DNA of 64,000 nucleotides, taken from the IMG/VR virus record IMGVR_UViG_3300001199_000007, positions 633 to 64,632 of that record; one strand, given 5' to 3'. The stretch comes from a virus. The position numbers and the translations under genes were made by a program. The stretch's first letter is position 1. Every line of letters begins with the position of its first letter. The notes beneath the pieces are model-generated. The model did no database searches and was not told the origin of the DNA. It saw only the letters and a list, made by a program, of their open reading frames with translations. Positions 1 to 64,000 of this stretch are shown in pieces.

Positions 1-2
1 AA

Positions 3-221
3 GCCGTGCAGGGCGCCGCGGCGCTGGCCCTGGACGGCGTCCAGCAGGCCCAGCAGCAGTTCGGGCGGGAGTCCAGGTCGATCGGCATGGCGCTGGCCCC
101 AGATCAGCAGGCCGAGGTCGATCGCCAGTTCGCCAGCGTGTCCAACGTGGCCAAGCTCGACGCAATGAACCGGGCGAGCCGCGGCTACGACGATCTCAAG
201 AACCAAATCGCGCTCGGCTGA
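3..221 (+). CDS. 3' end of an internal virion/ejection protein (5'-truncated by the window edge)
   Basis: Open frame from the window start to TGA at 219-221. Ala/Gln-rich helical sequence, directly upstream of other ejection-type genes. Confidence 0.5.
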   Translation, partial: AVQGAAALALDGVQQAQQQFGRESRSIGMALAPDQQAEVDRQFASVSNVAKLDAMNRASRGYDDLKNQIALG

Positions 222-237
222 GCGCAGGAGAACGGAC

Positions 238-498
238 ATGGCGCGCGGACTGATCGAACTGGGGCAGAGCTTCAACGCTTCGGCCATGAAGGCAGGGAAC
301 ACCGCGGTGGCGCTCGAAGCAGCGCGCAACCGCGAGGACGAGATGGCCGAGGGCGCCGAGAAGCAGCAGCGCGTCGGCATGGCACTGAGCGGTGCCGCGG
401 CAGGCGCCCAACTCGGTTCTGCCGCGGGCCCTCCGGGGATGGCCATCGGTGGGGCCATCGGGGCCCTTGCGGGCGCCCTCGGCGCGCGCCTGTTCTGA
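238..498 (+). CDS. Small glycine-zipper membrane-active virion/ejection protein (86 aa)
   Basis: SD GGAG upstream. C-terminal GxxxG/AxxxG zipper GAAAGAQLGSAAGPPGMAIGGAIGALAGALG. Confidence 0.6.
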   Translation: MARGLIELGQSFNASAMKAGNTAVALEAARNREDEMAEGAEKQQRVGMALSGAAAGAQLGSAAGPPGMAIGGAIGALAGALGARLF

Positions 499-512
499 GG
501 AGATCCGACGTG

Positions 513-1067
513 CTAGCCGGTACTGGCGTACTCACCGAACGCGGATCGCGCTGCAGCGACGTAGGCTGCATGGGCCGCTTCTGGCGTGTCGAAGAGACCG
601 AGGTAGGCGTGCTTGCCGCGGACCGTGATGTGCGACTGCCACTTTCCCGTCTTCGGGTGCAGGTATGCGCCCCGAAGTCGCGACGCGCTGTTCGTCCGCA
701 CGCCCTGGTTTTGGCGTTGTTGGTCTTCGTCGGCCAGTCGCAGGTTGCTCAGGACGTTGTGCGCTCGGTCGCGATCAACGTGGTCGACCTCGTGATGCTG
801 GCCGGCGCCGAGAAATGCCTCTCCCATCAAGCGCGAGACGGATCGGGTCGAGGAGACACCGTTGGCGCAAAGTTCGACGCACGGATAGCCGCTGGTGTTC
901 AACCACGTTCGCAGGACTTTCCCAGAGCGCCTCATGTGGCCCAGCCGTGGGTGCTCCACGACTCGGTCCAAAGATCTGACTCGGCCGAGCGTCGATACCT
1001 CGTACCAAGGTTCGATCCACTTCACCGGGGCCCATCGCTCCGGGTAATCCAACGAGGAATCTTCCAT
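513..1067 (-). CDS. Free-standing homing endonuclease, NUMOD4-HNH-AP2 architecture (184 aa)
   Basis: NUMOD4-like WAPVKWIEPWYEVSTLGRVRS; HNH VDHVDRDRAHNVLSNLR; AP2 RGAYLHPKTGKWQSHI..LGLFDTPEAAHAAY. Confidence 0.85.
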   Translation of the reverse strand: MEDSSLDYPERWAPVKWIEPWYEVSTLGRVRSLDRVVEHPRLGHMRRSGKVLRTWLNTSGYPCVELCANGVSSTRSVSRLMGEAFLGAGQHHEVDHVDRDRAHNVLSNLRLADEDQQRQNQGVRTNSASRLRGAYLHPKTGKWQSHITVRGKHAYLGLFDTPEAAHAAYVAAARSAFGEYASTG

Positions 1068-2520
1068 GTCTCGTAATCCTTATGCGAGCGTAGATCCTAT
1101 CGCGGAATTCATGCGCGGCTGGTCCGGCGGCGAGCAGATCCGGCGCGACCTCGAGTCCAGGGGCGATCGCGAACAGGCCCGGCAGGACCGGACCGAGGAC
1201 CGCGAATACACCCGCGGCAGGCGAGCCCGCGAGGTGACCCTGGACCAGCGTGCCGATACGACCTGGAACCAGCAGCAGGCCGAACATGAAGCCAACGCGC
1301 CGCTGCGTGAGGCCCAGCGCAGCGCCGGCATCGCGCTCGCCGAGGACACCGCTCCCAGGATCGAGTACGAGCGCGGCCGCCGTGACCACGAAGTTGCGGG
1401 CCGCATGACCCCAGAACAGCAGCGGCGCGCGAACGAGCTCTCGCTGGAGTCCGGAGAAGGACAGATCCGTCAGCAGGCGGCCACGCTGGAGAACACCAAG
1501 GCAACCACGGCCAACACGCGGGAGACGACGCGCGGATCCAGGCTGCGCAACGACATCACGGCCGAAGTCATCGACCTGGACCGGCAGATCGCGGCGCTCG
1601 ACAGCGGGCAGTTCAAGTCCCTGCAGAATCCGGAGTACCGGCAGACCGCGATGGACCTCTACGAGGACCTCATCCAGGGCAAGGGGCTTCGGGCGCCGGA
1701 CAAGCTCTACGGCTTCATGAACGACACCTTCGCGGACGAGCTCGGTGTCGGAGTCGGCGACAAGGTCGGCGGCACCGATGACGTCATCTCGCAGAAGCGG
1801 ATCTCGGCGCTGTACGAGGATCCCCGGAATCCCGGGAACGTGATGATCGAGCTCGACGTCCGCGCGAAGCGCAAGGACGGCAGCGAGTACGACTACAAGG
1901 CGCCGGTTACAAAGGGACGCAGGAGCGACGAAACCGACGAAATCCAGTCGATCCCCAAGGCCAAGCTGATGGAGCGGCTCCAGGGCGTCGTCGGAGCATC
2001 GCTCGACGTCGAGGCCGGCTTCGACGTCCAGGATCTCCGATCGAAGCTGGTGGCGCGCCGGGATGCCCTGGCGGGATCGGCAGGCCGCGGCGGCCGCGGC
2101 GGGGCCGGCAAGGGCGAGACGGCCTACGAGCGTAACGCGCGCTTCGTCGCGCAGCACAAGTTCGGCGGCGACGTCGAGAAAGCCCTGGACTGGATCAAGG
2201 GCAAGGACTCACGCACGCAGATTGTCGAACTGACAAAGATGCTCTCGGACTTCCAGAAGGACGAGTCGAAGTCGCGTCAGTTGACGCCGGCCCAACTCCT
2301 GCAGCGCGCCGTCGAGATGCAGGCCAGCCTGGCCGGCGGCGATCGCGGCCGCGGCAGCGATGCCGACACCGAACTTGACCCGTCGGCCGCCGGCGAGTCA
2401 GGTCCTGCGGCGCGGGCCGGCGACAGCCGTGCCCCGTCGGGGATGGCGGTCATCGGTCGCACGCCGGATGGCCGCACCGTCTACGAGGACGCCGAGGGCA
2501 ACCAGTTCACCGAGGAGTGA
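1066..2520 (+). CDS. Internal virion (ejection) protein, 484 aa
   Basis: SD GAGGA at 1054-1058. Helical charged N-half. Lies between the glycine-zipper gene and the giant protein; its stop is 1 nt before the giant-gene ATG. Confidence 0.6.
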   Translation: MSRNPYASVDPIAEFMRGWSGGEQIRRDLESRGDREQARQDRTEDREYTRGRRAREVTLDQRADTTWNQQQAEHEANAPLREAQRSAGIALAEDTAPRIEYERGRRDHEVAGRMTPEQQRRANELSLESGEGQIRQQAATLENTKATTANTRETTRGSRLRNDITAEVIDLDRQIAALDSGQFKSLQNPEYRQTAMDLYEDLIQGKGLRAPDKLYGFMNDTFADELGVGVGDKVGGTDDVISQKRISALYEDPRNPGNVMIELDVRAKRKDGSEYDYKAPVTKGRRSDETDEIQSIPKAKLMERLQGVVGASLDVEAGFDVQDLRSKLVARRDALAGSAGRGGRGGAGKGETAYERNARFVAQHKFGGDVEKALDWIKGKDSRTQIVELTKMLSDFQKDESKSRQLTPAQLLQRAVEMQASLAGGDRGRGSDADTELDPSAAGESGPAARAGDSRAPSGMAVIGRTPDGRTVYEDAEGNQFTEE

Positions 2521-2521
2521 C

Positions 2522-5500
2522 ATGGCGCTGAAGCCATACAGCGGGGAGGTCATCAAGGACACCGCGCAGCAGGGGTCGGCGGCGATGAAGCCGTACCGTG
2601 GACCTGTGCTCGAGGACGACGCCGATGCCGCGATCCTGGAAGGCGCAGCGGTCGCCGGCAAGATCGCCACCAACGTGGCCAGGCTCGGGCTCGGTGCCGT
2701 GGATCTCGCGGCCGCGGCAGCGCAGCGTGGCTACCACAACCTCACCCGCAGCGATCTGGACCGCCAGCTCGAGACGAAGCGGTTCGTACCGGCAACGTCG
2801 ATCGAACGACCCCAGGGTGAGCCTGTTGGCGCATTCGACGCCGAGACGGGGCAGCGGGCGGCGCGGCGCGACGCGGCTGAGGTGGCCCGGCCGGCGCAGG
2901 CGCCGCCGGCGCTGTTTTCGGTAACCAACAACACCCCGGCCGGCGAGAAACTCTCCGAGGTCGAGCAGGAACTGGATGAGGCCAAGACGCCGGGGACGCG
3001 CGCCGCGTTCCGCGAGGTCATGGAAGCCGGCCAGGGCGAACCGTCGGAGCTGCGCGCCGCGTACAAGACGGTAAGGGCGATCGCCAGGAATCCGCTGGTG
3101 GCCGGCGAGATGCTGGTGGAGAACGCTGGCCTCTTCGTGCCGACGATGGCGGCGCAGCGCATCGTGGCCTTGCCGACGTACCGCCGCACCTTCACCGCAG
3201 TACTCGACTCGGAGACCAAGAAGCTCGTCGCTTCGAACGTACCCAAGGAGGTCGCCGAGGTCGCGGCGCGCCAGACCGCCACCATCGCCGCGCGCAACGA
3301 GGCGATCCGCGCCGGCGCGCAGGCCGGTCTGTGGACCGAGGTCGGCATGGGCGCCGCCTTCGCCGGGGACCAGGCCTCGCAGACCATCATGGCGATGGAT
3401 CCCAAGGTGCTGGCGAAGTCCCCGGCCTACCAGGAGCTCGTCGAGCAGGGCGTCAGCGAAGAAGACGCCAGGATCCAGCTCGCGAACGAGGCCAGGCTGA
3501 TGGCGGGCCCGATTGCAGGTGCCGCGACCGGGCTGGCATCGAAACTTTCGGGGGCGATCAGCCGCGAGACCGAGATCGTTTCAGGCTTGGGCATGGCGAC
3601 GCGCGGTGTTCTCGGCGGGGTCCTGCGCTTCGGATCGACCGTGGGCAGGGAAACTGCTGAGGAGGCCGCCCAAGAGGCCGGCGAACAAGTCAGCAGCAAC
3701 ATCGGGGCGACGCGCGCGCTGGGCCACGACGTCACCGTGGCGGGCGCTGCCGAGGGTGCCGGCAGCGCCGCAGCGCTCGGAGGGACCCTTGGAGCGGCGG
3801 CGGGGTCGGCGTTCGCTGGCGCTGAAGTGATCCAGCGCGCCATGTCGGAACAAGTTCACACCGCGCAGCCGTCAAGCAGGGTGACGTCGACATCACCAGC
3901 GGGCAAGGATACCGGAGCGGTGTCGCGGCCCATTTCTGACGAAGGTGCCGCCACCATTGGAAGGGGGGCTCATCAGGAAGCCGACATTGGTTCGGCGCTG
4001 GCTCGAATCGAGAGGGACAAGAATGAAGATTCTGAAGAAGCTGCAGGACGCGACAGCAGCGCGCGTACTGTCACCGGAGGAGATGGGAGCAGTCCTGCGC
4101 TATCACCAGGATCAGTTGGAGCAGCAGCGCCAAGTGAGAACCTCTCCGCGGCTGCGGAAGGCACTGGAGCGATTCGACCTATTCCTGATGCCGGCGGCGA
4201 GCAAACTCCTGCACTAGAAGCAGCGGCGAACGAAGCCGCGACATCGCCGAGAAACGATCTGCCGGACCCCTCCGACGCTCAGAAGGAGGCAGGTAATTAC
4301 AGGAAGGGTCACGTCAAGATCCAGGGACTCGACATCAGCATCGAGAATCCCGCTGGGAGCCGGCGACGACCGGAGTGGGGACCTCTCAAGGACCACTACG
4401 GGTACATCCGGGGCACGAAGGGAAGAGACAAGGAGCACATCGACGTCTTCGTCGGTGCGGATACTGATTCGCCGGTCGCCTACGTGGTCGATCAAATCGA
4501 CCCGGAAACGGGGAATTTCGACGAGCACAAGATCATCCTGGGCCAGCGAAGCCTCAAGGATGCGCGCGAGGCCTACCAGCGCAACTACCAGGCTGACTGG
4601 AAGGGACTCGGCAATATCACCGCGGTCCCGGTTCGTGATCTCAGGGAATGGCTGCGGACCCCACAAACCAAGCCGTTCGCCAAGGCGACGCGGCTCAAGG
4701 TGCTCGACGACAAGCGGCTCGCGGATCCCTTGACGCGCCAGCAGCTGTCCGACATGGCCCCGGAAGCGGGCTGGTTCCAGGTCGGCGGCAAGGTGCAGCG
4801 CAGCGGGGACGGCGCCGGCGACTTCGAAGAGGCCATGGGGCGCGGCCACCAGCACGGCGACATCATCGGTCGGACGTCCTGGGTGCCCAATGCGCCGTGG
4901 TTCCCCGAAGTCCAGCAGCGGGCGCCGCTGCCGGGTAACACCAGAGGCACCGCGACGCTCGAAGCGGTCCAGAAGGCGCTGGACGGCCGCCAGATGACGG
5001 CCCCGGAGCGTGCGCACGTGAGGGGCATGCTCGAGCACCTCGACGAGCTCCGGCGCGACTACGAGGCCCACGGCGCGGCCGACGTCGATCCATTCGACCT
5101 CACCGGGGAGATGACCCGCCAGGGGCTCGGCGAGGCCGACGTCAACGATGCCGCTGTGGTCGCGCGCGCGGTAGAGTTGGACGAGGCCGCTGTCGAGCAG
5201 GCGGCGAAGCATTACGAGGCCGATGATCGCGGCTTCATGCAGGCAGTGCGGAGAATCGTCGATGGCCGAGGACAGCAAGAGCAGGGTCAGCAAGCTCGTG
5301 GCGACGGCCAAGGGCGTCAAGGCGCGCAAGGCGAAGAAGGCGGCGCCGGCGTCGCAGGCCAGCCTGGACAAGCTGCGCGAGAAGATGGGGGCCAAGTAGG
5401 TGGAGGCCCGCGTGCTGACGGAGGAACCGGACTTCGATCGGCTCCGGAGTCTGATGCGGGAAGTCGGGATCAAGGGGCCGTACCTGGTGCGGATCGGGTC

Positions 5501-8500
5501 GCAGGTCGAGATCAAGAGTCCGGTACCACGGGACTTCAAGATCGAGCGGTGGCCGCTGCCCCAGCGCTTGAGCTCGAAGCGCAGACCGAAGCGGACCTGA
5601 CCGCGCGCGCGGAGCGCACGCGCGCCGCCGAAGCTCAGGAGAAACAAGACGCTGCGAAGGCCGAGGAGCGCGCACGCGCCGACGTCGAGGCCTCCGACTT
5701 CCGTCTGACCGGCTCGGACCGGCCGGCGGATGTCGCGATGGCAGGCGGGCAGGCAGACCTCATCGGCGCCGCACAGCGGTCGCCAGATCGTGCCGCGATC
5801 GCCGAAGGCGTCAAGCCGATGGTGCAGCGCGAGCAGGCGGCGGCGAGTCGATTCATCGATGCCGCCTCCGAGCAATTCGGAATCACCGCCGAAGAGGCGC
5901 GTCGCGCCATGGATCATCTGGTGAAGACCAAGATGGTCTCCCTGGGCGCCGTCGATGGGCAGTTCAAGCTCAAGGACGGTCGCGTCTGGAACAAGGAGAT
6001 CCTTCGGCGCGCCGCTGATTTGGCACGCGGCCAGACCGACCCGCTGGCGCCCCCTTCATCCGGTTCAGTGAACGAGAAGCCGGCCGCGCCACGTGCCTCG
6101 GACCGTTTCAACGTTCGACCTGCGGCGCAAGAAGGGTGGATGGTGGTAGAGGACCCGCGCGGCGATGGCACCGGCCAGGCCCTCGCACGTTTCAGATTGC
6201 GCCCCGACGGTGGTGCCGGGAAGATCCAGCACTACTTCGAGTCTCCAAGCACGCGTGGACCCGTCGAGGAAGCTGTCGATCGATGGAACCGCGAGCGGAC
6301 GCCCAAGGAGCTCACCAAGGAGGCGCGTGCTGAACTCATCTCGGCTTTCGAGGCCGCTCCGGTAGGGTCCACCATTCGTTACGACGGCAAGGTCTACGAA
6401 CGCACCGGCCCGTCGATTGTGTGGCGACAGCAGGGCGAAGGATTGGGGACGCGAGGTCTGGTCCCATCGTTCTTCGTCGACCACGGCGTCCGGGATCTGC
6501 CGACGCCTCCGACTGCAGCAGCGCCGGCCGAAGCCGCAACAACGACGCCGATCGCTGCAACCGAGCAACCGGAAGCTGCAACCGCCGGCGCCGTGCTGCG
6601 CATCGAGCCCTTCGGCAGCCTCATCGCGGTGCGCGGCGACACCAAGCCGAACAAGGACCGCATCAAGGCGGTCGGTGGCGCCATCTGGAACCGCAAGGCC
6701 GAGGCCTGGACCTTCAAGAAGGAGAAGGAGCCGGCGCTGCGCGCGGCCCTCGCGGATCTCCTCGAGCCTGGCGGCAGCCGTCAATTCATCAACGCGGCCC
6801 CAGCCGGTGCTACGCTCGAATCGTCGGGAGGAAAGGGCGATGGAAAACCCGAGAACGCTGCTGAACCGGAAGGTCTACAAGGCCGAGACGGTGGCCGAGA
6901 TCGAGCGGATGGGCGAACTGGCGAGCCAGATCGCGGACCGCTGGGCGGGCGGCTGGCCGAAGCAGGCCCGGAAGCTCGAAAGCCAGAACCGGCTCCTGCC
7001 GGCGATCAAGGCGCAGATGGAACAGGAACAGCGCGCCCTGGACCTCGAGGCGCAGAACCCGTGGATGGGGGGGATCGAGACGCGCCAGATGGCCGGCGTG
7101 ACGGACGCCCCGCCGGAATAGTCGACGAGCCAGCTGGGGACCACGTCATTTCCGACCAAGACCAGGTCGGCGAGGGCGGCGAGAAGGCCAAGGCCCGCGC
7201 CAACCTTGCCGCGATCGAACTGGTGAAGCGCCTCGAATCCGAGGGGCGCAGCGCCACCCTGGAGGAGCGCCGCGCCCTGGCGCGCTACGTGGGCTGGGGC
7301 GGCCTCAAGGCGATCTTCGATCCCCAGAACAGCAAATGGAGCGATGAACATCTGCGGCTGACGTCGTTGCTCAGCGCCGAGGAATTCGCGGCGGCGCGCG
7401 CCTCGATGCTCGACGCCCATTACACCTCGCTGCCAGTGGTCGACGCGATGTGGGAAGCCGCAGAGGCCATGGGCTTCACCGGCGGCCGCGTCCTCGAACC
7501 GTCGATGGGCGTCGGCAACTTCTTCGGTCGGATGCCGGAAGCGGTGCGCGCGCGCAGCGTGCTCAACGGCGTCGAGCTCGACCGGATCACCGGCCTGATC
7601 GCGAAGCAGCTCTACCAGCGCGCCGACATCGCGGTGGCCACCGGCTTCCAGGACGTCACGTACCCCGAGAACAGTGCGGATCTCGTCATCGGCAACCCGC
7701 CGTTCGGATCCCAGGTGCTCTACGACGCCTCGATGCCGACGGCGACGCGCGGATTCAGCATCCACAACTTCTTCTTCGCCAAAGCAGTGCAGGTCACCAG
7801 GCCCGGCGGCCTCATCACCATGGTGGTGTCGCACAACCTGATGGACCAGGTCGATGCTTCGGCGCGGCAGTGGATCGCGGAGCGTGCGCACCTGCGCGGG
7901 GCGATCCGTTTGCCGTACACCGCGTTCCTGTCCAACGCCGGGACAGAGGTGGTCACAGACGTGCTGTTCCTGCAGAAGGCGATGCCTGGAGAGAAGCCGG
8001 ACACGTCCTGGGTGGAGACGAAGTCGATCACGCTCGAGGCGAAGGACGGCACGCCTCGCGAGTTCAATGTGTCCAGTTACTTCCTGGCAAACCCGCGCAT
8101 GGTGCTGGGACGCCAGGAAGCGACCGGCAAGATGTACGGCCGGCCCGACCAATACAACGTAGCCCCAACCGCAGGGTCCTCGCTCGACGAGCAGTTCCGC
8201 GCAGCCGCGATCGCCGGTCTACCCGAGAAGGTCTACGTCGCGGCGGAGAAGCCGGTCGACGTCGCGGGGATGCGGGACGCCATGGTGCCGGAGACGACCA
8301 AGGTCTACGGCTACTTCATGGACAAGGACGGCGAGACCGTGCTGCAGCGGGTCGCCGACACCTTCGACGGAAAGCCGCAGTCCAAGGTGGTCGAATTCAC
8401 CGACAAGACTTCGCCGCGCCGCGCCGCCGGCATGGTCAAGGTCAAGGAGGCGCTGCGCGAACTGATGCGTGCCGAGATGACCGAAGGCACCTCCAACGCC

Positions 8501-11500
8501 GCCCTGGGCACGCTACGGCAGTCTTTGAACACGATCTACGACGGGTTCGTGAAGCAGTACGGCTACATCAATGCCGCCACGAACCGGCGCGCATTCAGGG
8601 ATGATCCGGATCTGCCGCTGCTGGAATCGCTGGAGCCGAAGTACGACCCCGGGATCTCCAAGGACGTCGCGAAGAAGCGTGACGTTGAAGCCCGGCCGGC
8701 GAGCGCCGGTAAGGCCGACATCTTCAAGAAGCGGGTCCTGCAGCCCACCCTCGAAGTCACCTCGGTTTCTTCGGCCAAGGACGCCCTGATTGCGTCCCTG
8801 AACACGCGCGGCCGCGTCGACCCCGACTACATGGCAGGGATCTACGGCAAGGACTTCGACACGATTGCCGACGAGCTCGGCGATCTCGTGTTCCGTGATC
8901 CCGATGGCGGCACCTGGCAACCCGCGGACGTCTACCTGTCCGGCAACGTCAAGCACAAGCTCAAGGTGGCCAAGGCTGCGGCGGCGAAGTCGCAGGACCT
9001 GCAGCGCAACGTCACCGCGCTGGAAGCGGTTCAGCCGGTCGACGTGCCGGCCATCAAGATCGGTGTCCGTCTCGGCTCGTCCTGGCTGCCGCCATGGGCG
9101 ATTCGGGACTTCGCCAAGAGCATCCTGGGTAATGGCACCAGCGCATACCCGACTTACGTGCGCGCGGTGGGCCGCTGGTCCATCACCATCGAGGGCGCCG
9201 ACCAGGCCGCGAGCATCTCGCGTTGGGGCACAGCGAGAGTCCCCGCCGTCGACGTGATGTCGGCGGTGATGAACAACAAGCAGATCATCGTAAAGGACAA
9301 CGTCGGGACATCTCGCGAGCCCGTCTACGTCGTGAACGAGGCCGAGACCGAGATGGCGCGCGCCCGTGCCGACGACATGGCGGCCAAGTTCCGGGAGTGG
9401 ATCTGGCAGGACGAGAAGCGCCGCACCACGCTGGAGCGGATCTACAATGACGACTACAACACCGATCGCCGCAGGACCTACGACGGCAGCCACCTCACGC
9501 TGCCGGGCTCGTCGCCCGCGATCCAGTTGCGCCCTCACCAGAAGAGCGGGATCTGGCGTGGGGTCATCGAGCGCGCCGAGTTACTCGACCACGTCGTCGG
9601 CGCCGGCAAGACCTTCGAGATGGCCGGCATCGCGATGGAACTGCGCCGGCTCGGCATCGCGCGCAAACCGATGTTCACGGTGCCGAATCACCTGGTCCGG
9701 CAGTGGCGCGACGAGATCTACAAGCTCTACCCGAACGCCAATGTTCTCGCCGCGACCGAAGCCGACTTCGAGAAGGCGAACCGGAAACGCCTCTTCGGGC
9801 GCATCGCCACGGGTGACTGGGATGCCGTGATCGTCGGGCACTCCTCGTTCCAGCGCATCGGGACCCCGAGCGAAATGGAGAAGCAGATCCTCGCCGAGCA
9901 GCTGGAGGAAATCACGCAAGCCATTGAGGCCATAAAGCGTGACCGCGGTGATCGCCACGTCATCCGCGACATGGAGCGCATCAAGCAGAACCTCGCCGCC
10001 AGGATGAAGTTGCTGGCGGAATCCGCCGGCAAGAAGGACGACGTCGTCTCTTTCGATGAGATCGGCGTCGATGCCCTGTTCGTCGACGAAGCGCACCTCT
10101 TCAAGAACCTGTTCTACATGTCGCAGATGCGGGGCATCGCCGGCATGGGTTCCCCAGCGGGGTCCGGTCGCGCGTTCGATCTCTTCGTCAAGACGCAGTA
10201 CCTCAACAAGCGGTACCGCGAGCAGGCCCGCATCGTTTTCGCCACCGGCACGCCGGTCAGCAACTCGCTGGTCGAGATGTATACGATGCAGCGGTACCTC
10301 GCGTGGGACGAGCTCAAGCGCCGCGGCATCAGCACGCTCGATGCCTGGGCCGGCGTCTACGGCGACGTCCAGAACGTGTACGAAGTCCACCCCTCCGGTA
10401 CCGGCTACCGCCTCAAGAGCCGCTTCGCCAAGTTCGTGAACCTGCCGTCGCTGATGGACCTCTACAGGTCGGTCGCCGACGTCGTCACGATGCAGGACCT
10501 CAAGGACCAGGCCAAGGCGGCCGGCGGTCGGTTCCCGGTCCCGAACGTGAAGGGTGGCAAACCCAAGAACGTCGTCGCGGATCGATCTCCGCAACAGATC
10601 CAGTTCTTCGGGGTCCCCGAGTTCAAGCGGGACCGCGACAACGAGATCATGTTCAAGACGCCGTCCGACCTGCGTCCCGAGGAGCGCGTCGACGGCAAGT
10701 GGTGGCTGGTCGGCTCGCCCTACTATCCGGTCAAGGGCGTCGAGAAAGGTACCCAGTACGGCGGTCCTTATGAGAGCGAAGCCGAGGCCAAGGAGCAGGC
10801 CGCAATCCTGATCGAGCAGCCCATCGTGCAATACAACGAGGGCAGCATCCTCTGGAAGTTCGAGCACCTCCGCGAGCTCACCAAGACGACCAAGGGCAAG
10901 GTCAACGCCCTGTCGGTCACCAATGAGGCACGCAAAGCCGGGCTCGACTATCGCCTCATCGACCCCGCGGCACCTGATTTCCCAGGGTCCAAGATCAACC
11001 AGTCCGTCGTGGAGATGAAGCGCATCTACGACGAGTGGAGCGCGGACAAGGGCACTCAACTCGTGTTCTGCGACCTGAGCACGCCGCAGTCCGCGCGTGC
11101 ATCTGCGGCGACCAAGGAGAAGGTCGCCTACGTGCGCGACGGAGACGGCGAGATCAAGCGCGTCAAGGCGACGGTGGCGCCAGTCGATGGTTACCCGGTA
11201 GCGTTTCTGGTGGTGAAGGAAAAGGCTGGCCAGTACCGCGTGCACGACGGTCTCACCGGCGCCGACCTGCGCATCACCGGCACCACCCGTGACGAGGCCG
11301 TGGCCGCACTCAAGTCACGCGTCGGAACTGGCACGGGATGGATCGACGATCTACGCACCAAGTACGGCGAGATCGACGAGGACGCCATCTCCGAATTCAA
11401 GGCGGCGCGCGGCGACGAGAGCGCCGACGACGGTGAGGAGGACAACACGATCACGCTGGGCGACCTGCTTGCCCTTGGCGGGTCCGGGAAGTTCTCGGTG

Positions 11501-14500
11501 TACGACGACGTCCGCACCAAGTTGGTCAAGGCCGGGATCCCGGACAACGAGATCGCCTTCATCCACGACTACGACACCGCAGCCAAGAAGGCGGCGCTGT
11601 TCCGGGATGTCCGCTCCGGTGCAATCCGCATCCTACTGGGGTCGACGGAGAAGATGGGCGCCGGCACCAACGTTCAGGAGCGCGTCGTCGCCCTCCACCA
11701 TCTCGATGCGCCGTGGCGGCCGTCGGACCTCGAGCAGCGCGAAGGCCGCGTCATCCGCCAGGGCAACATGCTCTACGAGCGTGACCCCGACGGCTTCGCA
11801 GTGGAGATCTTCCGCTACGCGACGAAGCAGACCTACGACACCCGGATGTGGCAACTCATCGAGCACAAGGCCGCCGGCATCGAGCAACTGCGCAAGGCGG
11901 ACGCTGACCTGTTCGAGATCGACGACGTCGGCGGAGAGGAATCCAATGCGGCCGACATGAAGGCGGCGGCATCCGGAAATCCGCTGATCCTGGAAGAGAT
12001 CAAGTTGCGCAACGAGGTCAACAGCCTGGAAGCGCAGCAGTACGGTCACACGCAAAGCCTGATCGGCCTGCAGGACCGGATCCGGCGTGCGCGTGCTGCG
12101 CGGCCCGATGCCGAAAAACTGTTGGCGCGACTCAAGCCCTTCATCGAGACCAACAAGCTCTACCCGGCGGATGCCGACTTCTCGATGCGCCTGGCCAGCG
12201 GCAAGGTTATCGACGACAAGGCCAAGGCTGCGGAGCCTTTCATGTCCGCATTCAAGCGGGTCATGGAAGGGAAGGAGGAGGACGTCGTCATCGGTGAGTA
12301 CCGCGGTGTCGGTCTCACGATCGACTCTACCAAGAAGGGGGTCGTCGCTGTCACCGGCAACGTCGGCGATCGCGAACTGCACATCGCGTCCTACACCAAG
12401 GATGACTCGTTCTCGGTGGTTGGTCTCTTCACCCGCGTCGACAACCTCCTCAAGAGTGCCGAGTACCACGTGGCACAAGAGATGGCCGACGTCGAGCGGT
12501 ACGAGGCGGCGATCCCGGGGCTCGAGGAGGAAGCGAAGAAGCCCTTCGCGAAAACCGAGGAACTGCAGGCCAAGCGCGTCGCCCACCGCAACGTCACCAA
12601 TCAACTCGCCAAGGCCGGTGGTTCGATCGCCCTGACGCCTCCGATGCAGCGCGAGCTCAAGCGTGCCATCGCGAAGCGCCTCGGCAAGCCCGTCGAGGAG
12701 CCCCGCAAGGACGTCAGCGCCGCGGCACGGCCGAAGTCAGCGGTGCTGGCGCGCAGCGGACTCAGCGCGCGCGGCGCGCGTGCGATTGCGGAGGAGGCGT
12801 ACGGAGCCGAGGGCATCGGTGCCCTTGTGCGGCACGGGGTCCTCGAGTTCGTCGACGGCGCCGGAGCGCTGCCGGCCTCGCTGCAGGACTTCATCGAGCG
12901 CTTCGAGCTCGACAACCCGGGGCGGGAGGTGGCCGCGGTCACGGACCACGCGCTGGACCGCGTGTTCATTATCGCGGACCGTGCCAGGGCGTCGGACATC
13001 CCGGCCCTGGTCATGCACGAGATCGGAGAGCACTACGGTCTGCCCAAGATGCTGGGGCAGGCCAACTACAACCGGCTCCTCACCGAAGTCAGGGCCATGC
13101 ACGAGAGCGGCGCCAATCCGCTGCTCGACGATGCCTGGCGCTACGTGGAGACGCACTACGGATCGCTGCCGACGGGATCCGAGGAGTTCCTATCCGAAGT
13201 GCTGGCCAGGGTCTCCGAGCGCGCCGAGTTCCGCGCGACGCCGCTGTGGCGTCGCCTGCTGTCGGCGGTGCGCCAGTTCCTGTTCCGCATCGGCTTCACG
13301 CGGGCCTGGAAACTGAAGCCGGAGGATCTCGGGATCATGGTCGCCGCGGCACTGCGCCGGTCGATGCTGCCGGGGTCCGTGGTACCGAAGACCGCGCCGG
13401 ACCGCGCGCCAGCCTTGGCCGCCGCTGGCGCCGCGCCGGTCTACTACTCCCAACTCGAGCAAGTCGTCCGCGACAAGCTGCCCAACAAGGGCGGCGCCAA
13501 GATCTTCAGGTCGATGATCGAGGGGTGGCAGCGCAAGGGCGATTTCAAGAAGGAGGAGATCGAGTGGTCCGGGCTGCTGGAGTGGCTGGACCAGCAGGAC
13601 GGGAAGCTCGAGAAGCCGGCCGTGCTCGAATTCCTGCGCGCCAATGGCGTCCAGGTGGAGGAGGTGGTCAAGCACTCCGGGCCGGCCGTTCCGCAGGCCG
13701 ACATCGACGCGGCCCGGGCGTGGCTCGTCAAGAAGTTCGGCGACCCCAACGAGGACGCCGTCTTCCCGGACTGGCGCTGGGAAGATGCCGCGGCTGGCGA
13801 TCACGACGCCGTCGGAGATCTCGAAGGCCTCGGCATGCCGGACAAGCTGCTGGAGCCGTTCCGGACGGCCGCGCAGGGCGAGCACGGGCCGCAGTACTCG
13901 ACCTACCAACTCGGCGGCGGCGACAACTACCGCGAGATCCTGCTGACGCTTCCACCCAAGGACAGCATCACCCAGGTGCGGGTCAAGACTGCGCCTGGCT
14001 GGGGCGACACCGACGGCGGCGACATGGCGGTGGAGACGCGAGGGGACACTGGGGCTGACTTCCGCAGCGGTCACTGGCGCGAGCCCAATGTGCTCGTGCA
14101 TGTGCGAACCAACGAGCGCACAGACGCAGATGGCAAGCGCGTGCTGTTCATCGAAGAGGTCCAGTCCGACTGGCACCAGCAGGGACGGCGCAAGGGTTAC
14201 AACACGCCCCTGACCGAAGCCGACAAGGCAAGAATCGAGCGCATCGAGAATGACGCGGTGCGCGGACCTATGAGTGCTGCGGATGCCGAGTGGTACAACG
14301 CCAACGTCAACGACCGGCACCTTCTCACTCCGAATGCGCCGTTCAAGACCGTCTGGCCGATGCTGGCCATGCGCCGGATGATCCGGTGGGCCGCTGAGCA
14401 TGGGTTCGACCGCATCGCATGGACGACGGGCGAGCAGCAGGCAGAGCGGTACAACCTCAGCAAGCACATCGACCAAGTCATCCACGCCCGCGAAGATGAC

Positions 14501-17500
14501 GGCACGTACTCGATCGGCATCTATAAGAACGGCCGCGCGGTCCCAGGCTTCGACGAAGCCAAGTCATATAGCGAGGCCGACGTGGCATCAATGCTGGGCA
14601 AGGAACTCGCCCAGAAGATCGTCAACGGCGAGGGCAAGCCGCTTCCAGGTGGCCCTGAAAAGGAGCTCACTGGTCTCGATCTGAAGTTCGGCGGCGAGGG
14701 GATGCGCGCGTTCTACGATCGCGAGCTCGTCAACGAGGTCGGCAGGTACGTCAAGAAGTGGGGCACCAAGGTCGGCGTGACGCGCATCACCACGGATGCC
14801 AGCGCGGAGCGCTTCGCCGGGGCCATGCTCCGCGATGGGAAGCCGCGCCCGGGCGCCGGCCAGGTCGAGGTGCACTCCGTCGACATCACGCCGGAGATGC
14901 GCGCCGGAGCGGCGAGACCGCAGCCCATGTTCGCGGTGAAGCCGACCCAGCAGCAGGCCGCCCTCGGCGGTGGGTCCAAGCAGCAGCAGCTCGAGGACGA
15001 GGCCTGGCGCAAGGCCGGCATGCCCCGCGACAACAGGAGCCTGGCGGACCGCCTCGAGCACTGGGGGCAGGAACGGTGGGCCACGATCAAGGAGGAATTG
15101 ATCGACAACTTCCAGACCGGTGTCTTCGATCGGTTCAAGCCGATCAAGGATGCCGAGGGAGTCATCGACCCCGCGCGGTCCGGCTACCTGTCAGCGCGCC
15201 TCAGCACCGGCGGTAGCTCCGTGCTCTACGCGATGATGCTGTACGGGGCGCCGGAAATGCGCCGCGGGATCATCCAGAAGAAGGAGGGTACCCACGGCCT
15301 CCTCGAGATCCTGTCGCCGGTCGGCAACGATCTGAATCGCTGGGCTGCGTGGATGGTGGGGAAGCGCGCGGACATGCTGGCCGACCAGCACCGCGAGAAC
15401 AATCTGACGCTGGAGGAGATCGCCTACCTCAAGAGCCTCGCCGGGCCCGATGAGGAGAAGTTCGAGAGCGTCGCCCAGAACGTGCGGGCCTTCATGACCG
15501 ACGTACTCGGCATGATGAAGTCCGCTGGTCTGCTGGTGGACGAGCAGGTCGAGGCGTTCAGCAAGGATGCCTACTACCTTCCGTTCTATCGAATCGACGA
15601 GGACGGCGATGCGACGCGCCCCTTCACGAAGCGCGGGCTCAGCCACCAGTCCAGCGGCATCAAGCGCCTCAAGGGCGGCGCCCTGGCGCTGAACGACCCC
15701 ATCGAGAACCTGTTCGCGCACCTCTCCAAGGCGGTCGACGCCTCGATGAAGAACTACGCGCTGGCCAGGGTCATCTCGAACACCACGAAGCACATGACCA
15801 CGGCCAAGGAAGGCGACCGCGCCAAAGCCATCAGGGTGATGTGGGACGGAAAGGAACTCTGGTTCAACGTGGACGAGCCCGCGCTGCTGCGCGCGCTCAC
15901 CGCTGTGGGGGAGAAGCCGCGGGACGGCATCGCCCTCAATATCGGACGCACGATGCGCTGGCTGCTGACGACCGGCGTCACCCTGGATCCAGCGTTCATG
16001 CTGCGCAATTTCATGCGCGACTCGATGCACAGCTGGATGATCGACAAGAACTCCATGCGCTTCGGGATCGATTCACTGAAAGGGGCGGGGACCACGCTGG
16101 ACTCCATCGCGAAGACCGCACGCGGCCGGCCCGAGGACGCGGATCCGGCCCTGGTCTCGATGATGTTCGCCGGCGCCAGTTTTGTCGGTGGCCACGTCTA
16201 CGGCACCGACCCCAAGGCCAATGCCGCAGCGATGCGCAAGGCGCTCCGCCGCAAGGGGCTCAACGACCAGCAGATCAGCAACTACATGGGCACGCTGACG
16301 ACGTCGGCAGCGAAGTTCGCCTCGATGTATACGGCGATCGGGGAGGCCATCGAGAACGCGAACCGCATCGCGACGTTCAAGGCGGCGCAGGACGCCGGTC
16401 AGGGCCTGGCGCATTCGCTCTATGAAGGCAAGGACCTCATGGACTACAGCCTGCGCGGGCAATGGGCCATGGTCCAGGTGATGGCCGATGTGCTGCCGTT
16501 CTTCAACGCCCGACTGCAGGGCCTCTACAAGCTCGGGCGCGAGGCGCGTCGGGATCCCAAGGTGCTCGGGCTCGTCGCGACCCGCATCGCGGCGCGTGGT
16601 GCGCTGATGGCCTTGGCGGCCACCGCCCTGGTTGCCGCGTACAGCGGGCAAGACCGCTACGAAGAGCTCGAGGAGTGGGACAAGGACGCGAACTGGCACT
16701 TCTGGGTCGGTGACACCCATTACAGGGTCCCGAAGCCGTTCGAGCTCGGGATCCTGTTCGGGACGATCCCGGAGCGCATGTATCGCCTGGTGCGCGGCTA
16801 CGATCGGTTCGGAGAGTTCGTGCAGAGCGGGTGGCACAACATCGTGACCACCCTGGCGTTCGACATACGTCCACAAGCCCTTCGGCCGGCGATCGAGATC
16901 TTCAACAATTTCTCTTCTTTCAGACAGCGACCGATCGAGTCCATGGCAGATCTCAAGAAGTTGCCAGAGGATCGATACGGTTCGCACACGTCGCCGACGA
17001 TGGTCGAGATCGGACGGCTCACCGGGGCGTCTCCCAAGAAGCTGGAATACGCATGGGACGGCTACCTCGGGACCGTTGGGAGTTATTGCCTCGGGATCGC
17101 CGACTCCATGGTGCGAGTGGCACGAGGTGACGTCACACCGACAAGGCGCATCGAGGACTATCCGATCATCGGGTCGTTCATTCGTACCGGACCGGCCTGG
17201 AACACCGAGTACCAAACAGAGCTTTACGAGTTGGTGAAGAAGGCCGAACAGGTCAACAATTCGATAAGGGACAAGTCGAAAGTCGGCGATGACGCCGCAG
17301 CAGATCGCATGGTCGCCGACTACGAAGCGCTACTCGCGGTGCGCAAGATGCTGAATCGGTCCGCGGACAAGATCGGGAAGTGGCGCAAGCAGCGCGACGC
17401 CATCTACAACGATCCCGAGATGTCGGCCGAGGACAAGCGCCTTGAGATCGACCAGATCCAGATCAGGATCAACGAGGAAGCTATGGAAGCGGTGCGCGAC

Positions 17501-17524
17501 GCCGAAGCCGAAGGCGCTCAGTAG
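2522..17524 (+). CDS. Giant polyvalent DarB-like ejection/anti-restriction protein (5,000 aa)
   Basis: Start at ATG 2522 (MALKPYSGEV). PPase-like domain HYGYIRGTKGRDKEHIDVFVG (~4210-4690). N6-MTase VLEPSMGVGNF/IGNPPF (~7140-8250). SNF2 helicase LRPHQ, GAGKT, VDEAH, ATGTP, QREGRVIRQGN (~9480-11950). HEIGEHYGL metallopeptidase-like motif (~13010). EEVQSDWHQ domain (~13420-14920). LPD38-like WHFW..RVPKPFELG (~16690-16760). Confidence 0.9.
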   Translation: MALKPYSGEVIKDTAQQGSAAMKPYRGPVLEDDADAAILEGAAVAGKIATNVARLGLGAVDLAAAAAQRGYHNLTRSDLDRQLETKRFVPATSIERPQGEPVGAFDAETGQRAARRDAAEVARPAQAPPALFSVTNNTPAGEKLSEVEQELDEAKTPGTRAAFREVMEAGQGEPSELRAAYKTVRAIARNPLVAGEMLVENAGLFVPTMAAQRIVALPTYRRTFTAVLDSETKKLVASNVPKEVAEVAARQTATIAARNEAIRAGAQAGLWTEVGMGAAFAGDQASQTIMAMDPKVLAKSPAYQELVEQGVSEEDARIQLANEARLMAGPIAGAATGLASKLSGAISRETEIVSGLGMATRGVLGGVLRFGSTVGRETAEEAAQEAGEQVSSNIGATRALGHDVTVAGAAEGAGSAAALGGTLGAAAGSAFAGAEVIQRAMSEQVHTAQPSSRVTSTSPAGKDTGAVSRPISDEGAATIGRGAHQEADIGSALARIERDKNEDSEEAAGRDSSARTVTGGDGSSPALSPGSVGAAAPSENLSAAAEGTGAIRPIPDAGGEQTPALEAAANEAATSPRNDLPDPSDAQKEAGNYRKGHVKIQGLDISIENPAGSRRRPEWGPLKDHYGYIRGTKGRDKEHIDVFVGADTDSPVAYVVDQIDPETGNFDEHKIILGQRSLKDAREAYQRNYQADWKGLGNITAVPVRDLREWLRTPQTKPFAKATRLKVLDDKRLADPLTRQQLSDMAPEAGWFQVGGKVQRSGDGAGDFEEAMGRGHQHGDIIGRTSWVPNAPWFPEVQQRAPLPGNTRGTATLEAVQKALDGRQMTAPERAHVRGMLEHLDELRRDYEAHGAADVDPFDLTGEMTRQGLGEADVNDAAVVARAVELDEAAVEQAAKHYEADDRGFMQAVRRIVDGRGQQEQGQQARGDGQGRQGAQGEEGGAGVAGQPGQAAREDGGQVGGGPRADGGTGLRSAPESDAGSRDQGAVPGADRVAGRDQESGTTGLQDRAVAAAPALELEAQTEADLTARAERTRAAEAQEKQDAAKAEERARADVEASDFRLTGSDRPADVAMAGGQADLIGAAQRSPDRAAIAEGVKPMVQREQAAASRFIDAASEQFGITAEEARRAMDHLVKTKMVSLGAVDGQFKLKDGRVWNKEILRRAADLARGQTDPLAPPSSGSVNEKPAAPRASDRFNVRPAAQEGWMVVEDPRGDGTGQALARFRLRPDGGAGKIQHYFESPSTRGPVEEAVDRWNRERTPKELTKEARAELISAFEAAPVGSTIRYDGKVYERTGPSIVWRQQGEGLGTRGLVPSFFVDHGVRDLPTPPTAAAPAEAATTTPIAATEQPEAATAGAVLRIEPFGSLIAVRGDTKPNKDRIKAVGGAIWNRKAEAWTFKKEKEPALRAALADLLEPGGSRQFINAAPAGATLESSGGKGDGKPENAAEPEGLQGRDGGRDRADGRTGEPDRGPLGGRLAEAGPEARKPEPAPAGDQGADGTGTARPGPRGAEPVDGGDRDAPDGRRDGRPAGIVDEPAGDHVISDQDQVGEGGEKAKARANLAAIELVKRLESEGRSATLEERRALARYVGWGGLKAIFDPQNSKWSDEHLRLTSLLSAEEFAAARASMLDAHYTSLPVVDAMWEAAEAMGFTGGRVLEPSMGVGNFFGRMPEAVRARSVLNGVELDRITGLIAKQLYQRADIAVATGFQDVTYPENSADLVIGNPPFGSQVLYDASMPTATRGFSIHNFFFAKAVQVTRPGGLITMVVSHNLMDQVDASARQWIAERAHLRGAIRLPYTAFLSNAGTEVVTDVLFLQKAMPGEKPDTSWVETKSITLEAKDGTPREFNVSSYFLANPRMVLGRQEATGKMYGRPDQYNVAPTAGSSLDEQFRAAAIAGLPEKVYVAAEKPVDVAGMRDAMVPETTKVYGYFMDKDGETVLQRVADTFDGKPQSKVVEFTDKTSPRRAAGMVKVKEALRELMRAEMTEGTSNAALGTLRQSLNTIYDGFVKQYGYINAATNRRAFRDDPDLPLLESLEPKYDPGISKDVAKKRDVEARPASAGKADIFKKRVLQPTLEVTSVSSAKDALIASLNTRGRVDPDYMAGIYGKDFDTIADELGDLVFRDPDGGTWQPADVYLSGNVKHKLKVAKAAAAKSQDLQRNVTALEAVQPVDVPAIKIGVRLGSSWLPPWAIRDFAKSILGNGTSAYPTYVRAVGRWSITIEGADQAASISRWGTARVPAVDVMSAVMNNKQIIVKDNVGTSREPVYVVNEAETEMARARADDMAAKFREWIWQDEKRRTTLERIYNDDYNTDRRRTYDGSHLTLPGSSPAIQLRPHQKSGIWRGVIERAELLDHVVGAGKTFEMAGIAMELRRLGIARKPMFTVPNHLVRQWRDEIYKLYPNANVLAATEADFEKANRKRLFGRIATGDWDAVIVGHSSFQRIGTPSEMEKQILAEQLEEITQAIEAIKRDRGDRHVIRDMERIKQNLAARMKLLAESAGKKDDVVSFDEIGVDALFVDEAHLFKNLFYMSQMRGIAGMGSPAGSGRAFDLFVKTQYLNKRYREQARIVFATGTPVSNSLVEMYTMQRYLAWDELKRRGISTLDAWAGVYGDVQNVYEVHPSGTGYRLKSRFAKFVNLPSLMDLYRSVADVVTMQDLKDQAKAAGGRFPVPNVKGGKPKNVVADRSPQQIQFFGVPEFKRDRDNEIMFKTPSDLRPEERVDGKWWLVGSPYYPVKGVEKGTQYGGPYESEAEAKEQAAILIEQPIVQYNEGSILWKFEHLRELTKTTKGKVNALSVTNEARKAGLDYRLIDPAAPDFPGSKINQSVVEMKRIYDEWSADKGTQLVFCDLSTPQSARASAATKEKVAYVRDGDGEIKRVKATVAPVDGYPVAFLVVKEKAGQYRVHDGLTGADLRITGTTRDEAVAALKSRVGTGTGWIDDLRTKYGEIDEDAISEFKAARGDESADDGEEDNTITLGDLLALGGSGKFSVYDDVRTKLVKAGIPDNEIAFIHDYDTAAKKAALFRDVRSGAIRILLGSTEKMGAGTNVQERVVALHHLDAPWRPSDLEQREGRVIRQGNMLYERDPDGFAVEIFRYATKQTYDTRMWQLIEHKAAGIEQLRKADADLFEIDDVGGEESNAADMKAAASGNPLILEEIKLRNEVNSLEAQQYGHTQSLIGLQDRIRRARAARPDAEKLLARLKPFIETNKLYPADADFSMRLASGKVIDDKAKAAEPFMSAFKRVMEGKEEDVVIGEYRGVGLTIDSTKKGVVAVTGNVGDRELHIASYTKDDSFSVVGLFTRVDNLLKSAEYHVAQEMADVERYEAAIPGLEEEAKKPFAKTEELQAKRVAHRNVTNQLAKAGGSIALTPPMQRELKRAIAKRLGKPVEEPRKDVSAAARPKSAVLARSGLSARGARAIAEEAYGAEGIGALVRHGVLEFVDGAGALPASLQDFIERFELDNPGREVAAVTDHALDRVFIIADRARASDIPALVMHEIGEHYGLPKMLGQANYNRLLTEVRAMHESGANPLLDDAWRYVETHYGSLPTGSEEFLSEVLARVSERAEFRATPLWRRLLSAVRQFLFRIGFTRAWKLKPEDLGIMVAAALRRSMLPGSVVPKTAPDRAPALAAAGAAPVYYSQLEQVVRDKLPNKGGAKIFRSMIEGWQRKGDFKKEEIEWSGLLEWLDQQDGKLEKPAVLEFLRANGVQVEEVVKHSGPAVPQADIDAARAWLVKKFGDPNEDAVFPDWRWEDAAAGDHDAVGDLEGLGMPDKLLEPFRTAAQGEHGPQYSTYQLGGGDNYREILLTLPPKDSITQVRVKTAPGWGDTDGGDMAVETRGDTGADFRSGHWREPNVLVHVRTNERTDADGKRVLFIEEVQSDWHQQGRRKGYNTPLTEADKARIERIENDAVRGPMSAADAEWYNANVNDRHLLTPNAPFKTVWPMLAMRRMIRWAAEHGFDRIAWTTGEQQAERYNLSKHIDQVIHAREDDGTYSIGIYKNGRAVPGFDEAKSYSEADVASMLGKELAQKIVNGEGKPLPGGPEKELTGLDLKFGGEGMRAFYDRELVNEVGRYVKKWGTKVGVTRITTDASAERFAGAMLRDGKPRPGAGQVEVHSVDITPEMRAGAARPQPMFAVKPTQQQAALGGGSKQQQLEDEAWRKAGMPRDNRSLADRLEHWGQERWATIKEELIDNFQTGVFDRFKPIKDAEGVIDPARSGYLSARLSTGGSSVLYAMMLYGAPEMRRGIIQKKEGTHGLLEILSPVGNDLNRWAAWMVGKRADMLADQHRENNLTLEEIAYLKSLAGPDEEKFESVAQNVRAFMTDVLGMMKSAGLLVDEQVEAFSKDAYYLPFYRIDEDGDATRPFTKRGLSHQSSGIKRLKGGALALNDPIENLFAHLSKAVDASMKNYALARVISNTTKHMTTAKEGDRAKAIRVMWDGKELWFNVDEPALLRALTAVGEKPRDGIALNIGRTMRWLLTTGVTLDPAFMLRNFMRDSMHSWMIDKNSMRFGIDSLKGAGTTLDSIAKTARGRPEDADPALVSMMFAGASFVGGHVYGTDPKANAAAMRKALRRKGLNDQQISNYMGTLTTSAAKFASMYTAIGEAIENANRIATFKAAQDAGQGLAHSLYEGKDLMDYSLRGQWAMVQVMADVLPFFNARLQGLYKLGREARRDPKVLGLVATRIAARGALMALAATALVAAYSGQDRYEELEEWDKDANWHFWVGDTHYRVPKPFELGILFGTIPERMYRLVRGYDRFGEFVQSGWHNIVTTLAFDIRPQALRPAIEIFNNFSSFRQRPIESMADLKKLPEDRYGSHTSPTMVEIGRLTGASPKKLEYAWDGYLGTVGSYCLGIADSMVRVARGDVTPTRRIEDYPIIGSFIRTGPAWNTEYQTELYELVKKAEQVNNSIRDKSKVGDDAAADRMVADYEALLAVRKMLNRSADKIGKWRKQRDAIYNDPEMSAEDKRLEIDQIQIRINEEAMEAVRDAEAEGAQ
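4023..4217 (+). CDS. Nested +1-frame ORF inside the giant gene (64 aa, MKILKKLQDA...)
   Basis: SD GAGGG 6 nt upstream. 48/64 codons end in G/C, while the giant frame switches to A/T-ending codons and low-complexity sequence here. Confidence 0.45.
   Translation: MKILKKLQDATAARVLSPEEMGAVLRYHQDQLEQQRQVRTSPRLRKALERFDLFLMPAASKLLH
5262..5399 (+). CDS. Nested +1-frame Lys/Ala-rich 45-aa ORF (MAEDSKSRVSKLVATAKGVKARKAKKAAPASQASLDKLREKMGAK)
   Basis: SD GGAG 8 nt upstream. All 45 sense codons end in G/C; about half of the giant-frame codons over the same stretch end in A/T. Not in the supplied ORF track (too short). Confidence 0.55.
   Translation: MAEDSKSRVSKLVATAKGVKARKAKKAAPASQASLDKLREKMGAK
5400..5600 (+). 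CDS. Nested +1-frame ORF, 66 aa (MEARVLTEEPDFDRLRSLMREVGIKGPYLVRIG...)
   Basis: GTG start directly follows the TAG of the 5262-5399 ORF. Globular-looking composition; 58/66 codons end in G/C. Confidence 0.5.
   Translation: MEARVLTEEPDFDRLRSLMREVGIKGPYLVRIGSQVEIKSPVPRDFKIERWPLPQRLSSKRRPKRT
6840..7121 (+). CDS. Nested +1-frame ORF, 93 aa, immediately before the DarB MTase module
   Basis: Strong SD GGAGG 8 nt upstream; 86/93 codons end in G/C. Protein-like sequence QIADRWAGGWPKQARKL..LLPAIKAQMEQEQ..ETRQMAG..APP. The giant frame here is a G/R/D/P low-complexity linker. Confidence 0.7.
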   Translation: MENPRTLLNRKVYKAETVAEIERMGELASQIADRWAGGWPKQARKLESQNRLLPAIKAQMEQEQRALDLEAQNPWMGGIETRQMAGVTDAPPE

Positions 17525-17763
17525 AACGAGCCAGCCATGTCACGGAACGGGACTGACAGGAAGAGCGAAAGCAAGATGCCGCCGATCGCTCCGAGCACCA
17601 GCAATGCTTCGATATCCTGCCTGTCGAATGGAGCCCCTTTCCCCAGCCAACAGCAGAGGCATACGCCTACTGCCAAGCCCGCCTCCTCGAAAAGGACGGT
17701 CAGCGTGCCGACGATCAGCAGGGCGAACAGGCTGAAGAGCAGGGCGATGCGCACGGCCAGCAT
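17518..17763 (-). CDS. Small antisense membrane protein (81 aa, 2-3 TM segments)
   Basis: ATG at 17763. Hydrophobic segments LAVRIALLFSLFALLIVGTLTVLF and IEALLVLGAIGGILLSLFLSV. Convergent with the giant gene (7-nt overlap). Confidence 0.55.
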   Translation of the reverse strand: MLAVRIALLFSLFALLIVGTLTVLFEEAGLAVGVCLCCWLGKGAPFDRQDIEALLVLGAIGGILLSLFLSVPFRDMAGSFY

Positions 17764-17796
17764 CCTAATCCAACCCGCTCGGTTGTATGATCGGAC

Positions 17797-17820
17797 CAGC
17801 AGAACAGCAGAGCAGCAGGA
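17797..17820 (+). promoter_or_regulatory. CAGCAGAN x3 array between a -10-like TATGAT (17786-17791) and the endolysin RBS
   Basis: CAGCAGAA-CAGCAGAG-CAGCAGGA; the same motif recurs at other gene starts. Confidence 0.5.
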
Positions 17821-17829
17821 GGCCAAGCC

Positions 17830-18513
17830 GTGCACCTGACGATGCAGCAGTTCGCCTCGGTGGCACCGGCAGGTAGACCCTTCTACCCAGCCCTGGCGGA
17901 AGCCGCTGCCAGCTGGGGCATCGACACCGCGCTCGAGGAATCGATCTGGCTGGGCCAGCTTTACGTGGAGTCCGACGCCTTCACCTCGCTGCGGGAGTCG
18001 CTGAACTACCTGGCCAGTGTGCTGCCGGGCAAGTTCAAGGGGCGGATCACCGAGGCCGAGGCCGCGCAATACGGCCGGATCGAGAAGATCGTGAACGGCC
18101 GCAAGGTCGTCACACAGCCCGCCAACCAGCCCGCGATCGCCAACTGCATCTACGGCCGCAGCTGGGGCCGGAAGAATCTCGGGAACACGCTGATCGGTGA
18201 CGGCTGGGCCTTCATAGGCCGCGGCTTCCCCCACATCACCGGCCGCGACAACTACCGGACCTGCTCGATCGGTATCTACCGCGACGAGCGCCTCGTCGAC
18301 GCCCCGCATCTGCTCGAGCAGCCCGAGGCCGCTGCGCTCTCGGCCGGCTGGTTCTGGCGATCCAGGTCGATGAGCCCGCTCGCGGCAAAGGGCGACATCA
18401 AGGCCGTGACCATGAAGTGGACCGGCTGGAAAGGGGAAGGGGACGGCGCCGGCGTAAAGCTCGCGGAACGCGTCGCCCACGCCAATCGATTCCGCGACGC
18501 GCTCGACGACTGA
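17830..18513 (+). CDS. Endolysin, glycoside hydrolase family 19-like
   Basis: WLGQLYVES, RESLNY, GDGWAFIGRGFPHITGRDNY and PHLLEQPEAAALSAGWFW motifs. GTG start with SD GGAGG. Confidence 0.85.
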   Translation: MHLTMQQFASVAPAGRPFYPALAEAAASWGIDTALEESIWLGQLYVESDAFTSLRESLNYLASVLPGKFKGRITEAEAAQYGRIEKIVNGRKVVTQPANQPAIANCIYGRSWGRKNLGNTLIGDGWAFIGRGFPHITGRDNYRTCSIGIYRDERLVDAPHLLEQPEAAALSAGWFWRSRSMSPLAAKGDIKAVTMKWTGWKGEGDGAGVKLAERVAHANRFRDALDD

Positions 18514-18525
18514 GAGGGGCGAACA

Positions 18526-19146
18526 ATGCTCAAGGAACTGATCGATGGATTGCTGGAGAAGCCCGCCATGGTCGCCGGCAGGGCCTGGCTGGTCGGGGCG
18601 CTGCCGTGGATCGCCGGCATTCTCGCCGCAGCTGGTGCGGCGCTCGCGCTCTACGTGGCCAGTCTCCACGTGCAAATCGCGAAGCTCGAGCGCGACGTCG
18701 CCACCGCGAAGGCCAAGACATCGAAGTGCACGGCCGAATTCACCGAGCATCTCAGGCTCGACGAACAGGCGTTGATCGCCGCGATACGCCAGCGGCAGGA
18801 AAAGGAAGCCGGGGACCGCGCGGAGCGCGATCGCATTATCCAGGAAGGCCGGAGGGTCAGAGATGCGTTGCAACACGAGAACGATCGCCTGCGTGGCGAG
18901 CTTCGCAGTGGTACTTCTGTCAGGGTGCGGAGCGCGCTCTGTTCAGCCCCAGCCACCGCCGAGGGTGGTGCAGGAGTGCGCGCAGTTGGAACCCCTGCCG
19001 GATCATCTCCACCCGGACCGGTTCCGAGTGGGGCCGATCTTGTCGCAGACGCTATCGGAGCCGGTTTCCAAAAAGACGCCCTCTACGACGAGCTCTACGA
19101 AATCGCGGTGAGCGACCGCAAGACCTGCGGAGTCCGCAGGTCATGA
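18526..19146 (+). CDS. Inner-membrane spanin (Rz-like)
   Basis: N-terminal TM segment followed by coiled coil. Follows the endolysin and contains an embedded lipoprotein ORF. Confidence 0.7.
   Translation: MLKELIDGLLEKPAMVAGRAWLVGALPWIAGILAAAGAALALYVASLHVQIAKLERDVATAKAKTSKCTAEFTEHLRLDEQALIAAIRQRQEKEAGDRAERDRIIQEGRRVRDALQHENDRLRGELRSGTSVRVRSALCSAPATAEGGAGVRAVGTPAGSSPPGPVPSGADLVADAIGAGFQKDALYDELYEIAVSDRKTCGVRRS
18863..19111 (+). CDS. Outer-membrane spanin lipoprotein (Rz1-like), fully embedded in Rz
   Basis: Signal peptide with lipobox VVLLSG-C and Pro-rich mature part; +1 frame inside the i-spanin. Confidence 0.65.
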   Translation: MRCNTRTIACVASFAVVLLSGCGARSVQPQPPPRVVQECAQLEPLPDHLHPDRFRVGPILSQTLSEPVSKKTPSTTSSTKSR

Positions 19147-19784
19147 AGCAGCAACTATACGGCGTCGTCCTGCTCACCATCGTGGCACCGTTCGCGGTGT
19201 TCGCGCAGCAGGAGTTCGGAGACCACGAGGCGTGGTCGGTGCGGGCCCTGACCTACAGCGGGCTCGCGGCTTCCGCGCTTGGACTGGCGGCGTGGATCCT
19301 GTGGAACGTCGCGCAGCGCAATAACAAGCTCGACACCAGACTCATCGCCTGGATGACCGAGAACGTGAAGCCGTATCAGGAGGCCATGGCCCAGTCGAAG
19401 GCGCTGCTGGACGAGGAGCGTGCCGAGAAGCGGCTCGCGCAGCAGGAGGCGCACCGGCTAAACGCCGAATTAGTCAAGACCGTGCTCGACATCAATATCA
19501 AGCACGAAGAGGCCCTGGCCGCTGTCAGGACAGAGGCACGCGAACAGCGTGAGCGTGATGAGGCAAAGAACCAGGCGAGCCTGGATCGGGCTCACAAGCG
19601 CATCGACGAGTGCGAGAAGGGGCATCGGATGGATTCGGAAGCCCTGGCCGCCGTAAAGGCAGAACTCCGCGATGTCCAAAGCCGCCTCTTTCAGATCGCG
19701 CAGGCAACGCCGCCTTCCACGCAGCCATTCCAACCTGCGATGGCGCTGGTGCCGACAAAACCGCCTGCAACGGCGCCGGCCTGA
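19143..19784 (+). CDS. Holin candidate: two N-terminal hydrophobic segments plus long coiled coil (213 aa)
   Basis: ATGA overlap with the Rz stop. LYGVVLLTIVAPFAVFA and ALTYSGLAASALGLAAWILW, then heptad-rich region. Confidence 0.45.
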   Translation: MKQQLYGVVLLTIVAPFAVFAQQEFGDHEAWSVRALTYSGLAASALGLAAWILWNVAQRNNKLDTRLIAWMTENVKPYQEAMAQSKALLDEERAEKRLAQQEAHRLNAELVKTVLDINIKHEEALAAVRTEAREQRERDEAKNQASLDRAHKRIDECEKGHRMDSEALAAVKAELRDVQSRLFQIAQATPPSTQPFQPAMALVPTKPPATAPA

Positions 19785-21154
19785 TGGCCGACGACGACTA
19801 CGGCATCGACGACCCCGAATCTGGAGGGGCGACAGACCGTCGTCGACGGCGAGGGCAGCGACAGCCATACGGCTATGTCCACCAGCAGCTGCGCTACCCC
19901 TGTCCTCTCTTCGAGATCAGTTTCATCGGTGCCGACTCGGCGGAGTTCTTCATCGCGGCCGAGGACGACAAATTGCCGCTCGATGTCATCGGGATTCGCT
20001 TCTACGTCTACCCGGCCGAGGACGATCCGCCGGAACTTGGAAGTGGGTACCTGGAAGCTGGATTCGTCGAAGGCGAGGGGTGGTACGCCACCGCAACCGA
20101 CCTCGAGCGCGACGCGCCGTACAAGGTGTTCGCCACCTATGTCGCACCACGCGCGGAGAGCCACGAGTGCGAGAATGGTGCGCTCGACTTCACCCCTGGA
20201 ATCGCGTGCCCTGATCTGACATCGCCGGCGCCGGAGCAACTCATCGAGTTCGTCGGCTCCGTCGACTTCGCGTGGGATGCGGTCGCGTTCGCAGACGCCT
20301 ACGACGTCTACATCTGGGCCGATGGCGACGCGCCGCCGGTTGAGCCGACGGAGACGGTGGCTGGCACCACGCTGAACTACAGCGGTTTCACCAGCCTCGG
20401 CACCATCAACTGGAAGGTCGATGCCGTGGTCGGTGAGGACACCTCTGACGGGTGCGCCGCCGGGATCTTCACGCTGCTGATCCCGTGTCCCGATCCCATC
20501 GCCCCAGGGCTCGGCGAAGAGACGAATCCCTTCCTGCCGGTCACCTTCACGTGGGCGGCCGTGGAAGGCGCCACGTCGTACAACCTCTACGTCTGGCCCA
20601 CCGGAGATCCGGAGCCGGAGGACCCCACCGTCACCGTCGCTGGGCTGTCGTACGAGACCGACAGCCTGACGCCTGGAACGAATTATTCCTGGCGGGTCAC
20701 CGCTGTCGTCGGCTCCTTGGAGTCCGAAGGCTGCGGGGCTTCGACGTTCATCACCGGCGACGTCTACAACCTCACGAGCCCTCCGTACCCGATCATCGTG
20801 GTGGAAGGCGTCGATGCGCTGCAGGCATCGGTCCAGAAGGTGGTCCACCTCACCTCGCCGATGGACGCGGTGGACGCGGTGCAGGCCGTCCTGATCGATG
20901 GCGAACTCCGCCCCGTGCTGATCCAGTACGTGATGGAGGACGAGGCCGTGGACGCCTCGCAGGCCGAACTTCTCGGCGGCGAGCTCGACGTCGTGCTGCT
21001 TCAGTACGAAGTCCCGGACGAGGCTGTCGACGCCGCCCAGGCCGTTCTCCTCGAGGGGTCCCTGCAGGCCAAGCTCATCGTCTACCAGAACTATCCCGAT
21101 GAGGCCGTCGAGGCCTCTCAAGCTGTCCTACTTGGTGGAGTGCTCTCGTCATGA
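19784..21154 (+). CDS. Virion structural protein with fibronectin-III-like repeats (456 aa)
   Basis: TGATG coupling. Two repeats of FxW.AV..A..Y.+Y+W....P...W.V.AVVG; acidic C-terminal repeat (D/E)AVDA.QA.L..G.L. Confidence 0.6.
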   Translation: MADDDYGIDDPESGGATDRRRRRGQRQPYGYVHQQLRYPCPLFEISFIGADSAEFFIAAEDDKLPLDVIGIRFYVYPAEDDPPELGSGYLEAGFVEGEGWYATATDLERDAPYKVFATYVAPRAESHECENGALDFTPGIACPDLTSPAPEQLIEFVGSVDFAWDAVAFADAYDVYIWADGDAPPVEPTETVAGTTLNYSGFTSLGTINWKVDAVVGEDTSDGCAAGIFTLLIPCPDPIAPGLGEETNPFLPVTFTWAAVEGATSYNLYVWPTGDPEPEDPTVTVAGLSYETDSLTPGTNYSWRVTAVVGSLESEGCGASTFITGDVYNLTSPPYPIIVVEGVDALQASVQKVVHLTSPMDAVDAVQAVLIDGELRPVLIQYVMEDEAVDASQAELLGGELDVVLLQYEVPDEAVDAAQAVLLEGSLQAKLIVYQNYPDEAVEASQAVLLGGVLSS

Positions 21155-22119
21155 TTCATGTTCCGAAAAAGTCGCTACTCCTCCTGAGGCGCGGGATCGA
21201 AATGCCGCGTGGGCATGTCGCGGGTCGGTTCAAGATCGAGGCGGTGCGGCTCGATGGGACCAAGCGCCTCCTCGCCGACTGGTTCCCCAACCTCATTCTC
21301 GATGCTGGCCTCAATCGCTGGGGCACCGGCGCGATCATCACGGCGTGCCAGGTCGGCACCGGCTCGGCGACGCCAACCGAATCGGACACGCAACTCCAGT
21401 CCCGCGTCGCTGGAACTAGCACTATTCAAGCATCGAACCTCGGTGCGCAGGGCAGCGCGCCGTACTACGGCTACCAGCAGAGGACGTTTCGATTCGGCGC
21501 CGGCGCCGCGGCAGGCAACCTTGCCGAGGTAGGGGTGGGCTGGGCCACGTCCGGCGCAGCCCTGTGGTCCCGCGCCTTGATTCTCGATGGTGAGGGTGAC
21601 CCCACCACGATCACGGTACTCGGCGACGAGTTCCTCGATGTGACCTATGAGCTCCGCACCTATCCGCCGACGGTCGACGGGGAGTTCAACATCACGATCA
21701 GCGGGGTCGAGTACACCTGCGTGATGCGCGCGGCGAGCGTGACGAACGGGAACATGTGGGCTTCGGAAATCGCCGCGGCGGTTGGCTCTTCTCCTCGCCA
21801 CTCGACGGCGTACAACGGGGCGATCGGCGCGATCACATCGTCGCCGTCGGGGACCTCGTCGTCGACTCCGCTGACGGGGGTGGCCGCGGCGTACTCGAAC
21901 AACTCGCTGCAGCGCGACATCACCATCGCGTTCGACCTGAACACCGGGAACCTTGCCGGGGGCATATCGGCCATCGGATTTTCCGGTGGAATGGGGGTGG
22001 CGAACGAGGTGCTCGGCCGCTACCAGTGCTCGTTCTCACCTGCGATACCGAAGGACAACACGAAGACCCTCTCGCTCGAGTACCGCGTGGAGTGGGCGCG
22101 GAAGACGCTGACGCCCTGA
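21151..22119 (+). CDS. Virion structural/tail-associated protein (322 aa)
   Basis: WFPNLILDAGL...CQVGTGSATP motif typical of tail-associated beta proteins; ATGA coupling. Confidence 0.55.
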   Translation: MIHVPKKSLLLLRRGIEMPRGHVAGRFKIEAVRLDGTKRLLADWFPNLILDAGLNRWGTGAIITACQVGTGSATPTESDTQLQSRVAGTSTIQASNLGAQGSAPYYGYQQRTFRFGAGAAAGNLAEVGVGWATSGAALWSRALILDGEGDPTTITVLGDEFLDVTYELRTYPPTVDGEFNITISGVEYTCVMRAASVTNGNMWASEIAAAVGSSPRHSTAYNGAIGAITSSPSGTSSSTPLTGVAAAYSNNSLQRDITIAFDLNTGNLAGGISAIGFSGGMGVANEVLGRYQCSFSPAIPKDNTKTLSLEYRVEWARKTLTP

Positions 22120-22697
22120 TGGCCATCCCCAACAACGCGCTGTCGTCCGAGGTCCGCTCTGCTGCGTTTCTGTCGCCGGACAACCAGGTCTCGTCCCTGA
22201 CCAAGGACTACGAGCGCGGCGGTGTCGCGATCGACGACGGCACCCAGGGCATGCTGGTGCGCGACTGGTGGGCCGAGATCGTCGGCGACGACATCGTCAT
22301 CGCGAACAGCGATGGACCCCAGCAGACCCTGAGCAAGCCGGGGACCACCGAGGTGTCGCTGTCGTTCGACCGCAACATGCGCGTCGCGTTGGCCTGGGTG
22401 CAGGGCGGAGAGAAGTACCTGCGCTGGTTCGATCCCGTCGCGAACGCCATGGTGGAGACCACCTTGGACGCCGGGATCCAGAATCCGAGGCTCTGCTACG
22501 ACGACAAGCGCGTCACGCAGGAGTCCGCCTCCGACGTCATCCTGGCCTACATCCGGTCCGGCAACCTCTACTTCCGCCAGCAGAGGGACCGCTACACGGT
22601 GGAGCGTCTGCTGGGCCCCGTCCCGGCCACGTACCTGCTCAACATCGGGATGAATCGCGGGAACCGTCTCCAGTTCCAGTTCGTGGACGTCCTCTGA
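22119..22697 (+). CDS. Virion structural/tail-tip-associated protein (192 aa)
   Basis: TGATG coupling. DYERGGVAI, SLSFDRNMR, PRLCYDDKR, DVILAY and QRDRY motifs, recalled from phage tail-tip modules. Confidence 0.55.
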   Translation: MAIPNNALSSEVRSAAFLSPDNQVSSLTKDYERGGVAIDDGTQGMLVRDWWAEIVGDDIVIANSDGPQQTLSKPGTTEVSLSFDRNMRVALAWVQGGEKYLRWFDPVANAMVETTLDAGIQNPRLCYDDKRVTQESASDVILAYIRSGNLYFRQQRDRYTVERLLGPVPATYLLNIGMNRGNRLQFQFVDVL

Positions 22698-22714
22698 AAT
22701 CCATCTCGTAGGGG

Positions 22715-23128
22715 CTAGCCCTTCCCCTTTTCGAGGCGCAGCTGCAACCCCCGGATGATGAGGTGGCGCAGGGTCACTTCGCGCAGCGCGGCGAATACCC
22801 TGGCCTTCTTGTGGAGATCCGATGGGACCGCGAAGTGGACGGCGACGTCCTTTGGCTTCTTCGGATCGACCTCACCAAGATCGGGGTCCTTGGCCAGCAG
22901 GTCGGTAAGCCCTTCGATGGCGAGATCCTGCATGCTGATCTGGTAGGTGACGGCATAGACTTTCACCTTCATATGCAGGGCCCTATCCACATGGAGGTGC
23001 ACGTGGGTCAGGTCTGCCTTCGGGGGTGGTGGTGCCGGCTTCGAACCTCGCCGCGGAATCGCCGCTACGGCCCCGCGCGCCGCGCCGCGCGCCTTTCCTC
23101 TGGTGCTCTTGCCAGTTCCAGGTGCCAT
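22715..23128 (-). CDS. Tandem ribbon-helix-helix DNA-binding protein (137 aa)
   Basis: ATG at 23128 with upstream AAGGGG. Basic N-terminal tail, then two RHH-like repeats (VHLHVDRALHMKVKVYAVTYQISMQDLAIEGL; VHFAVPSDLHKKARVFAALREVTLRHLIIRGL). Confidence 0.6.
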   Translation of the reverse strand: MAPGTGKSTRGKARGAARGAVAAIPRRGSKPAPPPPKADLTHVHLHVDRALHMKVKVYAVTYQISMQDLAIEGLTDLLAKDPDLGEVDPKKPKDVAVHFAVPSDLHKKARVFAALREVTLRHLIIRGLQLRLEKGKG

Positions 23129-23251
23129 AGCCTGGACCCCCTTTTGTTGTTGACCTGTCGATAGGGTTACGGGTGCACGTTGGTCAGTCAACGTAGGGGA
23201 GACCATCTCTGCTGATCTGCGTGGACCATCCACAACCGCAGATGCGGGTCA

Positions 23252-23479
23252 TCTTGACCAAACCTTGACGTCCTGTCGGCGATTCCTGGCCAATCCTGGC
23301 CAATCCTGGCCAACTCCAGTCCAAACGTGGCCAGCAAGCGATTGATTTGACTGACACCCTGGCCGACACCAGATTTCACACGGCGGGGGCCACAGGTTCG
23401 ATCCCTGTACCATCCACCATTTCAGCAAGTTACCGGGGTGTCCGCGCAGCCAATCCCCGGATCTTGACCAAACCTTGAC
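23252..23479. repeat. attP arm repeats: TCTTGACCAAACCTTGAC on both sides of the core, plus TCCTGGCCAA x3
   Basis: 18-bp direct repeat at 23252-23269 and 23462-23479; 10-bp tandem triple at 23284-23313. Confidence 0.7.
23375..23419 (+). other. attP core: 3' half of tRNA-Val(CAC)
   Basis: TTCACAC anticodon loop, GGCGG stem, T-arm ACAGG-TTCGATC-CCTGT, acceptor strand ending CCA. The 5' half of the tRNA is absent. Adjacent to the integrase stop. Confidence 0.85.
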
Positions 23480-24565
23480 TCACGCCGCGGTGGCGAGGCG
23501 CAGGAAAACCTTGTCGATGGCCTCGGACTCGGTGCCCTTCTTCGGCGCGAGGTGGGCGTAGAGCATCGTGGTCCGGATGTCCTCGTGGCGCAGGAGGTCG
23601 GCGACCTTTCTGAGGTCCTCGCCAGCCTGGACCATCCAGGACGTGAAGGTGTGGCGCAGGGTGTGGGGGGTGGCACCCTTGATCCCGGCGATCTTGCAGG
23701 CCGAGGCGAAGGAACGGTTGATCCTGAGCACCCTGCCGCCGTCGGCGCCCTTCCGGCTCGGGAACACCCATGGCGACGTCTCGAAGCCGTTCTTCCGCGC
23801 CCAGGCGCGGCGCCGTCGCAGCACGGCGAGCGCGGTGCCGTTGAGGGGGATCGACTGCGACTCTCCGCTCTTGGAGTCGTCACCCTCGAACCAGATCATG
23901 CGCGCGGACTCGCTGACGCGCCTCCACTCGAGCCCCAGGATCTCGTCCTTGCGCATGCCGGTGGCCAGGCCGAGCTCGATGAAGTCCGGGAGCTCGGGGG
24001 CCCTGTAGATGCGCAGGGTGGCCTGCAGGAGCGCCTGCACCTCTTCCGGCGTCAACCAGCGCGGCGTCCCTCGTCGCTTCGGCTGCGGGGCCCGGCCGGC
24101 GATCGGGTTGGGGAGCCCCCAGTCCAGCATCTTGTTGCAGTACCGGATCGCCCCGGAGAGCAGCAGCAGCTCTTTCGAGATCGTGAGGTCGTTGGCGGGC
24201 CTATGGACCCCGCGGCGGTCCACGAAGGCCTTGCGCGCCTCCTTGTAGGCCTGGATGTCGGCGGCGGTGATGGTGGAGATCCCGCGGCCCGAGAAATGGG
24301 AGACGAGGTGGACGCCGACCTGGAGGTCCCTGTCGTGGCTGCGCTTCGCCGTGGTGGCCTTGAGGTAGGTCGACAGGACCTCGTCGAAGAGCCTGTCGGG
24401 TTTCTCTCCGAACTTCGTTATCCGGCGGACCTCGGCCTTTCGACTGGCCTCAAGTGCCTGAGCTTCCCGCTTGTCCTTTGTGCCAGAAGATTCGCGAGTT
24501 CGCCGACCGCACGCGTCCGTGTAGCTGATCCAGTAGATGTCGGAGCCTTGGTTGCGGTATGGCAT
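23480..24565 (-). CDS. int: Tyrosine integrase (361 aa)
   Basis: TGMRKDEI, HTLRHT, LLRHEDI and TMLYAH catalytic motifs. N-terminal arm-binding segment MPYRNQGSDIYWISY. Confidence 0.92.
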   Translation of the reverse strand: MPYRNQGSDIYWISYTDACGRRTRESSGTKDKREAQALEASRKAEVRRITKFGEKPDRLFDEVLSTYLKATTAKRSHDRDLQVGVHLVSHFSGRGISTITAADIQAYKEARKAFVDRRGVHRPANDLTISKELLLLSGAIRYCNKMLDWGLPNPIAGRAPQPKRRGTPRWLTPEEVQALLQATLRIYRAPELPDFIELGLATGMRKDEILGLEWRRVSESARMIWFEGDDSKSGESQSIPLNGTALAVLRRRRAWARKNGFETSPWVFPSRKGADGGRVLRINRSFASACKIAGIKGATPHTLRHTFTSWMVQAGEDLRKVADLLRHEDIRTTMLYAHLAPKKGTESEAIDKVFLRLATAA

Positions 24566-24795
24566 GACGCGGGTCCCGGTGCAGGTTCTTGGGTCGTCGT
24601 GGCCAGGTACCGGAGTAACTCGGCGCGGGCATATCTCACGCATCCCAGCACCTTGGACCTCCGGACCAGGCCGGCGTCGACCAGTCTACGTAAGGTTCGC
24701 TCCGAGATCCCGAGTAGCCGGGCCGCGCCGGCACCGTCGTAGGCGAGCACCTGGTCGTCCGTGGCCGTGACCGGCGAGGGGTCGTCGTCAGCCAT
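24418..24795 (-). CDS. xis: Excisionase-like HTH protein
   Basis: AARLLGISERTLRRLVDAG HTH. Upstream of and overlapping int. Confidence 0.65.
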   Translation of the reverse strand: MADDDPSPVTATDDQVLAYDGAGAARLLGISERTLRRLVDAGLVRRSKVLGCVRYARAELLRYLATTTQEPAPGPASCHTATKAPTSTGSATRTRAVGELANLLAQRTSGKLRHLRPVERPRSAG

Positions 24796-26200
24796 GGGTG
24801 GCCTCCACCAGCAGCGGCGCCTCGTCGGTGATGCGCCGGCGCGCCATCGCCGCGTAGGTCGGGCTTAGCTCGAGCAGGACAGCGTCGCGCTGGAGACGGT
24901 CCGCGACGAGGCCTACGGTGCCGGAGCCGCCGAAGGGGTCCAGTACGACGCCACCACGCGGCGAGCCTGCTTTGATGCAGATCTCGGCCAGGGCCGGCGG
25001 GAACGTCGCGAAGTGGGCGCCCTTGAACGGCGACGTCGGGATCTCCCACACGGAGCGTTTGTTCCGCCACTGCAGGACGTCGCCCGACGTCGCTTCCTGG
25101 AAGCTGCTGTTCTGCTTGTTGCGCCAGCCGGCGCCACGGCCAAAGGCATCGGACGTGCGGAGATCCTGCGCGCCGCGCGCCACGCTCTTCGGGCCGACAC
25201 CGTTGTAGCGGCCCTGCAGCGCGCGGTGGTTGCGGCCTTCGCCACTCTCCCAGCCTGCGGGGTGCCGGTACCGCGGCTTCGTATTCGCGTCGAATCCGTG
25301 GCCGAAGCCGACACCGGTGCCGCCGACGCGGGGATGCGTGTTCTCGGAGGCCTCTTCCTTGATGGCCTCAGCGTCGAAGTAGTAGTCGAACTCGCGCCAG
25401 CGGCGCACCGTGGTACCGGGCTTGCGGCCCGGGAGACGCTGCTTGAGATCCGGCGTCGTCGACCACTCCAGGGTGTCCTTGGCGCGCCAGATCGTCGGCC
25501 TGCCCGACTTCGTCAGCATGAAGATGTACTCGTGCGCCGTGGTGCAGCGATCGCGCACGCTCTCCGGCATCGGGTTCGGTTTCGACCAGATGTGGTCACG
25601 CCGCAGGAACCAGCCATCGGCGCGCAGCGCGAAGGCCAACATCCAGGGCATGCCGACGAGGTCCTTCGGCTTGATGACGTCGCTGGGCCTGGCGCGGCCG
25701 GCGCGCGGGTTCTCCTGCTGATAGGCGCGATGGAGGCGGCCCTGGTTGCCGCCAGCGCCGCGGCCGCCGTCGGACGCGTAGCAGTCACCCATGTTCAGCC
25801 ACAGGGTGCCGTCGCGCCGGAGTACTCGACGGACCTCGCGGAAGATGCCGACCATCGTGGTCAGGTATTCCTCGGGGGTGTCCTCGAGCCCGATCTGTCT
25901 GTCGACGCGCTCGGCACCGCAGCGGCGACAGCGTGTCCGGAACTGCTGGCGCCGCGCCGCGACGTTGGCGTGGATCGTGGCGTCGGTCATGCCGTTGGCG
26001 TAGTCGCCGAGCCGCGAGTTCGTGGTACCGCCAGGAAGCGGCGCGAGGTGCTCGCAATTCGGGTCACCGCCGATCCAACTCGCGGTGCCGTAGTCGCGGA
26101 GACCCCAGTACGGCGGGCTCGTGACCACGCACTGCACGCTCTCATCGGCGAGCGTGGGGAGGACATCGCGGCAATCGCCGGTGAGGATACGAACGGTCAC
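24788..26200 (-). CDS. Beta-class N4-C/N6-A DNA methyltransferase (470 aa)
   Basis: GTG start MTVRILTGDC. TSPPY motif IV before the HFATFP and VLDPFGGSGT motif I. Confidence 0.88.
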   Translation of the reverse strand: MTVRILTGDCRDVLPTLADESVQCVVTSPPYWGLRDYGTASWIGGDPNCEHLAPLPGGTTNSRLGDYANGMTDATIHANVAARRQQFRTRCRRCGAERVDRQIGLEDTPEEYLTTMVGIFREVRRVLRRDGTLWLNMGDCYASDGGRGAGGNQGRLHRAYQQENPRAGRARPSDVIKPKDLVGMPWMLAFALRADGWFLRRDHIWSKPNPMPESVRDRCTTAHEYIFMLTKSGRPTIWRAKDTLEWSTTPDLKQRLPGRKPGTTVRRWREFDYYFDAEAIKEEASENTHPRVGGTGVGFGHGFDANTKPRYRHPAGWESGEGRNHRALQGRYNGVGPKSVARGAQDLRTSDAFGRGAGWRNKQNSSFQEATSGDVLQWRNKRSVWEIPTSPFKGAHFATFPPALAEICIKAGSPRGGVVLDPFGGSGTVGLVADRLQRDAVLLELSPTYAAMARRRITDEAPLLVEATHG

Positions 26201-26487
26201 AAGGGCTGCTGGGCTGCTGCTCTGCTGTTCTCGGTTTCCGCGATCACGGGCGATTCGGCGTCGACCACGGCCTTGATGACCTGGTCGCGGATGGCGCGGT
26301 ACTCCTTGATGTCGGCCTGGCGCTCGAGCGGGCTCTTTCCGGTGGTGAAGCGGATCGCGCGCCACGCGGTCCACAGCGAGGCCTTGACCTTGCTCGGCAC
26401 CATCCTCCAATGCCGCAAGCAAAGCAGTTCGCCGTCGCGCGGGGAGCCTTCGCAGGAGGGGATCGGGCAGGGGTTCTTCATGGTCAT
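26197..26487 (-). CDS. Small Zn-binding protein (CPIPSC...LCLRHW)
   Basis: SD GAGGAG; C-x4-C...C-x2-H pattern. Confidence 0.6.
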   Translation of the reverse strand: MTMKNPCPIPSCEGSPRDGELLCLRHWRMVPSKVKASLWTAWRAIRFTTGKSPLERQADIKEYRAIRDQVIKAVVDAESPVIAETENSRAAAQQPL

Positions 26488-26491
26488 CTCC

Positions 26492-26860
26492 TCAGTCTGA
26501 TCTACCGCACTTCGCGCAACGAACGGCGCCATCTCCTTCTCCGGTCCATTCCGGCTCGATGCACCGGCACGTCCGATCACTGGGGATAGAGTTCCACCAG
26601 GCCAGGCACTTCGGGCACACCCGAACGCTTAGCCGCTCACCGTTCTCGCAGCACCACGGCGGGCCGGTGTAGGCGAGTGCCTCGGCGGTGCGCGGCTTGA
26701 GGTCCTCCGGCCACGCCAGCACGGGGCCCTCGACGGCCCACACCTTGAGGTTGGCCTCGAGCGAGGCATCGGTGCCGGCGAGCTCACGCAGGACCCAGCG
26801 CGGCACCGGGACCCAGTCGGTGAGAGGCTTCCTCTCAGCGATCGGTTTCGAGGCGCTCAT
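26492..26860 (-). CDS. Hypothetical Cys-rich protein
   Basis: Coupled into the operon; CPKC, CRC and CAKC motifs. Confidence 0.5.
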   Translation of the reverse strand: MSASKPIAERKPLTDWVPVPRWVLRELAGTDASLEANLKVWAVEGPVLAWPEDLKPRTAEALAYTGPPWCCENGERLSVRVCPKCLAWWNSIPSDRTCRCIEPEWTGEGDGAVRCAKCGRSD

Positions 26861-27054
26861 TGTTCGGCCTGATGGGACTGCTGGACCTGGCCGAGGCTTT
26901 TTCCGAGAACTTCACGGACCAACGCGCTGAACTTCCACGCTGGGTATTCGGATGGCAACTTGGCCATTAGCTCTTTCCATTGTCCGACCGTCATCGTGAG
27001 CGCGATGGTCAGTTGCACCTTCTCGGGGTCAACGATTGTTGCGGTGGCCTTCAT
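26857..27054 (-). CDS. Hypothetical protein (65 aa)
   Basis: ATGA overlaps on both sides. Confidence 0.55.
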   Translation of the reverse strand: MKATATIVDPEKVQLTIALTMTVGQWKELMAKLPSEYPAWKFSALVREVLGKSLGQVQQSHQAEQ

Positions 27055-27719
27055 CGTCCGATCTCCTTCTGCGCCTGCTCCCAGGCCTGCTCGATGGCAT
27101 TGAACCTTTCCGCACTTCCGTGAGGACGGTCCGGGTGGGCTTCGGAACGAACGCGCCGGTACTGCGCGGTGATGCGTGCGACGTCCCTCTCGTTGCGGTC
27201 GACGCCGAGCACGTCGCGCCAGGAGAACGCCTCCTGCCCAGGTGCCGGTAGTGCCGTGAAGCCGGTGAATGCGCGATCGAGAATCGCAGCACCCCCGTGG
27301 CGTTCGACAGCGCGCAGGGCCTCGAGCGTGGCCGCGACGGCTGCGATATTGCCGGCCACCGTGTTGTAGGCGTCGATCGCCATGCAGCGGCGCTCGCCGC
27401 TCTTGGTCTCCCAGTAGACGGCGACGCCGGGGTCACCGTCCTTCGGTGGCTCGTCGGAGCGAGGCTGGCCGTCGATGCGCGTGCGAACGTTTGTCGAGAT
27501 CAGCATGTCGTCGCGCTTGATCCGGAGACGTTCCAGTTCTTCGACGACGCGCGCGGCGGCGTCGGCGGCCGTGAGGGCCTTCTTTTGATTCCAGGAATGG
27601 CTGCCGTCGCTGGAGTACCTGCGCTCGTTCTTGCCGAAGTTCGGGCTTTTGCGCTGGTATCCGGGCGTGCGCTTCCAGTCCGCGGGCCAACAAAGGGGGT
27701 ACCGCGTGAGATCGGTCAT
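27051..27719 (-). CDS. Phage J-domain (DnaJ-like) protein (222 aa)
   Basis: N-terminal YPLCWP..W.RT. C-terminal truncated J domain WRDVLGV..AQYRR..HPDR..RFNAIEQAW with intact HPD. Confidence 0.8.
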   Translation of the reverse strand: MTDLTRYPLCWPADWKRTPGYQRKSPNFGKNERRYSSDGSHSWNQKKALTAADAAARVVEELERLRIKRDDMLISTNVRTRIDGQPRSDEPPKDGDPGVAVYWETKSGERRCMAIDAYNTVAGNIAAVAATLEALRAVERHGGAAILDRAFTGFTALPAPGQEAFSWRDVLGVDRNERDVARITAQYRRVRSEAHPDRPHGSAERFNAIEQAWEQAQKEIGR

Positions 27720-28753
27720 GCCGTGTTCCTCGGGAATTCTTGGACGCGCAGGTCCTCTGGCCACTCACTGACGTCGCCGCCCTTGGGGTCCTTGAGGGTC
27801 ACCGTGAAGTGGCCGCGCCCGGTGTCGACGCGCCGTTCTGTGGGCCAGTGCTCGCCCGGCCCGGACATGCCGTCGTCGTGCACCGCCTTGCCCAGCTGCT
27901 TGACGTGCACGGCGACACCGGCGGCCTTGCACTGCTGGACCAGCGAGCGGATCCACTCGACGTGGCCAGGACGCGCGCGCGGACCGGATTCGAAGCCGGG
28001 GATGACCCAGTGGAGTTCGCTCGGAAACTCCACGCGATCACGCCACATCGACAGATTGATCGGACCCAGCATCGGCTCGACGCTCAGGAACCGCACCGCC
28101 GCCGGCACGCCAAGCAACTTCGGCGCGTCGCGATCGACCTCCTCCTGGTTCACCACGGTGGCGCCGAGCCAGACGTTCGGCGGCGGATTGCCATCGAGCC
28201 AATCGGAGAGCCAATCCCGCAGTGCGTGCGAGAAATCGGGCCCGAGCATCGGATTGAGCAGCGAGGAGGCCGCCGAGGAGAGCCGCGGGCGCAGGTTCCC
28301 GATTCTCTTCGTGAGCAGCAGCCAGTCGAGATTCGGTGTCCGCCGAATCGTGTCGAGCAGGTCGGCCAGCCACTCGATCGGGACCTCGTTGTCGAGCCAG
28401 TCGGCGAGAGAGGACGAGAACACGCGGCGGCGGGCCGCCTCGATCATCACACTGACCTCGGCCTCGGTGCAGTCTGGACAGCCAGCAATGCCCTGCGGCG
28501 GCGGTACGTACTCGCCACGCCATCCGCAGCGCGGGCACTGCCCGTAACGCCGCCGATTCCACCGCTCTGGCAGCTTCCAGTTCGCCGCGCTGGTGCGCGA
28601 TCGCGGCTTGCCCGCGCCCCACTCGACGCGCCTGCGGCGGATCGCCATGTCGCGCTCGGCGTAGCAGTGGTCGCATGCCGGCGAGACCTTCGTGCAGCCT
28701 ATCCACGGGTTGAAGGTGCTGTCGCACCAGCTGATGCCGGTCTGGGCGCTCAT
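27716..28753 (-). CDS. Gp37Gp68/DUF5131-type radical-SAM-like protein
   Basis: ISWCDSTFNPWIGCTKVSPACDHCYAE (CX6CX2C), LLLTKR, FLSVEPMLG, WVIPGFESG..ARP. Confidence 0.85.
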   Translation of the reverse strand: MSAQTGISWCDSTFNPWIGCTKVSPACDHCYAERDMAIRRRRVEWGAGKPRSRTSAANWKLPERWNRRRYGQCPRCGWRGEYVPPPQGIAGCPDCTEAEVSVMIEAARRRVFSSSLADWLDNEVPIEWLADLLDTIRRTPNLDWLLLTKRIGNLRPRLSSAASSLLNPMLGPDFSHALRDWLSDWLDGNPPPNVWLGATVVNQEEVDRDAPKLLGVPAAVRFLSVEPMLGPINLSMWRDRVEFPSELHWVIPGFESGPRARPGHVEWIRSLVQQCKAAGVAVHVKQLGKAVHDDGMSGPGEHWPTERRVDTGRGHFTVTLKDPKGGDVSEWPEDLRVQEFPRNTA

Positions 28754-29028
28754 TCGAACTCCTCCCAGCCCTCGCGCTGCAACTGCTTGGTGTGCTTCGG
28801 GTGGAACGCGAACTCATGCTGCTCGCACCAGACTTCGAACCGGTCAGGCGGATAGAAGAGCAGTTCGTCGACCGTGATGAAGTCGCCGCCGGCGCCCATG
28901 GCCAGCCGGTCACCGACCCGCGGCAGATAGGGCAGGTTGACGGTCTTGCGCACGTTGATCCCGTCGACGCCGTCCTTCCGCGGCTTGATCGGGGCCTCCA
29001 TCATCAGCGTGACGATGTAGTTAGCCAC
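28750..29028 (-). CDS. Hypothetical protein (92 aa)
   Basis: GTG start with SD GGAG; coupled to DUF5131. Confidence 0.55.
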   Translation of the reverse strand: MANYIVTLMMEAPIKPRKDGVDGINVRKTVNLPYLPRVGDRLAMGAGGDFITVDELLFYPPDRFEVWCEQHEFAFHPKHTKQLQREGWEEFE

Positions 29029-29443
29029 GGCGTTCTCCTGGAACGATGATCTTGGGAGCCGACGCCGGGCCCAGCGCCGTCCCGGCGTGGTCAGCGATTG
29101 GCATCCAGTAGTGGCGGACCGGATCGCCAGGCTCGACCTGGACCTCGTCGGCGCCGCTGGCACCGAACGCGGCGAGTGTCTTGGCGATCTGCTGTGACGT
29201 CGCGCGCCGGAGCCTGCCGCGGTGTCCTTCGCGGGCGATGGCGATGTGGTACTCGAGACCGCGGTCGATGCGCGGCTTCTCGGCGCGCTCCAGCGTCGAG
29301 ATCACGTAGACGGCGCTCTTCGGGAAGAAGAAGCAGCGATTGATGCGGCCGTCTGCGACGGCGCCCGCGAGTTGTGAGGCTTCGACCCAGGTGCCGTCGC
29401 CGTCCAGCGGCGCCAGCGGTTTCAGGAGAGATTGGACCTTCAT
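29021..29443 (-). CDS. Hypothetical protein (140 aa)
   Basis: ATGA coupling to the upstream gene; globular composition. Confidence 0.5.
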   Translation of the reverse strand: MKVQSLLKPLAPLDGDGTWVEASQLAGAVADGRINRCFFFPKSAVYVISTLERAEKPRIDRGLEYHIAIAREGHRGRLRRATSQQIAKTLAAFGASGADEVQVEPGDPVRHYWMPIADHAGTALGPASAPKIIVPGERRG

Positions 29444-29943
29444 CGCGCGTGGTCCGTCGTCGAAGTGGCCCGCTCCGAGATTCTCCCGTCGCTTCGTTTC
29501 GCGCTGCGGAAGCGTCCATCGGGACGCAGGTAGCCCCAGTCTGGGATGGGATTCCACCACGCGACCACCGTCACAGTGGGCACGCGGAAGAGGTGTGTGA
29601 TGCGGTGGAAGGTGCCGTGGTCCATCACGTGGAACGAGCCTTCAAGGTGCATCCTCTTCCCGAGGTACTCGCGAACCCCTTTGAACAGGCGATAGATCGC
29701 CTCGACGTAGCCGCCGAGCCAGACGAACGAGCAGAACTTCATCGGATGATCGTGGGGGTGCCGGTTGACGTCGGTGGTGTAGATCCAGTGGACGTAGAGC
29801 CCGCACACCGGGGTCTTGAGCACGATGAAGCGGCGCAGATAGACCTTGGACCTTTCTTCGGAGTCCGGGATGTCGACGAACCGCAACGCTGCCCAGTCGA
29901 GGCTGCGCGGATAGGGATAGCGAACTGTCGGGATCTCGTTCAT
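29440..29943 (-). CDS. Cupin-fold (metal-dependent dioxygenase-like) protein
   Basis: YLRRF..LYVHWI..D..RHPHDHP..S.VW.GGYVE...FHRI cupin His motifs. Confidence 0.65.
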   Translation of the reverse strand: MNEIPTVRYPYPRSLDWAALRFVDIPDSEERSKVYLRRFIVLKTPVCGLYVHWIYTTDVNRHPHDHPMKFCSFVWLGGYVEAIYRLFKGVREYLGKRMHLEGSFHVMDHGTFHRITHLFRVPTVTVVAWWNPIPDWGYLRPDGRFRSAKRSDGRISERATSTTDHAR

Positions 29944-30227
29944 CGCAGGATGGCCTCGATGATGTCGCTGTAGGAGGGGACGCCGAGCCGGCGTCGCGGT
30001 GATTGATCCCGAGGAGGCGCCTCGATGATCTCGATGCCGAACAGCGTGGGCACCGGTTCGGCGCGGCTGCTGGGACGCTCGATGCGCTTCATCGTGATGC
30101 CGGCAGCTGCTAGCTCTCGCTCGAGCGCGCGCATCGCGTCGGATCCCAGCGTCAACTTTGTCGGGTGACCCTCGGACTTGCAGCGCACGGAGTAGTCGCG
30201 CACGGCATCGATGAAGGGAGTGTTCAC
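29940..30227 (-). CDS. Hypothetical protein (95 aa)
   Basis: GTG start with SD GGAG; operon coupling. Confidence 0.5.
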   Translation of the reverse strand: MNTPFIDAVRDYSVRCKSEGHPTKLTLGSDAMRALERELAAAGITMKRIERPSSRAEPVPTLFGIEIIEAPPRDQSPRRRLGVPSYSDIIEAILR

Positions 30228-30454
30228 AGCGGGGGACTCCTCGTGCTGTCGCGCACCAGGCGGACCGGCGGCTTCGGTTTGGCTTTCGGTGTCGTCCAGC
30301 GCTCGACGTCCTGCCAAAGTTCGGTGAGCAAGGCCGCGGTGACGGTACCGCCGTGGAGGCCTCCGACCTGGCCGGCCATGGCGTGCACGAATCGCTCGCT
30401 GAGTTCCTCGCACTGCTGCGACGTGAGCGCGTCGAAGATGGCGGCGGGCTTCAC
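30224..30454 (-). CDS. Hypothetical protein (76 aa)
   Basis: Operon coupling. Confidence 0.5.
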   Translation of the reverse strand: MKPAAIFDALTSQQCEELSERFVHAMAGQVGGLHGGTVTAALLTELWQDVERWTTPKAKPKPPVRLVRDSTRSPPL

Positions 30455-30744
30455 GGCGTGGCCCCGTTGGTGTTCTTCGGATGCCGGTCCCAGTCAGCAC
30501 GGTGCTCCGGACAGAGGTCCTTTCCTGGCGCCGGCTGGTAGGTGCAGTAGCCGCAGAGGTAGGCGTCGCAGGTAGCCGGCACGGCACGGCCATCCGCGCA
30601 CTGCATGAAGAGGTCGGGGAGCTTCCAGTCGCACTGCCGATCTGCGTTGATCTCGCCGCAGACGGAGCAACGCTTCCGGCGCGGTTTCGACTGGCAGACG
30701 ATCGCGTGGGCGCCGTTGCCGAGGTTGATGTGGGTGCAGGGCAT
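30451..30744 (-). CDS. Zinc-finger protein (97 aa)
   Basis: CSVC..CDW..CDAYLCGYC..DLCPEH. Confidence 0.65.
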   Translation of the reverse strand: MPCTHINLGNGAHAIVCQSKPRRKRCSVCGEINADRQCDWKLPDLFMQCADGRAVPATCDAYLCGYCTYQPAPGKDLCPEHRADWDRHPKNTNGATP

Positions 30745-31106
30745 CAGTCCTCCTCGACCATGAGGCGCGACAGCCGCGGCCCATCAGCGACGCCGAGCAC
30801 GCGAGACAGCGCGCGGCGATCGCGGTAGTAGTTCACCAACCTCCGGCCGGCGTCGGTGAGCCGAAACGGGATGTCAACCCATTGGGCCCAGAAGTCTCCG
30901 GATCGGTCCTTCTGTTGATCGTTCAACGGCGCCGTCCAGCCAGCGTCGTAGCAGGTCCGAATGACCGCGGTGGCCGTTTGCTTGCCGCAGTACGGGCAGC
31001 GATTGGCAAGCGCGCCGTCGCAGTCCTCGGACGCCAGGTACTGACGCTGCTGCGGCGATGGCTCCGGCTCCATGCCGCGACCGTTGAACCGGTAGGTCTG
31101 GCCCAT
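30744..31106 (-). CDS. Hypothetical protein (120 aa)
   Basis: TGATG coupling; CPYC motif. Confidence 0.5.
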   Translation of the reverse strand: MGQTYRFNGRGMEPEPSPQQRQYLASEDCDGALANRCPYCGKQTATAVIRTCYDAGWTAPLNDQQKDRSGDFWAQWVDIPFRLTDAGRRLVNYYRDRRALSRVLGVADGPRLSRLMVEED

Positions 31107-31306
31107 CAGCGCGCCTCCTTCGCGAGCCGCCGCAGCCCGCGCGCCATGTGCACCGCGTCGTCGTGCTCGCGTTTGTAGGCGGCATCGTCCTCGTGCCAGC
31201 GGCGGCGCGTGCTCCCGCTCTCCGGCGGCATCGTGTAGCTGTCGCGCAGCGTCCTGGCGTGGATGCCGAGGATCTCAGCGGCGCGGGTGAGATCAGCGGC
31301 GGTCAT
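31106..31306 (-). CDS. Hypothetical protein (66 aa)
   Basis: MTAADLTRAAEILG...; coupled on both sides. Confidence 0.5.
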   Translation of the reverse strand: MTAADLTRAAEILGIHARTLRDSYTMPPESGSTRRRWHEDDAAYKREHDDAVHMARGLRRLAKEAR

Positions 31307-31737
31307 TCGGTCCAACCCGGGTACTCGAGCCGATCTCGCTCTGCTGAAAGGCATTGGGCGCAGCATCTCCCGGCGAAACTCACGCGCTCGGTGTCGACGT
31401 CGTCCCGATCGCAGTAGTTGCAGTGGCGGATCAGCGCCTGCAGCTTCTCGAAGCCCGGGTAGATGTCCGGCGGCTTGATGTCGAGTCGATCCGGAGCCCA
31501 GATGTGTACGCTGGCTTGGCCGTACCACTTCTTGCCAGGCGGGTAGATGTCGGCCATGACGTGCGCCACCCAGCCGTCCCGCCTCAGGTGCGCGTAAGCC
31601 TCGACGGTACGCGGGCCGCGGCCTCCGTCGCCGGCCACGCAATCCCATCCGTCGGCCGCCATCGCCTCGCGGAACGCACGCGCGGCGGCGATGCGCGCTG
31701 GGTTATCGGTGTGCCCCCATTCGCTGTCGGGTTTCAC
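31303..31737 (-). CDS. Hypothetical Zn-ribbon protein (144 aa)
   Basis: GTG start overlapping the upstream stop; CNYC...CCAQC. Confidence 0.55.
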   Translation of the reverse strand: MKPDSEWGHTDNPARIAAARAFREAMAADGWDCVAGDGGRGPRTVEAYAHLRRDGWVAHVMADIYPPGKKWYGQASVHIWAPDRLDIKPPDIYPGFEKLQALIRHCNYCDRDDVDTERVSFAGRCCAQCLSAERDRLEYPGWTE

Positions 31738-32624
31738 GATGCGGCTCCGCACTGGATCGCCGCAATCTGCTCGCGCACCCAGATCGGCTCCGAGCTCAGC
31801 AGGAACGTCTCGCCGGCCAGCTCCAGGAGGAGCGTGCGAGCCATGACGGAGCCGATCGCCTGAGCGGCGTCGCGCAGCAGATCCAGCACCGTCTGGATCG
31901 GGCCCTTCGTAATCGCCTCGGCCCAACTCACCGCCTCGCGCCAGTCGTTCGGGTTTCGCCCCTCGCGACGGGCCGCGAAGCTCCAAGCCATCGAATCGGC
32001 GGTGTAGAGCAGCGACCGCACCAGCGGGTGGGCCAACGCCGTGGTCTTGAGGCCGAAGCCGTGCAGCTGCAGGTCAGGGCGTGCCCGCTTGATGGCCACG
32101 AGCACGGCCGCGACCTGGTCCGGCGTGCCGTTGCGCTTGCAGATGCTCCCGACACCCACCCACTGGCCGATCGTCAGGCGCGGACCGTAGGCCTCGATGT
32201 GGCGGACGTAGTCCTCAGGCGCGAAGCCCTGCAGCACCGGCAGAATGTAGACGCCGGTGTCGTGCGCGAGCAGTTCGTCGTATCGCTCGATCGTCAGTCG
32301 CTGATGCTCGGCTACGCTCAGGCCGGTCTTGGCGACGATGAAGGGCTCGCACATCCAGTCCTGCGCCACCGCGGCGAGCAGACGTCCGCTGCCGTTGCTG
32401 GCCCAGCGACGGATCTCGGACGCGTACTCGGCGACGCTGTGCCGGTAGTGGCCGTGCGTGCTGATCTCGGTGAAGGCGCCGGAATCCATGATCCAGTCGT
32501 GCGCCACCAGCGGCGAGCGGCGCGACCGCAGCCGATTCACTGAGATGAAGGCGGCATCGAAGTGCCGCGCATCGCTGGGCTGGTGCAGGCCCGTGAAGAA
32601 GCGGACATCAGGCTGCGATCGCAT
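31734..32624 (-). CDS. Queuine tRNA-ribosyltransferase (TGT)/DpdA-like base-exchange protein (296 aa)
   Basis: SD AGGAGGTG. WIMDSGAF, QDWMCEP, PVLQG, VGVGSICKR, LHGFGLK and ADSMAWS motifs of TGT-fold enzymes. Confidence 0.75.
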   Translation of the reverse strand: MRSQPDVRFFTGLHQPSDARHFDAAFISVNRLRSRRSPLVAHDWIMDSGAFTEISTHGHYRHSVAEYASEIRRWASNGSGRLLAAVAQDWMCEPFIVAKTGLSVAEHQRLTIERYDELLAHDTGVYILPVLQGFAPEDYVRHIEAYGPRLTIGQWVGVGSICKRNGTPDQVAAVLVAIKRARPDLQLHGFGLKTTALAHPLVRSLLYTADSMAWSFAARREGRNPNDWREAVSWAEAITKGPIQTVLDLLRDAAQAIGSVMARTLLLELAGETFLLSSEPIWVREQIAAIQCGAAS

Positions 32625-33087
32625 CGTTCACCTCCTGAATGCGGGAGGCCTTGCCGAGGCCGATCTGGCTGATGCGCGTGCGGTCGACGCCGTACTCGGC
32701 GGCGAGGGCGGTAGCCTTTTCGCCAGCGCGCACGCGGCGGTAGATCGTCCGCATGGTTTCCAGCGGCAGGCGCTGGTGCTGCTGGTGCTCGCGCCGGCGG
32801 TGGCAGGCGTCGGAGCAGGTCAGCTTGCGCGCGCGCTTTGTCGGCGCTGGCGTGAACTCGCCGTCGCAGACCGCGCAGCGCTGCGTCAGCGGGTGCTTCT
32901 GGTTGTGCAGTTGGCTGTGGCACTTCGGGCACAGCCACTCGACCACGAGCGGCTTGCTGTAGTCCGGATGGTGGCCCTGCGCCTTTGGCGCGCTGCACCG
33001 CTCGCACGGCTGCGGAATCACCTTGCCGGCGGCGATGGCGTGGTTTAGCGCCTTCCGGGCGCGCACCTTGTCGGCTTGCGCGGTCAC
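32608..33087 (-). CDS. HNH-like Zn-finger protein with C-terminal HTH (159 aa)
   Basis: CERC..GHHPDYSKPL.VEWLCPKCH; CAVC..TCSDAC; TALAAEYGVDRTRISQI. Confidence 0.7.
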   Translation of the reverse strand: MTAQADKVRARKALNHAIAAGKVIPQPCERCSAPKAQGHHPDYSKPLVVEWLCPKCHSQLHNQKHPLTQRCAVCDGEFTPAPTKRARKLTCSDACHRRREHQQHQRLPLETMRTIYRRVRAGEKATALAAEYGVDRTRISQIGLGKASRIQEVNDAIAA

Positions 33088-33359
33088 GTCGCGCCCTCCT
33101 TGCCGTCCCTGAGATAGATCAGCTCGCCGTCGTCGTCCTTTACGATCTCGGCAAGACCGCGATCGATCAGCCATTGCGCGGCTTCCTGGAAGTGCGGCGA
33201 CGTCTCAGCGAGCGTGCGGACCTCGCGACCGTTCACGTCGCAGAGGCCGTAGCTGTCGCAGCTATCGGGCACGCCGTTGTCGCGGACGAAGTCCTCGCAG
33301 TACGAGTCGGCGAGCGCCACGGCGCGGGCTTGCATATCGGGGGTGAGGATCAGCGACAC
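33084..33359 (-). CDS. Hypothetical protein (91 aa)
   Basis: GTG start with SD GGAGGTGA. Confidence 0.55.
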   Translation of the reverse strand: MSLILTPDMQARAVALADSYCEDFVRDNGVPDSCDSYGLCDVNGREVRTLAETSPHFQEAAQWLIDRGLAEIVKDDDGELIYLRDGKEGAT

Positions 33360-33493
33360 GGCATCACCTCCCCGCCGACGCACTCCATGCGGGCCTCCAT
33401 CTGCCCGACGCGCGCTCCGGCGCGCTGAAAGCCGCGGGAGCCGCCACCGAGACCGCAGAACAAGTGCCCGTGACGAATGGGGACGATGCTCAT
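33350..33493 (-). pseudogene. 47-aa N-terminal stub of a C5-cytosine DNA methyltransferase
   Basis: Translation MSIVPIRHGHLFCGLGGGSRGFQRAGARVGQMEARMECVGGEVMPCR*: motif I (LFCGLGG) and the run-up to motif II, then a stop. Not in the ORF track. Confidence 0.7.
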
Positions 33494-33494
33494 G

Positions 33495-34331
33495 TCAGCC
33501 TCGCTCCCCGTCGAACATGTCCGCGGTGCGGTCGTCGCGCTTCGTCTGGGTCCGTTCCTCCTCTTCGTCCTCTTCCCACGGCATCAGGCCGAAGCCTTGG
33601 CCGGCCGCCGCCGCCTCTTCGCGGCGCTCGAGCTCGTGCTCGGCGGTGTAGATGCAGTCCTCACCGCCGGCCTGCTTGTTGATGATCCAGCGCAGCAGAC
33701 CGTCCTCGGCCTCGGTGAACAGCGGATAGCCGTGGCCGGCAAAGGGGATGCGGTGCAGCACGCAGGGCGCGTTCACCTTCGCGATGAGCTGCTCGATCGT
33801 CTCGATGCCGGGCCACTTCTTGAACACCAAGGGCAGCGCGGTGCGCAGGATCTCGGCGGTTACCGCGACGTCGTTGGCAGCACGATGGGCCGGCGCGTCG
33901 GCGCTGATATCCGGCTTCAACTTGAGCGTGTACCGGATCACCTGGTTAGAGTGGTTCTCGATCTCCGGCCAGAGGTGCTTGGCGAGACGGTGGGTGCACA
34001 GCCAGGGCCGATCGGCGACCTGCAGCACGGTGGAGTCGTACGGCGCGTTGTGCGCGACCCAGCAGTCCACCAGCCGGGCTTTTTCCTTGACGAACTCGAT
34101 CAGGTTCTCAGCCGGGAAGGCACCGCGGACGTCGGCGTCGACGATGTGATGCACTGCGGACGCCGTCGGCGGGATCGGCACGCCGGGGTCGCAGAGTTCC
34201 TGGAAGCGCTCGTAGACGGCGCCCTGGTAGTCGACTTCTCGCCAGGCCACCTCGATGAGCTTGGCGACAGTGGGTTCCTTGTCGGTGGTCTCGGTGTCGA
34301 TGACCCTGTACCGCGCGTCGACGATCTTCAC
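33495..34331 (-). CDS. DEDDh 3'-5' exonuclease (ExoX-like)
   Basis: VIDTETT, HNAPYD, WLCT, AHRAANDVAVT. Confidence 0.85.
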   Translation of the reverse strand: MKIVDARYRVIDTETTDKEPTVAKLIEVAWREVDYQGAVYERFQELCDPGVPIPPTASAVHHIVDADVRGAFPAENLIEFVKEKARLVDCWVAHNAPYDSTVLQVADRPWLCTHRLAKHLWPEIENHSNQVIRYTLKLKPDISADAPAHRAANDVAVTAEILRTALPLVFKKWPGIETIEQLIAKVNAPCVLHRIPFAGHGYPLFTEAEDGLLRWIINKQAGGEDCIYTAEHELERREEAAAAGQGFGLMPWEEDEEEERTQTKRDDRTADMFDGERG

Positions 34332-34783
34332 GAAATGCTCCCGATGGCACGCGCGACGGCGCCGAGGACGCCCGTGAGGGGCTTCCCGAGCACGTATCCC
34401 TTGCCGCGCTGATGGACGTGGCCGCTGGCACGCAGCGGTCTGAGGAGACCGCGCATGCGGTCCTGGCTGGCGCCGAAGTGGCTGCAGAGTTCGCCAAGCG
34501 TCACCTCGGCGCCCTCGCTGTCGGCGATGTACTGCACGATCCGATCGCGCAGCTCCGGGTTGTCGGAGGTCTTGTGGCGCTGCAGGAGTTTCTCGGCCCG
34601 CAGCATGTCCTCGTCGATGCCGCGCAGCGTGTCGAGGTCCCGGGCGATCTGGGCGCGCTGCTTCGGAGTGAGGTCGGTGCGGGAGAGCTCGCGTTCCCAG
34701 GACTGCGCGTAGCGATCCAGCAGGCCTCGCTTGCCGTGGAGATCCTCGATCTCCGTCCGCTGTTTGATGGTGGTAGGCATCAC
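34328..34783 (-). CDS. Hypothetical protein with C-terminal winged-helix-like region
   Basis: VTLGELCSHFGASQDRMRGLLRPLRASGHVHQRGKGY. Confidence 0.5.
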   Translation of the reverse strand: MMPTTIKQRTEIEDLHGKRGLLDRYAQSWERELSRTDLTPKQRAQIARDLDTLRGIDEDMLRAEKLLQRHKTSDNPELRDRIVQYIADSEGAEVTLGELCSHFGASQDRMRGLLRPLRASGHVHQRGKGYVLGKPLTGVLGAVARAIGSIS

Positions 34784-36756
34784 GCGGCCTTCTGCTGTGA
34801 GGCCACGTGACCCTTCTCGAGCCAGGCCGTGGTGAAGGTGGCCGTCGGCAGCCCGGCCGGCTCTGCCTTGAGGGTGCCCAACAGCAGGGCCCCGTCGAGG
34901 AACCCGCTTCGCACGGCGGTGGCGAGCCAGCGCATCAACTTGCCGCGGTTCGCGATCGACAGGACGTCGATGCGGTCGAGTACGATGTAGCGGATCCCGG
35001 ACTGCGCCGCGATCATCGCGGCCAGCGCCGCGTCGGCGCGCCAGCGGCCGGACTCCGACCAGAGCCCGTATGGCCGGCCGTCGATCTTGATGCTCATGTC
35101 GGCGCCGATCTGCACCAGCGGCCAGTCCGACTGCTGCGCGATCGTCTTGAGGTGCGTGTTCAGCGGTGCCAGGGTCTCGCCGAGGATCTCCCCCGGGATC
35201 CCATCGGGCGCCAGGGCCTTGGCCACGGCGTCCCAGCCCGCGATCGCTTCGTGGTGCTGCGCGGCTCGCTGGGTACGTCCCTTGGCGGCCTGCGCCGCGG
35301 TGGCGGCTTTGCGAGCGTCGGCGGTGCTGGTCTCCAGCGCCGCGATGCGGCCACGGATCTCAGCCATCTCGTTGCGGTGGCCGTCGACCTGCTCGGAGGT
35401 CGGTACGTTCTCGGCCCGCTCCTTGCGCAACGCTGCAAGCTGCTCCGCATCTGCATTGAGCGCGGAGACGCGCTGGCGTGCCTTCTGCAACTCCTCCTCG
35501 GCCGCCTTGAGCTTGCCGTCGAGCTCCCGGACCCTGCGCGAGGCCTCGTCCCGCGCGGCCTGGACCGCGGCGTCCGTGGCCGGCAGGTCCGGCGTGGGAT
35601 CATCCTGCGCGTGGTCCGGCGAGGCGTAGTCCGGGAACTGCCTGTTGAACGCCACCAGCAGGTCGACGGCCATGTCGTAGAACGGGACATTCGCCCAGGG
35701 CGTCACGGTACCGTCGGCGCCGGCAATGCCTTCGGATTCCGATGCGACCTCGTAGATCCCGCGGACGACGCCGATTGCGTCGACCAGGATGGCCGGAGGT
35801 TCGCCCCGGCGCGGTGCGGCCGGCGTTGGCTTCGTCGCCCCCTTGCGTGCGGCGGGCCCGGCGGCGGGAGCCTCGCTCACGATCTCTTCGAGACGCTTCT
35901 GCGCGGCGGCGAGATCGTCGCGACGGAATGAGACCTCGTCCTCGCACTTCTGGACCCCGTTCACGGCCTCGGTCCGCTTCTGGACGCGCAGGTCGAGTTC
36001 GGTGATTCGTGCGTCGCGGCTGCGCGCGGCCTCCTGCAGGCCGGCGAGCCGGCCGAGCTCCTGCGTGGCTGCATCGAGCTCGGCCTTGGCGCTGGTGAGC
36101 TTGGCTTCGTCACGCTCGAAACCGGCGGCGTCGTAGTCGGGGACTTCTGCGCGCCAGCCCTGCGCCTTCTGAGGGCCCCACTTCTCCCCGGTGACCTCCT
36201 GCCAGGCGCCCTTGCTCACGGTGGCGCGACGCGCGGCCTCCTTTGAAGCTGCCTCGAAGCCCTCGCGCTGCAGCGTGGGCAGGATCTCGGCAACCATGGT
36301 CTCGGCGACACCGTCGCGGCGCTTCAAGCGGGCCGCGACGACGTCGGCGCTGAGCCCACTGCGCATCAGGCCGAAGAGGAATTTGCGCCGCGTCGTCTCG
36401 TCCATCGCCGCGAACCGCTGCGCGTTGAGGACGTAGCGGATCGTCGGGGCGAAGGCCTTGCCCTCGTCGGTGAGCTTCTCCCCCCAGGTCCCCGACGGAA
36501 CCTGGAACGAGCACGTCCCGATCGTGGAGTCCACGACGACCTGGCCGTCCTTGGCGCCATCGGTGACGACCTGGCCGTAGTCCTTCTTGAGCGAGACGCG
36601 CGCCATCTCGCCCGTCATCGCCAGGGCAACGGCTTCGAAGATGCTGGACTTGCCGGCGTCGTTCTCGCCAGCGATCACGGCGATGGGCGTGGGGATCGCG
36701 ATGTCGACGTCGCGGGCGCCGATGAAGTTGCGGGCTTGGATCCGGTTCAGGCGCAT
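34780..36756 (-). CDS. SbcC/Rad50-like SMC-type ATPase (658 aa)
   Basis: Walker A GENDAGKSS, long coiled coil, signature-like LWSESGRWR, Walker B IVLDRID. Confidence 0.8.
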   Translation of the reverse strand: MRLNRIQARNFIGARDVDIAIPTPIAVIAGENDAGKSSIFEAVALAMTGEMARVSLKKDYGQVVTDGAKDGQVVVDSTIGTCSFQVPSGTWGEKLTDEGKAFAPTIRYVLNAQRFAAMDETTRRKFLFGLMRSGLSADVVAARLKRRDGVAETMVAEILPTLQREGFEAASKEAARRATVSKGAWQEVTGEKWGPQKAQGWRAEVPDYDAAGFERDEAKLTSAKAELDAATQELGRLAGLQEAARSRDARITELDLRVQKRTEAVNGVQKCEDEVSFRRDDLAAAQKRLEEIVSEAPAAGPAARKGATKPTPAAPRRGEPPAILVDAIGVVRGIYEVASESEGIAGADGTVTPWANVPFYDMAVDLLVAFNRQFPDYASPDHAQDDPTPDLPATDAAVQAARDEASRRVRELDGKLKAAEEELQKARQRVSALNADAEQLAALRKERAENVPTSEQVDGHRNEMAEIRGRIAALETSTADARKAATAAQAAKGRTQRAAQHHEAIAGWDAVAKALAPDGIPGEILGETLAPLNTHLKTIAQQSDWPLVQIGADMSIKIDGRPYGLWSESGRWRADAALAAMIAAQSGIRYIVLDRIDVLSIANRGKLMRWLATAVRSGFLDGALLLGTLKAEPAGLPTATFTTAWLEKGHVASQQKAA

Positions 36757-36760
36757 GGCG

Positions 36761-37843
36761 TCACTCCACGTTCATGCCGCCGAGGTCGGACGTGTCCACA
36801 GCCTTCAGCGGCGCCTGCTCCTGCGCCTTCTGCTCGTTCGCGGGGACCTTCTCGCGCTCCTTGGTGTTGATGGGGAGGTCGAGCTTCTCGCCGGGCTCGT
36901 GCGTGACCGCCTCGTTGCCCTGCGGGATCGGTTCCTCGCCGTCGACCACAGCCTTGGCCATGTCGGGATCCGCCATGGCCCCGATGTCGATGAGCTTCGC
37001 GGAGTCCCCGTCGATCTCGGCCGCGATGCCGAGGGCGCTGCCTTCGGCACCCATGGCCTTGGGCAGCTTCTTGCAGTGCTTCTTGATCGCGGACTTCGCC
37101 GCCATGTCGTCCTCCCACAACTCCCAGGGCGTGTCGGCCAACTTGGCCACGGCCTGGTCGAAGTCGCGGAGGATCTGCTTCGAGGGGTTCTCGCCGGCAC
37201 GTTCGAATGCGGTGCGGGCCTCACGCTCGCGCGTCTGCAGGACCTTGTGGGTTTCGGAGCGGCCGCGGATCTTGAGGATCTCGTCGAGCGGCAGGATGGT
37301 GGCGGCCTCGCCACCCGAGATCTCGCTGTAGCAGAACGCGCCGATGAGCTCGCCGCGGTCCTTGAGCGCCTTGGCGTAGCGCAGGAACGTCTCGGTGCCG
37401 AGTTGATGTTCGAAGCGATCGCCGTCGTGGATGGCCTCGCTCTGGAACTTCGTCAGGCCGGGCAGGCGGTGGGCCAGCGTGATGTAGCCGCGGTACCCGA
37501 TCTGGAACTGGCAGTCGTAGACGTCGATCCAGTTGCCGTCTACCTGGGCGCGCCGCTTGTAGGGGATCAGGTAGGCCTGCCCCTCGACGGTGTTGGGCTC
37601 GAGCCCCAGCGCCGTGGACGTCATGATGGCGCCCAGCACGCTCTGGGGGTTGCAGCGCTGCAGGTTGGGCGTGCGCGCCACCGCGTTCACGGCGAGGCGC
37701 AGCATCCGCTCGTGAGTGAGATAGCGGGTCGCGACGCCCTGGAGACCCTTCTTGACCTTGTCGGACCGCAGGATGTCGATGATGGTGGCGACGGCTCCGC
37801 CCCTGGGGGCGTTGGCGGCATCGCGTAGTGCGTTCGTGCTCAT
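36761..37843 (-). CDS. recT: RecT-family ssDNA annealing protein
   Basis: LQRCNPQSVLGAIM..LGLEP..QAYLIPY..FQIGYRGYITLA; MAAKSAIKK. Confidence 0.9.
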   Translation of the reverse strand: MSTNALRDAANAPRGGAVATIIDILRSDKVKKGLQGVATRYLTHERMLRLAVNAVARTPNLQRCNPQSVLGAIMTSTALGLEPNTVEGQAYLIPYKRRAQVDGNWIDVYDCQFQIGYRGYITLAHRLPGLTKFQSEAIHDGDRFEHQLGTETFLRYAKALKDRGELIGAFCYSEISGGEAATILPLDEILKIRGRSETHKVLQTREREARTAFERAGENPSKQILRDFDQAVAKLADTPWELWEDDMAAKSAIKKHCKKLPKAMGAEGSALGIAAEIDGDSAKLIDIGAMADPDMAKAVVDGEEPIPQGNEAVTHEPGEKLDLPINTKEREKVPANEQKAQEQAPLKAVDTSDLGGMNVE

Positions 37844-37872
37844 TGGGATGTACCTCTGCTGATCTGCTGGTT

Positions 37873-38790
37873 CTATTTGGTGAGGAACCGGCGGACGCCG
37901 GCGACCGTCTTGCTGTGTCGCTTGATGACTTCGGGATCCACGGCCCCGGCGGAGGCCGCGACCGACTCCCAGTCGGTTTTGCTGCCGTCCTTGGCCTTCT
38001 TCCAGGTGATGACCGGCTTCCCGTGGACGGTGAGGGTGGTGGCGTCGGCCATTGCCATCTGGATCCGCGCCTTGAGCGCGTCGTGGTGCTTGTCAGCGGC
38101 CGCGCTCTTCTCCCTGGCGATCAGGTACTCGTCGACGACGTGGACGAGATCGACGTCGGAGGCCTCGAGCACCTTGGTTGGGTCCGGTTCGATCCAGCGC
38201 AGGATGTCGTCGACGGTCGACGGCGGTGGCGGCGACTTCCGCAGGATGTGCTCGGCCCAGAACTGGTGGGCACGTTCCTGCATCTTGCCGATGACGTCAG
38301 CAGCTGCCTCGATCGGGTAGACGCGGTGCTCATCGAAGCCGATCACGGCAACAATGAAGCCGTAGTGCCGTTCCGACAGACCCAGACCCCACTGCGCCTG
38401 GGCAGTGACGTAGGTCGGGGCGCCCTCGGGATCTCCGTCGAAGCCCCATTCCTTCGACGCCATGGGGTGCACGGACTTGAACTCGCTGTTCGCGAGGATG
38501 TCGCCGGTGCGCGTCAGCACCTCAGCATCGAGTTCGGCTTTGAAGTACGGGAACTGCTCGTGCTCGATGCGGCGATTCTGATCGATGACGGCGAAGCCGC
38601 GCTCCTCGAGCACGGCCGCGGCGAAGGGTTCCAGGGCCTTGCGGCGCTTGAAGAAGAGCTTGGTCTGCTCGTCGAGATCCGGCGCGTCGCCGATGATCGT
38701 GTGGTACTCGTCGAGCGGGGTGCGGAAGGGCGACACACCGAGGATGCCGGCGATGTTGGCGCCGCCGATGTAGTAGCGGGGATGGGACAC
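37873..38790 (-). CDS. YqaJ-like (lambda-exonuclease family) viral recombination nuclease
   Basis: IGGANIAGILGVSPFRTP, AELDA, EFKS, YVTAQAQWGL, FWAEHI...PPP. Confidence 0.88.
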   Translation of the reverse strand: MSHPRYYIGGANIAGILGVSPFRTPLDEYHTIIGDAPDLDEQTKLFFKRRKALEPFAAAVLEERGFAVIDQNRRIEHEQFPYFKAELDAEVLTRTGDILANSEFKSVHPMASKEWGFDGDPEGAPTYVTAQAQWGLGLSERHYGFIVAVIGFDEHRVYPIEAAADVIGKMQERAHQFWAEHILRKSPPPPSTVDDILRWIEPDPTKVLEASDVDLVHVVDEYLIAREKSAAADKHHDALKARIQMAMADATTLTVHGKPVITWKKAKDGSKTDWESVAASAGAVDPEVIKRHSKTVAGVRRFLTK

Positions 38791-38802
38791 GATTGGTTCC
38801 TC

Positions 38803-38949
38803 TCAGGGGAGCGGGATCGAAATCGGCGTGTCGCTGCGGACATCGCGACGGCGCCGGCGGGCGTAGAGGTCGCGGGCGCATAGCCACCCCGCGACAAAGG
38901 CAACGAGGATCAGAACGGCAGCGGTGCCGAAAAGGGGTTCAAGCGGCAT
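38803..38949 (-). CDS. Small single-TM protein (48 aa)
   Basis: LFGTAAVLILVAFVAGWLCA followed by RRRRR. Confidence 0.45.
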   Translation of the reverse strand: MPLEPLFGTAAVLILVAFVAGWLCARDLYARRRRRDVRSDTPISIPLP

Positions 38950-39154
38950 GGGCGTGCTCCGTGATTTCGGCGCGTAGGGCTCGCAGACGAGTGATGAGGC
39001 GCTGATAGCGCAGGCCGTCGGCGACCAGCCCTCGGGCACAGCGCACGTAGCCGTCGAACGGGCGGGTGCGCAGGTCGAACCGATCCAGCCCCAATTCGGC
39101 CGCGACGAGGTCGGAGGCGATGCGGGCGGCTACTCGGGCCATGGGAGCCCCCAT
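38939..39154 (-). CDS. Hypothetical protein (~71 aa)
   Basis: Operon position and codon usage; start uncertain (39154 or 39142). Confidence 0.4.
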   Translation of the reverse strand: MGAPMARVAARIASDLVAAELGLDRFDLRTRPFDGYVRCARGLVADGLRYQRLITRLRALRAEITEHAHAA

Positions 39155-39312
39155 TCGTGCCCCTGGAACTCGTCGAGACGATCGGGACGTTCGGGATCGT
39201 GGAGAACCAGGACGTGGTCGATCTCGACCCAGCACGGTGCCGTGCTGGCCTTGGCCTCGGTGACGTCGGCGGCCACCGGCATGCCCTGGAACAGGAGCGG
39301 GGCACCGGTCAT
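39130..39312 (-). CDS. Hypothetical protein (60 aa)
   Basis: ATGA coupling to the upstream gene. Confidence 0.4.
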   Translation of the reverse strand: MTGAPLLFQGMPVAADVTEAKASTAPCWVEIDHVLVLHDPERPDRLDEFQGHEWGLPWPE

Positions 39313-39494
39313 GCCGCGCTCCATTCGATCCACTGGCGGACGTAGCCCTGGTCTTCCCACTCCGCGGCCAGGTCCTCTCGGGCAGCGTCCCAGCTGGTGC
39401 CGAACTCTTCCTCGACCTCGCAGACCACGATGATGGCATCGGGGTGCTTGTTGGCGAGCCTGGCCGCCTTGTTGAAGGCCTCGGCGCGGGTCAT
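39309..39494 (-). CDS. Hypothetical acidic protein (61 aa)
   Basis: ATGA coupling to the Rha stop. Confidence 0.55.
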   Translation of the reverse strand: MTRAEAFNKAARLANKHPDAIIVVCEVEEEFGTSWDAAREDLAAEWEDQGYVRQWIEWSAA

Positions 39495-40033
39495 GACAGC
39501 GACTCCGGGCTGTGCTGGCGCAGCGCGGCCACCAAGTCGAAGTCGCGAACGGCATCCTCGGCGGCCGCGATGATGAGGTCCTTGACCGAGGCACCCTGGG
39601 TGATGGCCTTGACCTTGAGCTTGCGGTGCAGTTCGCCGCTCATGACCACCTGGGTGCGAACAGAGGGCCTCGCTAGCGGGATCTCCGCTGGCGTGGTGAC
39701 AGTCAACCCGTGGACCGCAGCCTCCAGCCGGTTGAAGGCGTCGATGTAAGCCAACTTGAAGTCGAGAGCCCGCTTCCCGGTGAACCCCATCGCGAGGAGG
39801 GTGAATCCGTCACGCGTGAGGGTGTAGGCGGGGAGCTTGCGGCCTGAGCGGTCGGTGTAGTCGCTGGGCGGAAAATTCCGCCCAGCGAAGGGCGGCGGCG
39901 TTTCCGCGATCAGGCTGCGAATCGCTTCCAGCACGTCCTTGTGCGGGCGAGCGAAGACGCGAGCAACTTCTTGGCTGGTAGTGACGGCGCGGCCGTCGGC
40001 GAGGGATACAACAGGCGCGATTGCGCTGGTCAT
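39491..40033 (-). CDS. rha: Rha-family regulator/antirepressor with C-terminal RHH-like domain (180 aa)
   Basis: TTSQEVARVFARPHKDVLEAIR, YTLTRDGFTLLAMGFTG..ALDFKLAYIDAFNRLE; SD AGGAG. Confidence 0.88.
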   Translation of the reverse strand: MTSAIAPVVSLADGRAVTTSQEVARVFARPHKDVLEAIRSLIAETPPPFAGRNFPPSDYTDRSGRKLPAYTLTRDGFTLLAMGFTGKRALDFKLAYIDAFNRLEAAVHGLTVTTPAEIPLARPSVRTQVVMSGELHRKLKVKAITQGASVKDLIIAAAEDAVRDFDLVAALRQHSPESLS

Positions 40034-40094
40034 GTGCGACTCCTGCGTGAGTTCCGAGAACCCTCGCGGAGCCGTTCTTACGCAGCCCAGCGAG

Positions 40095-40180
40095 GTGGCC
40101 GGGAGGTTAAGAACCGAACGCAGTCGGCGGACTTCTTCCCCCTTGCGGGGTGTTGTATCCGTCACCCTCCCGGCCGTTGA
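40095..40180 (-). ncRNA. C4-like (P1 c4/P4 CI-type) antisense RNA
   Basis: 10-bp closing stem GGCCGGGAGG/CCTCCCGGCC, internal CCCC-GCAA-GGGG hairpin, and CUGCGUUCGG and GUUCUUA segments complementary to flanking boxes. Confidence 0.7.
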
Positions 40181-40244
40181 ACGGATGCCGGGCACAAAAA
40201 AACCGCGCTGACGGGTGCGGATACCGCTGCGTTCGGAGTTCTTA

Positions 40245-41429
40245 GGAACGTCTGAACAAGCCACGAATTCATCGGCGGCTGAGTGCGTGATGGCGCGGCA
40301 GGGCGACGATGCAGTAAGGATTTCGCTGCAGGCAGGGCGATGATCGAGTTTTCGATGTGGTTTCATTGCGTTCTCCCCTCACATCCCGAACTGCGGACGC
40401 AATCCGCCTGTCAGGGCCAACAATTTCTTGCGCACCAGCCACAGGTTCGCCAGTGCAAACAGGGTGACGATCTGCGCGGTGTTCTTGGCCAGGCCCTTGA
40501 ATCGCACCTTCACGAAACCGAACTGGCGCTTCACCACCCGGAACGGATGCTCGACGCGCGCACGAATGCTCGCTTTGCGGTGCTCGATCTTTTCCATCGC
40601 GCGCTTGTGACGACCGTCGGGCAACGCCTGAATACGGCCCCGACGCGCGGCGATCTCCCAGCGCATGCCCCGGCGCGCGACGCGATGCTGCGCGCCGGTG
40701 TAGCCGGCATCGGCGTAGGTGACTTCTTCCTTGCCGTGCAGCAGTTCGTCCACCACCTCGATGTCCGCTTCATTGGCCGGCGTGGTCACGACCGTGTGCA
40801 CCAGACCCGAGTCGACATCCGCGCCGATGTGCGCCTTCATGCCGAAGTACCACTGCTTGCCCTTGCTCGTCGAGTGCATCTCCGGATCGCGCTGCCCTTC
40901 TGCGTTCTTGGTCGAACTCGGCGCGGCAATGATGGTGGCGTCCACCATGCTGCCACGCCGCAGAAGCAGACCCTGGCGAGTCAGATGCGCATTGATCCGC
41001 GTGAAGATCGCCGCAGCCAAGTCGTTGACCTCCAGCAGGCGCCGAAAATTGAGAATGGTGGTCTCGTCGGGAATCGCCCGGGTCAGCGACAGTCCGGCGA
41101 ACTGGCGCATCGAGGCCACTTCGTACAGGGCCTCTTCCATCGCCGGATCGGACAGCCCGAACCAGTTCTGCATCAGGTGAATGCGCAGCATCGTCGCCAG
41201 CGGGTACGGGTGACGACCGCGCCCGGCCACCGGATACAACGGCTCAATCAGATTCAGCAGCGACTTCCACGGCACCACCTGATCCATCTCGGCCAGGAAC
41301 ACCTCGCGCCGCGTCTGTTTGCGCTTGCCGGCGTACTCCGCGTCCCCAAAGCTCAGCTGCGTCATCCCCGTCCCCTTTCGCTCAGTCCCAGCTCTCGACC
41401 ATTATCCGGGAGACTTGTTCAGATGTTCC
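40245..41429 (-). mobile_element. IS5-family (IS5 group) insertion sequence, 1185 bp
   Basis: 16-bp terminal IRs GGAAC(G/A)TCTGAACAAG (15/16 match); 4-bp TSD CTTA at 40241-40244 and 41430-41433. Confidence 0.93.
40379..41365 (-). CDS. IS5 transposase (328 aa)
   Basis: MTQLSF..KRKQTRRE.FL.EM, MVDATII, WYFGMKAHIG.D, ADAGY, RARVEHPF. Confidence 0.95.
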   Translation of the reverse strand: MTQLSFGDAEYAGKRKQTRREVFLAEMDQVVPWKSLLNLIEPLYPVAGRGRHPYPLATMLRIHLMQNWFGLSDPAMEEALYEVASMRQFAGLSLTRAIPDETTILNFRRLLEVNDLAAAIFTRINAHLTRQGLLLRRGSMVDATIIAAPSSTKNAEGQRDPEMHSTSKGKQWYFGMKAHIGADVDSGLVHTVVTTPANEADIEVVDELLHGKEEVTYADAGYTGAQHRVARRGMRWEIAARRGRIQALPDGRHKRAMEKIEHRKASIRARVEHPFRVVKRQFGFVKVRFKGLAKNTAQIVTLFALANLWLVRKKLLALTGGLRPQFGM

Positions 41430-41447
41430 CTTACGCTCCTTGCGCGC

Positions 41448-41476
41448 TTTGTACGCCGTAGATAGGTTTACGTCAA
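41448..41476 (-). promoter_or_regulatory. Sigma70-like leftward promoter of the C4/rha leader
   Basis: -35 TTGACG, 17-nt spacer, -10 TACAAA. An overlapping rightward TTGCGC-17-TAGGTT could drive the lipoprotein gene. Confidence 0.55.
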
Positions 41477-41477
41477 C

Positions 41478-41798
41478 ATGAAAGCCCGGCACCCCCTCCT
41501 CATCGCGCTGATCGCCCTGATCTGCGGCTGCGGTCCCAGCACGTGGGATGAATGCATCCTTGAGAACATGCGAGGCGTGCAGAGCGACGTTGCGGCGCGA
41601 GCCATCGGAGCTGCGTGCGACGAGAGGTTCCCGCAGGGCTTGAAGCCGTACACCGGTCCTGTCTCGAAAAGCCCGGAGCCCGAAGCTCAACTCAGCCCCG
41701 TGGATGCTGCAAAGCGCGCCGAACTCGTTGCGAGACGAGACGCGCTGCAGCGGGCGTTGGATAGCATGCCGGACGCGGCCATCAGAGTCGTGGAGTAG
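41478..41798 (+). CDS. Lipoprotein (106 aa), moron-like
   Basis: MKARHPLLIALIALICGC signal peptide/lipobox; oriented against the early operon. Confidence 0.65.
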   Translation: MKARHPLLIALIALICGCGPSTWDECILENMRGVQSDVAARAIGAACDERFPQGLKPYTGPVSKSPEPEAQLSPVDAAKRAELVARRDALQRALDSMPDAAIRVVE

Positions 41799-41809
41799 CT
41801 CGGAACGGA

Positions 41810-42088
41810 TCACGGAGCCGGCTCCGGCCCACCATCGCAGGAGAGGTCCTGCGCGCAGTAGCGCTCGAAGCACTCCATGTCGGTCTGGCAGAGGGCCTCG
41901 GCGACCGTGGCCTGGCGCAGGGCCAGCGAGGCCAAGAAGTACGCGAAGATCCCGAAAGCGATTAACCCCAGCGCGTCCATGAGGATCAGGATGCGATCGT
42001 GACGGCGCGCGGCCTCGGAACGGCGCTCCTTGGGTGCGTAGTCGACCTGGGACAGCGACGACTCAGGCGGAGGGGGGCGGTGCTTCAT
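41810..42088 (-). CDS. First gene of the leftward operon; single-TM protein with Cys-rich C-terminus
   Basis: SD GGGAG; TM ALGLIAFGIFAYFLASLAL; CQTDMEC..YC..C. Confidence 0.55.
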   Translation of the reverse strand: MKHRPPPPESSLSQVDYAPKERRSEAARRHDRILILMDALGLIAFGIFAYFLASLALRQATVAEALCQTDMECFERYCAQDLSCDGGPEPAP

Positions 42089-42133
42089 TTCGATCTCCCT
42101 GCAATGTCGATCGGTTTACATCCGGCGTAGATC

Positions 42134-42209
42134 AGCCTACGCCCGCAAAAATACATTTGCAAGTCTGCTGTCATGGGGTTGACAGCAGAGATACAGAGCG
42201 CCCAAGAAT
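42134..42209. promoter_or_regulatory. Back-to-back divergent promoters with a central palindromic operator
   Basis: Leftward TTGCAA-17-TAGGCT (42162-42134). Rightward TTGACA at 42179-42184 with a weak -10. Perfect inverted repeat TCTGCTGTCA-N6-TGACAGCAGA at 42164-42189. Confidence 0.65.
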
Positions 42210-42215
42210 ACCGCC

Positions 42216-42539
42216 ATGCTCAAGCAAGACGCGCTCAGCGAAGTCGGTGGGGTTGTGAAGCTGGCGGAAACGATCGGCCTGACGCACCCATCGGTCTCGG
42301 CGCTGCCGGAAAAGCTGTCGCTGGCGCACGCGGATCGGGTCCGCGGCGCCTTGATACGGCTGCGATGGCCGGAGCCGCCGAAGAAGCTGCCGAAGAGCCC
42401 GAAGGCCGCACTCGCGGTCCTCGACGCCTACCTCGAGAAGCTCCAGGCCGCGGTGCCCAGGCACCTGCGAACCGACGACGGCGACGACCAGCGTTTGCGC
42501 GAGCTCGTGGAGCAGCAACAGCGGCAGAAGGCCGCGTAG
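42216..42539 (+). CDS. Cro-like HTH regulator with C-terminal extension
   Basis: MLKQDALSEVGGVVKLAETIGLTHPSVSALPEKL..ADRVRGALIRL resembles Cro-type HTH; first gene of the replication operon. Confidence 0.65.
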   Translation: MLKQDALSEVGGVVKLAETIGLTHPSVSALPEKLSLAHADRVRGALIRLRWPEPPKKLPKSPKAALAVLDAYLEKLQAAVPRHLRTDDGDDQRLRELVEQQQRQKAA

Positions 42540-42606
42540 GTCCCAATCGTCAACGTTCCGCGGCAGCGATTGCAGCGCCGGCGCGGGGCCCGAACAGGAA
42601 AGGAAG

Positions 42607-42804
42607 ATGAATCAGCGTTTCTCGGAGTGGCCCGGCGTCGGAACCCGCAAGGGTTGCGTGAACCAGGCCTCGCTTAAATCCCCGTGGCGGCGGTCGACCT
42701 TTCCCACGTCTGCAAACCGGCGGCGGGCCATTCCGAGAAGCCCTGATTCGACGATGTTCCACGTGAAACGCCGCGCAGCGGCTCGACTTAGGGGCGCTCG
42801 CTGA
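42607..42804 (+). CDS. Small hypothetical protein (65 aa)
   Basis: SD AAGGAAG; TGATG coupling to the HNH gene. Contains the parS-like site. Confidence 0.35.
   Translation: MNQRFSEWPGVGTRKGCVNQASLKSPWRRSTFPTSANRRRAIPRSPDSTMFHVKRRAAARLRGAR
42755..42770. other. parS-like site TGTTCCACGTGAAACG
   Basis: 15/16 match to the chromosomal parS consensus TGTTNCACGTGAAACA. Confidence 0.6.
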
Positions 42805-43169
42805 TGGCGACCTGGGTGGATTTCGAGGGGCGGGTCTGGCCCGTGGTGAGGAGTCTCAGACGACTCAAGTTCAAGTACCCCTTGCATGCCGCACTGCGTC
42901 GGCACGTGTTCCACCGCGATGCCTTCACGTGCAGGCGATGCCCGGCCCGGGCGATCGACATACCGGCCGATTACGACGGACGGATGACGCTGTTCACGGA
43001 CACCTTCACTTCGCCAGGGTGGCGAGACCTCCTGGTGCTGGATCACATCCTGACGCTGCGCGCCGGTGGTCTGAGCACCGTTGAGAACCTGCAGACGCTG
43101 TGCGAGACCTGCAATAGGCGAAAGATCCCCGAGGACATCGCTGCGGCGCAGGCGGTGGTGGGCTGGTGA
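42804..43169 (+). CDS. HNH endonuclease
   Basis: RDAFTCRRC..LDHILTLRAGG..ENLQTLCETCNRRK. Confidence 0.85.
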   Translation: MATWVDFEGRVWPVVRSLRRLKFKYPLHAALRRHVFHRDAFTCRRCPARAIDIPADYDGRMTLFTDTFTSPGWRDLLVLDHILTLRAGGLSTVENLQTLCETCNRRKIPEDIAAAQAVVGW

Positions 43170-44185
43170 ACTACTACGAGCGCCACATCGGGGACTACAT
43201 CAAGAACACGGCGCACCTGTCGCTGTTGGAGCACGGCGTCTATGCCCGCCTCCTCGATGTCTACTACACCCGCGAGAAGGGGATCCCGGATGACCAGGCC
43301 GCCCGGCTCATTGGGGCACGAACGGAACCTGAAACGCAGGCGTTGCAGGTGGTGTTGCAGGAGTTCTTTCGACTCGACAACGGGGTATGGCGTCAGGACC
43401 GATGCGACGAGGAGATCGAGGCGTTCGTGGACCGCGAGCCGGAGCGGGAGGTCAAGCGAGCCAACGAAGACAACCGCCTGAAACGGCACCGGGCCGAGCG
43501 TGCTGGGCTCTTCAAACTCCTTACAGATCAAGGGCAACATGCGCCCTGGAACATCAAGATGGACGAGCTCCGGAGGCTCGTTGCCGCACTCCCGCAACGG
43601 CAACCTGCAACGGCTGTCCAGCCGGCACCTGCAACGGCACCTGCAACGCCTGCTACGGCTACCCATACCCACTCCCCAGTACCCAGTACCCACTCCCCAG
43701 AAGAAGGAAAGAAGAAAAGCACGTCCTCGCCTGACGGCGACGACCCCGGCGCCCCCTCGGGTACCGACATGTTCGGCCAGCAGGTCGACCAGGATCCCAA
43801 GGAGGTGCGCCTGGCTGAGGTCACCCGGGATGCCGTGGAGACCTACAACGAGGCGCCCTTCACGAAGCGAAAGGGCGGCGCCTGCCCGAACGTGGTGCTG
43901 GTCGAGGGTGACATGCCGCGGAAGAGCGTGCGCCGCTGCATCAAGACCGCGGCGGCGATCTGCCAGCGCGTGTTCGGCAGTCCCAGGATCACGCGCGAGT
44001 TCTGGATCCGGTACTGGGAGACCGTCGAAGCCGACGACTTCCACGCGGGCCGCGCGGTGCCCGGGAAGGATCACCGGAACTGGACCCCGGATTTCGAGTT
44101 CCTGACGCGCCCCGACGTCATGTCGGACCTCTTCGACCGCGCCATGAGCGAGGCCGAGGCCGGCGAGGAGCACTCCCATGGCTGA
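43166..44185 (+). CDS. Replication initiator (YdaU/DUF1376-like N-terminus, lambda O analogue)
   Basis: MNYYERHIGDY..T.HLSLLEHGVY..LLD.YY..E; internal iterons; followed by DnaB. Confidence 0.8.
   Translation: MNYYERHIGDYIKNTAHLSLLEHGVYARLLDVYYTREKGIPDDQAARLIGARTEPETQALQVVLQEFFRLDNGVWRQDRCDEEIEAFVDREPEREVKRANEDNRLKRHRAERAGLFKLLTDQGQHAPWNIKMDELRRLVAALPQRQPATAVQPAPATAPATPATATHTHSPVPSTHSPEEGKKKSTSSPDGDDPGAPSGTDMFGQQVDQDPKEVRLAEVTRDAVETYNEAPFTKRKGGACPNVVLVEGDMPRKSVRRCIKTAAAICQRVFGSPRITREFWIRYWETVEADDFHAGRAVPGKDHRNWTPDFEFLTRPDVMSDLFDRAMSEAEAGEEHSHG
43591..43720 (+). repeat. Iteron-like repeats / probable origin of replication
   Basis: CCTGCAACGG-like 10-mers at 43591, 43604, 43628, 43640 and 43649; TACCCACTCCCCAG x2; then an A-rich purine tract. 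Confidence 0.6.
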
Positions 44186-45617
44186 GGCTCGGCAGCCGCC
44201 GTATTCGGTCGAGGCCGAGCAGTGCGTGCTCGGCGGGATGCTGCTCGATAACCGCTGCATCGTGGATGTCCTCGAGCACGTCACGACGTCGGAGTTCTAC
44301 AGGGCCGACCACCGGGCCATCTTCGACGCCATCGTCGAGATGAGTTCCGCGAAACAGCCCTGCGACTTCGTCACGCTGGCCGAGCACCTCAGACGCGCCG
44401 GGCAACTCGAGGAGGTCGGAGGCCTGTCGTACATCGGGGCGCTGGCCAACGACACCCCCAGCGCCGCCAACGTCACCGCCTACGCCGATTTGGTCCACGA
44501 GCGTGCCGTGATGCGCGCGTTGATCGCCGCTGGTGGAGATCTCGCGGAACTTGGATACCGGCCCGATGGGCGCGGTGTCGTCGAGCTCGTCGCCGAAGCG
44601 CAGCGGTGCTTCCAGCAGGTCGAGGCGAGCGTGCGCGACACCCGCGATGCCGGCGGGATGCTCAAGGACGTCATCGGGCCGTGGTCGGAAGCCCTGTACG
44701 CGCGGCAGCGAATGATCGTTCCTCCGGGGATCCAGACGGGGTTCAAGGCGCTCGACGCCAAGATCCTCGGCTTGGAGCCAGGCGACTACATGGTTCTCGC
44801 GGCCCGGCCCTCGATGGGCAAGACGACGCTCGCCATGAACATCGCGGAGCACATCGCCGGCAGCGATGGGTTCGTCCAGGTGTTCTCGCTAGAGATGCGG
44901 AAGTGGCAGATCGTGAATCGCATGGTGGCGTCGCACGCAACGGTCCCTTTGAATCGGATCCGCGACGCGCGCCAACTCGACGACGCCGACATGGATGCGC
45001 TGACCTGGGCGATGGGGCGCGTTCGAGAACTGCCGATCTACATCGACGATCGCGTCGGGATGTCGATGCCTGACATCCGTGCCGCGGCGCTGCGCCGGCA
45101 CCGGGACCGAAAGACCAAGCTCGTCGTCATCGACTACCTGCAGCACGTCGCCGGCGATCGGAGTCGCAACGACTCCAGGACCAACGAGGTCGACGAAATC
45201 AGCCGCAGTGCGAAGCGTCTCGCGGGGGAGCTCGAGTGTCCCGTGATCGCGCTGTCGCAGTTGAACCGCGGCGTCGAGAATCGAGACGACAAGCGTCCCC
45301 GCATGTCGGACCTGCGTGAAGCTGGCGGCATCGAGCAGGACGCCGACGTCATCGCCTTCATCTACCGCGATGAGGTCTATCACCCGAACAGCCCGCACAA
45401 GGGTGTCGCCGAGATCATCATCGCGAAGCAGCGCAACGGCGAGCTCGGCAAGGTCGAGGTCGAGTTCCGCGGCGAATTCTGCAAGTTCAGCGACTACCAC
45501 GGGCCCGGCGCCCACGAGCGGGCCGCGACCGTCGATCCGGAGCGCAACAAGCCGAAGCGCACCGGCCTGGCGAAGTACGTCAACGGGACGCCCCCAGCAC
45601 CTGGGAAGCCGCAATGA
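44178..45617 (+). CDS. dnaB: Replicative DNA helicase
   Basis: PPYSVEAEQCVLG, AARPSMGKT, FSLEM, VIDYLQ, ALSQLNR, DLREAGGIEQDAD, IAKQRNG. Confidence 0.95.
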   Translation: MAEARQPPYSVEAEQCVLGGMLLDNRCIVDVLEHVTTSEFYRADHRAIFDAIVEMSSAKQPCDFVTLAEHLRRAGQLEEVGGLSYIGALANDTPSAANVTAYADLVHERAVMRALIAAGGDLAELGYRPDGRGVVELVAEAQRCFQQVEASVRDTRDAGGMLKDVIGPWSEALYARQRMIVPPGIQTGFKALDAKILGLEPGDYMVLAARPSMGKTTLAMNIAEHIAGSDGFVQVFSLEMRKWQIVNRMVASHATVPLNRIRDARQLDDADMDALTWAMGRVRELPIYIDDRVGMSMPDIRAAALRRHRDRKTKLVVIDYLQHVAGDRSRNDSRTNEVDEISRSAKRLAGELECPVIALSQLNRGVENRDDKRPRMSDLREAGGIEQDADVIAFIYRDEVYHPNSPHKGVAEIIIAKQRNGELGKVEVEFRGEFCKFSDYHGPGAHERAATVDPERNKPKRTGLAKYVNGTPPAPGKPQ

Positions 45618-46090
45618 GCATCGACACGCCCGTGCTCAACGTGGTGCTCGACTCGACCGATGCGGTCGACCTCGTCGTCGGCAAGTTGCGCCGGCACACC
45701 CCTGGAAGTGTCGAGGGACGTGTGCTGCAGGTCCTCGTTTTCTGGTTCGAGCCCGGGGTCAAGCTCTCCCAGAAGAACCTGGCGCGCGCCTGGAACGGGA
45801 TCCTGGCCAAGCACGTCGGCATGCAACCCGGCGAGATGTGGGACATGTTGTGCCGCGAGCTCATCGGCGAGGTCGAGGTCATCAACCCGATCACGCGAAA
45901 GCCGGTCGTCATAGCGCGCAGCTCGGACTCACTCCACGGCCGCGCCGCCTGGAAGCAGTTTCTCGACGACATCAAGCGCATCGCGCGCGACCACTACCAG
46001 ATCAACCTGCCGGATCCAAAGGACCCGGCCGCGTGGCTCGCATTCCGCGGGTCCAGGCGCATCGCCACTGACCAGGAGAAGCAGCCGTGA
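45614..46090 (+). CDS. NinB-like protein
   Basis: SQKNLARAW..ILAKHVG..RSSDSL..WKQFLDDIKRIA..INLPDP pattern. Confidence 0.5.
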   Translation: MSIDTPVLNVVLDSTDAVDLVVGKLRRHTPGSVEGRVLQVLVFWFEPGVKLSQKNLARAWNGILAKHVGMQPGEMWDMLCRELIGEVEVINPITRKPVVIARSSDSLHGRAAWKQFLDDIKRIARDHYQINLPDPKDPAAWLAFRGSRRIATDQEKQP

Positions 46091-46671
46091 AGGTCCAAGC
46101 CAGCCTCAATCTCAACCACGTCGTGATGCGCGTCGAGCAGGCCGGGAAGGAACCCGGCGCCGGCGCGCTGTCGCTCAAACTCGGCGGCACCGTGAAGCGC
46201 GAGCAGGTCGCGCCGATCTTCAGCACGGACACGTCCTACGCGAAGATTCTGGCGCCGTTGTGGAACCCTGACGGCGAGCTCGCGACGTCTGATCTCGACG
46301 AGATCCCGCTGACGACGCGCATCGTCGGAGGCCTCGCAGTGCTGGAGACCCCATTCGGCGAGAAGTGCAGCTTCGAGAAGGTCAAAGTCGACTCGGTCAC
46401 GGTGAAGCCGATGCCGGGCTTCCAGTGTGAGATCTCGATGCGCATGGCCGTCTACCCGGACAAGGATGCGCTTTGGTTCATCTTCGTCCAGCAGCACAAG
46501 CCGCTAACGGTGACGTGCACGCCCTCGCAGCTGAGCCTGGACATGGGCGAGAACGAGGACGACGACCGCGGCTCGGATCGGCCGGTGCCCCAGGACGGAG
46601 ATCTGCCGCTGGACGATCCCAATGCCAGTGAAGGCGAGGAGTCTCCCTTCGCCGGCATGCAGATCGAGTAG
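46087..46671 (+). CDS. Hypothetical protein (194 aa)
   Basis: GTG start with SD GGAG; coupled. Confidence 0.55.
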   Translation: MKVQASLNLNHVVMRVEQAGKEPGAGALSLKLGGTVKREQVAPIFSTDTSYAKILAPLWNPDGELATSDLDEIPLTTRIVGGLAVLETPFGEKCSFEKVKVDSVTVKPMPGFQCEISMRMAVYPDKDALWFIFVQQHKPLTVTCTPSQLSLDMGENEDDDRGSDRPVPQDGDLPLDDPNASEGEESPFAGMQIE

Positions 46672-46677
46672 CCCGCT

Positions 46678-47205
46678 GTGGAGCCTGTCGTCGTCGTGGT
46701 TCCAGGTCCTCCGCGCGGCAAGGGCGCCGCGCGCCACGCCGCGGTCATGGGACGCGACGGGAAGCCCGTGATGGCTGGCGGCCGGCCGCTGATATCGAAG
46801 CACACCGACCGCAAGACCGGCGAATACATGGGGAAGATCACGGCACTGGCGCGCGTGGCCATGGCAGGCCGCGATCCAATCGCCGGGCCCGTGGACGTCG
46901 CCTTCGTGGTGCGCATGGAGATCCCGGCATCGTGGCCGGACTGGAAACGAGCCGCCGCTGCAGCTGGGCAGATCCGCCCGGACACCAAGCCCGACGAGGA
47001 CAACATCAAGAAGGCGGTCTATGACGCCTTCAAGGCGGTGGTGTGGGCCGACGACGTCCAGGTCTGCGACGGCACGTTCCGGAAGCGGTACCACGAACAG
47101 CCCGCGGTGCTGGTGCGCGTGACGCCCTTGGCGGTGGCGTCGTCGCGGATCACGCGCAAGGACCAGCTGCAGGCCGCGCTGCTTTCCGCGGGTGAAGCGC
47201 CATGA
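46678..47205 (+). CDS. rusA: RusA-like Holliday junction resolvase
   Basis: PRGKG..R, KPDEDNIKKAVYDAF..VWADDVQV. Confidence 0.88.
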   Translation: MEPVVVVVPGPPRGKGAARHAAVMGRDGKPVMAGGRPLISKHTDRKTGEYMGKITALARVAMAGRDPIAGPVDVAFVVRMEIPASWPDWKRAAAAAGQIRPDTKPDEDNIKKAVYDAFKAVVWADDVQVCDGTFRKRYHEQPAVLVRVTPLAVASSRITRKDQLQAALLSAGEAP

Positions 47206-47429
47206 CGGCGCTGCTGGTTGGCCTGCTGCTAGCGTCGGTCGTTGGCAACGTGTGGATGTGGTTCATCGCGCGTGAGGCCGATGCAGCCGTGATTGAGGCC
47301 GGGTTGGTGCTTGCAGAGGCCCAGGACGCGCTGGTAAAGGTCGACGGGCAACTCAAGAAGTTGCGGGCCGAGGTCCGTGCGATTCGGCGCAACGAGAAGT
47401 CGGACACCGAACGTCCGAGGCTCCAATGA
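47202..47429 (+). CDS. Small signal-anchored coiled-coil protein
   Basis: N-terminal TM segment; ATGA coupling. Confidence 0.5.
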   Translation: MTALLVGLLLASVVGNVWMWFIAREADAAVIEAGLVLAEAQDALVKVDGQLKKLRAEVRAIRRNEKSDTERPRLQ

Positions 47430-47689
47430 GAGCAGCGAGCTACCGCAGTGATGGGCCCTTCGCGGGACGCGTCGTCCATCACCGCAACATCGATGGTCCG
47501 CAGCTGTGGACGATTATCGTGACGATCGAGCGCGCCAAGACGATCGACCAGCACACGATCATGCCCAAGGACCGCGTCTATCTCTCCGAGATCCAGGCGC
47601 TCGTGCAGCGAACCATCGATGAGCTCTGTCCGGTGGGTTCGACGGTCGATCGCGCCAGGCTTGATTTATTCGTGAGGAAGGCGGCGTGA
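47426..47689 (+). CDS. Hypothetical protein (87 aa)
   Basis: Coupled ORF. Confidence 0.5.
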   Translation: MRAASYRSDGPFAGRVVHHRNIDGPQLWTIIVTIERAKTIDQHTIMPKDRVYLSEIQALVQRTIDELCPVGSTVDRARLDLFVRKAA

Positions 47690-47928
47690 AGCCGATCGGC
47701 GCCATGGTCACGATCCGAATGCGCGACTGGGACGAAGACCCGTCGCCAGGCGATTACCTGCGCACCACCACGGGCCGGCTCTATCTCGTCGACGCCGTCG
47801 TCGGCCCAACCATCGCGGCCACCGTCATGGCCAAGGACACCCCGATTGAGCAGGGCGCCAGGGTGTTCGATTTCTACTGGGTCAGTCGCGACAAGAAGCA
47901 GCGCCGCGGCCGAGCCCCTATCTGCTGA
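47686..47928 (+). CDS. Hypothetical protein (80 aa)
   Basis: GTGA coupling; SH3-like PGDYL..TGRLYLV. Confidence 0.5.
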   Translation: MKPIGAMVTIRMRDWDEDPSPGDYLRTTTGRLYLVDAVVGPTIAATVMAKDTPIEQGARVFDFYWVSRDKKQRRGRAPIC

Positions 47929-47937
47929 GGAATCCAC

Positions 47938-48177
47938 ATGAGCGCGAGTAAGTACCCCATCAACGGCCAGCAGTACCCCGAAGGGAAGCTCAACGAGCAC
48001 GACGAGGGGCAGTTGCAGGTCGCCGTTGGCGTCGAGAACGGGAGGGTAGTGATCGGCTTCGGCAAGCGCGTCGAGTGGGTTGGATTCAGTCCTGACCAGG
48101 CCGCGCATATCGCAGCACTGCTGCTCAAGCACGCCAAAACCATCGGGCTCACCAAGCCTTTCACCCTGGAACTGTAG
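47938..48177 (+). CDS. Hypothetical protein (79 aa)
   Basis: SD GAGG; DEGQLQVAV..VVI.FGK.VEWVGF.PDQA pattern. Confidence 0.6.
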   Translation: MSASKYPINGQQYPEGKLNEHDEGQLQVAVGVENGRVVIGFGKRVEWVGFSPDQAAHIAALLLKHAKTIGLTKPFTLEL

Positions 48178-48186
48178 GAGGTTCTG

Positions 48187-48630
48187 ATGTCCGAATTACC
48201 ACGCTGGAAGTCACACAAGGTTGTTCGCGCCGCGAAGGTGATGCAGAGCTCGAGCAACGACGCGCGGGAGACGTGGTCCGTGAAGCTCAGCACCGGCGAC
48301 ATCCGCGTGCTCGACGGCAAACGCGTACCCGATGGCGAGATCCCGACCGGGGGTTACTTCGTCGAGTACGAAGACGGCTACGCGAGCTGGTCGCCGTGCG
48401 CGCAGTTCGAGGCCGGCTACACGCTGCACGATCCGAACGACTGGCGCGGGCGCCTCGTCGCGGAGAAGGACGAGCTCGAGGGCCGCCTGGCCGGCCTTCG
48501 CACGTTCATCCCAACCGCGTCGTTCGAGGGTCTCGGTATCGGACACAAGGGTCTCCTGCGCCGGCAGGAAGCGCTGATGTCCGAACTGTCCGACGTGCTG
48601 GGGCAGCGCCTCGCGCTGAGCGACTCATGA
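48187..48630 (+). CDS. Two-domain phage protein (GY.V.YEDGY.SWSP domain plus crAss001_48-like helical domain)
   Basis: GYFVEYEDGYASWSP..FEAGY, then RL..EKDEL..RL..L..FI..LL..Q...M....VL..R. Confidence 0.65.
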   Translation: MSELPRWKSHKVVRAAKVMQSSSNDARETWSVKLSTGDIRVLDGKRVPDGEIPTGGYFVEYEDGYASWSPCAQFEAGYTLHDPNDWRGRLVAEKDELEGRLAGLRTFIPTASFEGLGIGHKGLLRRQEALMSELSDVLGQRLALSDS

Positions 48631-49418
48631 ACCCTGGCGCGATGGATCCAGGTCCGGCACCGCGGGACGAGGTGGTGAACGTCCTGGAGTGCGCGGTGTG
48701 CGGTGCCCAGTGGATGGTGGATGGGCGCGTCCTACGCGACCACAGACCGGACTGCCCACATCGTCCGCGTCCAGCGGAGACGTTCCAGCAGCGTGCCCTG
48801 CGCCGTGGCCGCGAGACCGAGGAGCGCGAAAAGTCGACGTCCGGGATGCAGTGGACCCAGGAACAGCGAGACGAGATGCGCGCGGTTGGCGATGGGCCCA
48901 AACTGGTCAATGTCATCGGCAAGTTGCGTGGAGCATTCGATCAAGCCGAGGAGACGCCGCCGGCGCCGCCCTCCTTCTTCGCGCCTGTGCGCTTCGGGAA
49001 GACCGCAGCGATGCGCAAGCTGCTCGAGGAGCGCACCGAGAAGTGCGGCGAGCGCTGGTTCATCAGCGATGGTCGCGGCGGCTTCGTGAGTATCGACGGC
49101 ACCGACGTGGTGAAGCCCCCGGAGTTCAAGGTGCTCGCGATCGACGAGGCATCGCCGTTCCGTCCGGCGTCCAGTCACGTCAGCGGGCCTGAACCCGGCG
49201 ACGATCAGACGCACGATGGCCGGCACAACCTCGGGCGTGGCACCAGCGATGACATCGACCTCGACTTGGCAGAGGTCCGGGATATGGCGTTGAAGCGCGC
49301 CATCGAGTCGCTGGGCGGGTCAGCCACCTGGGCCAACGGGCGTGACGAGATCCTCAAGCGCGCCAAGGCGTTCGAGGACTACCTTCTGGGGCCGCGCCAT
49401 GCGACTACTGGACCTTGA
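48627..49418 (+). CDS. Hypothetical protein (263 aa)
   Basis: ATGA coupling; CAVC..H..C Zn motif near the N-terminus. Confidence 0.5.
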   Translation: MNPGAMDPGPAPRDEVVNVLECAVCGAQWMVDGRVLRDHRPDCPHRPRPAETFQQRALRRGRETEEREKSTSGMQWTQEQRDEMRAVGDGPKLVNVIGKLRGAFDQAEETPPAPPSFFAPVRFGKTAAMRKLLEERTEKCGERWFISDGRGGFVSIDGTDVVKPPEFKVLAIDEASPFRPASSHVSGPEPGDDQTHDGRHNLGRGTSDDIDLDLAEVRDMALKRAIESLGGSATWANGRDEILKRAKAFEDYLLGPRHATTGP

Positions 49419-49734
49419 TCCCGAGTTCATGCGCCTGGTCGAGTAGAGGCCTGGCGTGCGCAAGCGCCTCGGGGATGAGATCGAGGACGCTCAGGGGGTG
49501 ATGTTTCTGTGCCCCAAGTGCTACCGCGCCAAGGGCGGACCCGTTGGCACCCACTCCGTCCTGTGCTGGTTCCGCAATCGCGATGTCCCCGACGCGGAAC
49601 TACCAGGTCCTGCGCGCTGGACAGTGAGCGGAACCGGTCTTGCGGATCTCACGCTGGCACCCTCGGTGCACCTGTTGCCGCCTTCGTGCGGCTGGCACGG
49701 GTGGATCCAGGACGGTGAGGTGCGCGACGCCTGA
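49399..49734 (+). pseudogene. Zn-binding protein gene interrupted by an in-frame TAG at 49444-49446
   Basis: MRLLDLDPEFMRLVE*RPGVRKR..QGVMFLCPKC..GTHSVLCWF..LTLAPSV..CGWHGWI is one continuous frame across the stop. Confidence 0.55.
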
Positions 49735-50007
49735 TAGCCGAGCGAGGCGGCTCCCCTTCGGGGGATAACCCTCGACGCGCCCAGCCGGCGGTGGTGCGTT
49801 TGGGAACAACACCGGCAGTTCGTGATGGCCCTCCCCATCGTGGGCATCAGATCCAAGCCAGACACGAACCCCGACGGCTGCAGGCCTGATCGTCCTCGGC
49901 CGTCGGGTCTCAAAACCAGCAGAGCAGCAGAGAAGCACGACAAGGCGTAGGATCGTGCCGCGGGCCCAATCCCGGGTCCAGGCCGTGAACTTTCAGGAGA
50001 TCCCGTC

Positions 50008-50067
50008 ATGCCTGTAGCCATGAAGCGACGCACCCCCAAAGCCGCCAAGAAGCTGAGACGGAAGTAG
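50008..50067 (+). CDS. 19-aa highly basic micropeptide MPVAMKRRTPKAAKKLRRK
   Basis: SD AGGAG ~8 nt upstream, followed by a terminator. Confidence 0.4.
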   Translation: MPVAMKRRTPKAAKKLRRK

Positions 50068-50089
50068 GCCGGTTCGTCCCGATTGCTCG

Positions 50090-50126
50090 AGGCCCCCGCG
50101 CTGATGAAGCCCGGGGGCTTTTTCTT
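50090..50126 (+). terminator. Intrinsic terminator
   Basis: GCCCCCG/CGGGGGC stem followed by TTTTTCTT. Confidence 0.6.
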
Positions 50127-50275
50127 GCCCGTCGTCTTACCAGTGAAACAGCCCCAGTTATCCCCAACGAAGCGACGATATCCACACGTCGGCCCATCTA
50201 CATGGCGACGTCAATCCTTCTACGGAAAAACACGATAGCGACAGATCGCCGGTCGATGCCAGCAGAACGGCGCCG

Positions 50276-50305
50276 TTGACGTAGCAGCAGAACAGCAGAA
50301 ATACT
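50276..50305 (+). promoter_or_regulatory. Candidate late/packaging-operon promoter with a CAGCAGAA tandem in the spacer
   Basis: -35 TTGACG (50276-50281), CAGCAGAA x2 (50285-50300), imperfect -10 AATACT (50300-50305). Confidence 0.45.
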
Positions 50306-50543
50306 TACCTCACGCGCTGGTCTCGGGTAAGTCCTAGCCCCCTTCCCAAGGCCAGCGCGACAGGAAGCCCCTTCCAGGACCAATCGCTACACAACCTCCC
50401 GCAACGGGAGGAGCGAGGAGGGGGAGGGGGGTGGTGTGAGGAGGGTGTCGGGGTTGAGGAGGAGGTGAAGAGAAAGCCGAGCCTCAACAGAGATCGGTTG
50501 CTACTCCAACCAGGACCACACTCCGCTACCGCACCACCGCGCA

Positions 50544-51212
50544 ATGGAACAACCCTCCACGCAGCAGTCATCGGCCCGCACCAAGGCCACGCGATCGAAA
50601 CGATCGGGCAAGAAGGCGAAGCCGTCGACGACGCCGAAGGGCCTCAACGCGCAGGAACAGCGCTTCGTCGACGAATACCTGGTCGACCTCGATGCGCACC
50701 GCGCCGCCATCGCCGCGGGCTACTCCAAGACCGTCGCGAAGACCAAGGCTTACTGCTGGGTAAGCCGCGGCAAGGAAAAGCCGCACGTCTACGCTGCGGT
50801 GCTCGCCGACATGGAGAAGCGGTCACGGCGAACGGCGATCACGCAGGACCGCGTCCTGGAGGAACTGGGCCGGCTCGCGTTCTCGGACATCCGCAAGCTC
50901 TACCGTGAGGACGGCACCGTGAAGTTGCCGCATGAGCTCGACGACGACACCGCAGCTGCGGTGCAGTCCATGGAGACGTTGGAGGAGTTCGAGCACACGC
51001 ACGGCGGTCGCGAGGAACAGGGTCACGGCGGCGCACTGAAGCGCGGCGGGCGCACGCTGATCGGCTACGCGCGCAAGTTCAAACTGCACAGCAAGGAGGC
51101 CAGCCTGCGCCTGGCCATGCAGCACCTCGGCATGCTCAAGGACAAGCTCGAGGTCGATCTGTCGGGCCGAATCGCCTACGACGTCAACTTCGGGACACCT
51201 GACGGCAAATGA
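50544..51212 (+). CDS. terS: Terminase small subunit
   Basis: QEQRFVDEYLVDLDAHRAAIAAGYS..VLEELGRLAFSD..KLHSKEASL..HLGM. Confidence 0.9.
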   Translation: MEQPSTQQSSARTKATRSKRSGKKAKPSTTPKGLNAQEQRFVDEYLVDLDAHRAAIAAGYSKTVAKTKAYCWVSRGKEKPHVYAAVLADMEKRSRRTAITQDRVLEELGRLAFSDIRKLYREDGTVKLPHELDDDTAAAVQSMETLEEFEHTHGGREEQGHGGALKRGGRTLIGYARKFKLHSKEASLRLAMQHLGMLKDKLEVDLSGRIAYDVNFGTPDGK

Positions 51213-52765
51213 GCATGCCGTTCGCCCCAGCGATCGCAGGCGCTACCCCAGCGGTGCGACGGATCCGCTACAGGGCGTCCGGTACCACGGCACGGTTCCA
51301 CCACAACCGCGCACGTGTCCGCGGGATCCGCGGGCCGGTGGGCTCCGGGAAATCGGTGGCATGCGTGATGGATATATGGCGCATGGCGATGTCCCAGGCG
51401 CCCACCGCCGAGGGCATCCGGAAGTCGCGCTTCGCCATCATCCGCAACACGTTCGGTGAGCTCCGCTCCACCACGATCAAGACGTGGCAGGACTGGGTGC
51501 CCGAGGACATCTGCCCCATCGTCTACGACTCGCCGATCCGCGGCCTGCTCAAGGTGCCGCACCCCGACGGCACCACGATGGTCGAGGCCGAGATCCTGTT
51601 CCTGGCGCTGGACAAGCCCAAGGACGTGAAGAAGCTGCTATCGCTCGAGCTCACCGGTGCCTGGATCAACGAGGCCCGCGAGATCCCCTGGACGATCGTG
51701 CTCGCGGTGCGCCAGCGCATCGGTCGCTACCCCAAGAAGGATGCCGCGCCGATCTCCCAAGTTTCCCTGCTCATGGACACCAACCCGCCCGACACCGACC
51801 ACTGGTGGTACGCGGCGGCCGAAGAGCGGCGCATGCCCAACGCGCCCGAGGATGCCCCGCTCCTCGACCCCAAGGACTTCACGTTTTTCCAGCAGCCGCC
51901 GGCCCTGCTCAAGGTGGGTGGCGCCCGCTACGTCCCGAATCCTGCAGCCGAGAACGTCGAGAACCAGCAACTCGGCTACGGGTACTGGCTCGACCAGGTC
52001 CCCGGTGCGACGTCGGAGTGGATCAAGGTCTACCTGCTCGGGCAATACGGCTTCGTGCTCGACGGCAAGCTCGTCTATCCGGAGTACCGCGACGACGTCC
52101 ATTGCAGACCGGTGCGCCCCATCGAGTCGCTGCCGCTGCTGCTGGGTTGGGACTTCGGGCTGACGCCGGCCTGCATCGTGGGCCAGCTGACGCCGCGGGG
52201 CTCCCTGCACATCCTCGATGAGTTCGTCTCAGAGGACATGGGGCTCGAGCAATTCGCCTCGACCGTGGTGCTGCCCCAACTCGCGATCCGGTACCCACAG
52301 TGGAACCTGCGCACCAACGTGCTCTGCGCCGGCGACCCCAGCGGCAACGATCCCGCGCAGACCGATGAGACCACGTGCTTCCAGGTCCTGAAGTCGCTCG
52401 GCTTCGTCATCAACGGCGGCGGCAGGCAGACCAACGAGTTCCTGCCCAGGCGCAGCGCGGTGGCGCGGTTCCTGACCCGCATGGACGGCGGCACCCCGAG
52501 CTACGTCCTGGACCCCCGGTGCAAGACGCTGCGCAAGGGCTTCCTCGGCGGCTACCACTACCGGCGCATGCAGGTCCCCGGGAAAATGATCTACCGCGAC
52601 GAACCTGACAAGGATGCGTTCTCGCATCCCCATGACGCCCAGCAGTACCTGGCCCAGATGGCCGCGGGCGCGTTCTCGTTGACGGGCCCGGCGATCAGCA
52701 AAGCAGCAGAGCAGCAGGACCGCGAAGAGCCCCGCCAGCGCCGCCGCGTCTCCCTGGTGCACTGA
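51209..52765 (+). CDS. terL: Terminase large subunit
   Basis: RGPVGSGKS, SLELTGAWINEA, MDTNPP, GWDFG, SHPHDAQQY. Confidence 0.92.
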   Translation: MSMPFAPAIAGATPAVRRIRYRASGTTARFHHNRARVRGIRGPVGSGKSVACVMDIWRMAMSQAPTAEGIRKSRFAIIRNTFGELRSTTIKTWQDWVPEDICPIVYDSPIRGLLKVPHPDGTTMVEAEILFLALDKPKDVKKLLSLELTGAWINEAREIPWTIVLAVRQRIGRYPKKDAAPISQVSLLMDTNPPDTDHWWYAAAEERRMPNAPEDAPLLDPKDFTFFQQPPALLKVGGARYVPNPAAENVENQQLGYGYWLDQVPGATSEWIKVYLLGQYGFVLDGKLVYPEYRDDVHCRPVRPIESLPLLLGWDFGLTPACIVGQLTPRGSLHILDEFVSEDMGLEQFASTVVLPQLAIRYPQWNLRTNVLCAGDPSGNDPAQTDETTCFQVLKSLGFVINGGGRQTNEFLPRRSAVARFLTRMDGGTPSYVLDPRCKTLRKGFLGGYHYRRMQVPGKMIYRDEPDKDAFSHPHDAQQYLAQMAAGAFSLTGPAISKAAEQQDREEPRQRRRVSLVH

Positions 52766-52770
52766 CCGTC

Positions 52771-54969
52771 ATGGCCAAGCCCGACCCGAACCAGCTGGCC
52801 CAGAACGACCGAGACGGCACCTCGGCGCTGCGCTGGAACACGGTCATGGACGTCGACGTCTATCGCCGCATGGCGGCGCGACCGCGCCTCGAGGTCTACG
52901 ACGTCGATCGCTTCCGCTGGGAGCTTTCCCAGCAGTCGAACTGGCGCCGCGAGTCCATGATCGACGAGGACTACTACGACGGGAACCAGTACAGCGCGGA
53001 GGCGCTGCAGGACCTCGAGGACATCGGCATCAAGCCGGTGGTGATGAATCTGATCGGGCCGACGATCGACGTCTGCCTCGGCATGGAGGCCAAGCAGCGC
53101 AGCGACTGGACCGTCAAGGCCGCCGATGATCCGACCTGGGATGACGTCGCCCTGGCCATCGCCGCCAAGATGCACACCGCGGAGCGCCTCTCCAAGGCTG
53201 ACCACGCCTGTTCCGAGGCCATCAAGCGGATCTTCAAGGGTGGCCTCTCCTTTGTGGAAGTCCAGCGCGAGACCGATCCCCATCAGTACCGGTATCGCGT
53301 CAAGCATCGCGACTGGCGCGAATTCGGGATCGACCCGTACAGCCAGGAAAACGACATCACGGACGCCCGCTACCTGAAGCGGAGCAAGTTCTTCGACCGC
53401 GTCGCCCTCGAGGCGATGTTCCCGCAGCACGCCAAAGAGCTCTCGATGATCGGCCCGGGCTGGCGCGGGCCCGGCGGTGGCTACGACGGCCGCGAGTTCC
53501 AGGAACCCGCGCTGCTGCGCCGCGGCCACGACGGCGACTGGCGCGACTACAGCCTGGTCGAGCTCGAATGGATCGACTCCGACCGCGACAGGCTCATGCT
53601 GGACGAGGTCTGGTACAAGGTCTGGGTGCGTGGCGAAGTCCTCGAGCTTGCCGACGGCTCGACGATGACGTTCAACCCGAACAGCGAGATCCAGGCCGCC
53701 GCGGTGGAGCGCGGGCGCGCCGTCCTCTCGAAGCGGGTCTGGTCCGAGATGCGTGTCGCGATGTTCGTGGGGCCGCTCAGGCTCCAGGACATCCCGAGCC
53801 CGTACGCGCACCGCAGGTTCCCCTACGCCCCGTTCTGGGGGATGCGCGAGGGCCGCACCGGTGTTCCTTATGGCCTGGTGCGCCGGATGCGGCCGATGCA
53901 GGACGAGGTCAACGCCCGCAACAGCAAGATGCTGTGGGCGCTGTCAGCGCGCCGCGTCATCGCCACCGACGACGCCGTCGACAACCACGACACCGTTCGA
54001 GAAGAGGTCGCCAGGCCCGACGCCTATATCCGGCTTGGCAAGCAGTGGAACGCCAACTCGAAATTCGACGTGGACTCCAACGTCACGATCTCGGAGCAGC
54101 AGTACAAGATCCTGGTTGATCGCGTCCAGCGCATCCAGGACGTCGCCGGCGTCTACCAGACCACGCTGGGGAAGAAGGAGGCGGGCGCCGACTCCGGCAT
54201 CGCGATCAACTCTCTCATCGAGCAGAGCTCGACGACGCTGGCCCCGATGTACGAGAACTTCCGCATGGGCCGCACGATCGTGGGCGAGTTGCTCATGGCC
54301 ATGGTCGTCGAGGACATGAAGGACATGCGCGAGGTGCCCGTGCAGGTCGAGGGCGCCCGCGGCAAGCGCGTCATCGTGCTCAACAAGCCCAAGAAGCTGG
54401 ACTCCGGCATCGAAGTGCTCGAGAACGACGTCCAGCGCGCCAAACTCAGGCTCACGCTCGAGGACGTCCCGGCCACGGCCACGTTCCGCCAGCAGCAGTT
54501 CATGCGCATCGCCGAGATGGTGCAGACGCTGGGCAAGGTCGATCCCGCCAGTGCGGCGAAGTTCCTGGATCTCCTCGTCGAGGCCTCCGACGTCCCGAAC
54601 AAGGCGACGTTCCTGGATCGGGTCCGCGAGCTCATCGGCATCGCGCCGGATCCGTCGACCATGACCGACGAGCAGCGTGCCAAGTACGAGGCCAAGGCGG
54701 AGCAACTTGCCAAGCAGCAGGCGCTCGAGGAGCGCGCCATGCAGGCGGAAGTCGCCGGCAAGGAGGCCAAGGCGGCGAAGGACATGGCCTCTGTCGAGCA
54801 GATGCAGGCCAAGACCGACGAAGTCATGCAGCTGGTCGAGGCGCGCTTCCAGGATCTCATGGCCAAGGTCGCGAAGACCCAGGCCGACACGGCCGCCGTG
54901 CTGCAGGACATCAAGATGCAGGCCGAAGCCGGCCTCCCCGACAAGACGGAGGGCATCTACCGATGGTGA
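52771..54969 (+). CDS. Portal protein (P22-like, 732 aa)
   Basis: Follows TerL. D..YYDG.Q, NLI.PTID, PY.PF...R, YGLVR.M..MQDEVN.R.SK, G......SG.AI. Confidence 0.85.
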   Translation: MAKPDPNQLAQNDRDGTSALRWNTVMDVDVYRRMAARPRLEVYDVDRFRWELSQQSNWRRESMIDEDYYDGNQYSAEALQDLEDIGIKPVVMNLIGPTIDVCLGMEAKQRSDWTVKAADDPTWDDVALAIAAKMHTAERLSKADHACSEAIKRIFKGGLSFVEVQRETDPHQYRYRVKHRDWREFGIDPYSQENDITDARYLKRSKFFDRVALEAMFPQHAKELSMIGPGWRGPGGGYDGREFQEPALLRRGHDGDWRDYSLVELEWIDSDRDRLMLDEVWYKVWVRGEVLELADGSTMTFNPNSEIQAAAVERGRAVLSKRVWSEMRVAMFVGPLRLQDIPSPYAHRRFPYAPFWGMREGRTGVPYGLVRRMRPMQDEVNARNSKMLWALSARRVIATDDAVDNHDTVREEVARPDAYIRLGKQWNANSKFDVDSNVTISEQQYKILVDRVQRIQDVAGVYQTTLGKKEAGADSGIAINSLIEQSSTTLAPMYENFRMGRTIVGELLMAMVVEDMKDMREVPVQVEGARGKRVIVLNKPKKLDSGIEVLENDVQRAKLRLTLEDVPATATFRQQQFMRIAEMVQTLGKVDPASAAKFLDLLVEASDVPNKATFLDRVRELIGIAPDPSTMTDEQRAKYEAKAEQLAKQQALEERAMQAEVAGKEAKAAKDMASVEQMQAKTDEVMQLVEARFQDLMAKVAKTQADTAAVLQDIKMQAEAGLPDKTEGIYRW

Positions 54970-55004
54970 GCCCTCGGACCCCCTTCCGACCGGAGTAGAC
55001 GCTG

Positions 55005-55310
55005 ATGGCGATCCGACACCTGCTGTGCGAGCTCGTCGAGGAGACGAAGTACGTCTACAACCCGAGAGGGCAGTTCCTGCGAGCCCACATCAGCGCGAAT
55101 CCGCTGTCGGGAACGCTGCTGGTGGAGATGACCAGCGCTCCGGTCGACCTGGTCAAGCTCGTCGAAGAAGGCGGCACCGACAACAACGTGCTCTGGGAGG
55201 CGTGGGACGAAGGCGAGGTCAACGAGCTCGCTCATGCCGTGCTCGACGCGCCGTGGACCGCGCTGCGCATCACGGCGACCGATGCGCACGTCACCGTGAC
55301 GGCAGACTGA
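55005..55310 (+). CDS. Hypothetical virion protein (101 aa)
   Basis: SD GGAG; beta-rich; in the head operon. Confidence 0.5.
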   Translation: MAIRHLLCELVEETKYVYNPRGQFLRAHISANPLSGTLLVEMTSAPVDLVKLVEEGGTDNNVLWEAWDEGEVNELAHAVLDAPWTALRITATDAHVTVTAD

Positions 55311-55311
55311 C

Positions 55312-55914
55312 ATGGCCGCCGCCTTCCACAGCAGCGCATTCCGATCGAGCCCGTTCCCGGTGCGCGAAGCCGTCGAGCTCATCGCCGTCGAGGACTCCGG
55401 CAGCCCCGACGATGATTCGTGGGGCGATACCTGGACCGACAACGCCGCTCCAACCGACACGCACGGCGCCGATACGGCGCTGGTGGCGACCGACACCGGC
55501 CAGGAGGTGCTGATCGAGGTCGACCTGACGGCCTACGCAGGCGCTACCGCGACCGCCAACGTGCACTACCTGCAGTTGACGGCGACCCACACCGCTGGGG
55601 CGGAACCGCCGGATCTCGTGGCTGCCGCCCTAGTCTCGGAGACCAGGCCGTTCGTGGAGTCCACGGTCGATCATGAATCCGCTCCAGGAGCGGAGTTGTT
55701 CACCATCGACCTGTCCGGCGCCACGGTGGTCGAGGACGGCGCCGACCAGGTCATCGAAGTTCCGATCAGCCGCTCCGCGCTGCAGCAGATGCTCGGCCTG
55801 TGGGTGTGCTTCAAGTTCGGGATCTCCGACGGGACCTTGAGCATCGTGTCGCGCGAAGACGCCACGGCTGCGGATCGCCCCATGCTGCACTTCACGTACA
55901 GGCCAGCGCCGTGA
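55312..55914 (+). CDS. DNRLRE/CBM96-like beta-sandwich protein (200 aa)
   Basis: DTW..AAP.DTHG....L, IEVDLT, YLQL, FVESTV, SREDA..RPMLHFTY pattern. Confidence 0.5.
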   Translation: MAAAFHSSAFRSSPFPVREAVELIAVEDSGSPDDDSWGDTWTDNAAPTDTHGADTALVATDTGQEVLIEVDLTAYAGATATANVHYLQLTATHTAGAEPPDLVAAALVSETRPFVESTVDHESAPGAELFTIDLSGATVVEDGADQVIEVPISRSALQQMLGLWVCFKFGISDGTLSIVSREDATAADRPMLHFTYRPAP

Positions 55915-56069
55915 GTACCCCAGCGCAGACCCCATTCGATTCGCTGGGCGACGTACCGCCCCCGATGAGCCCACGGTCAAGGGCCGGCATGGAGACCGCC
56001 GCGAGGGTCGCCGTTCGTAGTCCGCTGAACGTCAATGCGGACGTGCTCCGACGTCAAGGAGACCGATGA
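55911..56069 (+). CDS. Possible small protein (52 aa)
   Basis: GTGA overlap at the start and ATGA overlap at the end. Confidence 0.3.
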   Translation: MSTPAQTPFDSLGDVPPPMSPRSRAGMETAARVAVRSPLNVNADVLRRQGDR

Positions 56070-57232
56070 TGGCTGGTACCGAAGTAGAGAAGGATGCGGC
56101 GGATTTCGCCGCGGAGCAGGAGGCAGCCTTTGCCAGTGGCGGCGACGCCGCGCTCGAGGCGATGCTGTTCGATGACCCCAGGAAGGCGGGCGAAGCTGCC
56201 GCCGACCAGGATGGCGCGAACGGTGAGGCCGACGGTGATGGCGATGCAGCTGCCGCTGGTGGAGGCGATGGAGGCGACAAGGGCAAGGCAGGTGAAGGCG
56301 CGTCAGCGGAACCGCAAACCAGCAAAGCCGCAGGCGAGCAGGGCGCGACAACGGGATCAGCAGCCGCTGTTACGACCGACGGGGCGCAGGACTCCGAGGC
56401 CGAACCCATCGGCGTGAAGCTGCCCAGCGGCAAGATCATCGACTACTCCGAGCTCAAGACGGCGCGTCAGCGTGCCGCCGAGGCCGAGGGGCGCGTCAAC
56501 GATCTGCAGGCCCAACTCACCGAACTGCGTGCCAAGGTCGACGCGCAGGCGCAGCAGCAGGGCGCCAGGCGCGATCCTGACCAGGCCGGCAATGCCGACG
56601 AGGATCCGCTGGCCGGGCTCAACCCGGACGACTTCCCGGAGCCGCTGGTCAAGGCCGTCAAGGCCGCGACCGACGCTGCGAAGAAGGCGACCGAGCGCGC
56701 CGAACGCGCCGAGCAGCAGGTCCAGACCCTCGCGCAGCAGTCCCAGCGCAGCACCGACGACGAGCGTCAGACGCTGATCGATCAGAACGACGATCTGCGC
56801 CGCTGGCAATCGAAGAAGGGCGGCCTCTGGGCCGATGCCGTCGCCAAGGACGCCGAACTGCGAGCCGATCCGGAGTGGCAGGACAAGCCCCCCGCGGAAC
56901 GCTTCGCCGAGGTCGCACGCCGTGTCCGCGAGGACAACGGCATGCCGCCGCCACCGACACCTGGCTCCACATCCTCCTCCTCGAACGGTACCGGTGCTGC
57001 AGGCGCGAAGCCGGGCACCTCATCGGGTAGCGGCGCATCCCAGACCGCTGCTCGCAACGGCAAGGGCGCGAGCCCGGCGCCGGTGAGCAGCCTTTCCGAC
57101 ATCCCCGGTGGCGCGACCCCAGCCGCCGATCCACTGCAATCGCTCGAGGAAGCCTCGACGGCGGGCATCGCTGCCCGCTTCGAGAACCTCAGCGCGCAGC
57201 AGATCGACGACTACCTGGCGCGCTTCGGGTAA
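56066..57232 (+). CDS. Capsid scaffolding protein
   Basis: Acidic low-complexity N-terminus and coiled coil; immediately upstream of the MCP. Confidence 0.75.
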   Translation: MMAGTEVEKDAADFAAEQEAAFASGGDAALEAMLFDDPRKAGEAAADQDGANGEADGDGDAAAAGGGDGGDKGKAGEGASAEPQTSKAAGEQGATTGSAAAVTTDGAQDSEAEPIGVKLPSGKIIDYSELKTARQRAAEAEGRVNDLQAQLTELRAKVDAQAQQQGARRDPDQAGNADEDPLAGLNPDDFPEPLVKAVKAATDAAKKATERAERAEQQVQTLAQQSQRSTDDERQTLIDQNDDLRRWQSKKGGLWADAVAKDAELRADPEWQDKPPAERFAEVARRVREDNGMPPPPTPGSTSSSSNGTGAAGAKPGTSSGSGASQTAARNGKGASPAPVSSLSDIPGGATPAADPLQSLEEASTAGIAARFENLSAQQIDDYLARFG

Positions 57233-57247
57233 CCCAGGAGTTATCCC

Positions 57248-58486
57248 ATGTCCTCGCAATACATCGCGCCCGGAAGCGGCCTTGCCGTCAAGGTCTATTC
57301 CGCAGCGCTGTTCAACCGGATGGCGCGCAAGCCCACGTTCCGGTCTCGCAATACCGGCCCGGCACCGAAGGAAGGCGCCGCAGCCGCCAAGCTGAAGCGC
57401 ACGACGACGTCGCCGGGCATGCCCATCGTCGAGATCCGCGATCTCGCCAAGGGCGCCGGCGATCGTGCCCAGTACGACATCGTCGACATCCTGCAGGGCA
57501 AGCCGATCATGGGCGATCGGCGCATCAGCGGTCGCATGATGAAGATGGACTTCTCCACGGAGGAGATCGTCATCAATCAGTACCGCGGCGGTGTCGACCC
57601 GGGCGGCAGGATGACGAAGAAGCGCACGATCTACGACCTGCGCAAGCTCGCGATGGCCAACCTCGACGGTTGGAACAACAACATGATGGACAACATCGCG
57701 CTGGTGCACCTCGCCGGCGCGCGCGGGTTCCAGACCGGTCGCGACTGGTCGTCGGTTCCGGTCGAGAGCGATCCCGACTTCGCCGACATCCTGGTCAATG
57801 AAGTCGTCCCGCCGAGCTACAACCGGCGGTTCCTGGCCGAGGATGGATCGACGTCCGGTGCGCAGATCGACAGCGGCGACGTGCTCACGCTCGACGTCAT
57901 CGACAGCGTCCGCACCGGCATCGACGAATCCGAGTACCCGATGCAGGGTATCCAGATCGAGAGCGGCGACTACAACAGCTCCGAAGACGATGGCCCGCTG
58001 TACGTGATGTACGTCTCGCCGCGCGGCTACAGCCAGATCCGCGACACCAATACCGACAAGGACTGGAACTCGCTCGTCTCGGCCGCGGTGACGCGCGCCA
58101 ACATGAGCAAGCATCCGATCTTCGGCAACGGTGCGCTCTACTGGCGCGGGATCGTCATCAAGCAGACCAATCGCGTGATCCGGTTCCCCACCGGTTCGGC
58201 GATGCGCGAGTTCGCTTCGGACGGCACCACGATCAACACGGTGACCACGGCGGTTGGCGTGGATCGCGCGATCGTGCTCGGCGCCCAGGCGATGGTTTGC
58301 GCGTTCGGTTCCGACGAGGCCAGCGGGTACCACCTGAACTGGAACGAGGAGGTCACCGACCACAAGGCCCGCGTCGAGATCTCGACGTCGATCATCGGAG
58401 GCTGGAAGAAGCTCCGCTTCAAGATCGACGGCGTCTACACCGACCACGGCGTCGTCACCGTCGACCACTACAACGGCATCGCCTAA
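57248..58486 (+). CDS. Major capsid protein, N4-gp56/DUF4043 type
   Basis: AVKVYSAALF, DLAKGAGDR..DI..L...PIMGD....G....F....I.INQ.R, HLAGARG, KLRF. Confidence 0.88.
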   Translation: MSSQYIAPGSGLAVKVYSAALFNRMARKPTFRSRNTGPAPKEGAAAAKLKRTTTSPGMPIVEIRDLAKGAGDRAQYDIVDILQGKPIMGDRRISGRMMKMDFSTEEIVINQYRGGVDPGGRMTKKRTIYDLRKLAMANLDGWNNNMMDNIALVHLAGARGFQTGRDWSSVPVESDPDFADILVNEVVPPSYNRRFLAEDGSTSGAQIDSGDVLTLDVIDSVRTGIDESEYPMQGIQIESGDYNSSEDDGPLYVMYVSPRGYSQIRDTNTDKDWNSLVSAAVTRANMSKHPIFGNGALYWRGIVIKQTNRVIRFPTGSAMREFASDGTTINTVTTAVGVDRAIVLGAQAMVCAFGSDEASGYHLNWNEEVTDHKARVEISTSIIGGWKKLRFKIDGVYTDHGVVTVDHYNGIA

Positions 58487-58537
58487 CGGCGGTGCTGTTC
58501 GTGGTGGTCTCGACCCCAACAGCAAGAGGTAACTGAC

Positions 58538-58969
58538 ATGGCAACCATTGACGTATCCGGGCAGAACACCCCGATCCAGGGTGGGACGTTCGGCAACAAA
58601 TCCGCGGAGCACTTCAGGTACGTGCCCACGGCCAACCTTTCGGCGGGCGATCGCGTGAAGCTGTGCAAGCTGGAGAAGGGCATCAAGGTGCTCGACATCC
58701 ACGCCTGCACGGAAGACAACCTCACGGACCTCACTCTGAGCTTCGGCTTCGAGTACGAGGACGCCGCGCTCGCCTCCCTGGACAGCGACGTCTACTTCAT
58801 GGACGCGGTGGCGGCGGCGACGGCGGGCGTATTCCGCAAGTCGAAGCCGCTGCCTCCACCGGAGATGGCAGGCGACGCCTGGTTGGTCGTCACGTTCGGA
58901 GTGGCCGCGTTTCCCACCACCAACCGCCTCGACGTAGTCCTCGACTACGACTTCCGCGGCAAGCCCTGA
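58538..58969 (+). CDS. Capsid decoration/cement-like protein (143 aa)
   Basis: Directly after the MCP; GDRVKLCKL..G..V.D beta-tulip-like pattern. Confidence 0.6.
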   Translation: MATIDVSGQNTPIQGGTFGNKSAEHFRYVPTANLSAGDRVKLCKLEKGIKVLDIHACTEDNLTDLTLSFGFEYEDAALASLDSDVYFMDAVAAATAGVFRKSKPLPPPEMAGDAWLVVTFGVAAFPTTNRLDVVLDYDFRGKP

Positions 58970-58986
58970 GTGGGTGGGACCTGATC

Positions 58987-59016
58987 GAGGGGCGGCGGCA
59001 GCGTCGCCCCTCTTCT
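58987..59016 (+). terminator. Hairpin, possible partial terminator after the head genes
   Basis: GAGGGGCG/CGCCCCTC stem with a short TTCT tail. Confidence 0.35.
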
Positions 59017-59038
59017 GGGTCCTCACAAGGAGAACGAA

Positions 59039-59611
59039 ATGGCTTCAACGAACATGCTGAAGGTCTACTACATCGGCCCCAAGCCGAAGAAGGTGGACAA
59101 CGTCTCTTCCGCGAAGAATCGCAAGCAGCGCGTCTGGCGCGGCTTCGGCGACTCGCTGCAGATTCCCGAGGGCGAAGCGCACGAGTTGTTCCGCTTCGAC
59201 ACGATCTGGGCCGACGATGCCGGCTTCAAGGCGGCCAAGGCCAAGCGTGATGCCGCGGCGCAGGCGCAGGAGATCGAGATGATCGAGCGCGCGAACCGCA
59301 GCAAGGCGCGTCGTCTCGCACGTGCGCCCGACCCGGACGAAGGCGACGAGGCCGAGGAGATCGAGGAGCACCGCACCCCGGGCCAGTCCACGGACACCCA
59401 GGAGAACGGCGAGCAGGACCAGGACCGCGAGGCGCTGATCCAGGGCGCAATCCTGTCTCTGAACCCGGAGAGCCTCGAGGACTACACCTCGACCGGTGCA
59501 CCGCGCGTGACCCGTGTCTCCACGATCGTCGGCACCAACGTCGCAGCCGACGAGATCGAAGACGCTGTGAAGCGTCTCCGCGCAGCTGGCAAGTTGAAGC
59601 CCGCGAACTGA
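59039..59611 (+). CDS. Hypothetical head-completion protein (190 aa)
   Basis: SD AAGGAG; C-terminal YTSTGAPRV motif. Confidence 0.55.
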   Translation: MASTNMLKVYYIGPKPKKVDNVSSAKNRKQRVWRGFGDSLQIPEGEAHELFRFDTIWADDAGFKAAKAKRDAAAQAQEIEMIERANRSKARRLARAPDPDEGDEAEEIEEHRTPGQSTDTQENGEQDQDREALIQGAILSLNPESLEDYTSTGAPRVTRVSTIVGTNVAADEIEDAVKRLRAAGKLKPAN

Positions 59612-59621
59612 GGACGCCGCC

Positions 59622-60299
59622 ATGGGTACGATCGTCGTCGACCGGATCATCGACCGGGTCTCCAAAAAGCTCTTCGATGAGACCAACATTCGGTGGGATC
59701 CCGCTGAGTTGCTGACCGATTACAACGCGATAAAGAACACCATCGTCGCGTTGAAGCCGGACGCCTATGTGCTAACGGCATCCCACCAACTCGTTGCCGG
59801 ATCGAAGCAGGCGATCCCGGCTGCGGCGATCGCTTTCCGTCGTCTCATCCGGTGGCTGGGTGCTGACGGCGAGACCCCAGGAAATGCGATCCGCGTCGCC
59901 GATCGCGACGATCTCGACCACGCCAGGCCGGATTGGCACACCGAGTCGGGTGATTCCGTCCTGCACTTCATCCACGACAAGCTCAACCCCAGGGTTTTCT
60001 ACGTGTACCCGCAGGCGACCGGCTACGTGGAGGGGGTCTGGACAGCGACACCTCCGGATTCGACGACCCCGGCCAGCGACGTCCTGCCGCTCGACGACAT
60101 CTACGAGGAGTGCATCTTCCGCGGGATGATGGCGGCGGCGTACTCGAAGAACTTCAAGTCCGTCGACATGAACAAGGCCTCGTACTACGAGGCCAGGTTC
60201 AACGAGTTCCTCGGGCTCAAGAGCACGGCGCAGTATCGGTTCGCGGCCAAGTCGGCGGCCCAGGAACAGGCTGCTGAAATGCCGGGCGGTGATGACTGA
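59622..60299 (+). CDS. Head-tail adaptor-like protein (225 aa)
   Basis: RW...EL...N......PDAY.....L.AGSKQ, FYVYP pattern of podoviral adaptors. Confidence 0.65.
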   Translation: MGTIVVDRIIDRVSKKLFDETNIRWDPAELLTDYNAIKNTIVALKPDAYVLTASHQLVAGSKQAIPAAAIAFRRLIRWLGADGETPGNAIRVADRDDLDHARPDWHTESGDSVLHFIHDKLNPRVFYVYPQATGYVEGVWTATPPDSTTPASDVLPLDDIYEECIFRGMMAAAYSKNFKSVDMNKASYYEARFNEFLGLKSTAQYRFAAKSAAQEQAAEMPGGDD

Positions 60300-60913
60300 T
60301 GGCGGCGATCGACTCCCTCTTCGGGGCGATCCGTGTGCACATCAGGGACTGCCCGGCTCCGGCGATGAGCGATGCCATCGTGGAGATCGCGCGCGAGTTC
60401 TGTGCGTACACGCGCTGCGTTCGGGAGACCATCCTTCTCGATGCTGTGAAGGACCTCTTCTACTACCCGCTAGCCCCGGAGGTGACCCTGCAGACTGAAG
60501 TGGTTGGGGTCCACGCGGTGGAGTTCGATGGTGAGCCGATCGATCCCAGAGTGCAGGAGGGGATCGATCACTCCAATGAGGGTCCCGAGGAGTGGGTCTA
60601 CGAGTTTCCGGACCAGCTGCGCCTTTTCGGGCCGCCGCTGGCGGATCTCGACGACGGCATCTCGGTGCGCCTCATCCTGCAGCCCACGCTCGCGGCAACT
60701 GCACTGCCAGACGCGCTGCTCCGCAAGTACAGGCGGGACATCGCCGACGGCACCATCGCCTATCTCGCCTCGATGACGAAGGCGGGCTGGTACGCGCCGG
60801 AGCTCGTCAAGGAGTTCGGGCCGAAGTACCGCAAGAGCCTGGACCACGCCAGGACCGATGCGGACCGCGACAACGGGCCGCGCAACTTCCGCGTCCGTCC
60901 CTGCGGCCCGTGA
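60299..60913 (+). CDS. Second adaptor/tail-attachment protein (204 aa)
   Basis: TGATG coupling; CP......AI....REFC..T..W-type motif, L.P+..A..LPD. Confidence 0.65.
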   Translation: MAAIDSLFGAIRVHIRDCPAPAMSDAIVEIAREFCAYTRCVRETILLDAVKDLFYYPLAPEVTLQTEVVGVHAVEFDGEPIDPRVQEGIDHSNEGPEEWVYEFPDQLRLFGPPLADLDDGISVRLILQPTLAATALPDALLRKYRRDIADGTIAYLASMTKAGWYAPELVKEFGPKYRKSLDHARTDADRDNGPRNFRVRPCGP

Positions 60914-63693
60914 AGACCAACTTCGGCGTCGGGTTCCGCGGGGAGGCCCCGCGTTTCGAGCGGGACAAGATCCCGCCCGGGTTCGCGGCACGCGCCGTGA
61001 ACTGCCGGTTCCTGTCGGGCAGCCTGGAAGCATGGAAGGCGCCGGCTGACGCGCCGTTCCAGACCACGAAGGCAGGCACCGTGAGATCGCTGCACCTCAT
61101 GGATCCCGATGGCAACAACGGGGGGCCCTTCGCGCTGCACTGGACCGAACTCGTCCAGGCCGTGCGTGGCACCAACGCCGGGGACACCGAGGAGCGCACC
61201 TACTTCACCGGTACCGCGGACGGCCCTCGCGTCACGACGAAAACCTTGGCCACCGCGGAGCCGCCGCCGGGCGGCGTCAACGCCGGCGAGTACCCGTACC
61301 GGTCGCTGCCGCTGGGCGTCCGCAAGCCCGCTGCAGCCCCCACGGTTTCCTTGCAGGCCGGCGACGAGCCCGGCGAGATCACGCTGACCAACCCTGGGGC
61401 CGAGAACGGCACCACGAACTGGACCTCGACGACGGGGACCCTGGGCTACAAGGACGACAGCACCGACCCGGTGTCCGGCCTGCCGGCCTTCTCCGGCAAC
61501 CGCTTCTTCTACGGCGGCACAACGGACTGCGTGGCGTACTCGCGGTCGCCGTCTCCGTACCTGCTCGAGGACCTCGACCTGGTCCCCGGCCAGCTGGTGA
61601 CGCTGCGTTGGCAGCAGGCCCGTGGAGCGAACTCGTCGAAGGCCTGTGTCGGCGTCGAGTTCTACGACGGCGCCGCCACCAAGATCGGCGAGCAGTTCGC
61701 GGCCATGGAGACCGTGGCCGCCCTGCTGACGTGGACCGAGCGGACCATGTCCGGCACCACCATCCCGGACAACACGGTGTCGCTGCGCATCGTGCAGAAG
61801 TACGAGAAGGTCGGCGGTGGAGAGACCGACGCCTACATCGACGACATCTCGATGTTCTCGCAGGCCTACGACCAGACCTTCGAAGGTTCATCGCTGTCGG
61901 GATGGGTCGTCCAGGGCTTCTTCATCGATGCCGTGGAGGGGCGCCCTGCGCCGTGCTTCAACAGCGGCAACCCGGACGACAGCACGACGTTCATGTACCG
62001 CAACCTGGCGTCGGAGAAATCCCCGCGGGTTGCTTTCCAGTGCGACCTCTACAAGACCGAGCAGGAATTCAAGTGCGAGGCCGGCATCCTGCTCCACGCG
62101 ACCGAGGGCGGCCAGGGCGCCGGTGTCACGCTGGACCGAGAGGGTGGCCTGATCGCGGTGAAGAACTTCACGGCCTGGACCAACACGGGATCCGCGCTCA
62201 TCACCAAGCTGTACGAGGGCGGCAAGGAAGCGCTGAAAAACAAGTGGCTGCGCATCACGATCTCCGCGGAGCGGAAGTCAGCGGTGACGTCGTCGTGGAC
62301 GATCAGCGTCGTCGGCATCGACAACGGGGTCACCTACGTCGACGCGCAGACCGTTGAAGTCCCCATCGACGGCGACTACGGCGGCCTCAGACACTACGGC
62401 GGAGACGACGCCAATCGGAACCGCTTCGACAACGTCTCATTCTCGGTGCTGCCGGCCGATGTCGCGGAAGACGGCGGGCAGATCTTCACGGACTACGTCT
62501 ACACCTTCGTCGACAGCCTCGGCAGGGAGTCGGCGCCGTCCCCGGATAGTGCCGACGTCGCGCTCACCGCGAACGGTGTCCGCCTCGTCACGACGTCGAC
62601 CACGAACCCGACCGGCTACGACATCACGCACAAGCGGATCTACCGGCTCGTCACCGGTACCACCTCGAGCCAGTACCAGCTGGTGGACGAGATCCCGCTG
62701 GCCCAGGCCGAGTACGAGGACACCAAGGTCGACTCCCAACTCGGCGCCGTGCTGCAGACCGATGGATGGGAAGAGCCTCCCGAGGACATGCACTCGATCA
62801 TCGCGGCGCCACGCTTCATGGCCGGGATCTCGAAGAACCAGGTCTGCTTCAGCGTCATCGACCAGCCCCATGCGTGGCCGCCGCTGTGGCGCCAGAACAT
62901 GGACGAAGACGGCGTCGGGCTCGCCGTCATCGACAACGACATCTTCGCTTGGTCGAAAGGCCGGCCCTACATCGCCCAGGGGACCGACCCCAGCGCGATG
63001 GACCTGCAGAAGCTCTCGAAACCGATCGGGTGCCTGTCGCGGGAGTCGATCGCCATCGTCGGAAAACTCGGGGTCATCGCGTGCTCGAGCGATGGTCTCA
63101 GCGCGGCGAACCGCGCCGACACCGATCTGTGGACCCGCGCGTTGTTCACCGAGGCCGAGTTCGCGGTGCTGAACCCACCCAGCATCAGGGGCGTCTGCCA
63201 CGACGGCCGCTATTTCGGGTTCTACGACGCCGAGGGATTGGAATTCGAGGTTCACGGGGTCGAGGTCGAAGGCGTCAAGGGTGGCTTCATCATCGACACC
63301 GAGGAAAACGGCTTCGGTGTGACCTGGCTCGATTTCCACGCCACGGCCGCGTACGCGAGCCCGTTCGACGATCGTCTCTACCTCGAGGTCGACGGCACGC
63401 TGAAGGTCTGGAACGCGGGGCCCGGGAAGCTCGACTACGTCCTCGAATCGCGCGAGGAGCTCATCAAGTACCCCACCAGCTTTGGGGCCGCCTACGTCGA
63501 TGCCCTCACCACCGGCGATACCGACTTCACGCTGATCTACGACCGCACCGACGTCCACACGCGCGCGGTGCAGAAAGGCGAGTTCGTGCTGCCGGATGTT
63601 CTCTGCGAGCGCGCCGTGGCATATCGGCTCGAAGGAACCGACCGGATCCGCCGGCAGGCCAGCATCGCGGACACTATGGAGGAGCTCGACTGA
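60910..63693 (+). CDS. Tail nozzle/stabilisation protein with inserted lectin-like domains (927 aa)
   Basis: GTG start MKTNFGVGFRGEAP. YVYTFVD.LGRESAPSP, LCFS....PHAWP and GCLSRESI motifs; ~375-aa insert. Confidence 0.7.
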   Translation: MKTNFGVGFRGEAPRFERDKIPPGFAARAVNCRFLSGSLEAWKAPADAPFQTTKAGTVRSLHLMDPDGNNGGPFALHWTELVQAVRGTNAGDTEERTYFTGTADGPRVTTKTLATAEPPPGGVNAGEYPYRSLPLGVRKPAAAPTVSLQAGDEPGEITLTNPGAENGTTNWTSTTGTLGYKDDSTDPVSGLPAFSGNRFFYGGTTDCVAYSRSPSPYLLEDLDLVPGQLVTLRWQQARGANSSKACVGVEFYDGAATKIGEQFAAMETVAALLTWTERTMSGTTIPDNTVSLRIVQKYEKVGGGETDAYIDDISMFSQAYDQTFEGSSLSGWVVQGFFIDAVEGRPAPCFNSGNPDDSTTFMYRNLASEKSPRVAFQCDLYKTEQEFKCEAGILLHATEGGQGAGVTLDREGGLIAVKNFTAWTNTGSALITKLYEGGKEALKNKWLRITISAERKSAVTSSWTISVVGIDNGVTYVDAQTVEVPIDGDYGGLRHYGGDDANRNRFDNVSFSVLPADVAEDGGQIFTDYVYTFVDSLGRESAPSPDSADVALTANGVRLVTTSTTNPTGYDITHKRIYRLVTGTTSSQYQLVDEIPLAQAEYEDTKVDSQLGAVLQTDGWEEPPEDMHSIIAAPRFMAGISKNQVCFSVIDQPHAWPPLWRQNMDEDGVGLAVIDNDIFAWSKGRPYIAQGTDPSAMDLQKLSKPIGCLSRESIAIVGKLGVIACSSDGLSAANRADTDLWTRALFTEAEFAVLNPPSIRGVCHDGRYFGFYDAEGLEFEVHGVEVEGVKGGFIIDTEENGFGVTWLDFHATAAYASPFDDRLYLEVDGTLKVWNAGPGKLDYVLESREELIKYPTSFGAAYVDALTTGDTDFTLIYDRTDVHTRAVQKGEFVLPDVLCERAVAYRLEGTDRIRRQASIADTMEELD

Positions 63694-64000
63694 TGGGCAT
63701 CGGTTCAACACCGAAGGGCACCGACCAGCAGACCAAGCAGTACCTGATGAAGCTGCGCCAGATCGCGGAGACCGCGGCGGCAACGGCTTCGGAGGCACTG
63801 GAACTGGCGAGGAAGCTGAGCGCCAACCAACAGGCACCGACACGGCCCGACACGGGCGGCGGCGCGAGCCCAGGCGATGCGGAGCTTTCGGATGCTTTGC
63901 TCGCGACGCTGATGACGGTCGAAAGCCGGAACGCGTCGCTGTGGAAACTGGTCGCGGAGATCGCAGGGATGCTGGCCACCCACCTCGCACCGCAGCGAAA
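63693..64000 (+). CDS. Tail fibre/host-specificity protein, N-terminus (3'-truncated)
   Basis: TGATG coupling; open to the window end. Confidence 0.45.
   Translation, partial: MGIGSTPKGTDQQTKQYLMKLRQIAETAAATASEALELARKLSANQQAPTRPDTGGGASPGDAELSDALLATLMTVESRNASLWKLVAEIAGMLATHLAPQR

What the first reader, a model, noticed from the sequence alone, without database searches (positions are those of the whole stretch)
5262..5600. Nested two-gene mini-operon (histone-like 45 aa plus 66 aa) overprinted in a linker of the giant gene
Seen: ORF 5262-5399 has a GGAG SD, all 45 codons end in G/C, and the product is Lys/Ala-rich (KGVKARKAKKAAPA). The next ORF starts with GTG immediately after its TAG. The giant frame here has about half A/T-ending codons and a G/Q/R filler sequence, so codon periodicity has moved to the +1 frame. 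Inference: a small basic DNA-binding or DNA-condensing peptide plus a partner, co-expressed with the ejection protein, or a toxin-antitoxin-like pair. Caveat: +1-frame third positions are partly G/C-biased in any GC-rich gene.
Basis: partly seen in the sequence, partly recalled or inferred. Interest (0 to 1): 0.7.

Follow-up and report, generated by a model that had tools for sequence, protein, structure and literature searches.

The report
Small genes nested in giant gene's linker
Two small, very basic protein-coding frames (45 and about 62 codons) are written one base out of step inside the stretch that encodes a floppy linker of a phage's 5,054-codon injected "polyvalent" protein, and the same trick recurs in other linkers of this gene and in many related phages, so giant-gene linkers look like a hiding place for unannotated small genes.

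Summary
Observation confirmed. Window 5262-5600 holds two +1-frame ORFs. s1 runs ATG5262-TAG5399 (45 aa). s2 runs from GTG5400, or more likely GTG5412 behind a GGAGG, to TGA5600. Both lie inside the linker between "domain A" (ends ...RRIVDG) and a conserved "B-module" (...LTGSDRPADV...) of a 5,054-codon phage polyvalent (DarB-like) gene.

Codon periodicity sits in the +1 frame: GC3 is 45/45 and 58/66. Host-frame GC3 is 0.49 and 0.45, against 0.81-0.83 expected (0 of 5000 resamples as low). An independent assembly is identical, so this is not an indel artefact.

- **s1:** it has a homologue nested in the same way in another giant gene (L006). Nine further phage contigs carry an SD-plus-start at the same spot.
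- **s2:** it is an orphan, supported only by its coding signature.
- **Same gene:** two more nested ORFs (s0, s3) each have a nested homologue in a prophage.
- **Other phages:** across 80 viral contigs the pre-B-module linker shows a host GC3 dip and SD-enriched +1 ATGs. Several peptide families there are better conserved in +1 than in the host frame.

Function is unknown. Both products are small and basic, and s1 is predicted helical. The histone-like and toxin-antitoxin readings are unsupported. This scan has seen the kind before: tnpV nested in polyvalent ORFs, and s3 of this same window.

The parts
2360..17524 (+). Host gene: giant polyvalent (DarB-like) virion protein ORF, 5054 codons. 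The real start is probably ATG at about 2522 (MALKPY...).
   Evidence: Pfam finds InPase, Eco57I/N6_Mtase, ResIII, Helicase_C and LPD38. The stored protein P0002 is 5000 aa and starts at residue 55. The coding score is in another frame before about 2520.
5234..5266 (+). End of host 'domain A': motif FMQAVRRIVDG. Its codons CGG AGA ... GAT GGC supply the SD and the ATG of s1.
   Evidence: The motif (FENDDAAFM..I[IV]DG) is conserved in 46 relatives.
5250..5253 (+). Shine-Dalgarno-like GGAG, 8 nt before ATG5262. It is built with the rare Arg codon AGA of the host frame.
   Evidence: An (A)GGAG is kept at the same place in L009, L062/L092, L090, L091, L095-L098 and L100, although the host residues differ.
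5262..5399 (+). s1: nested +1-frame ORF of 45 aa, pI 10.6, predicted to be a single long helix. Its conserved C-terminal motif ends ...EKMGAK followed by the stop.
   Evidence: GC3 45/45. LLR scan. Homologue L006 9900-10067. AF2 helix over residues 2-42, pLDDT 76.
5402..5406 (+). GGAGG, 5 nt before GTG5412: the likely ribosome-binding site of s2.
5400..5600 (+). s2: nested +1-frame ORF, 66 aa from GTG5400 (abutting the s1 stop) or 62 aa from GTG5412, pI 10.9. It is an orphan. Its last 14 or so codons overlap the start of the conserved B-module.
   Evidence: GC3 58/66. LLR scan. Host GC3 0.45 against 0.83 expected. No relative found.
5261..5557 (+). Host-frame linker (residues about 968-1066): G/Q/R/E/A/D filler. 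105/113 codons start with G/C and about half end in A/T.
5558..5764 (+). Host 'B-module': APALELEAQTEADL...DFRLTGSDRPADVAMAGGQADL. This is a conserved inter-domain unit of polyvalent proteins with no Pfam or PHROG family. The host's Leu-Thr codons (CTG ACC) create the TGA stop of s2.
4023..4217 (+). s0: third nested +1 ORF (64 aa), in the linker before the InPase domain.
   Evidence: Nested homologue L002 7787-7987 inside the InPase gene: nested-frame identity 34%, host-frame 11%.
6840..7121 (+). s3: fourth nested +1 ORF (93 aa, GGGAGG SD), in the linker before the methylase module.
   Evidence: Six full-length homologues. Nested again in L002 and free-standing in L003/L004.

Best explanation
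The 339 bases are dual-coding. In the giant gene's frame they encode a sequence-indifferent, disordered linker between two modules of a virion-packaged polyvalent protein. In the +1 frame they encode two small basic proteins.

- s1 starts at an ATG formed by the Asp-Gly codons (GAT GGC) that close domain A. Its Shine-Dalgarno site is formed by the host's Arg-Arg codons (CGG AGA).
- s2 follows directly. It starts either by coupling at TAG-GTG or, more likely, at GTG5412 behind GGAGG.

Why the arrangement is tolerated (inference from the sequence): the third position of a nested codon is the first position of a host codon. In a GC-rich genome that position drifts to G/C. The host then reads only G/A/R/Q/E/D/P/V/L/H codons and cannot meet a stop, so it gets a harmless hydrophilic filler. 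Conversely, a hydrophilic linker has almost no T at host position 2, which keeps the +1 frame open.

Both small ORFs would be translated at a low level from the giant gene's own late mRNA. This step is inferred and not shown.

Shown: the coding signature of both ORFs, start signals for both, and conservation of s1 and of the start site.

Inferred: translation and function. My best guess at function is that they are small nucleic-acid-binding or giant-protein-binding accessory proteins made together with the injected protein. This is low confidence, about 0.25.
For: (1) Periodicity. +1 GC at positions 1/2/3 is 0.58/0.49/1.00 for s1 and 43/30/58 of 66 for s2. Host GC3 is 0.49 and 0.45 against 0.81-0.83 expected, with 0 of 5000 resamples as low.

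(2) Specificity. The alternative frame wins only at three places in the 15-kb gene, and nowhere in 12 other long genes.

(3) Start signals are present at 5262 and 5412.

(4) s1 homologue in L006. It has a GTG start behind AAGGAGG and lies in the +1 frame of a different 3168-aa polyvalent gene, ending 20 nt before that gene's B-module. The C-terminal 20 aa are 11/20 identical and 18/20 similar, and the stop is at the same place. Pairwise E is 8e-7; phmmer gives 0.0019 among 6705 ORF pieces. Two serines are kept through TCG/AGC switches. Host-frame identity over the same codons is about 28%.

(5) Same start site elsewhere. In L009, L062/L092, L090, L091, L095-L098 and L100 an (A)GGAG lies 6-8 nt before an ATG or GTG in +1 at the end of the same host motif. 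The host residues under the SD differ (RR, RS, QE, QR, KE, RE). Nested GC3 is 0.86-1.00 against host 0.41-0.52.

(6) Class evidence.
- s0 and s3 of the same gene have nested homologues in prophage L002. Nested against host identity is 34% vs 11% for s0 and 71% vs 58% for s3. s3 also exists as a free-standing gene in L003.
- In 27 GC-rich viral loci, mean host GC3 dips from about 0.77 to 0.49-0.56 just before the B-module.
- Nested ATGs carry an SD-like motif in 26/54 cases, against 7% of control ATGs and 12% of linker windows (p 6e-16 and 8e-11).
- Divergent pairs score up to twice as high in +1 as in the host frame.
- Summed differences fall least on host position 3: 280/275/357 at nested positions 1/2/3.

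(7) Not an assembly error.
Against: - There is no expression evidence of any kind. No RNA run holds the sequence.
- s2 has no relative in any collection searched, so selection on it cannot be tested. It could be a young gene or a decaying one.
- s1's only sequence homologue is one contig, and the similarity covers just 20 residues.
- An HMM of the better-conserved 'SRVQAL' nested family at the same site does not hit s1.
- Local scores between s1 and its positional equivalents are no higher in +1 than in the other frames.
- Openness of either frame carries no weight.
- The per-position excess of substitutions is modest, and the alignments were made on the nested frame.
- The AF2 model of s2 is of low confidence (pLDDT 57).
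Confidence: 0.72

Rival explanations
1. Fossil of fused genes. The modules of the giant protein were once separate genes with small genes between them, as in prophage L002 where the InPase gene is separate. Loss of a stop fused them, and the intervening small genes are now read through as linker. They keep their old codon periodicity for a while but are no longer translated or selected. This applies mainly to s2.
For: - Module order and fusion state differ between relatives.
- s3 exists as a free-standing gene elsewhere.
- s2 is an orphan, absent from the otherwise equivalent junction of L006, where s1's stop lies 20 nt before the B-module.
- Read-through is automatic once nested GC3 is high.
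Against: - s1's stop, C-terminal motif and start site are kept across contigs whose host proteins are only 40-50% identical. Periodicity and intact starts should have decayed over that distance.
- Nested homologues of s0 and s3 are far better conserved in the nested frame than in the host frame.
- SD motifs are strongly enriched.
- s2 keeps an intact start, an SD and 88% GC3.
Confidence: 0.15
2. No second gene. The linker simply uses rare A/T-ending codons, for example to slow translation between domains. The +1 ORFs, their composition and their apparent starts are by-products of a G/A/R/Q/E-rich linker.
For: - A hydrophilic linker makes the +1 frame open by itself (P 0.86-0.98).
- Host position 1 is G/C simply because of the amino acids used.
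- The dip in host GC3 before the B-module is family-wide.
- At large distance all three frames give similar low-complexity scores.
Against: - Other linkers of the same gene (about 6020-6140 and 6440-6620) keep GC3 of 0.6-0.7 and show no +1 signal.
- Pausing does not predict SD plus ATG at a fixed site.
- It does not predict serines kept through TCG/AGC switches.
- It does not predict higher similarity in +1 than in the host frame.
- It does not predict that host position 3 is the least variable position.
- It does not predict free-standing homologues of s3.
Confidence: 0.07
3. Programmed +1 ribosomal frameshift. Ribosomes translating the giant gene shift near 5250-5262, helped by the SD-like GGAG and the rare AGA, CGA and GGA codons. 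They terminate at TAG5399 and give a truncated product: InPase plus domain A with a basic helical tail.
For: An SD-like element and rare codons sit just before the frame change. The s1 reading frame ends in a conserved stop.
Against: - There is no slippery heptamer and no in-frame stop or known shift site in 5180-5640.
- A start codon (ATG or GTG) is kept exactly 6-8 nt after the SD in 10 loci, which is the geometry of initiation.
- In L006 the start follows a different upstream domain.
Confidence: 0.04
4. Assembly artefact: two compensating indels make a frame-shifted piece of the true giant protein look like separate ORFs.
For: The record is a metagenome assembly. One G5 run lies at 5387-5391.
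Against: - An independent assembly (Logan) of the run is identical over 3800-7400 at depth about 36, though from the same reads.
- The +1 frame holds an internal stop with a fresh start behind it.
- The same layout occurs in independent contigs from other samples.
Confidence: 0.02

Closest known systems
tnpV-type genes nested in the linker of polyvalent (ArdC/methylase/helicase) ORFs, and s3 of this same window. These come from earlier notes of this scan (e1-4322284, e1-4729500, e1-5348630); I found no paper describing them.
   Same: A complete small ORF with its own SD, in the +1 frame on the same strand, coextensive with a low-complexity linker of a giant polyvalent gene. Both frames are kept in relatives. 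I re-checked s3 here.
   Different: - s1 and s2 lie in a different linker, between domain A and the B-module rather than before the methylase.
- They are much shorter (45 and 62-66 aa against 93-117 aa).
- They are strongly basic.
- They form a tandem pair.
- They match no family: PF14198 is not hit.
Rz/Rz1 spanin genes of phage lambda (own knowledge, not tested here)
   Same: A small gene lies entirely inside a larger phage gene, in the +1 frame on the same strand, and both are expressed from one late mRNA.
   Different: - Rz1 is a lipoprotein that works with Rz, and the two products bind each other.
- Here nothing shows an interaction with the host protein.
- The host segment here is an unconstrained linker, not a functional coiled coil.
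- Here there are four nested ORFs in one gene.
comS inside srfAB of Bacillus subtilis (own knowledge, not tested here)
   Same: A very short ORF (46 codons) lies out of frame inside a giant multi-module gene and is translated from the giant gene's transcript.
   Different: comS lies within a coding domain of a cellular non-ribosomal peptide synthetase and has a known regulatory role in competence. s1 and s2 are in a phage gene's linker and have no known role.
Overprinted genes of small viruses (phiX174 B in A and E in D; reviews PMC8227390, PMC7017920)
   Same: Same-strand overlap in a shifted frame. The overlapped part of one partner is compositionally biased and disordered.
   Different: - Those cases are explained by genome-size pressure and by de novo birth.
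- Here the genome is 67 kb.
- At least s3 has free-standing relatives, so capture of a pre-existing gene by a permissive linker is as likely as de novo birth.

Membership tests
Same-strand nested (overprinted) gene pair | A complete ORF, with start and stop, lies wholly inside a longer ORF in another frame of the same strand. | tested here: met
   s1 5262-5399 and s2 5400/5412-5600 lie inside 2360-17524, in frame +1.
Same-strand nested (overprinted) gene pair | The nested frame carries a coding signature that composition of the host frame does not explain. | tested here: met
   Host GC3 is 0.49 and 0.45 against 0.81 and 0.83 expected, 0/5000 resamples. The LLR scan is specific.
Same-strand nested (overprinted) gene pair | The nested frame is conserved in relatives better than the host frame. 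| tested here: inconclusive
   s1: one homologue (L006) with 11/20 against about 5/18 identity, plus a conserved start site in 10 loci, but no HMM link to the neighbouring family. s2: no relatives exist to test.
Same-strand nested (overprinted) gene pair | Both products are made. | not testable with these tools
   No RNA run holds the stretch. The phage is uncultured.
Type II toxin-antitoxin pair | A recognisable toxin or antitoxin domain. | tested here: not met
   No Pfam, NCBIfam, PADLOC, PHROG or PDB match for s1 or s2.
Type II toxin-antitoxin pair | An acidic or labile antitoxin paired with a basic toxin, with an autoregulated promoter of their own. | tested here: not met
   Both products are basic, pI 10.6 and 10.9. 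No promoter-like site in 4800-6000 (a consensus scan only).
Histone-like / H1-type or HU-type DNA-binding protein | A match to a histone-like family model or fold. | tested here: not met
   No family hit. The AF2 model of s1 is a single long helix, not an HU or H1 globular fold. Only the Lys/Ala-rich composition resembles H1 tails.
TnpV (PF14198) nested in polyvalent genes | A match to PF14198. | tested here: not met
   Pfam scans at E up to 1 give nothing for s2 (scanned from GTG5412), s0 or s3. s1, and s2 from GTG5400, were scanned at E up to 0.01 and also give nothing.
Programmed ribosomal frameshift site | A slippery heptamer, or a shift-prone codon with a stop, at the frame junction. | tested here: not met
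   No X XXY YYZ heptamer in 5180-5640 and no in-frame stop at the junction.
Polyvalent protein (Iyer et al. 2017, PMC5512222): the host gene | Many unrelated conflict-related domains in one polypeptide of a phage or plasmid, including LPD domains. | tested here: met
   InPase, N6 methylase, ResIII/Helicase_C and LPD38. The record is a virus record.

The most novel reading that the evidence does not exclude
Linkers of phage and plasmid polyvalent-protein genes are a general, selected niche for small +1-frame genes. After 'domain A', and before the conserved B-module, dozens of phages carry SD-led ORFs of 40-60 codons. These fall into several families of basic helical peptides that annotation never calls. 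Their products would act together with the injected giant protein, for instance by binding its acidic helix or the co-injected DNA. One giant gene would then be a compact operon written in two frames.
Probability: 0.4. Interest if true: 0.8.

Novelty: new variant of a known kind. Interest (0 to 1): 0.6.

Why it matters
**Annotation.** Giant polyvalent genes are annotated as one ORF, or are wrongly cut. In L002 the caller started the methylase gene inside its conserved N-terminus in order to make room for the nested ORF. If linkers regularly hide small genes, the proteomes of phages and conjugative elements are under-counted exactly where counter-defence functions cluster.

**A usable rule.** The case gives a simple physical rule for where long same-strand overlaps can persist. 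The frame must be +1, so that nested position 3 is host position 1, and the overlap must sit on a sequence-indifferent hydrophilic linker. That rule makes such genes searchable in any genome from sequence alone.

**A clean experiment.** The nested starts can be removed by changes that are silent in the host frame.

Tried and rejected
**No relatives of the region or of s2**
- DNA or protein of the region against the phage collection and viral contigs: nothing.
- s2 against the 5.8 billion proteins at near length, viral contigs, metagenome contigs, genome contigs, plasmids (tblastn), the ESM Atlas and PDB: nothing usable.
- The s1 alignment in metagenome and viral contigs: nothing further.
- A region search of the giant protein found only itself and P0010.

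**Uninformative predictions**
- AF2 model of s2: pLDDT 57.
- Complex prediction of s1 with the B-module: no verdict. This is neither for nor against binding.

**Expression and regulatory signals**
- No RNA holder is listed for the stretch. The one DNA holder is probably the source sample.
- Promoter and terminator scan of 4800-6000: none.

**Attempts to link s1 to a wider family**
- An HMM of the 'SRVQAL' nested family does not hit s1.
- Local alignment scores between s1 and its positional equivalents do not favour the +1 frame. I therefore do not claim that s1 belongs to that family.
- I saw by eye a shared 'L.KL[ST]PE.RK' motif among nested peptides. My regular expression matched only 2 loci, so no claim is made.

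**Other points set aside**
- The threshold count of best frames in the linker zone was swamped by low-complexity scores (summary line). Only the strong pairs are used.
- Reverse strand: the antisense ORFs 4214-5917 and 5235-5675 score below the +1 frame, and their position-wise GC does not fit coding.

Full report
**What is there**

The window is a 64-kb piece of a 67-kb viral contig from a groundwater metagenome. One ORF runs from 2360 to 17524 (5054 codons). Pfam finds an InPase domain, an N6 methylase, ResIII/Helicase_C and LPD38 in it. It is therefore a polyvalent, DarB-like protein in the sense of Iyer et al. 2017 (PMC5512222). A comparable LPD38-bearing 2811-aa protein is a virion component of phage phi24B by proteomics (bioRxiv 10.64898/2026.04.10.717836).

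The finding lies between two conserved host units.
- Upstream is 'domain A'. It ends in ...AAKHYEADDRGFMQAVRRIVDG, and 46 relatives share its end motif.
- Downstream is a 'B-module'. It starts at APALELEAQTEADL (5558) and holds the invariant ...F.LTGSD..AD...GQ motif.
- Neither unit has a Pfam or PHROG family.

- s1: GGAG (5250-5253), then 8 nt, then ATG5262, then 45 codons that all end in G/C, then TAG.
- s2: GTG5400 abuts that TAG. GTG5412 follows GGAGG by 5 nt. The frame closes at TGA5600 with 58/66 G/C-ending codons.
- Over the same bases the giant frame has GC1 105/113 and GC3 53/113. It reads as G/Q/R/E/A/D filler.
- Position-wise GC in 90-nt windows switches cleanly to the +1 phase between about 5240 and 5570 and back again.

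**How much of this is chance**

I trained a codon log-likelihood scan on the well-behaved 10 kb of the same gene. It puts the +1 frame above the host frame at only three places in 15 kb: about 3995-4205, 5225-5585 and 6785-7145. It puts it nowhere in the 12 other long genes of the window.

I then held the host protein fixed and redrew its codons from the gene's own usage.
- The +1 frame stays open in 98% (s1) and 86% (s2) of draws. Openness is therefore worthless as evidence.
- Host GC3 should be 0.81 ± 0.06 and 0.83 ± 0.05. It is 0.49 and 0.45, and none of 5000 draws is as low.
- The host's 'silent' sites are thus constrained by something. The +1 pattern (position 1 above position 2, position 3 near 100% GC) is that of a coding frame on this strand.
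- The antisense frames score lower and have the wrong position-wise GC pattern for coding.

**Not an artefact**

Logan's independent assembly of the run gives a 65.8-kb contig that is identical over 3800-7400, at k-mer depth about 36. The reads are the same, but the assembler differs. The frame change also comes with an internal stop, fresh start signals and the same layout in unrelated samples (see below). No slippery heptamer lies in 5180-5640.

**Comparative evidence for s1**

No close relative of this phage exists in the collections. The best hit to the region is 46% identical. Three lines of evidence still bear on s1.

1. P0010 is a 3168-aa polyvalent protein on a Logan contig (L006). It shares the B-module at 74% identity.
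   - Its gene shows a +1-frame win exactly before that module.
   - The ORF there runs 9900-10067, with a GTG start 6 nt after AAGGAGG.
   - It ends ...KRAPASKQSIERMKEKLGAK-stop, against ...KAAPASQASLDKLREKMGAK-stop in s1. That is 11/20 identical and 18/20 similar, with pairwise E 8e-7.
   - phmmer gives E 0.0019 among 6705 ORF pieces, and the two link to each other, and to no other peptide, in an all-against-all comparison of nested peptides.
   - Two serines are kept by TCG/AGC switches. The host frame over the same codons is about 28% identical.
2. The start site is conserved in three loci that share the domain A to linker to B-module layout (window, L009, L062).
   - The nested ATG is made by the same Asp-Gly codons (GAT GG.).
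   - It is preceded at 7-8 nt by (A)GGAG made from host codons for RR, RS or QE.
   - Nested GC3 is 1.00, 0.96 and 0.86, against host GC3 of 0.49, 0.41 and 0.52.
3. A fresh scan for domain A in viral contigs gave 10 distinct loci. Eight of them have an SD-led ATG or GTG in +1 at that spot: L090, L091, L092 (the same contig as L062), L095, L096, L097, L098 and L100.
   - The nucleotides of the SD are kept while the host residues under it vary (QR, RR, QE, RE, GE, KE).
   - The rare Arg codons AGG and AGA are used for it in GC-rich genomes.
   - Within these loci one sub-family of nested peptides (core SRVQAL) scores 58-93 in +1 against 20-39 in the host frame.

s1 itself is not detectably similar to that sub-family. 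I therefore call those loci positional equivalents, not homologues.

**s2**

No relative was found by any route. In L006 the s1 stop lies only 20 nt before the B-module, so s2 is an extra insert of about 155 nt in this phage. Its last 14 or so codons are simply the +1 reading of the conserved B-module start. Its TGA comes from the host's Leu-Thr codons (CTG ACC), a stop that recurs at the same place in many loci. The case for s2 rests on its codon signature, its SD and start, its non-repetitive protein-like sequence, and the company it keeps.

**The wider pattern**

The other two +1 segments of the giant gene are ORFs with an SD and an ATG: s0 at 4023-4217 and s3 at 6840-7121.

- s3 has six full-length homologues at 45-73% identity.
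  - In prophage L002 it is again nested in +1, inside a 3397-codon ORF. Annotation had split that ORF.
  - In L003 and L004 it is a free-standing gene at the end of an integrase island.
- s0 has a nested homologue inside L002's separate InPase gene. Identity is 34% in the nested frame and 11% in the host frame.

I then fetched 80 viral loci that carry the B-module.
- In 27 GC-rich ones the mean host GC3 falls from about 0.77 to 0.49-0.56 in the 180 nt before the module. The lower-GC loci show a smaller dip.
- The +1 translations there are mostly ATG-led, protein-like ORFs of 40-60 codons that fall into several families.
- Independent local alignments per frame favour +1 about two-fold in divergent pairs: L031-L068 160 against 86, L031-L061 122 against 61, L011-L067 123 against 67. 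Some of these genomes have only 45-48% GC. Inside the B-module the host frame wins 3057 of 3060 pairs.
- Summed over 16 pairs, differences at nested positions 1/2/3 are 280/275/357. Host position 3 is therefore the least variable. These alignments were made on the nested frame, which flatters it.
- SD-like motifs precede 26/54 nested ATGs, against 7% of other ATGs and 12% of linker windows.

**Mechanism**

Shown: dual coding of one stretch, start signals, and selection on the nested frame for s0, s3 and, in part, s1.

Inferred from sequence logic:
- The +1 phase is the permissive one, because nested position 3 is host position 1.
- With GC-rich third positions the host reads only G- or C-initial codons. 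It cannot meet a stop (3 T in 113 codons) and gets a hydrophilic filler.
- A hydrophilic linker in turn lacks T at host position 2, so the nested frame lacks stops.
- A linker whose sequence does not matter can therefore carry a gene.

Not shown: translation and function.
- s1 is 45 aa with pI 10.6 and models as one long helix (pLDDT 76).
- s2 has pI 10.9 and its model is poor.
- No family, defence-system or PDB match was found.
- I rate 'small nucleic-acid-binding or giant-protein-binding accessory proteins co-expressed late' as the best guess, at about 0.25.
- The toxin-antitoxin and histone-like labels fail their membership tests.

**Novelty**

Nested same-strand genes are known, for example Rz/Rz1, comS and phiX174 (own knowledge; reviews PMC8227390, PMC7017920). 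Iyer et al. 2017 never mention overlaps, linkers or frameshifts, and my paper searches found no report of genes nested in polyvalent genes.

Within this scan the kind has been found before: tnpV in polyvalent ORFs of Firmicute conjugative elements, and s3 of this very window. New here are:
- a second linker with a tandem pair of ORFs;
- the conserved SD-plus-start built on the end of domain A;
- evidence that the linker before the B-module is a recurrent site for such ORFs in phages.

Noticed in passing
window 2360-2521: The first 54 or so codons of the giant ORF look non-coding in that frame: R/P/S/T-rich, with the LLR best in another frame. They overlap the end of ORF 1066-2520. The real start is probably ATG at about 2522 (MALKPY...), which matches the 5000-aa stored protein.
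   Followed up: partly
L002 9553-19746 (NCBI GCA_053528435.1 prophage): Annotation calls the nested 94-aa gene and starts the methylase-helicase gene at 10567, inside its conserved N-terminal region. The open frame actually runs from 9553/9598 (3397 codons) through the nested gene. No other start codon is apparent by eye between the nested stop and the conserved region (not scanned).
   Followed up: yes
window 5558-5764, and L010-L089 around position 1500-1700: The 'B-module' (xLxLExQTEEDL, a charged helix, KAxADxExxDFxLTGSDRPADVAMAGGQxDLF) is a very widespread inter-domain unit of polyvalent proteins with no Pfam or PHROG model. It could be a docking or processing site.
   Followed up: partly
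L006 7589-7828: This is a second +1-frame win inside the P0010 giant gene, in a P/A/G-rich linker. The ORF 7548-7853 may start at an internal ATG after a purine-rich stretch. It may be another nested gene or a composition effect.
   Followed up: no
L012, L027, L057, L059, L063, L069, L074, L080, L086, L087 (+1 frame, about 150-300 nt before LTGS): Several otherwise unrelated nested peptides share a helix-cap-like motif of the form L.K[LV][STP]P[ED].[RK]K. phmmer links five of them (L063, L069, L076, L080, L087). Whether this marks one superfamily was not established.
   Followed up: partly
L031, L061, L068 (45-48% GC): A nested +1 family (...QEKIEATKVLMKL...FDQLGLDH...) is conserved about twice as well as the host frame in low-GC phages. 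There neither frame is open for free, so this is the cleanest case of selected dual coding in the set.
   Followed up: partly
window 6020-6140 and 6440-6620: Two other linkers of the giant gene (P/A/T/S-rich) have weak coding scores in every frame and no +1 signal. Not every linker carries a nested ORF.
   Followed up: no
L003 8940-10282: The free-standing s3 homologue sits directly after an integrase-like gene, at the edge of an island that also carries AlpA, HTH_17 and a methylase/ResIII set. This hints at a DNA-transaction role for that family.
   Followed up: no

What the first reader, a model, noticed from the sequence alone, without database searches (positions are those of the whole stretch)
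6840..7121. A well-formed gene hidden in the +1 frame just before the DarB methyltransferase module of the giant virion protein
Seen: the 93-aa ORF has a GGAGG SD at ideal spacing and 86/93 G/C-ending codons. Over the same bases the giant protein reads as G/R/D/P-rich low-complexity filler. The nested stop (7121) falls where the conserved DarB N-terminus begins. Inference: the MTase-helicase module was captured together with a small upstream partner gene, and the giant protein reads through it in another frame while the partner is still made. From recall (unverified), the QIADRWAGGWP..LLPAIKAQ.EQE..APP pattern resembles small stand-alone proteins next to MTase/SNF2 genes in mobile elements, so this may be an overlooked DarB cofactor or packaging chaperone (conceptual parallel: P1 Ulx).
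Basis: partly seen in the sequence, partly recalled or inferred. Interest (0 to 1): 0.8.

Follow-up and report, generated by a model that had tools for sequence, protein, structure and literature searches.

The report
Small gene nested inside giant phage gene
A real, conserved 93-codon gene sits in a second reading frame inside the floppy linker of this phage's 5,054-codon anti-restriction (DarB-like) gene. The same two-frame layout recurs in other phages and in plasmids, where annotation misses it or cuts the big gene short.

Summary
ORF 6840-7121 (+1 to the giant ORF 2360-17524) has GGAGG 8 nt before its ATG and 86/93 G/C-ending codons, against 41/93 in the giant frame.

It belongs to an unnamed family of about 90-residue, mostly acidic, five-helix proteins: 118 representative clusters, AF2 pLDDT 93, no Pfam, NCBIfam or PHROG hit, and no PDB fold match.

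Selection acts on the nested frame (dN/dS 0.25-0.38). The giant frame over the same bases evolves freely (1.2-2.5) and is predicted disordered.

In nine independent loci the small ORF lies +1 inside an open MTase-helicase ORF. These are four related phage or prophage loci, cultured Pseudomonas phage 8P, two plasmid/ICE contigs and two complete plasmids. The big ORF continues upstream into a folded N-terminal domain that has no stop codon of its own.

The protein is not P1 Ulx. It is probably a remote TnpV-like protein. Clearer TnpV-like ORFs occupy the same spot in PEp14, Itty13 and other cultured phages.

A role as DarB partner has only weak support (complex score 0.41, controls 0.00, truncated construct).

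This scan found the same kind of nesting before on other DNA. I found no paper describing it.

The parts
2360..17524 (+). Giant polyvalent ORF (5,054 codons) carrying InPase, N6-MTase (Eco57I type), ResIII/SNF2/Helicase_C and LPD38 domains
   Evidence: ORF list and translation; Pfam domains
6596..6766 (+). Small folded domain of the giant protein (aa 1413-1469, IEPFG...WTF) just upstream of the linker. It is in the giant frame and has no stop codon of its own.
   Evidence: AF2 pLDDT 80-88. Conserved in L001, L008 and L010 in the same frame as the MTase. No Pfam hit.
6767..7174 (+). Predicted disordered linker of the giant protein (aa 1470-1605). Its middle part is the out-of-frame reading of the nested gene.
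   Evidence: AF2 pLDDT 32-41 with no secondary structure. 91% G/R/D/P/A/E/S/T/Q. dN/dS 1.2-2.5 in this frame. Flanking indels among relatives are multiples of three.
6827..6831 (+). Shine-Dalgarno-like GGAGG, 8 nt before the nested ATG
   Evidence: Sequence. A purine-rich SD-like run precedes the ATG in all nine nested loci. The start region is less structured than its flanks in all nine (mean z +2.0).
6840..7121 (+). Nested gene, +1 frame, 93 codons plus TAG. The product is an acidic five-helix protein with invariant R34, W35 and near-invariant G38, W39, E63, E80.
7118..7380 (+). Start of the conserved DarB-type N-terminus in the giant frame (IVDEPAGDHVI...GEGGEK...AAIELVKRLE...YVGWGG). No conserved start codon of its own.
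   Evidence: Alignments of four loci; helical from aa 1605 in AF2; DNA matches to DarB-like genes
7382..8005 (+). N6-adenine methyltransferase domain (aa 1675-1882)
   Evidence: Pfam N6_Mtase and Eco57I
9518..9763 (+). Predicted docking surface for the small protein on the first helicase lobe (aa 2387-2468). Weak support only.
   Evidence: complex prediction interface. The construct ended at aa 2480, inside the helicase domain.
16652..17170 (+). LPD38 domain (aa 4765-4937), hallmark of large polyvalent proteins
   Evidence: Pfam PF18857, E 7e-40

Best explanation
Bases 6840-7121 are read in two frames.

Nested frame. Ribosomes starting at an internal SD+ATG, in a weakly structured pocket of the giant gene's own mRNA, make a 93-residue acidic five-helix protein. 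It belongs to a mobile-element family that is probably a remote branch of TnpV-like proteins.

Giant frame. Ribosomes that started at the giant gene's start read the same bases one position earlier. They produce a featureless disordered spacer that ties the N-terminal modules to the DarB-type methylase-helicase.

Origin (inferred). The small gene is the older reading and the spacer is the overprinted one. The MTase-helicase gene has carried the small gene inside its linker for a long time, through exchanges of N-terminal domains between phages and plasmids.

Function (inferred, weakest step). The small protein works with the methylase-helicase by binding it through its invariant R-W-x2-G-W surface, as a chaperone, regulator or packaging/export adaptor. 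Nesting guarantees co-inheritance and co-expression.
For: Shown by tools:

1. Coding signal. GC3 is 86/93 in the nested frame and 41/93 in the giant frame. This is one of only two such off-frame clusters in 15 kb.

2. Family. Six close clusters of 89-94 aa and 118 representative clusters by profile, mostly about 90-100 aa. AF2 gives pLDDT 93.4 and pTM 0.82.

3. Selection. dN/dS is 0.25-0.38 in the nested frame, 1.2-2.5 in the giant frame and 0.9-1.4 in the third frame. The DarB N-terminus downstream gives 0.07-0.31. An independent plasmid pair repeats the pattern, 0.35 against 1.27.

4. Recurrence. In nine loci the small ORF is +1 inside an open MTase-helicase ORF that continues upstream into a conserved N-terminal domain with no stop. 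The loci are the window, L001, L008, L010, phage 8P, L021, L022, and the Acidovorax and Cupriavidus plasmids; small-protein identity falls to about 30%. Flank indels are multiples of three.

5. Initiation signals. SD-like runs precede the ATG in all nine loci. The start region is unusually unstructured in all nine. No sigma-70 promoter lies nearby.

6. Linker. AF2 predicts disorder for aa 1470-1605 between two folded parts.

7. Partner role. Complex score 0.41 against a best control of 0.00. This mark was reached by 58 of 80 solved complexes and 2 of 110 mismatches, but a pass at 0.60 or under is weak. The interface uses the family's invariant residues 33-39 and 74-84.

8. Charge. Median pI 5.6, with 36 of 50 members acidic.

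9. Same spot, clearer relatives. TnpV-like +1 ORFs occupy this position in PEp14, Itty13 and nine other cultured phages.
Against: No expression data exist: no ribosome profiling, no peptides and no transcript map for either frame.

The giant frame shows no sequence constraint here, which would also fit a stretch that is not translated. Its freedom from stops inside the small ORF is expected by composition.

The complex prediction is only weak support. The helicase lobe was cut at aa 2480, so the docking surface may be an artefact of truncation.

About a third of the family's contexts lack any DarB-type gene. These sit beside integrase-like genes, a transposase, a Toprim-DUF3987 primase or a TPR-trypsin gene, so the protein can act without DarB.

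The TnpV link rests on weak scores: no Pfam hit, hhalign probability 33%, TM 0.55.
Confidence: 0.6

Rival explanations
1. The small gene is real and nested, but functionally unrelated to the methylase-helicase. It would be a general mobile-element protein (for example a recombination or regulatory accessory, as postulated for TnpV) that became trapped when neighbouring genes fused, and it persists because it cannot be lost without breaking the giant ORF.
For: Family members occur without any DarB-type gene: directly after an integrase-like gene (L002), near an integrase and a TPR-trypsin gene (L013, L023), beside a transposase and cpYpsA (L016), and after Toprim-DUF3987 (L006). TnpV was postulated to act in excision (PMC3158075). 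The complex test is only weak.
Against: The same nesting point, just before the MTase N-terminus and always +1, is kept in phages and plasmids down to about 30% identity, and also by the TnpV-like clade. The nested frame stays under purifying selection there. Most members are acidic, unlike typical Xis-type DNA binders. The predicted interface uses the invariant motif.
Confidence: 0.27
2. These are three separate genes and the 5,054-codon ORF is not translated as one chain. The giant frame would merely happen to be open across the small gene, and the DarB module would start downstream of 7121, as gene callers assume.
For: Prodigal-type and PGAP calls do this in relatives: MTase starts at L001 10567, L021 7435, L022 1714 and L027 4618. 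The giant frame has dN/dS above 1 over the overlap. The -1 frame of this family is usually stop-free anyway.
Against: The upstream folded domain has no stop codon in any of nine loci, so its translation must run on into the MTase. The frame relation is identical in at least five deep lineages; by chance this is about (1/3)^4. Flank indels preserve the frame. The conserved frame-0 peptide AGIVDEPAGD precedes any possible start, and no in-frame start codon is conserved. In phage 8P the depositors annotate one 5,145-aa CDS.
Confidence: 0.07
3. Programmed frameshifting: the 93-codon stretch is not started independently. It would be joined to the upstream part of the giant protein by a +1 shift, giving a shorter product that ends at 7121.
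For: The +1 frame is open upstream to 6417 in this window. Phage structural genes do use frameshifting (own knowledge).
Against: In L021, L022 and L026-L028 the nested frame is closed by a stop 9-45 nt before the ATG. The ATG, the SD and an unstructured start are conserved. Stand-alone homologues begin at the same methionine. I saw no shared slippery motif in the four aligned sequences.
Confidence: 0.04
4. Chance open frame in GC-rich DNA; not a gene.
For: Long off-frame ORFs are common at 66% GC. There are 57 off-frame segments of at least 60 codons in this gene.
Against: Homologues, purifying selection, a confident fold and a GC3 outlier.
Confidence: 0.02

Closest known systems
TnpV (Pfam PF14198) of Tn4451/Tn4453, and the TnpV-like +1 ORFs nested in the DarB-like genes of PEp14, Itty13, SopranoGao, LASTA, Pavtok, VvAW1, PBC5, Atu_ph08, POI1126 and Mwe-JY07
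   Same: Small acidic helical mobile-element protein. In those phages it is nested +1 at exactly the same spot, ending just before the DarB N-terminus, and is not annotated. They share a (R/H)W...P...L..G.L..L...E pattern and a C-terminal PP. The first named family in the Atlas shape search is TnpV (TM 0.55).
   Different: No member of this family reaches any Pfam TnpV score. Profile-profile probability is only 33%. The invariant RW-x2-GW motif is specific to this family. TnpV's own function is only postulated.
Embedded out-of-frame phage genes: Rz1 inside Rz (lambda; also in Bcep22-like phages, PMC9144972), and phiX174 B in A and E in D (own knowledge)
   Same: A complete gene with its own start, wholly inside a larger same-strand gene in the +1 frame.
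   Different: Here the host gene is a 15-kb polyvalent anti-restriction gene and the overlapped part is an unconstrained disordered linker. The nested reading appears to be the older one. The arrangement spans phages and conjugative plasmids.
P1 DarB with its accessory protein Ulx
   Same: A DarB-type MTase-helicase that depends on small accessory proteins encoded next to it (PMC12810830).
   Different: Ulx has 146 aa, lies downstream of darB as a separate gene, and shows no similarity to this family (hhalign probability 0.6%).
Large polyvalent proteins of phages and conjugative elements (LPD families; Iyer et al. 2017, own knowledge)
   Same: The host gene has the typical build, with InPase, MTase, SNF2-type helicase and LPD38 joined by low-complexity linkers.
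   Different: In the searchable library I found no paper describing a second gene inside these linkers. The JC1 paper on a Bcep22-like DarB gene does not mention one.

Membership tests
TnpV (Pfam PF14198) | Sequence scores at or above the Pfam gathering threshold (27 bits) | tested here: not met
   No hit for P0001 at E<=0.01. None of the 50 family members hits TnpV at E<=1. No six-frame hit in the whole virus record at E<=10.
TnpV (Pfam PF14198) | Shared fold with TnpV models | tested here: inconclusive
   Atlas shape search gives a TnpV cluster at TM 0.55, 66 residues, rmsd 3.3. It is the first named family after the protein's own clusters. The AFDB TnpV row is weak, E 6.7.
TnpV-like nested ORFs of PEp14/Itty13-type phages | Profile-level sequence similarity | tested here: inconclusive
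   Family HMM against those ORFs: E 1e-3 and 7e-3 in a small set. hhalign of A2 against the 8-sequence profile: probability 33%, P 4.6e-4 over 53 columns. Those ORFs hit TnpV at E 5e-4 and 7e-3, below the cut-off.
TnpV-like nested ORFs of PEp14/Itty13-type phages | Same genomic position: +1 frame, inside the linker, ending just before the DarB N-terminus | tested here: met
Embedded out-of-frame genes (Rz1-in-Rz type) | Whole ORF inside a larger same-strand ORF in another frame | tested here: met
   6840-7121 lies inside 2360-17524, +1 frame. The same holds in eight other loci.
Embedded out-of-frame genes (Rz1-in-Rz type) | Own translation start signals | tested here: met
   GGAGG 8 nt before the ATG. 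SD-like runs and a low-structure start region in all nine loci. These are sequence signals only.
Embedded out-of-frame genes (Rz1-in-Rz type) | Purifying selection on the nested frame | tested here: met
   dN/dS 0.25-0.38; 0.35 in the plasmid pair
Embedded out-of-frame genes (Rz1-in-Rz type) | Both products actually made | not testable with these tools
   No ribosome profiling or proteomics is available for this virus.
P1 Ulx | Sequence homology and position downstream of darB | tested here: not met
   hhalign probability 0.6%. P1 ulx is a separate 146-aa gene downstream of darB.
DarB-like / large polyvalent protein (the host gene) | N6-MTase plus SF2 helicase in one chain, with an LPD domain | tested here: met
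   Eco57I/N6_Mtase, ResIII, SNF2-rel, Helicase_C and LPD38. DNA matches to annotated DarB-like genes.
DarB-like / large polyvalent protein (the host gene) | Packaged in virions and protective against restriction | not testable with these tools
   Known for P1 DarB and, for packaging, JC1 gp69. Not measurable here.

The most novel reading that the evidence does not exclude
The nested protein is an obligatory partner of DarB-type methylase-helicases. It would dock on the first helicase lobe through its RW-x2-GW surface and hold the enzyme in an inactive or transfer-competent state until it is packaged or exported. Together with the TnpV-like clade, it would mark a universal, unannotated two-frame operon-in-a-gene shared by phage and plasmid anti-restriction proteins.
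Probability: 0.3. Interest if true: 0.8.

Novelty: new variant of a known kind. Interest (0 to 1): 0.66.

Why it matters
Giant DarB-like polyvalent proteins are widespread anti-restriction weapons of phages and conjugative elements, and how they are controlled, packaged or exported is poorly understood. A conserved hidden gene in their linker is a concrete candidate accessory factor. It can be tested with single-base changes that are silent in the other frame.

It is also a clean bacterial example of overprinting in which the younger reading is a disordered spacer.

There is a recurring annotation error as well. Pipelines either swallow the small gene (phage 8P, PEp14, Itty13 and others), or call it and then truncate the methylase gene, leaving its N-terminal domain unannotated (pACP4.3 and the Cupriavidus plasmid).

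Tried and rejected
- Pfam, NCBIfam and PHROGs give no family for the small protein.
- PDB Foldseek has nothing below E 7. VIA-align wide gives a best Z of 5.3, within helical noise. AFDB returns only unnamed relatives.
- IMG/VR pattern scan with the family alignment found no confirmed relative.
- P1 Ulx is rejected as a homologue.
- A TnpV HMM search of 301 genomes, meant to fetch TnpV sequences, found none. The family profile found only the centre genome among 401.
- tblastn with two further family members added no new phage or plasmid records.
- "The giant frame is open across the ORF" is rejected as evidence, because non-nested homologues are open in that frame too.
I re-sent only the window's own segment with the family alignment.
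- The 66-aa ORF at 5400-5600 has no homologue and no Pfam hit.
- No paper on phage 8P was found.
- The N-terminal domains (IEPFG...WTF and MQLDLFG...) have no Pfam family.

Full report
**1. The observation.**
The window is most of a 67-kb IMG/VR virus record with 66% G+C. The giant ORF 2360-17524 encodes 5,054 residues with InPase, Eco57I/N6 methylase, ResIII/SNF2/Helicase_C and LPD38 domains. This is a DarB-like large polyvalent protein.

The reported ORF runs from ATG 6840 to TAG 7121, in the +1 frame. GGAGG at 6827-6831 lies 8 nt before the ATG. It has 86 of 93 G/C-ending codons, against 41 of 93 in the giant frame over the same bases. Among 9,923 off-frame 93-codon windows in the gene (mean 53, sd 12), only two clusters reach 80: this one and 5028-5532.

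**2. It is a real protein family.**
- The peptide finds six clusters of 89-94 residues at 45-73% identity.
- A profile finds 118 representative clusters, 48 of them at E<=1e-10, mostly about 90-100 residues.
- The alignment has invariant R34 and W35 and near-invariant G38, W39, E63 and E80. The motif is IADRWxxGWP...LE..G.LL, and the proteins end in PP.
- AlphaFold2 with 50 sequences gives a five-helix domain at pLDDT 93.4 and pTM 0.82.
- There is no Pfam, NCBIfam or PHROG match and no convincing PDB fold. AFDB and the Atlas return only unnamed relatives.
- Members are mostly acidic, with median pI 5.6.
- The family is rare in chromosomes: 1 of 401 sampled genomes.

**3. Which frame is under selection.**
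The window and three related loci align without a single indel over the 279 nt. The loci are L001 (an NCBI assembly), L008 (ENA) and L010 (NPIF01000290.1).

| Frame or region | dN/dS |
|---|---|
| Nested frame | 0.25-0.38 |
| Giant frame, same bases | 1.2-2.5 |
| Third frame | 0.9-1.4 |
| DarB N-terminus just downstream | 0.07-0.31 |

Variable sites by nested codon position are 32, 29 and 54. An independent plasmid pair (L027 and L028) repeats the pattern at 0.35 against 1.27. Selection therefore sees the small protein. The giant protein's reading of these bases is free to change.

**4. Is the giant frame really read through?**
Freedom from stops inside the small ORF proves nothing. The same -1 frame is also open in homologues that are not inside any large gene. 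The argument rests on the flanks.

In nine loci the small ORF is +1 to an MTase-helicase ORF that continues upstream, without any stop, into a conserved folded domain. The nine are the window, L001, L008/L009, L010, cultured Pseudomonas phage 8P, two plasmid/ICE contigs (L021, L022), Acidovorax plasmid pACP4.3 and a Cupriavidus plasmid. The upstream domain is IEPFG...WTF in the phage group and MQLDLFG... in the plasmids.

- A separate upstream gene would need a stop codon, and none exists.
- The frame relation is the same in at least five deep lineages, with small-protein identity down to about 30%.
- Indels in the flanks are multiples of three.
- The frame-0 peptide AGIVDEPAGD spans the nested stop and is kept by synonymous changes that even move the nested stop by one codon.
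- No in-frame start codon is conserved before the DarB N-terminus.
- AF2 of giant residues 1395-1720 shows a folded domain (pLDDT 80-88), then 136 residues at pLDDT 32-41 with no secondary structure, then the helical DarB N-terminus. The nested gene lies wholly in the disordered part.

Independent complete assemblies rule out a sequencing artefact.

**5. How the small gene is expressed (inferred).**
All nine loci have a purine-rich SD-like run 5-12 nt before the ATG. In all nine, the 50 nt around the start fold less stably than the flanks (z +1.2 to +3.2, mean +2.0). No sigma-70-like promoter lies in 6300-7400. Internal initiation on the giant gene's mRNA is therefore the simplest reading. In five loci a stop closes the nested frame just before the ATG, which argues against a frameshift fusion.

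**6. What it does.**
Nine of roughly fifteen distinct contexts are this nesting. The others are:
- beside an integrase-like gene (L002);
- near an integrase and convergent with a TPR-trypsin gene (L013, L023);
- near a transposase and cpYpsA (L016);
- after Toprim-DUF3987 (L006);
- convergent with an LPD38 polyvalent gene (L007, L018).

A complex prediction paired the small protein with giant residues 1587-2480. It gave a median score of 0.41 against 0.00 for the best of three controls, which the tool rates as weak support. That mark was reached by 58 of 80 solved complexes and 2 of 110 mismatches, but passes at 0.60 or under are more often wrong than right unless the guess was likely beforehand. 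The three runs agree on 80-90% of contacts. The interface uses the invariant residues 33-39 and 74-84 and sits on the first helicase lobe, residues 2387-2468. That lobe was truncated at 2480, so the surface may be artificial.

I therefore hold the partner role (chaperone, regulator or adaptor) at roughly 45%. A DarB-independent mobile-element role stands at roughly 27%.

**7. Comparison with known things.**
- P1 Ulx is not a relative. It has 146 aa, is encoded downstream of darB, and hhalign probability is 0.6%.
- Earlier notes of this scan report TnpV-like genes nested in DarB-like giants on other DNA. Following that lead, I found no Pfam TnpV hit for this family.
- The first named family in the Atlas shape search is TnpV (TM 0.55).
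- PEp14, Itty13 and nine other cultured phages carry an unannotated +1 ORF (MNLNNW..HWKE..P...) at exactly this spot. Those ORFs hit TnpV weakly, at E 5e-4 and 7e-3.
- They match this family's profile at hhalign probability 33%, P 4.6e-4.

I read this family as a probable remote TnpV-like branch, at about 60%. It is not a demonstrated member.

TnpV's function is itself only postulated. I found no paper describing nested genes in DarB-like or polyvalent proteins.

**8. Verdict.**
The feature is a real nested gene. The function is still open, but it can be tested with single-base changes that are silent in the other frame.

Noticed in passing
window 5262-5600: A second stretch where the coding signal moves to the +1 frame (GC3 0.88-0.91 against 0.48). 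It holds a 45-codon Lys/Ala-rich ORF (5262-5399), followed at once by a GTG-started 66-codon ORF (5400-5600). The first has a 40%-identical counterpart ending in the same GAK-stop in L010 (about 4350-4526). The second has no homologue and no Pfam hit.
   Followed up: partly
L027 3592-4618 (NZ_CP021369.1) and L028 1323-2241 (NZ_CP026547.1): RefSeq annotation calls the small gene 'hypothetical protein' and starts the 'N-6 DNA methylase' downstream of it. The conserved N-terminal domain (MQLDLFG...), which is in frame with the methylase and has no stop, is left unannotated.
   Followed up: partly
L026 (MT152150.1 31545-31814), L030 1117-1431 (PEp14), L031 1118-1438 (Itty13), L033-L038: Cultured phages carry nested +1 ORFs inside CDSs annotated as structural protein, DarB-like antirestriction or DNA methylase. 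None of the nested ORFs is annotated.
   Followed up: partly
L001 7264-8000: In the related prophage, the gene called as InPase (7264-8520) has its highest GC3 in the +1 frame over about 7300-8000 (0.77-0.83 against 0.45-0.68).
   Followed up: no
L007 1366-1644 and L018 1426-1599: A family member sits as a free gene convergent with, and 20 nt from, the end of a 1,989-codon polyvalent protein gene (LPD38-like C-terminus, JAB/RadC-like motif) on the other strand.
   Followed up: no
L019 255-404 and L020 749-868: Truncated copies of the family (49 and 39 codons, cut after the RWxxGWP motif) in about 51% G+C contigs. They are possibly decaying genes.
   Followed up: no
L002 1103-9965: A stand-alone family member ends an integrative island that also carries an N6_N4 methylase, a 1,026-aa ResIII helicase, AlpA, HTH_17 and two integrase-like genes. 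A methylase and a helicase are present, but as separate genes that are not adjacent to the small gene.
   Followed up: no
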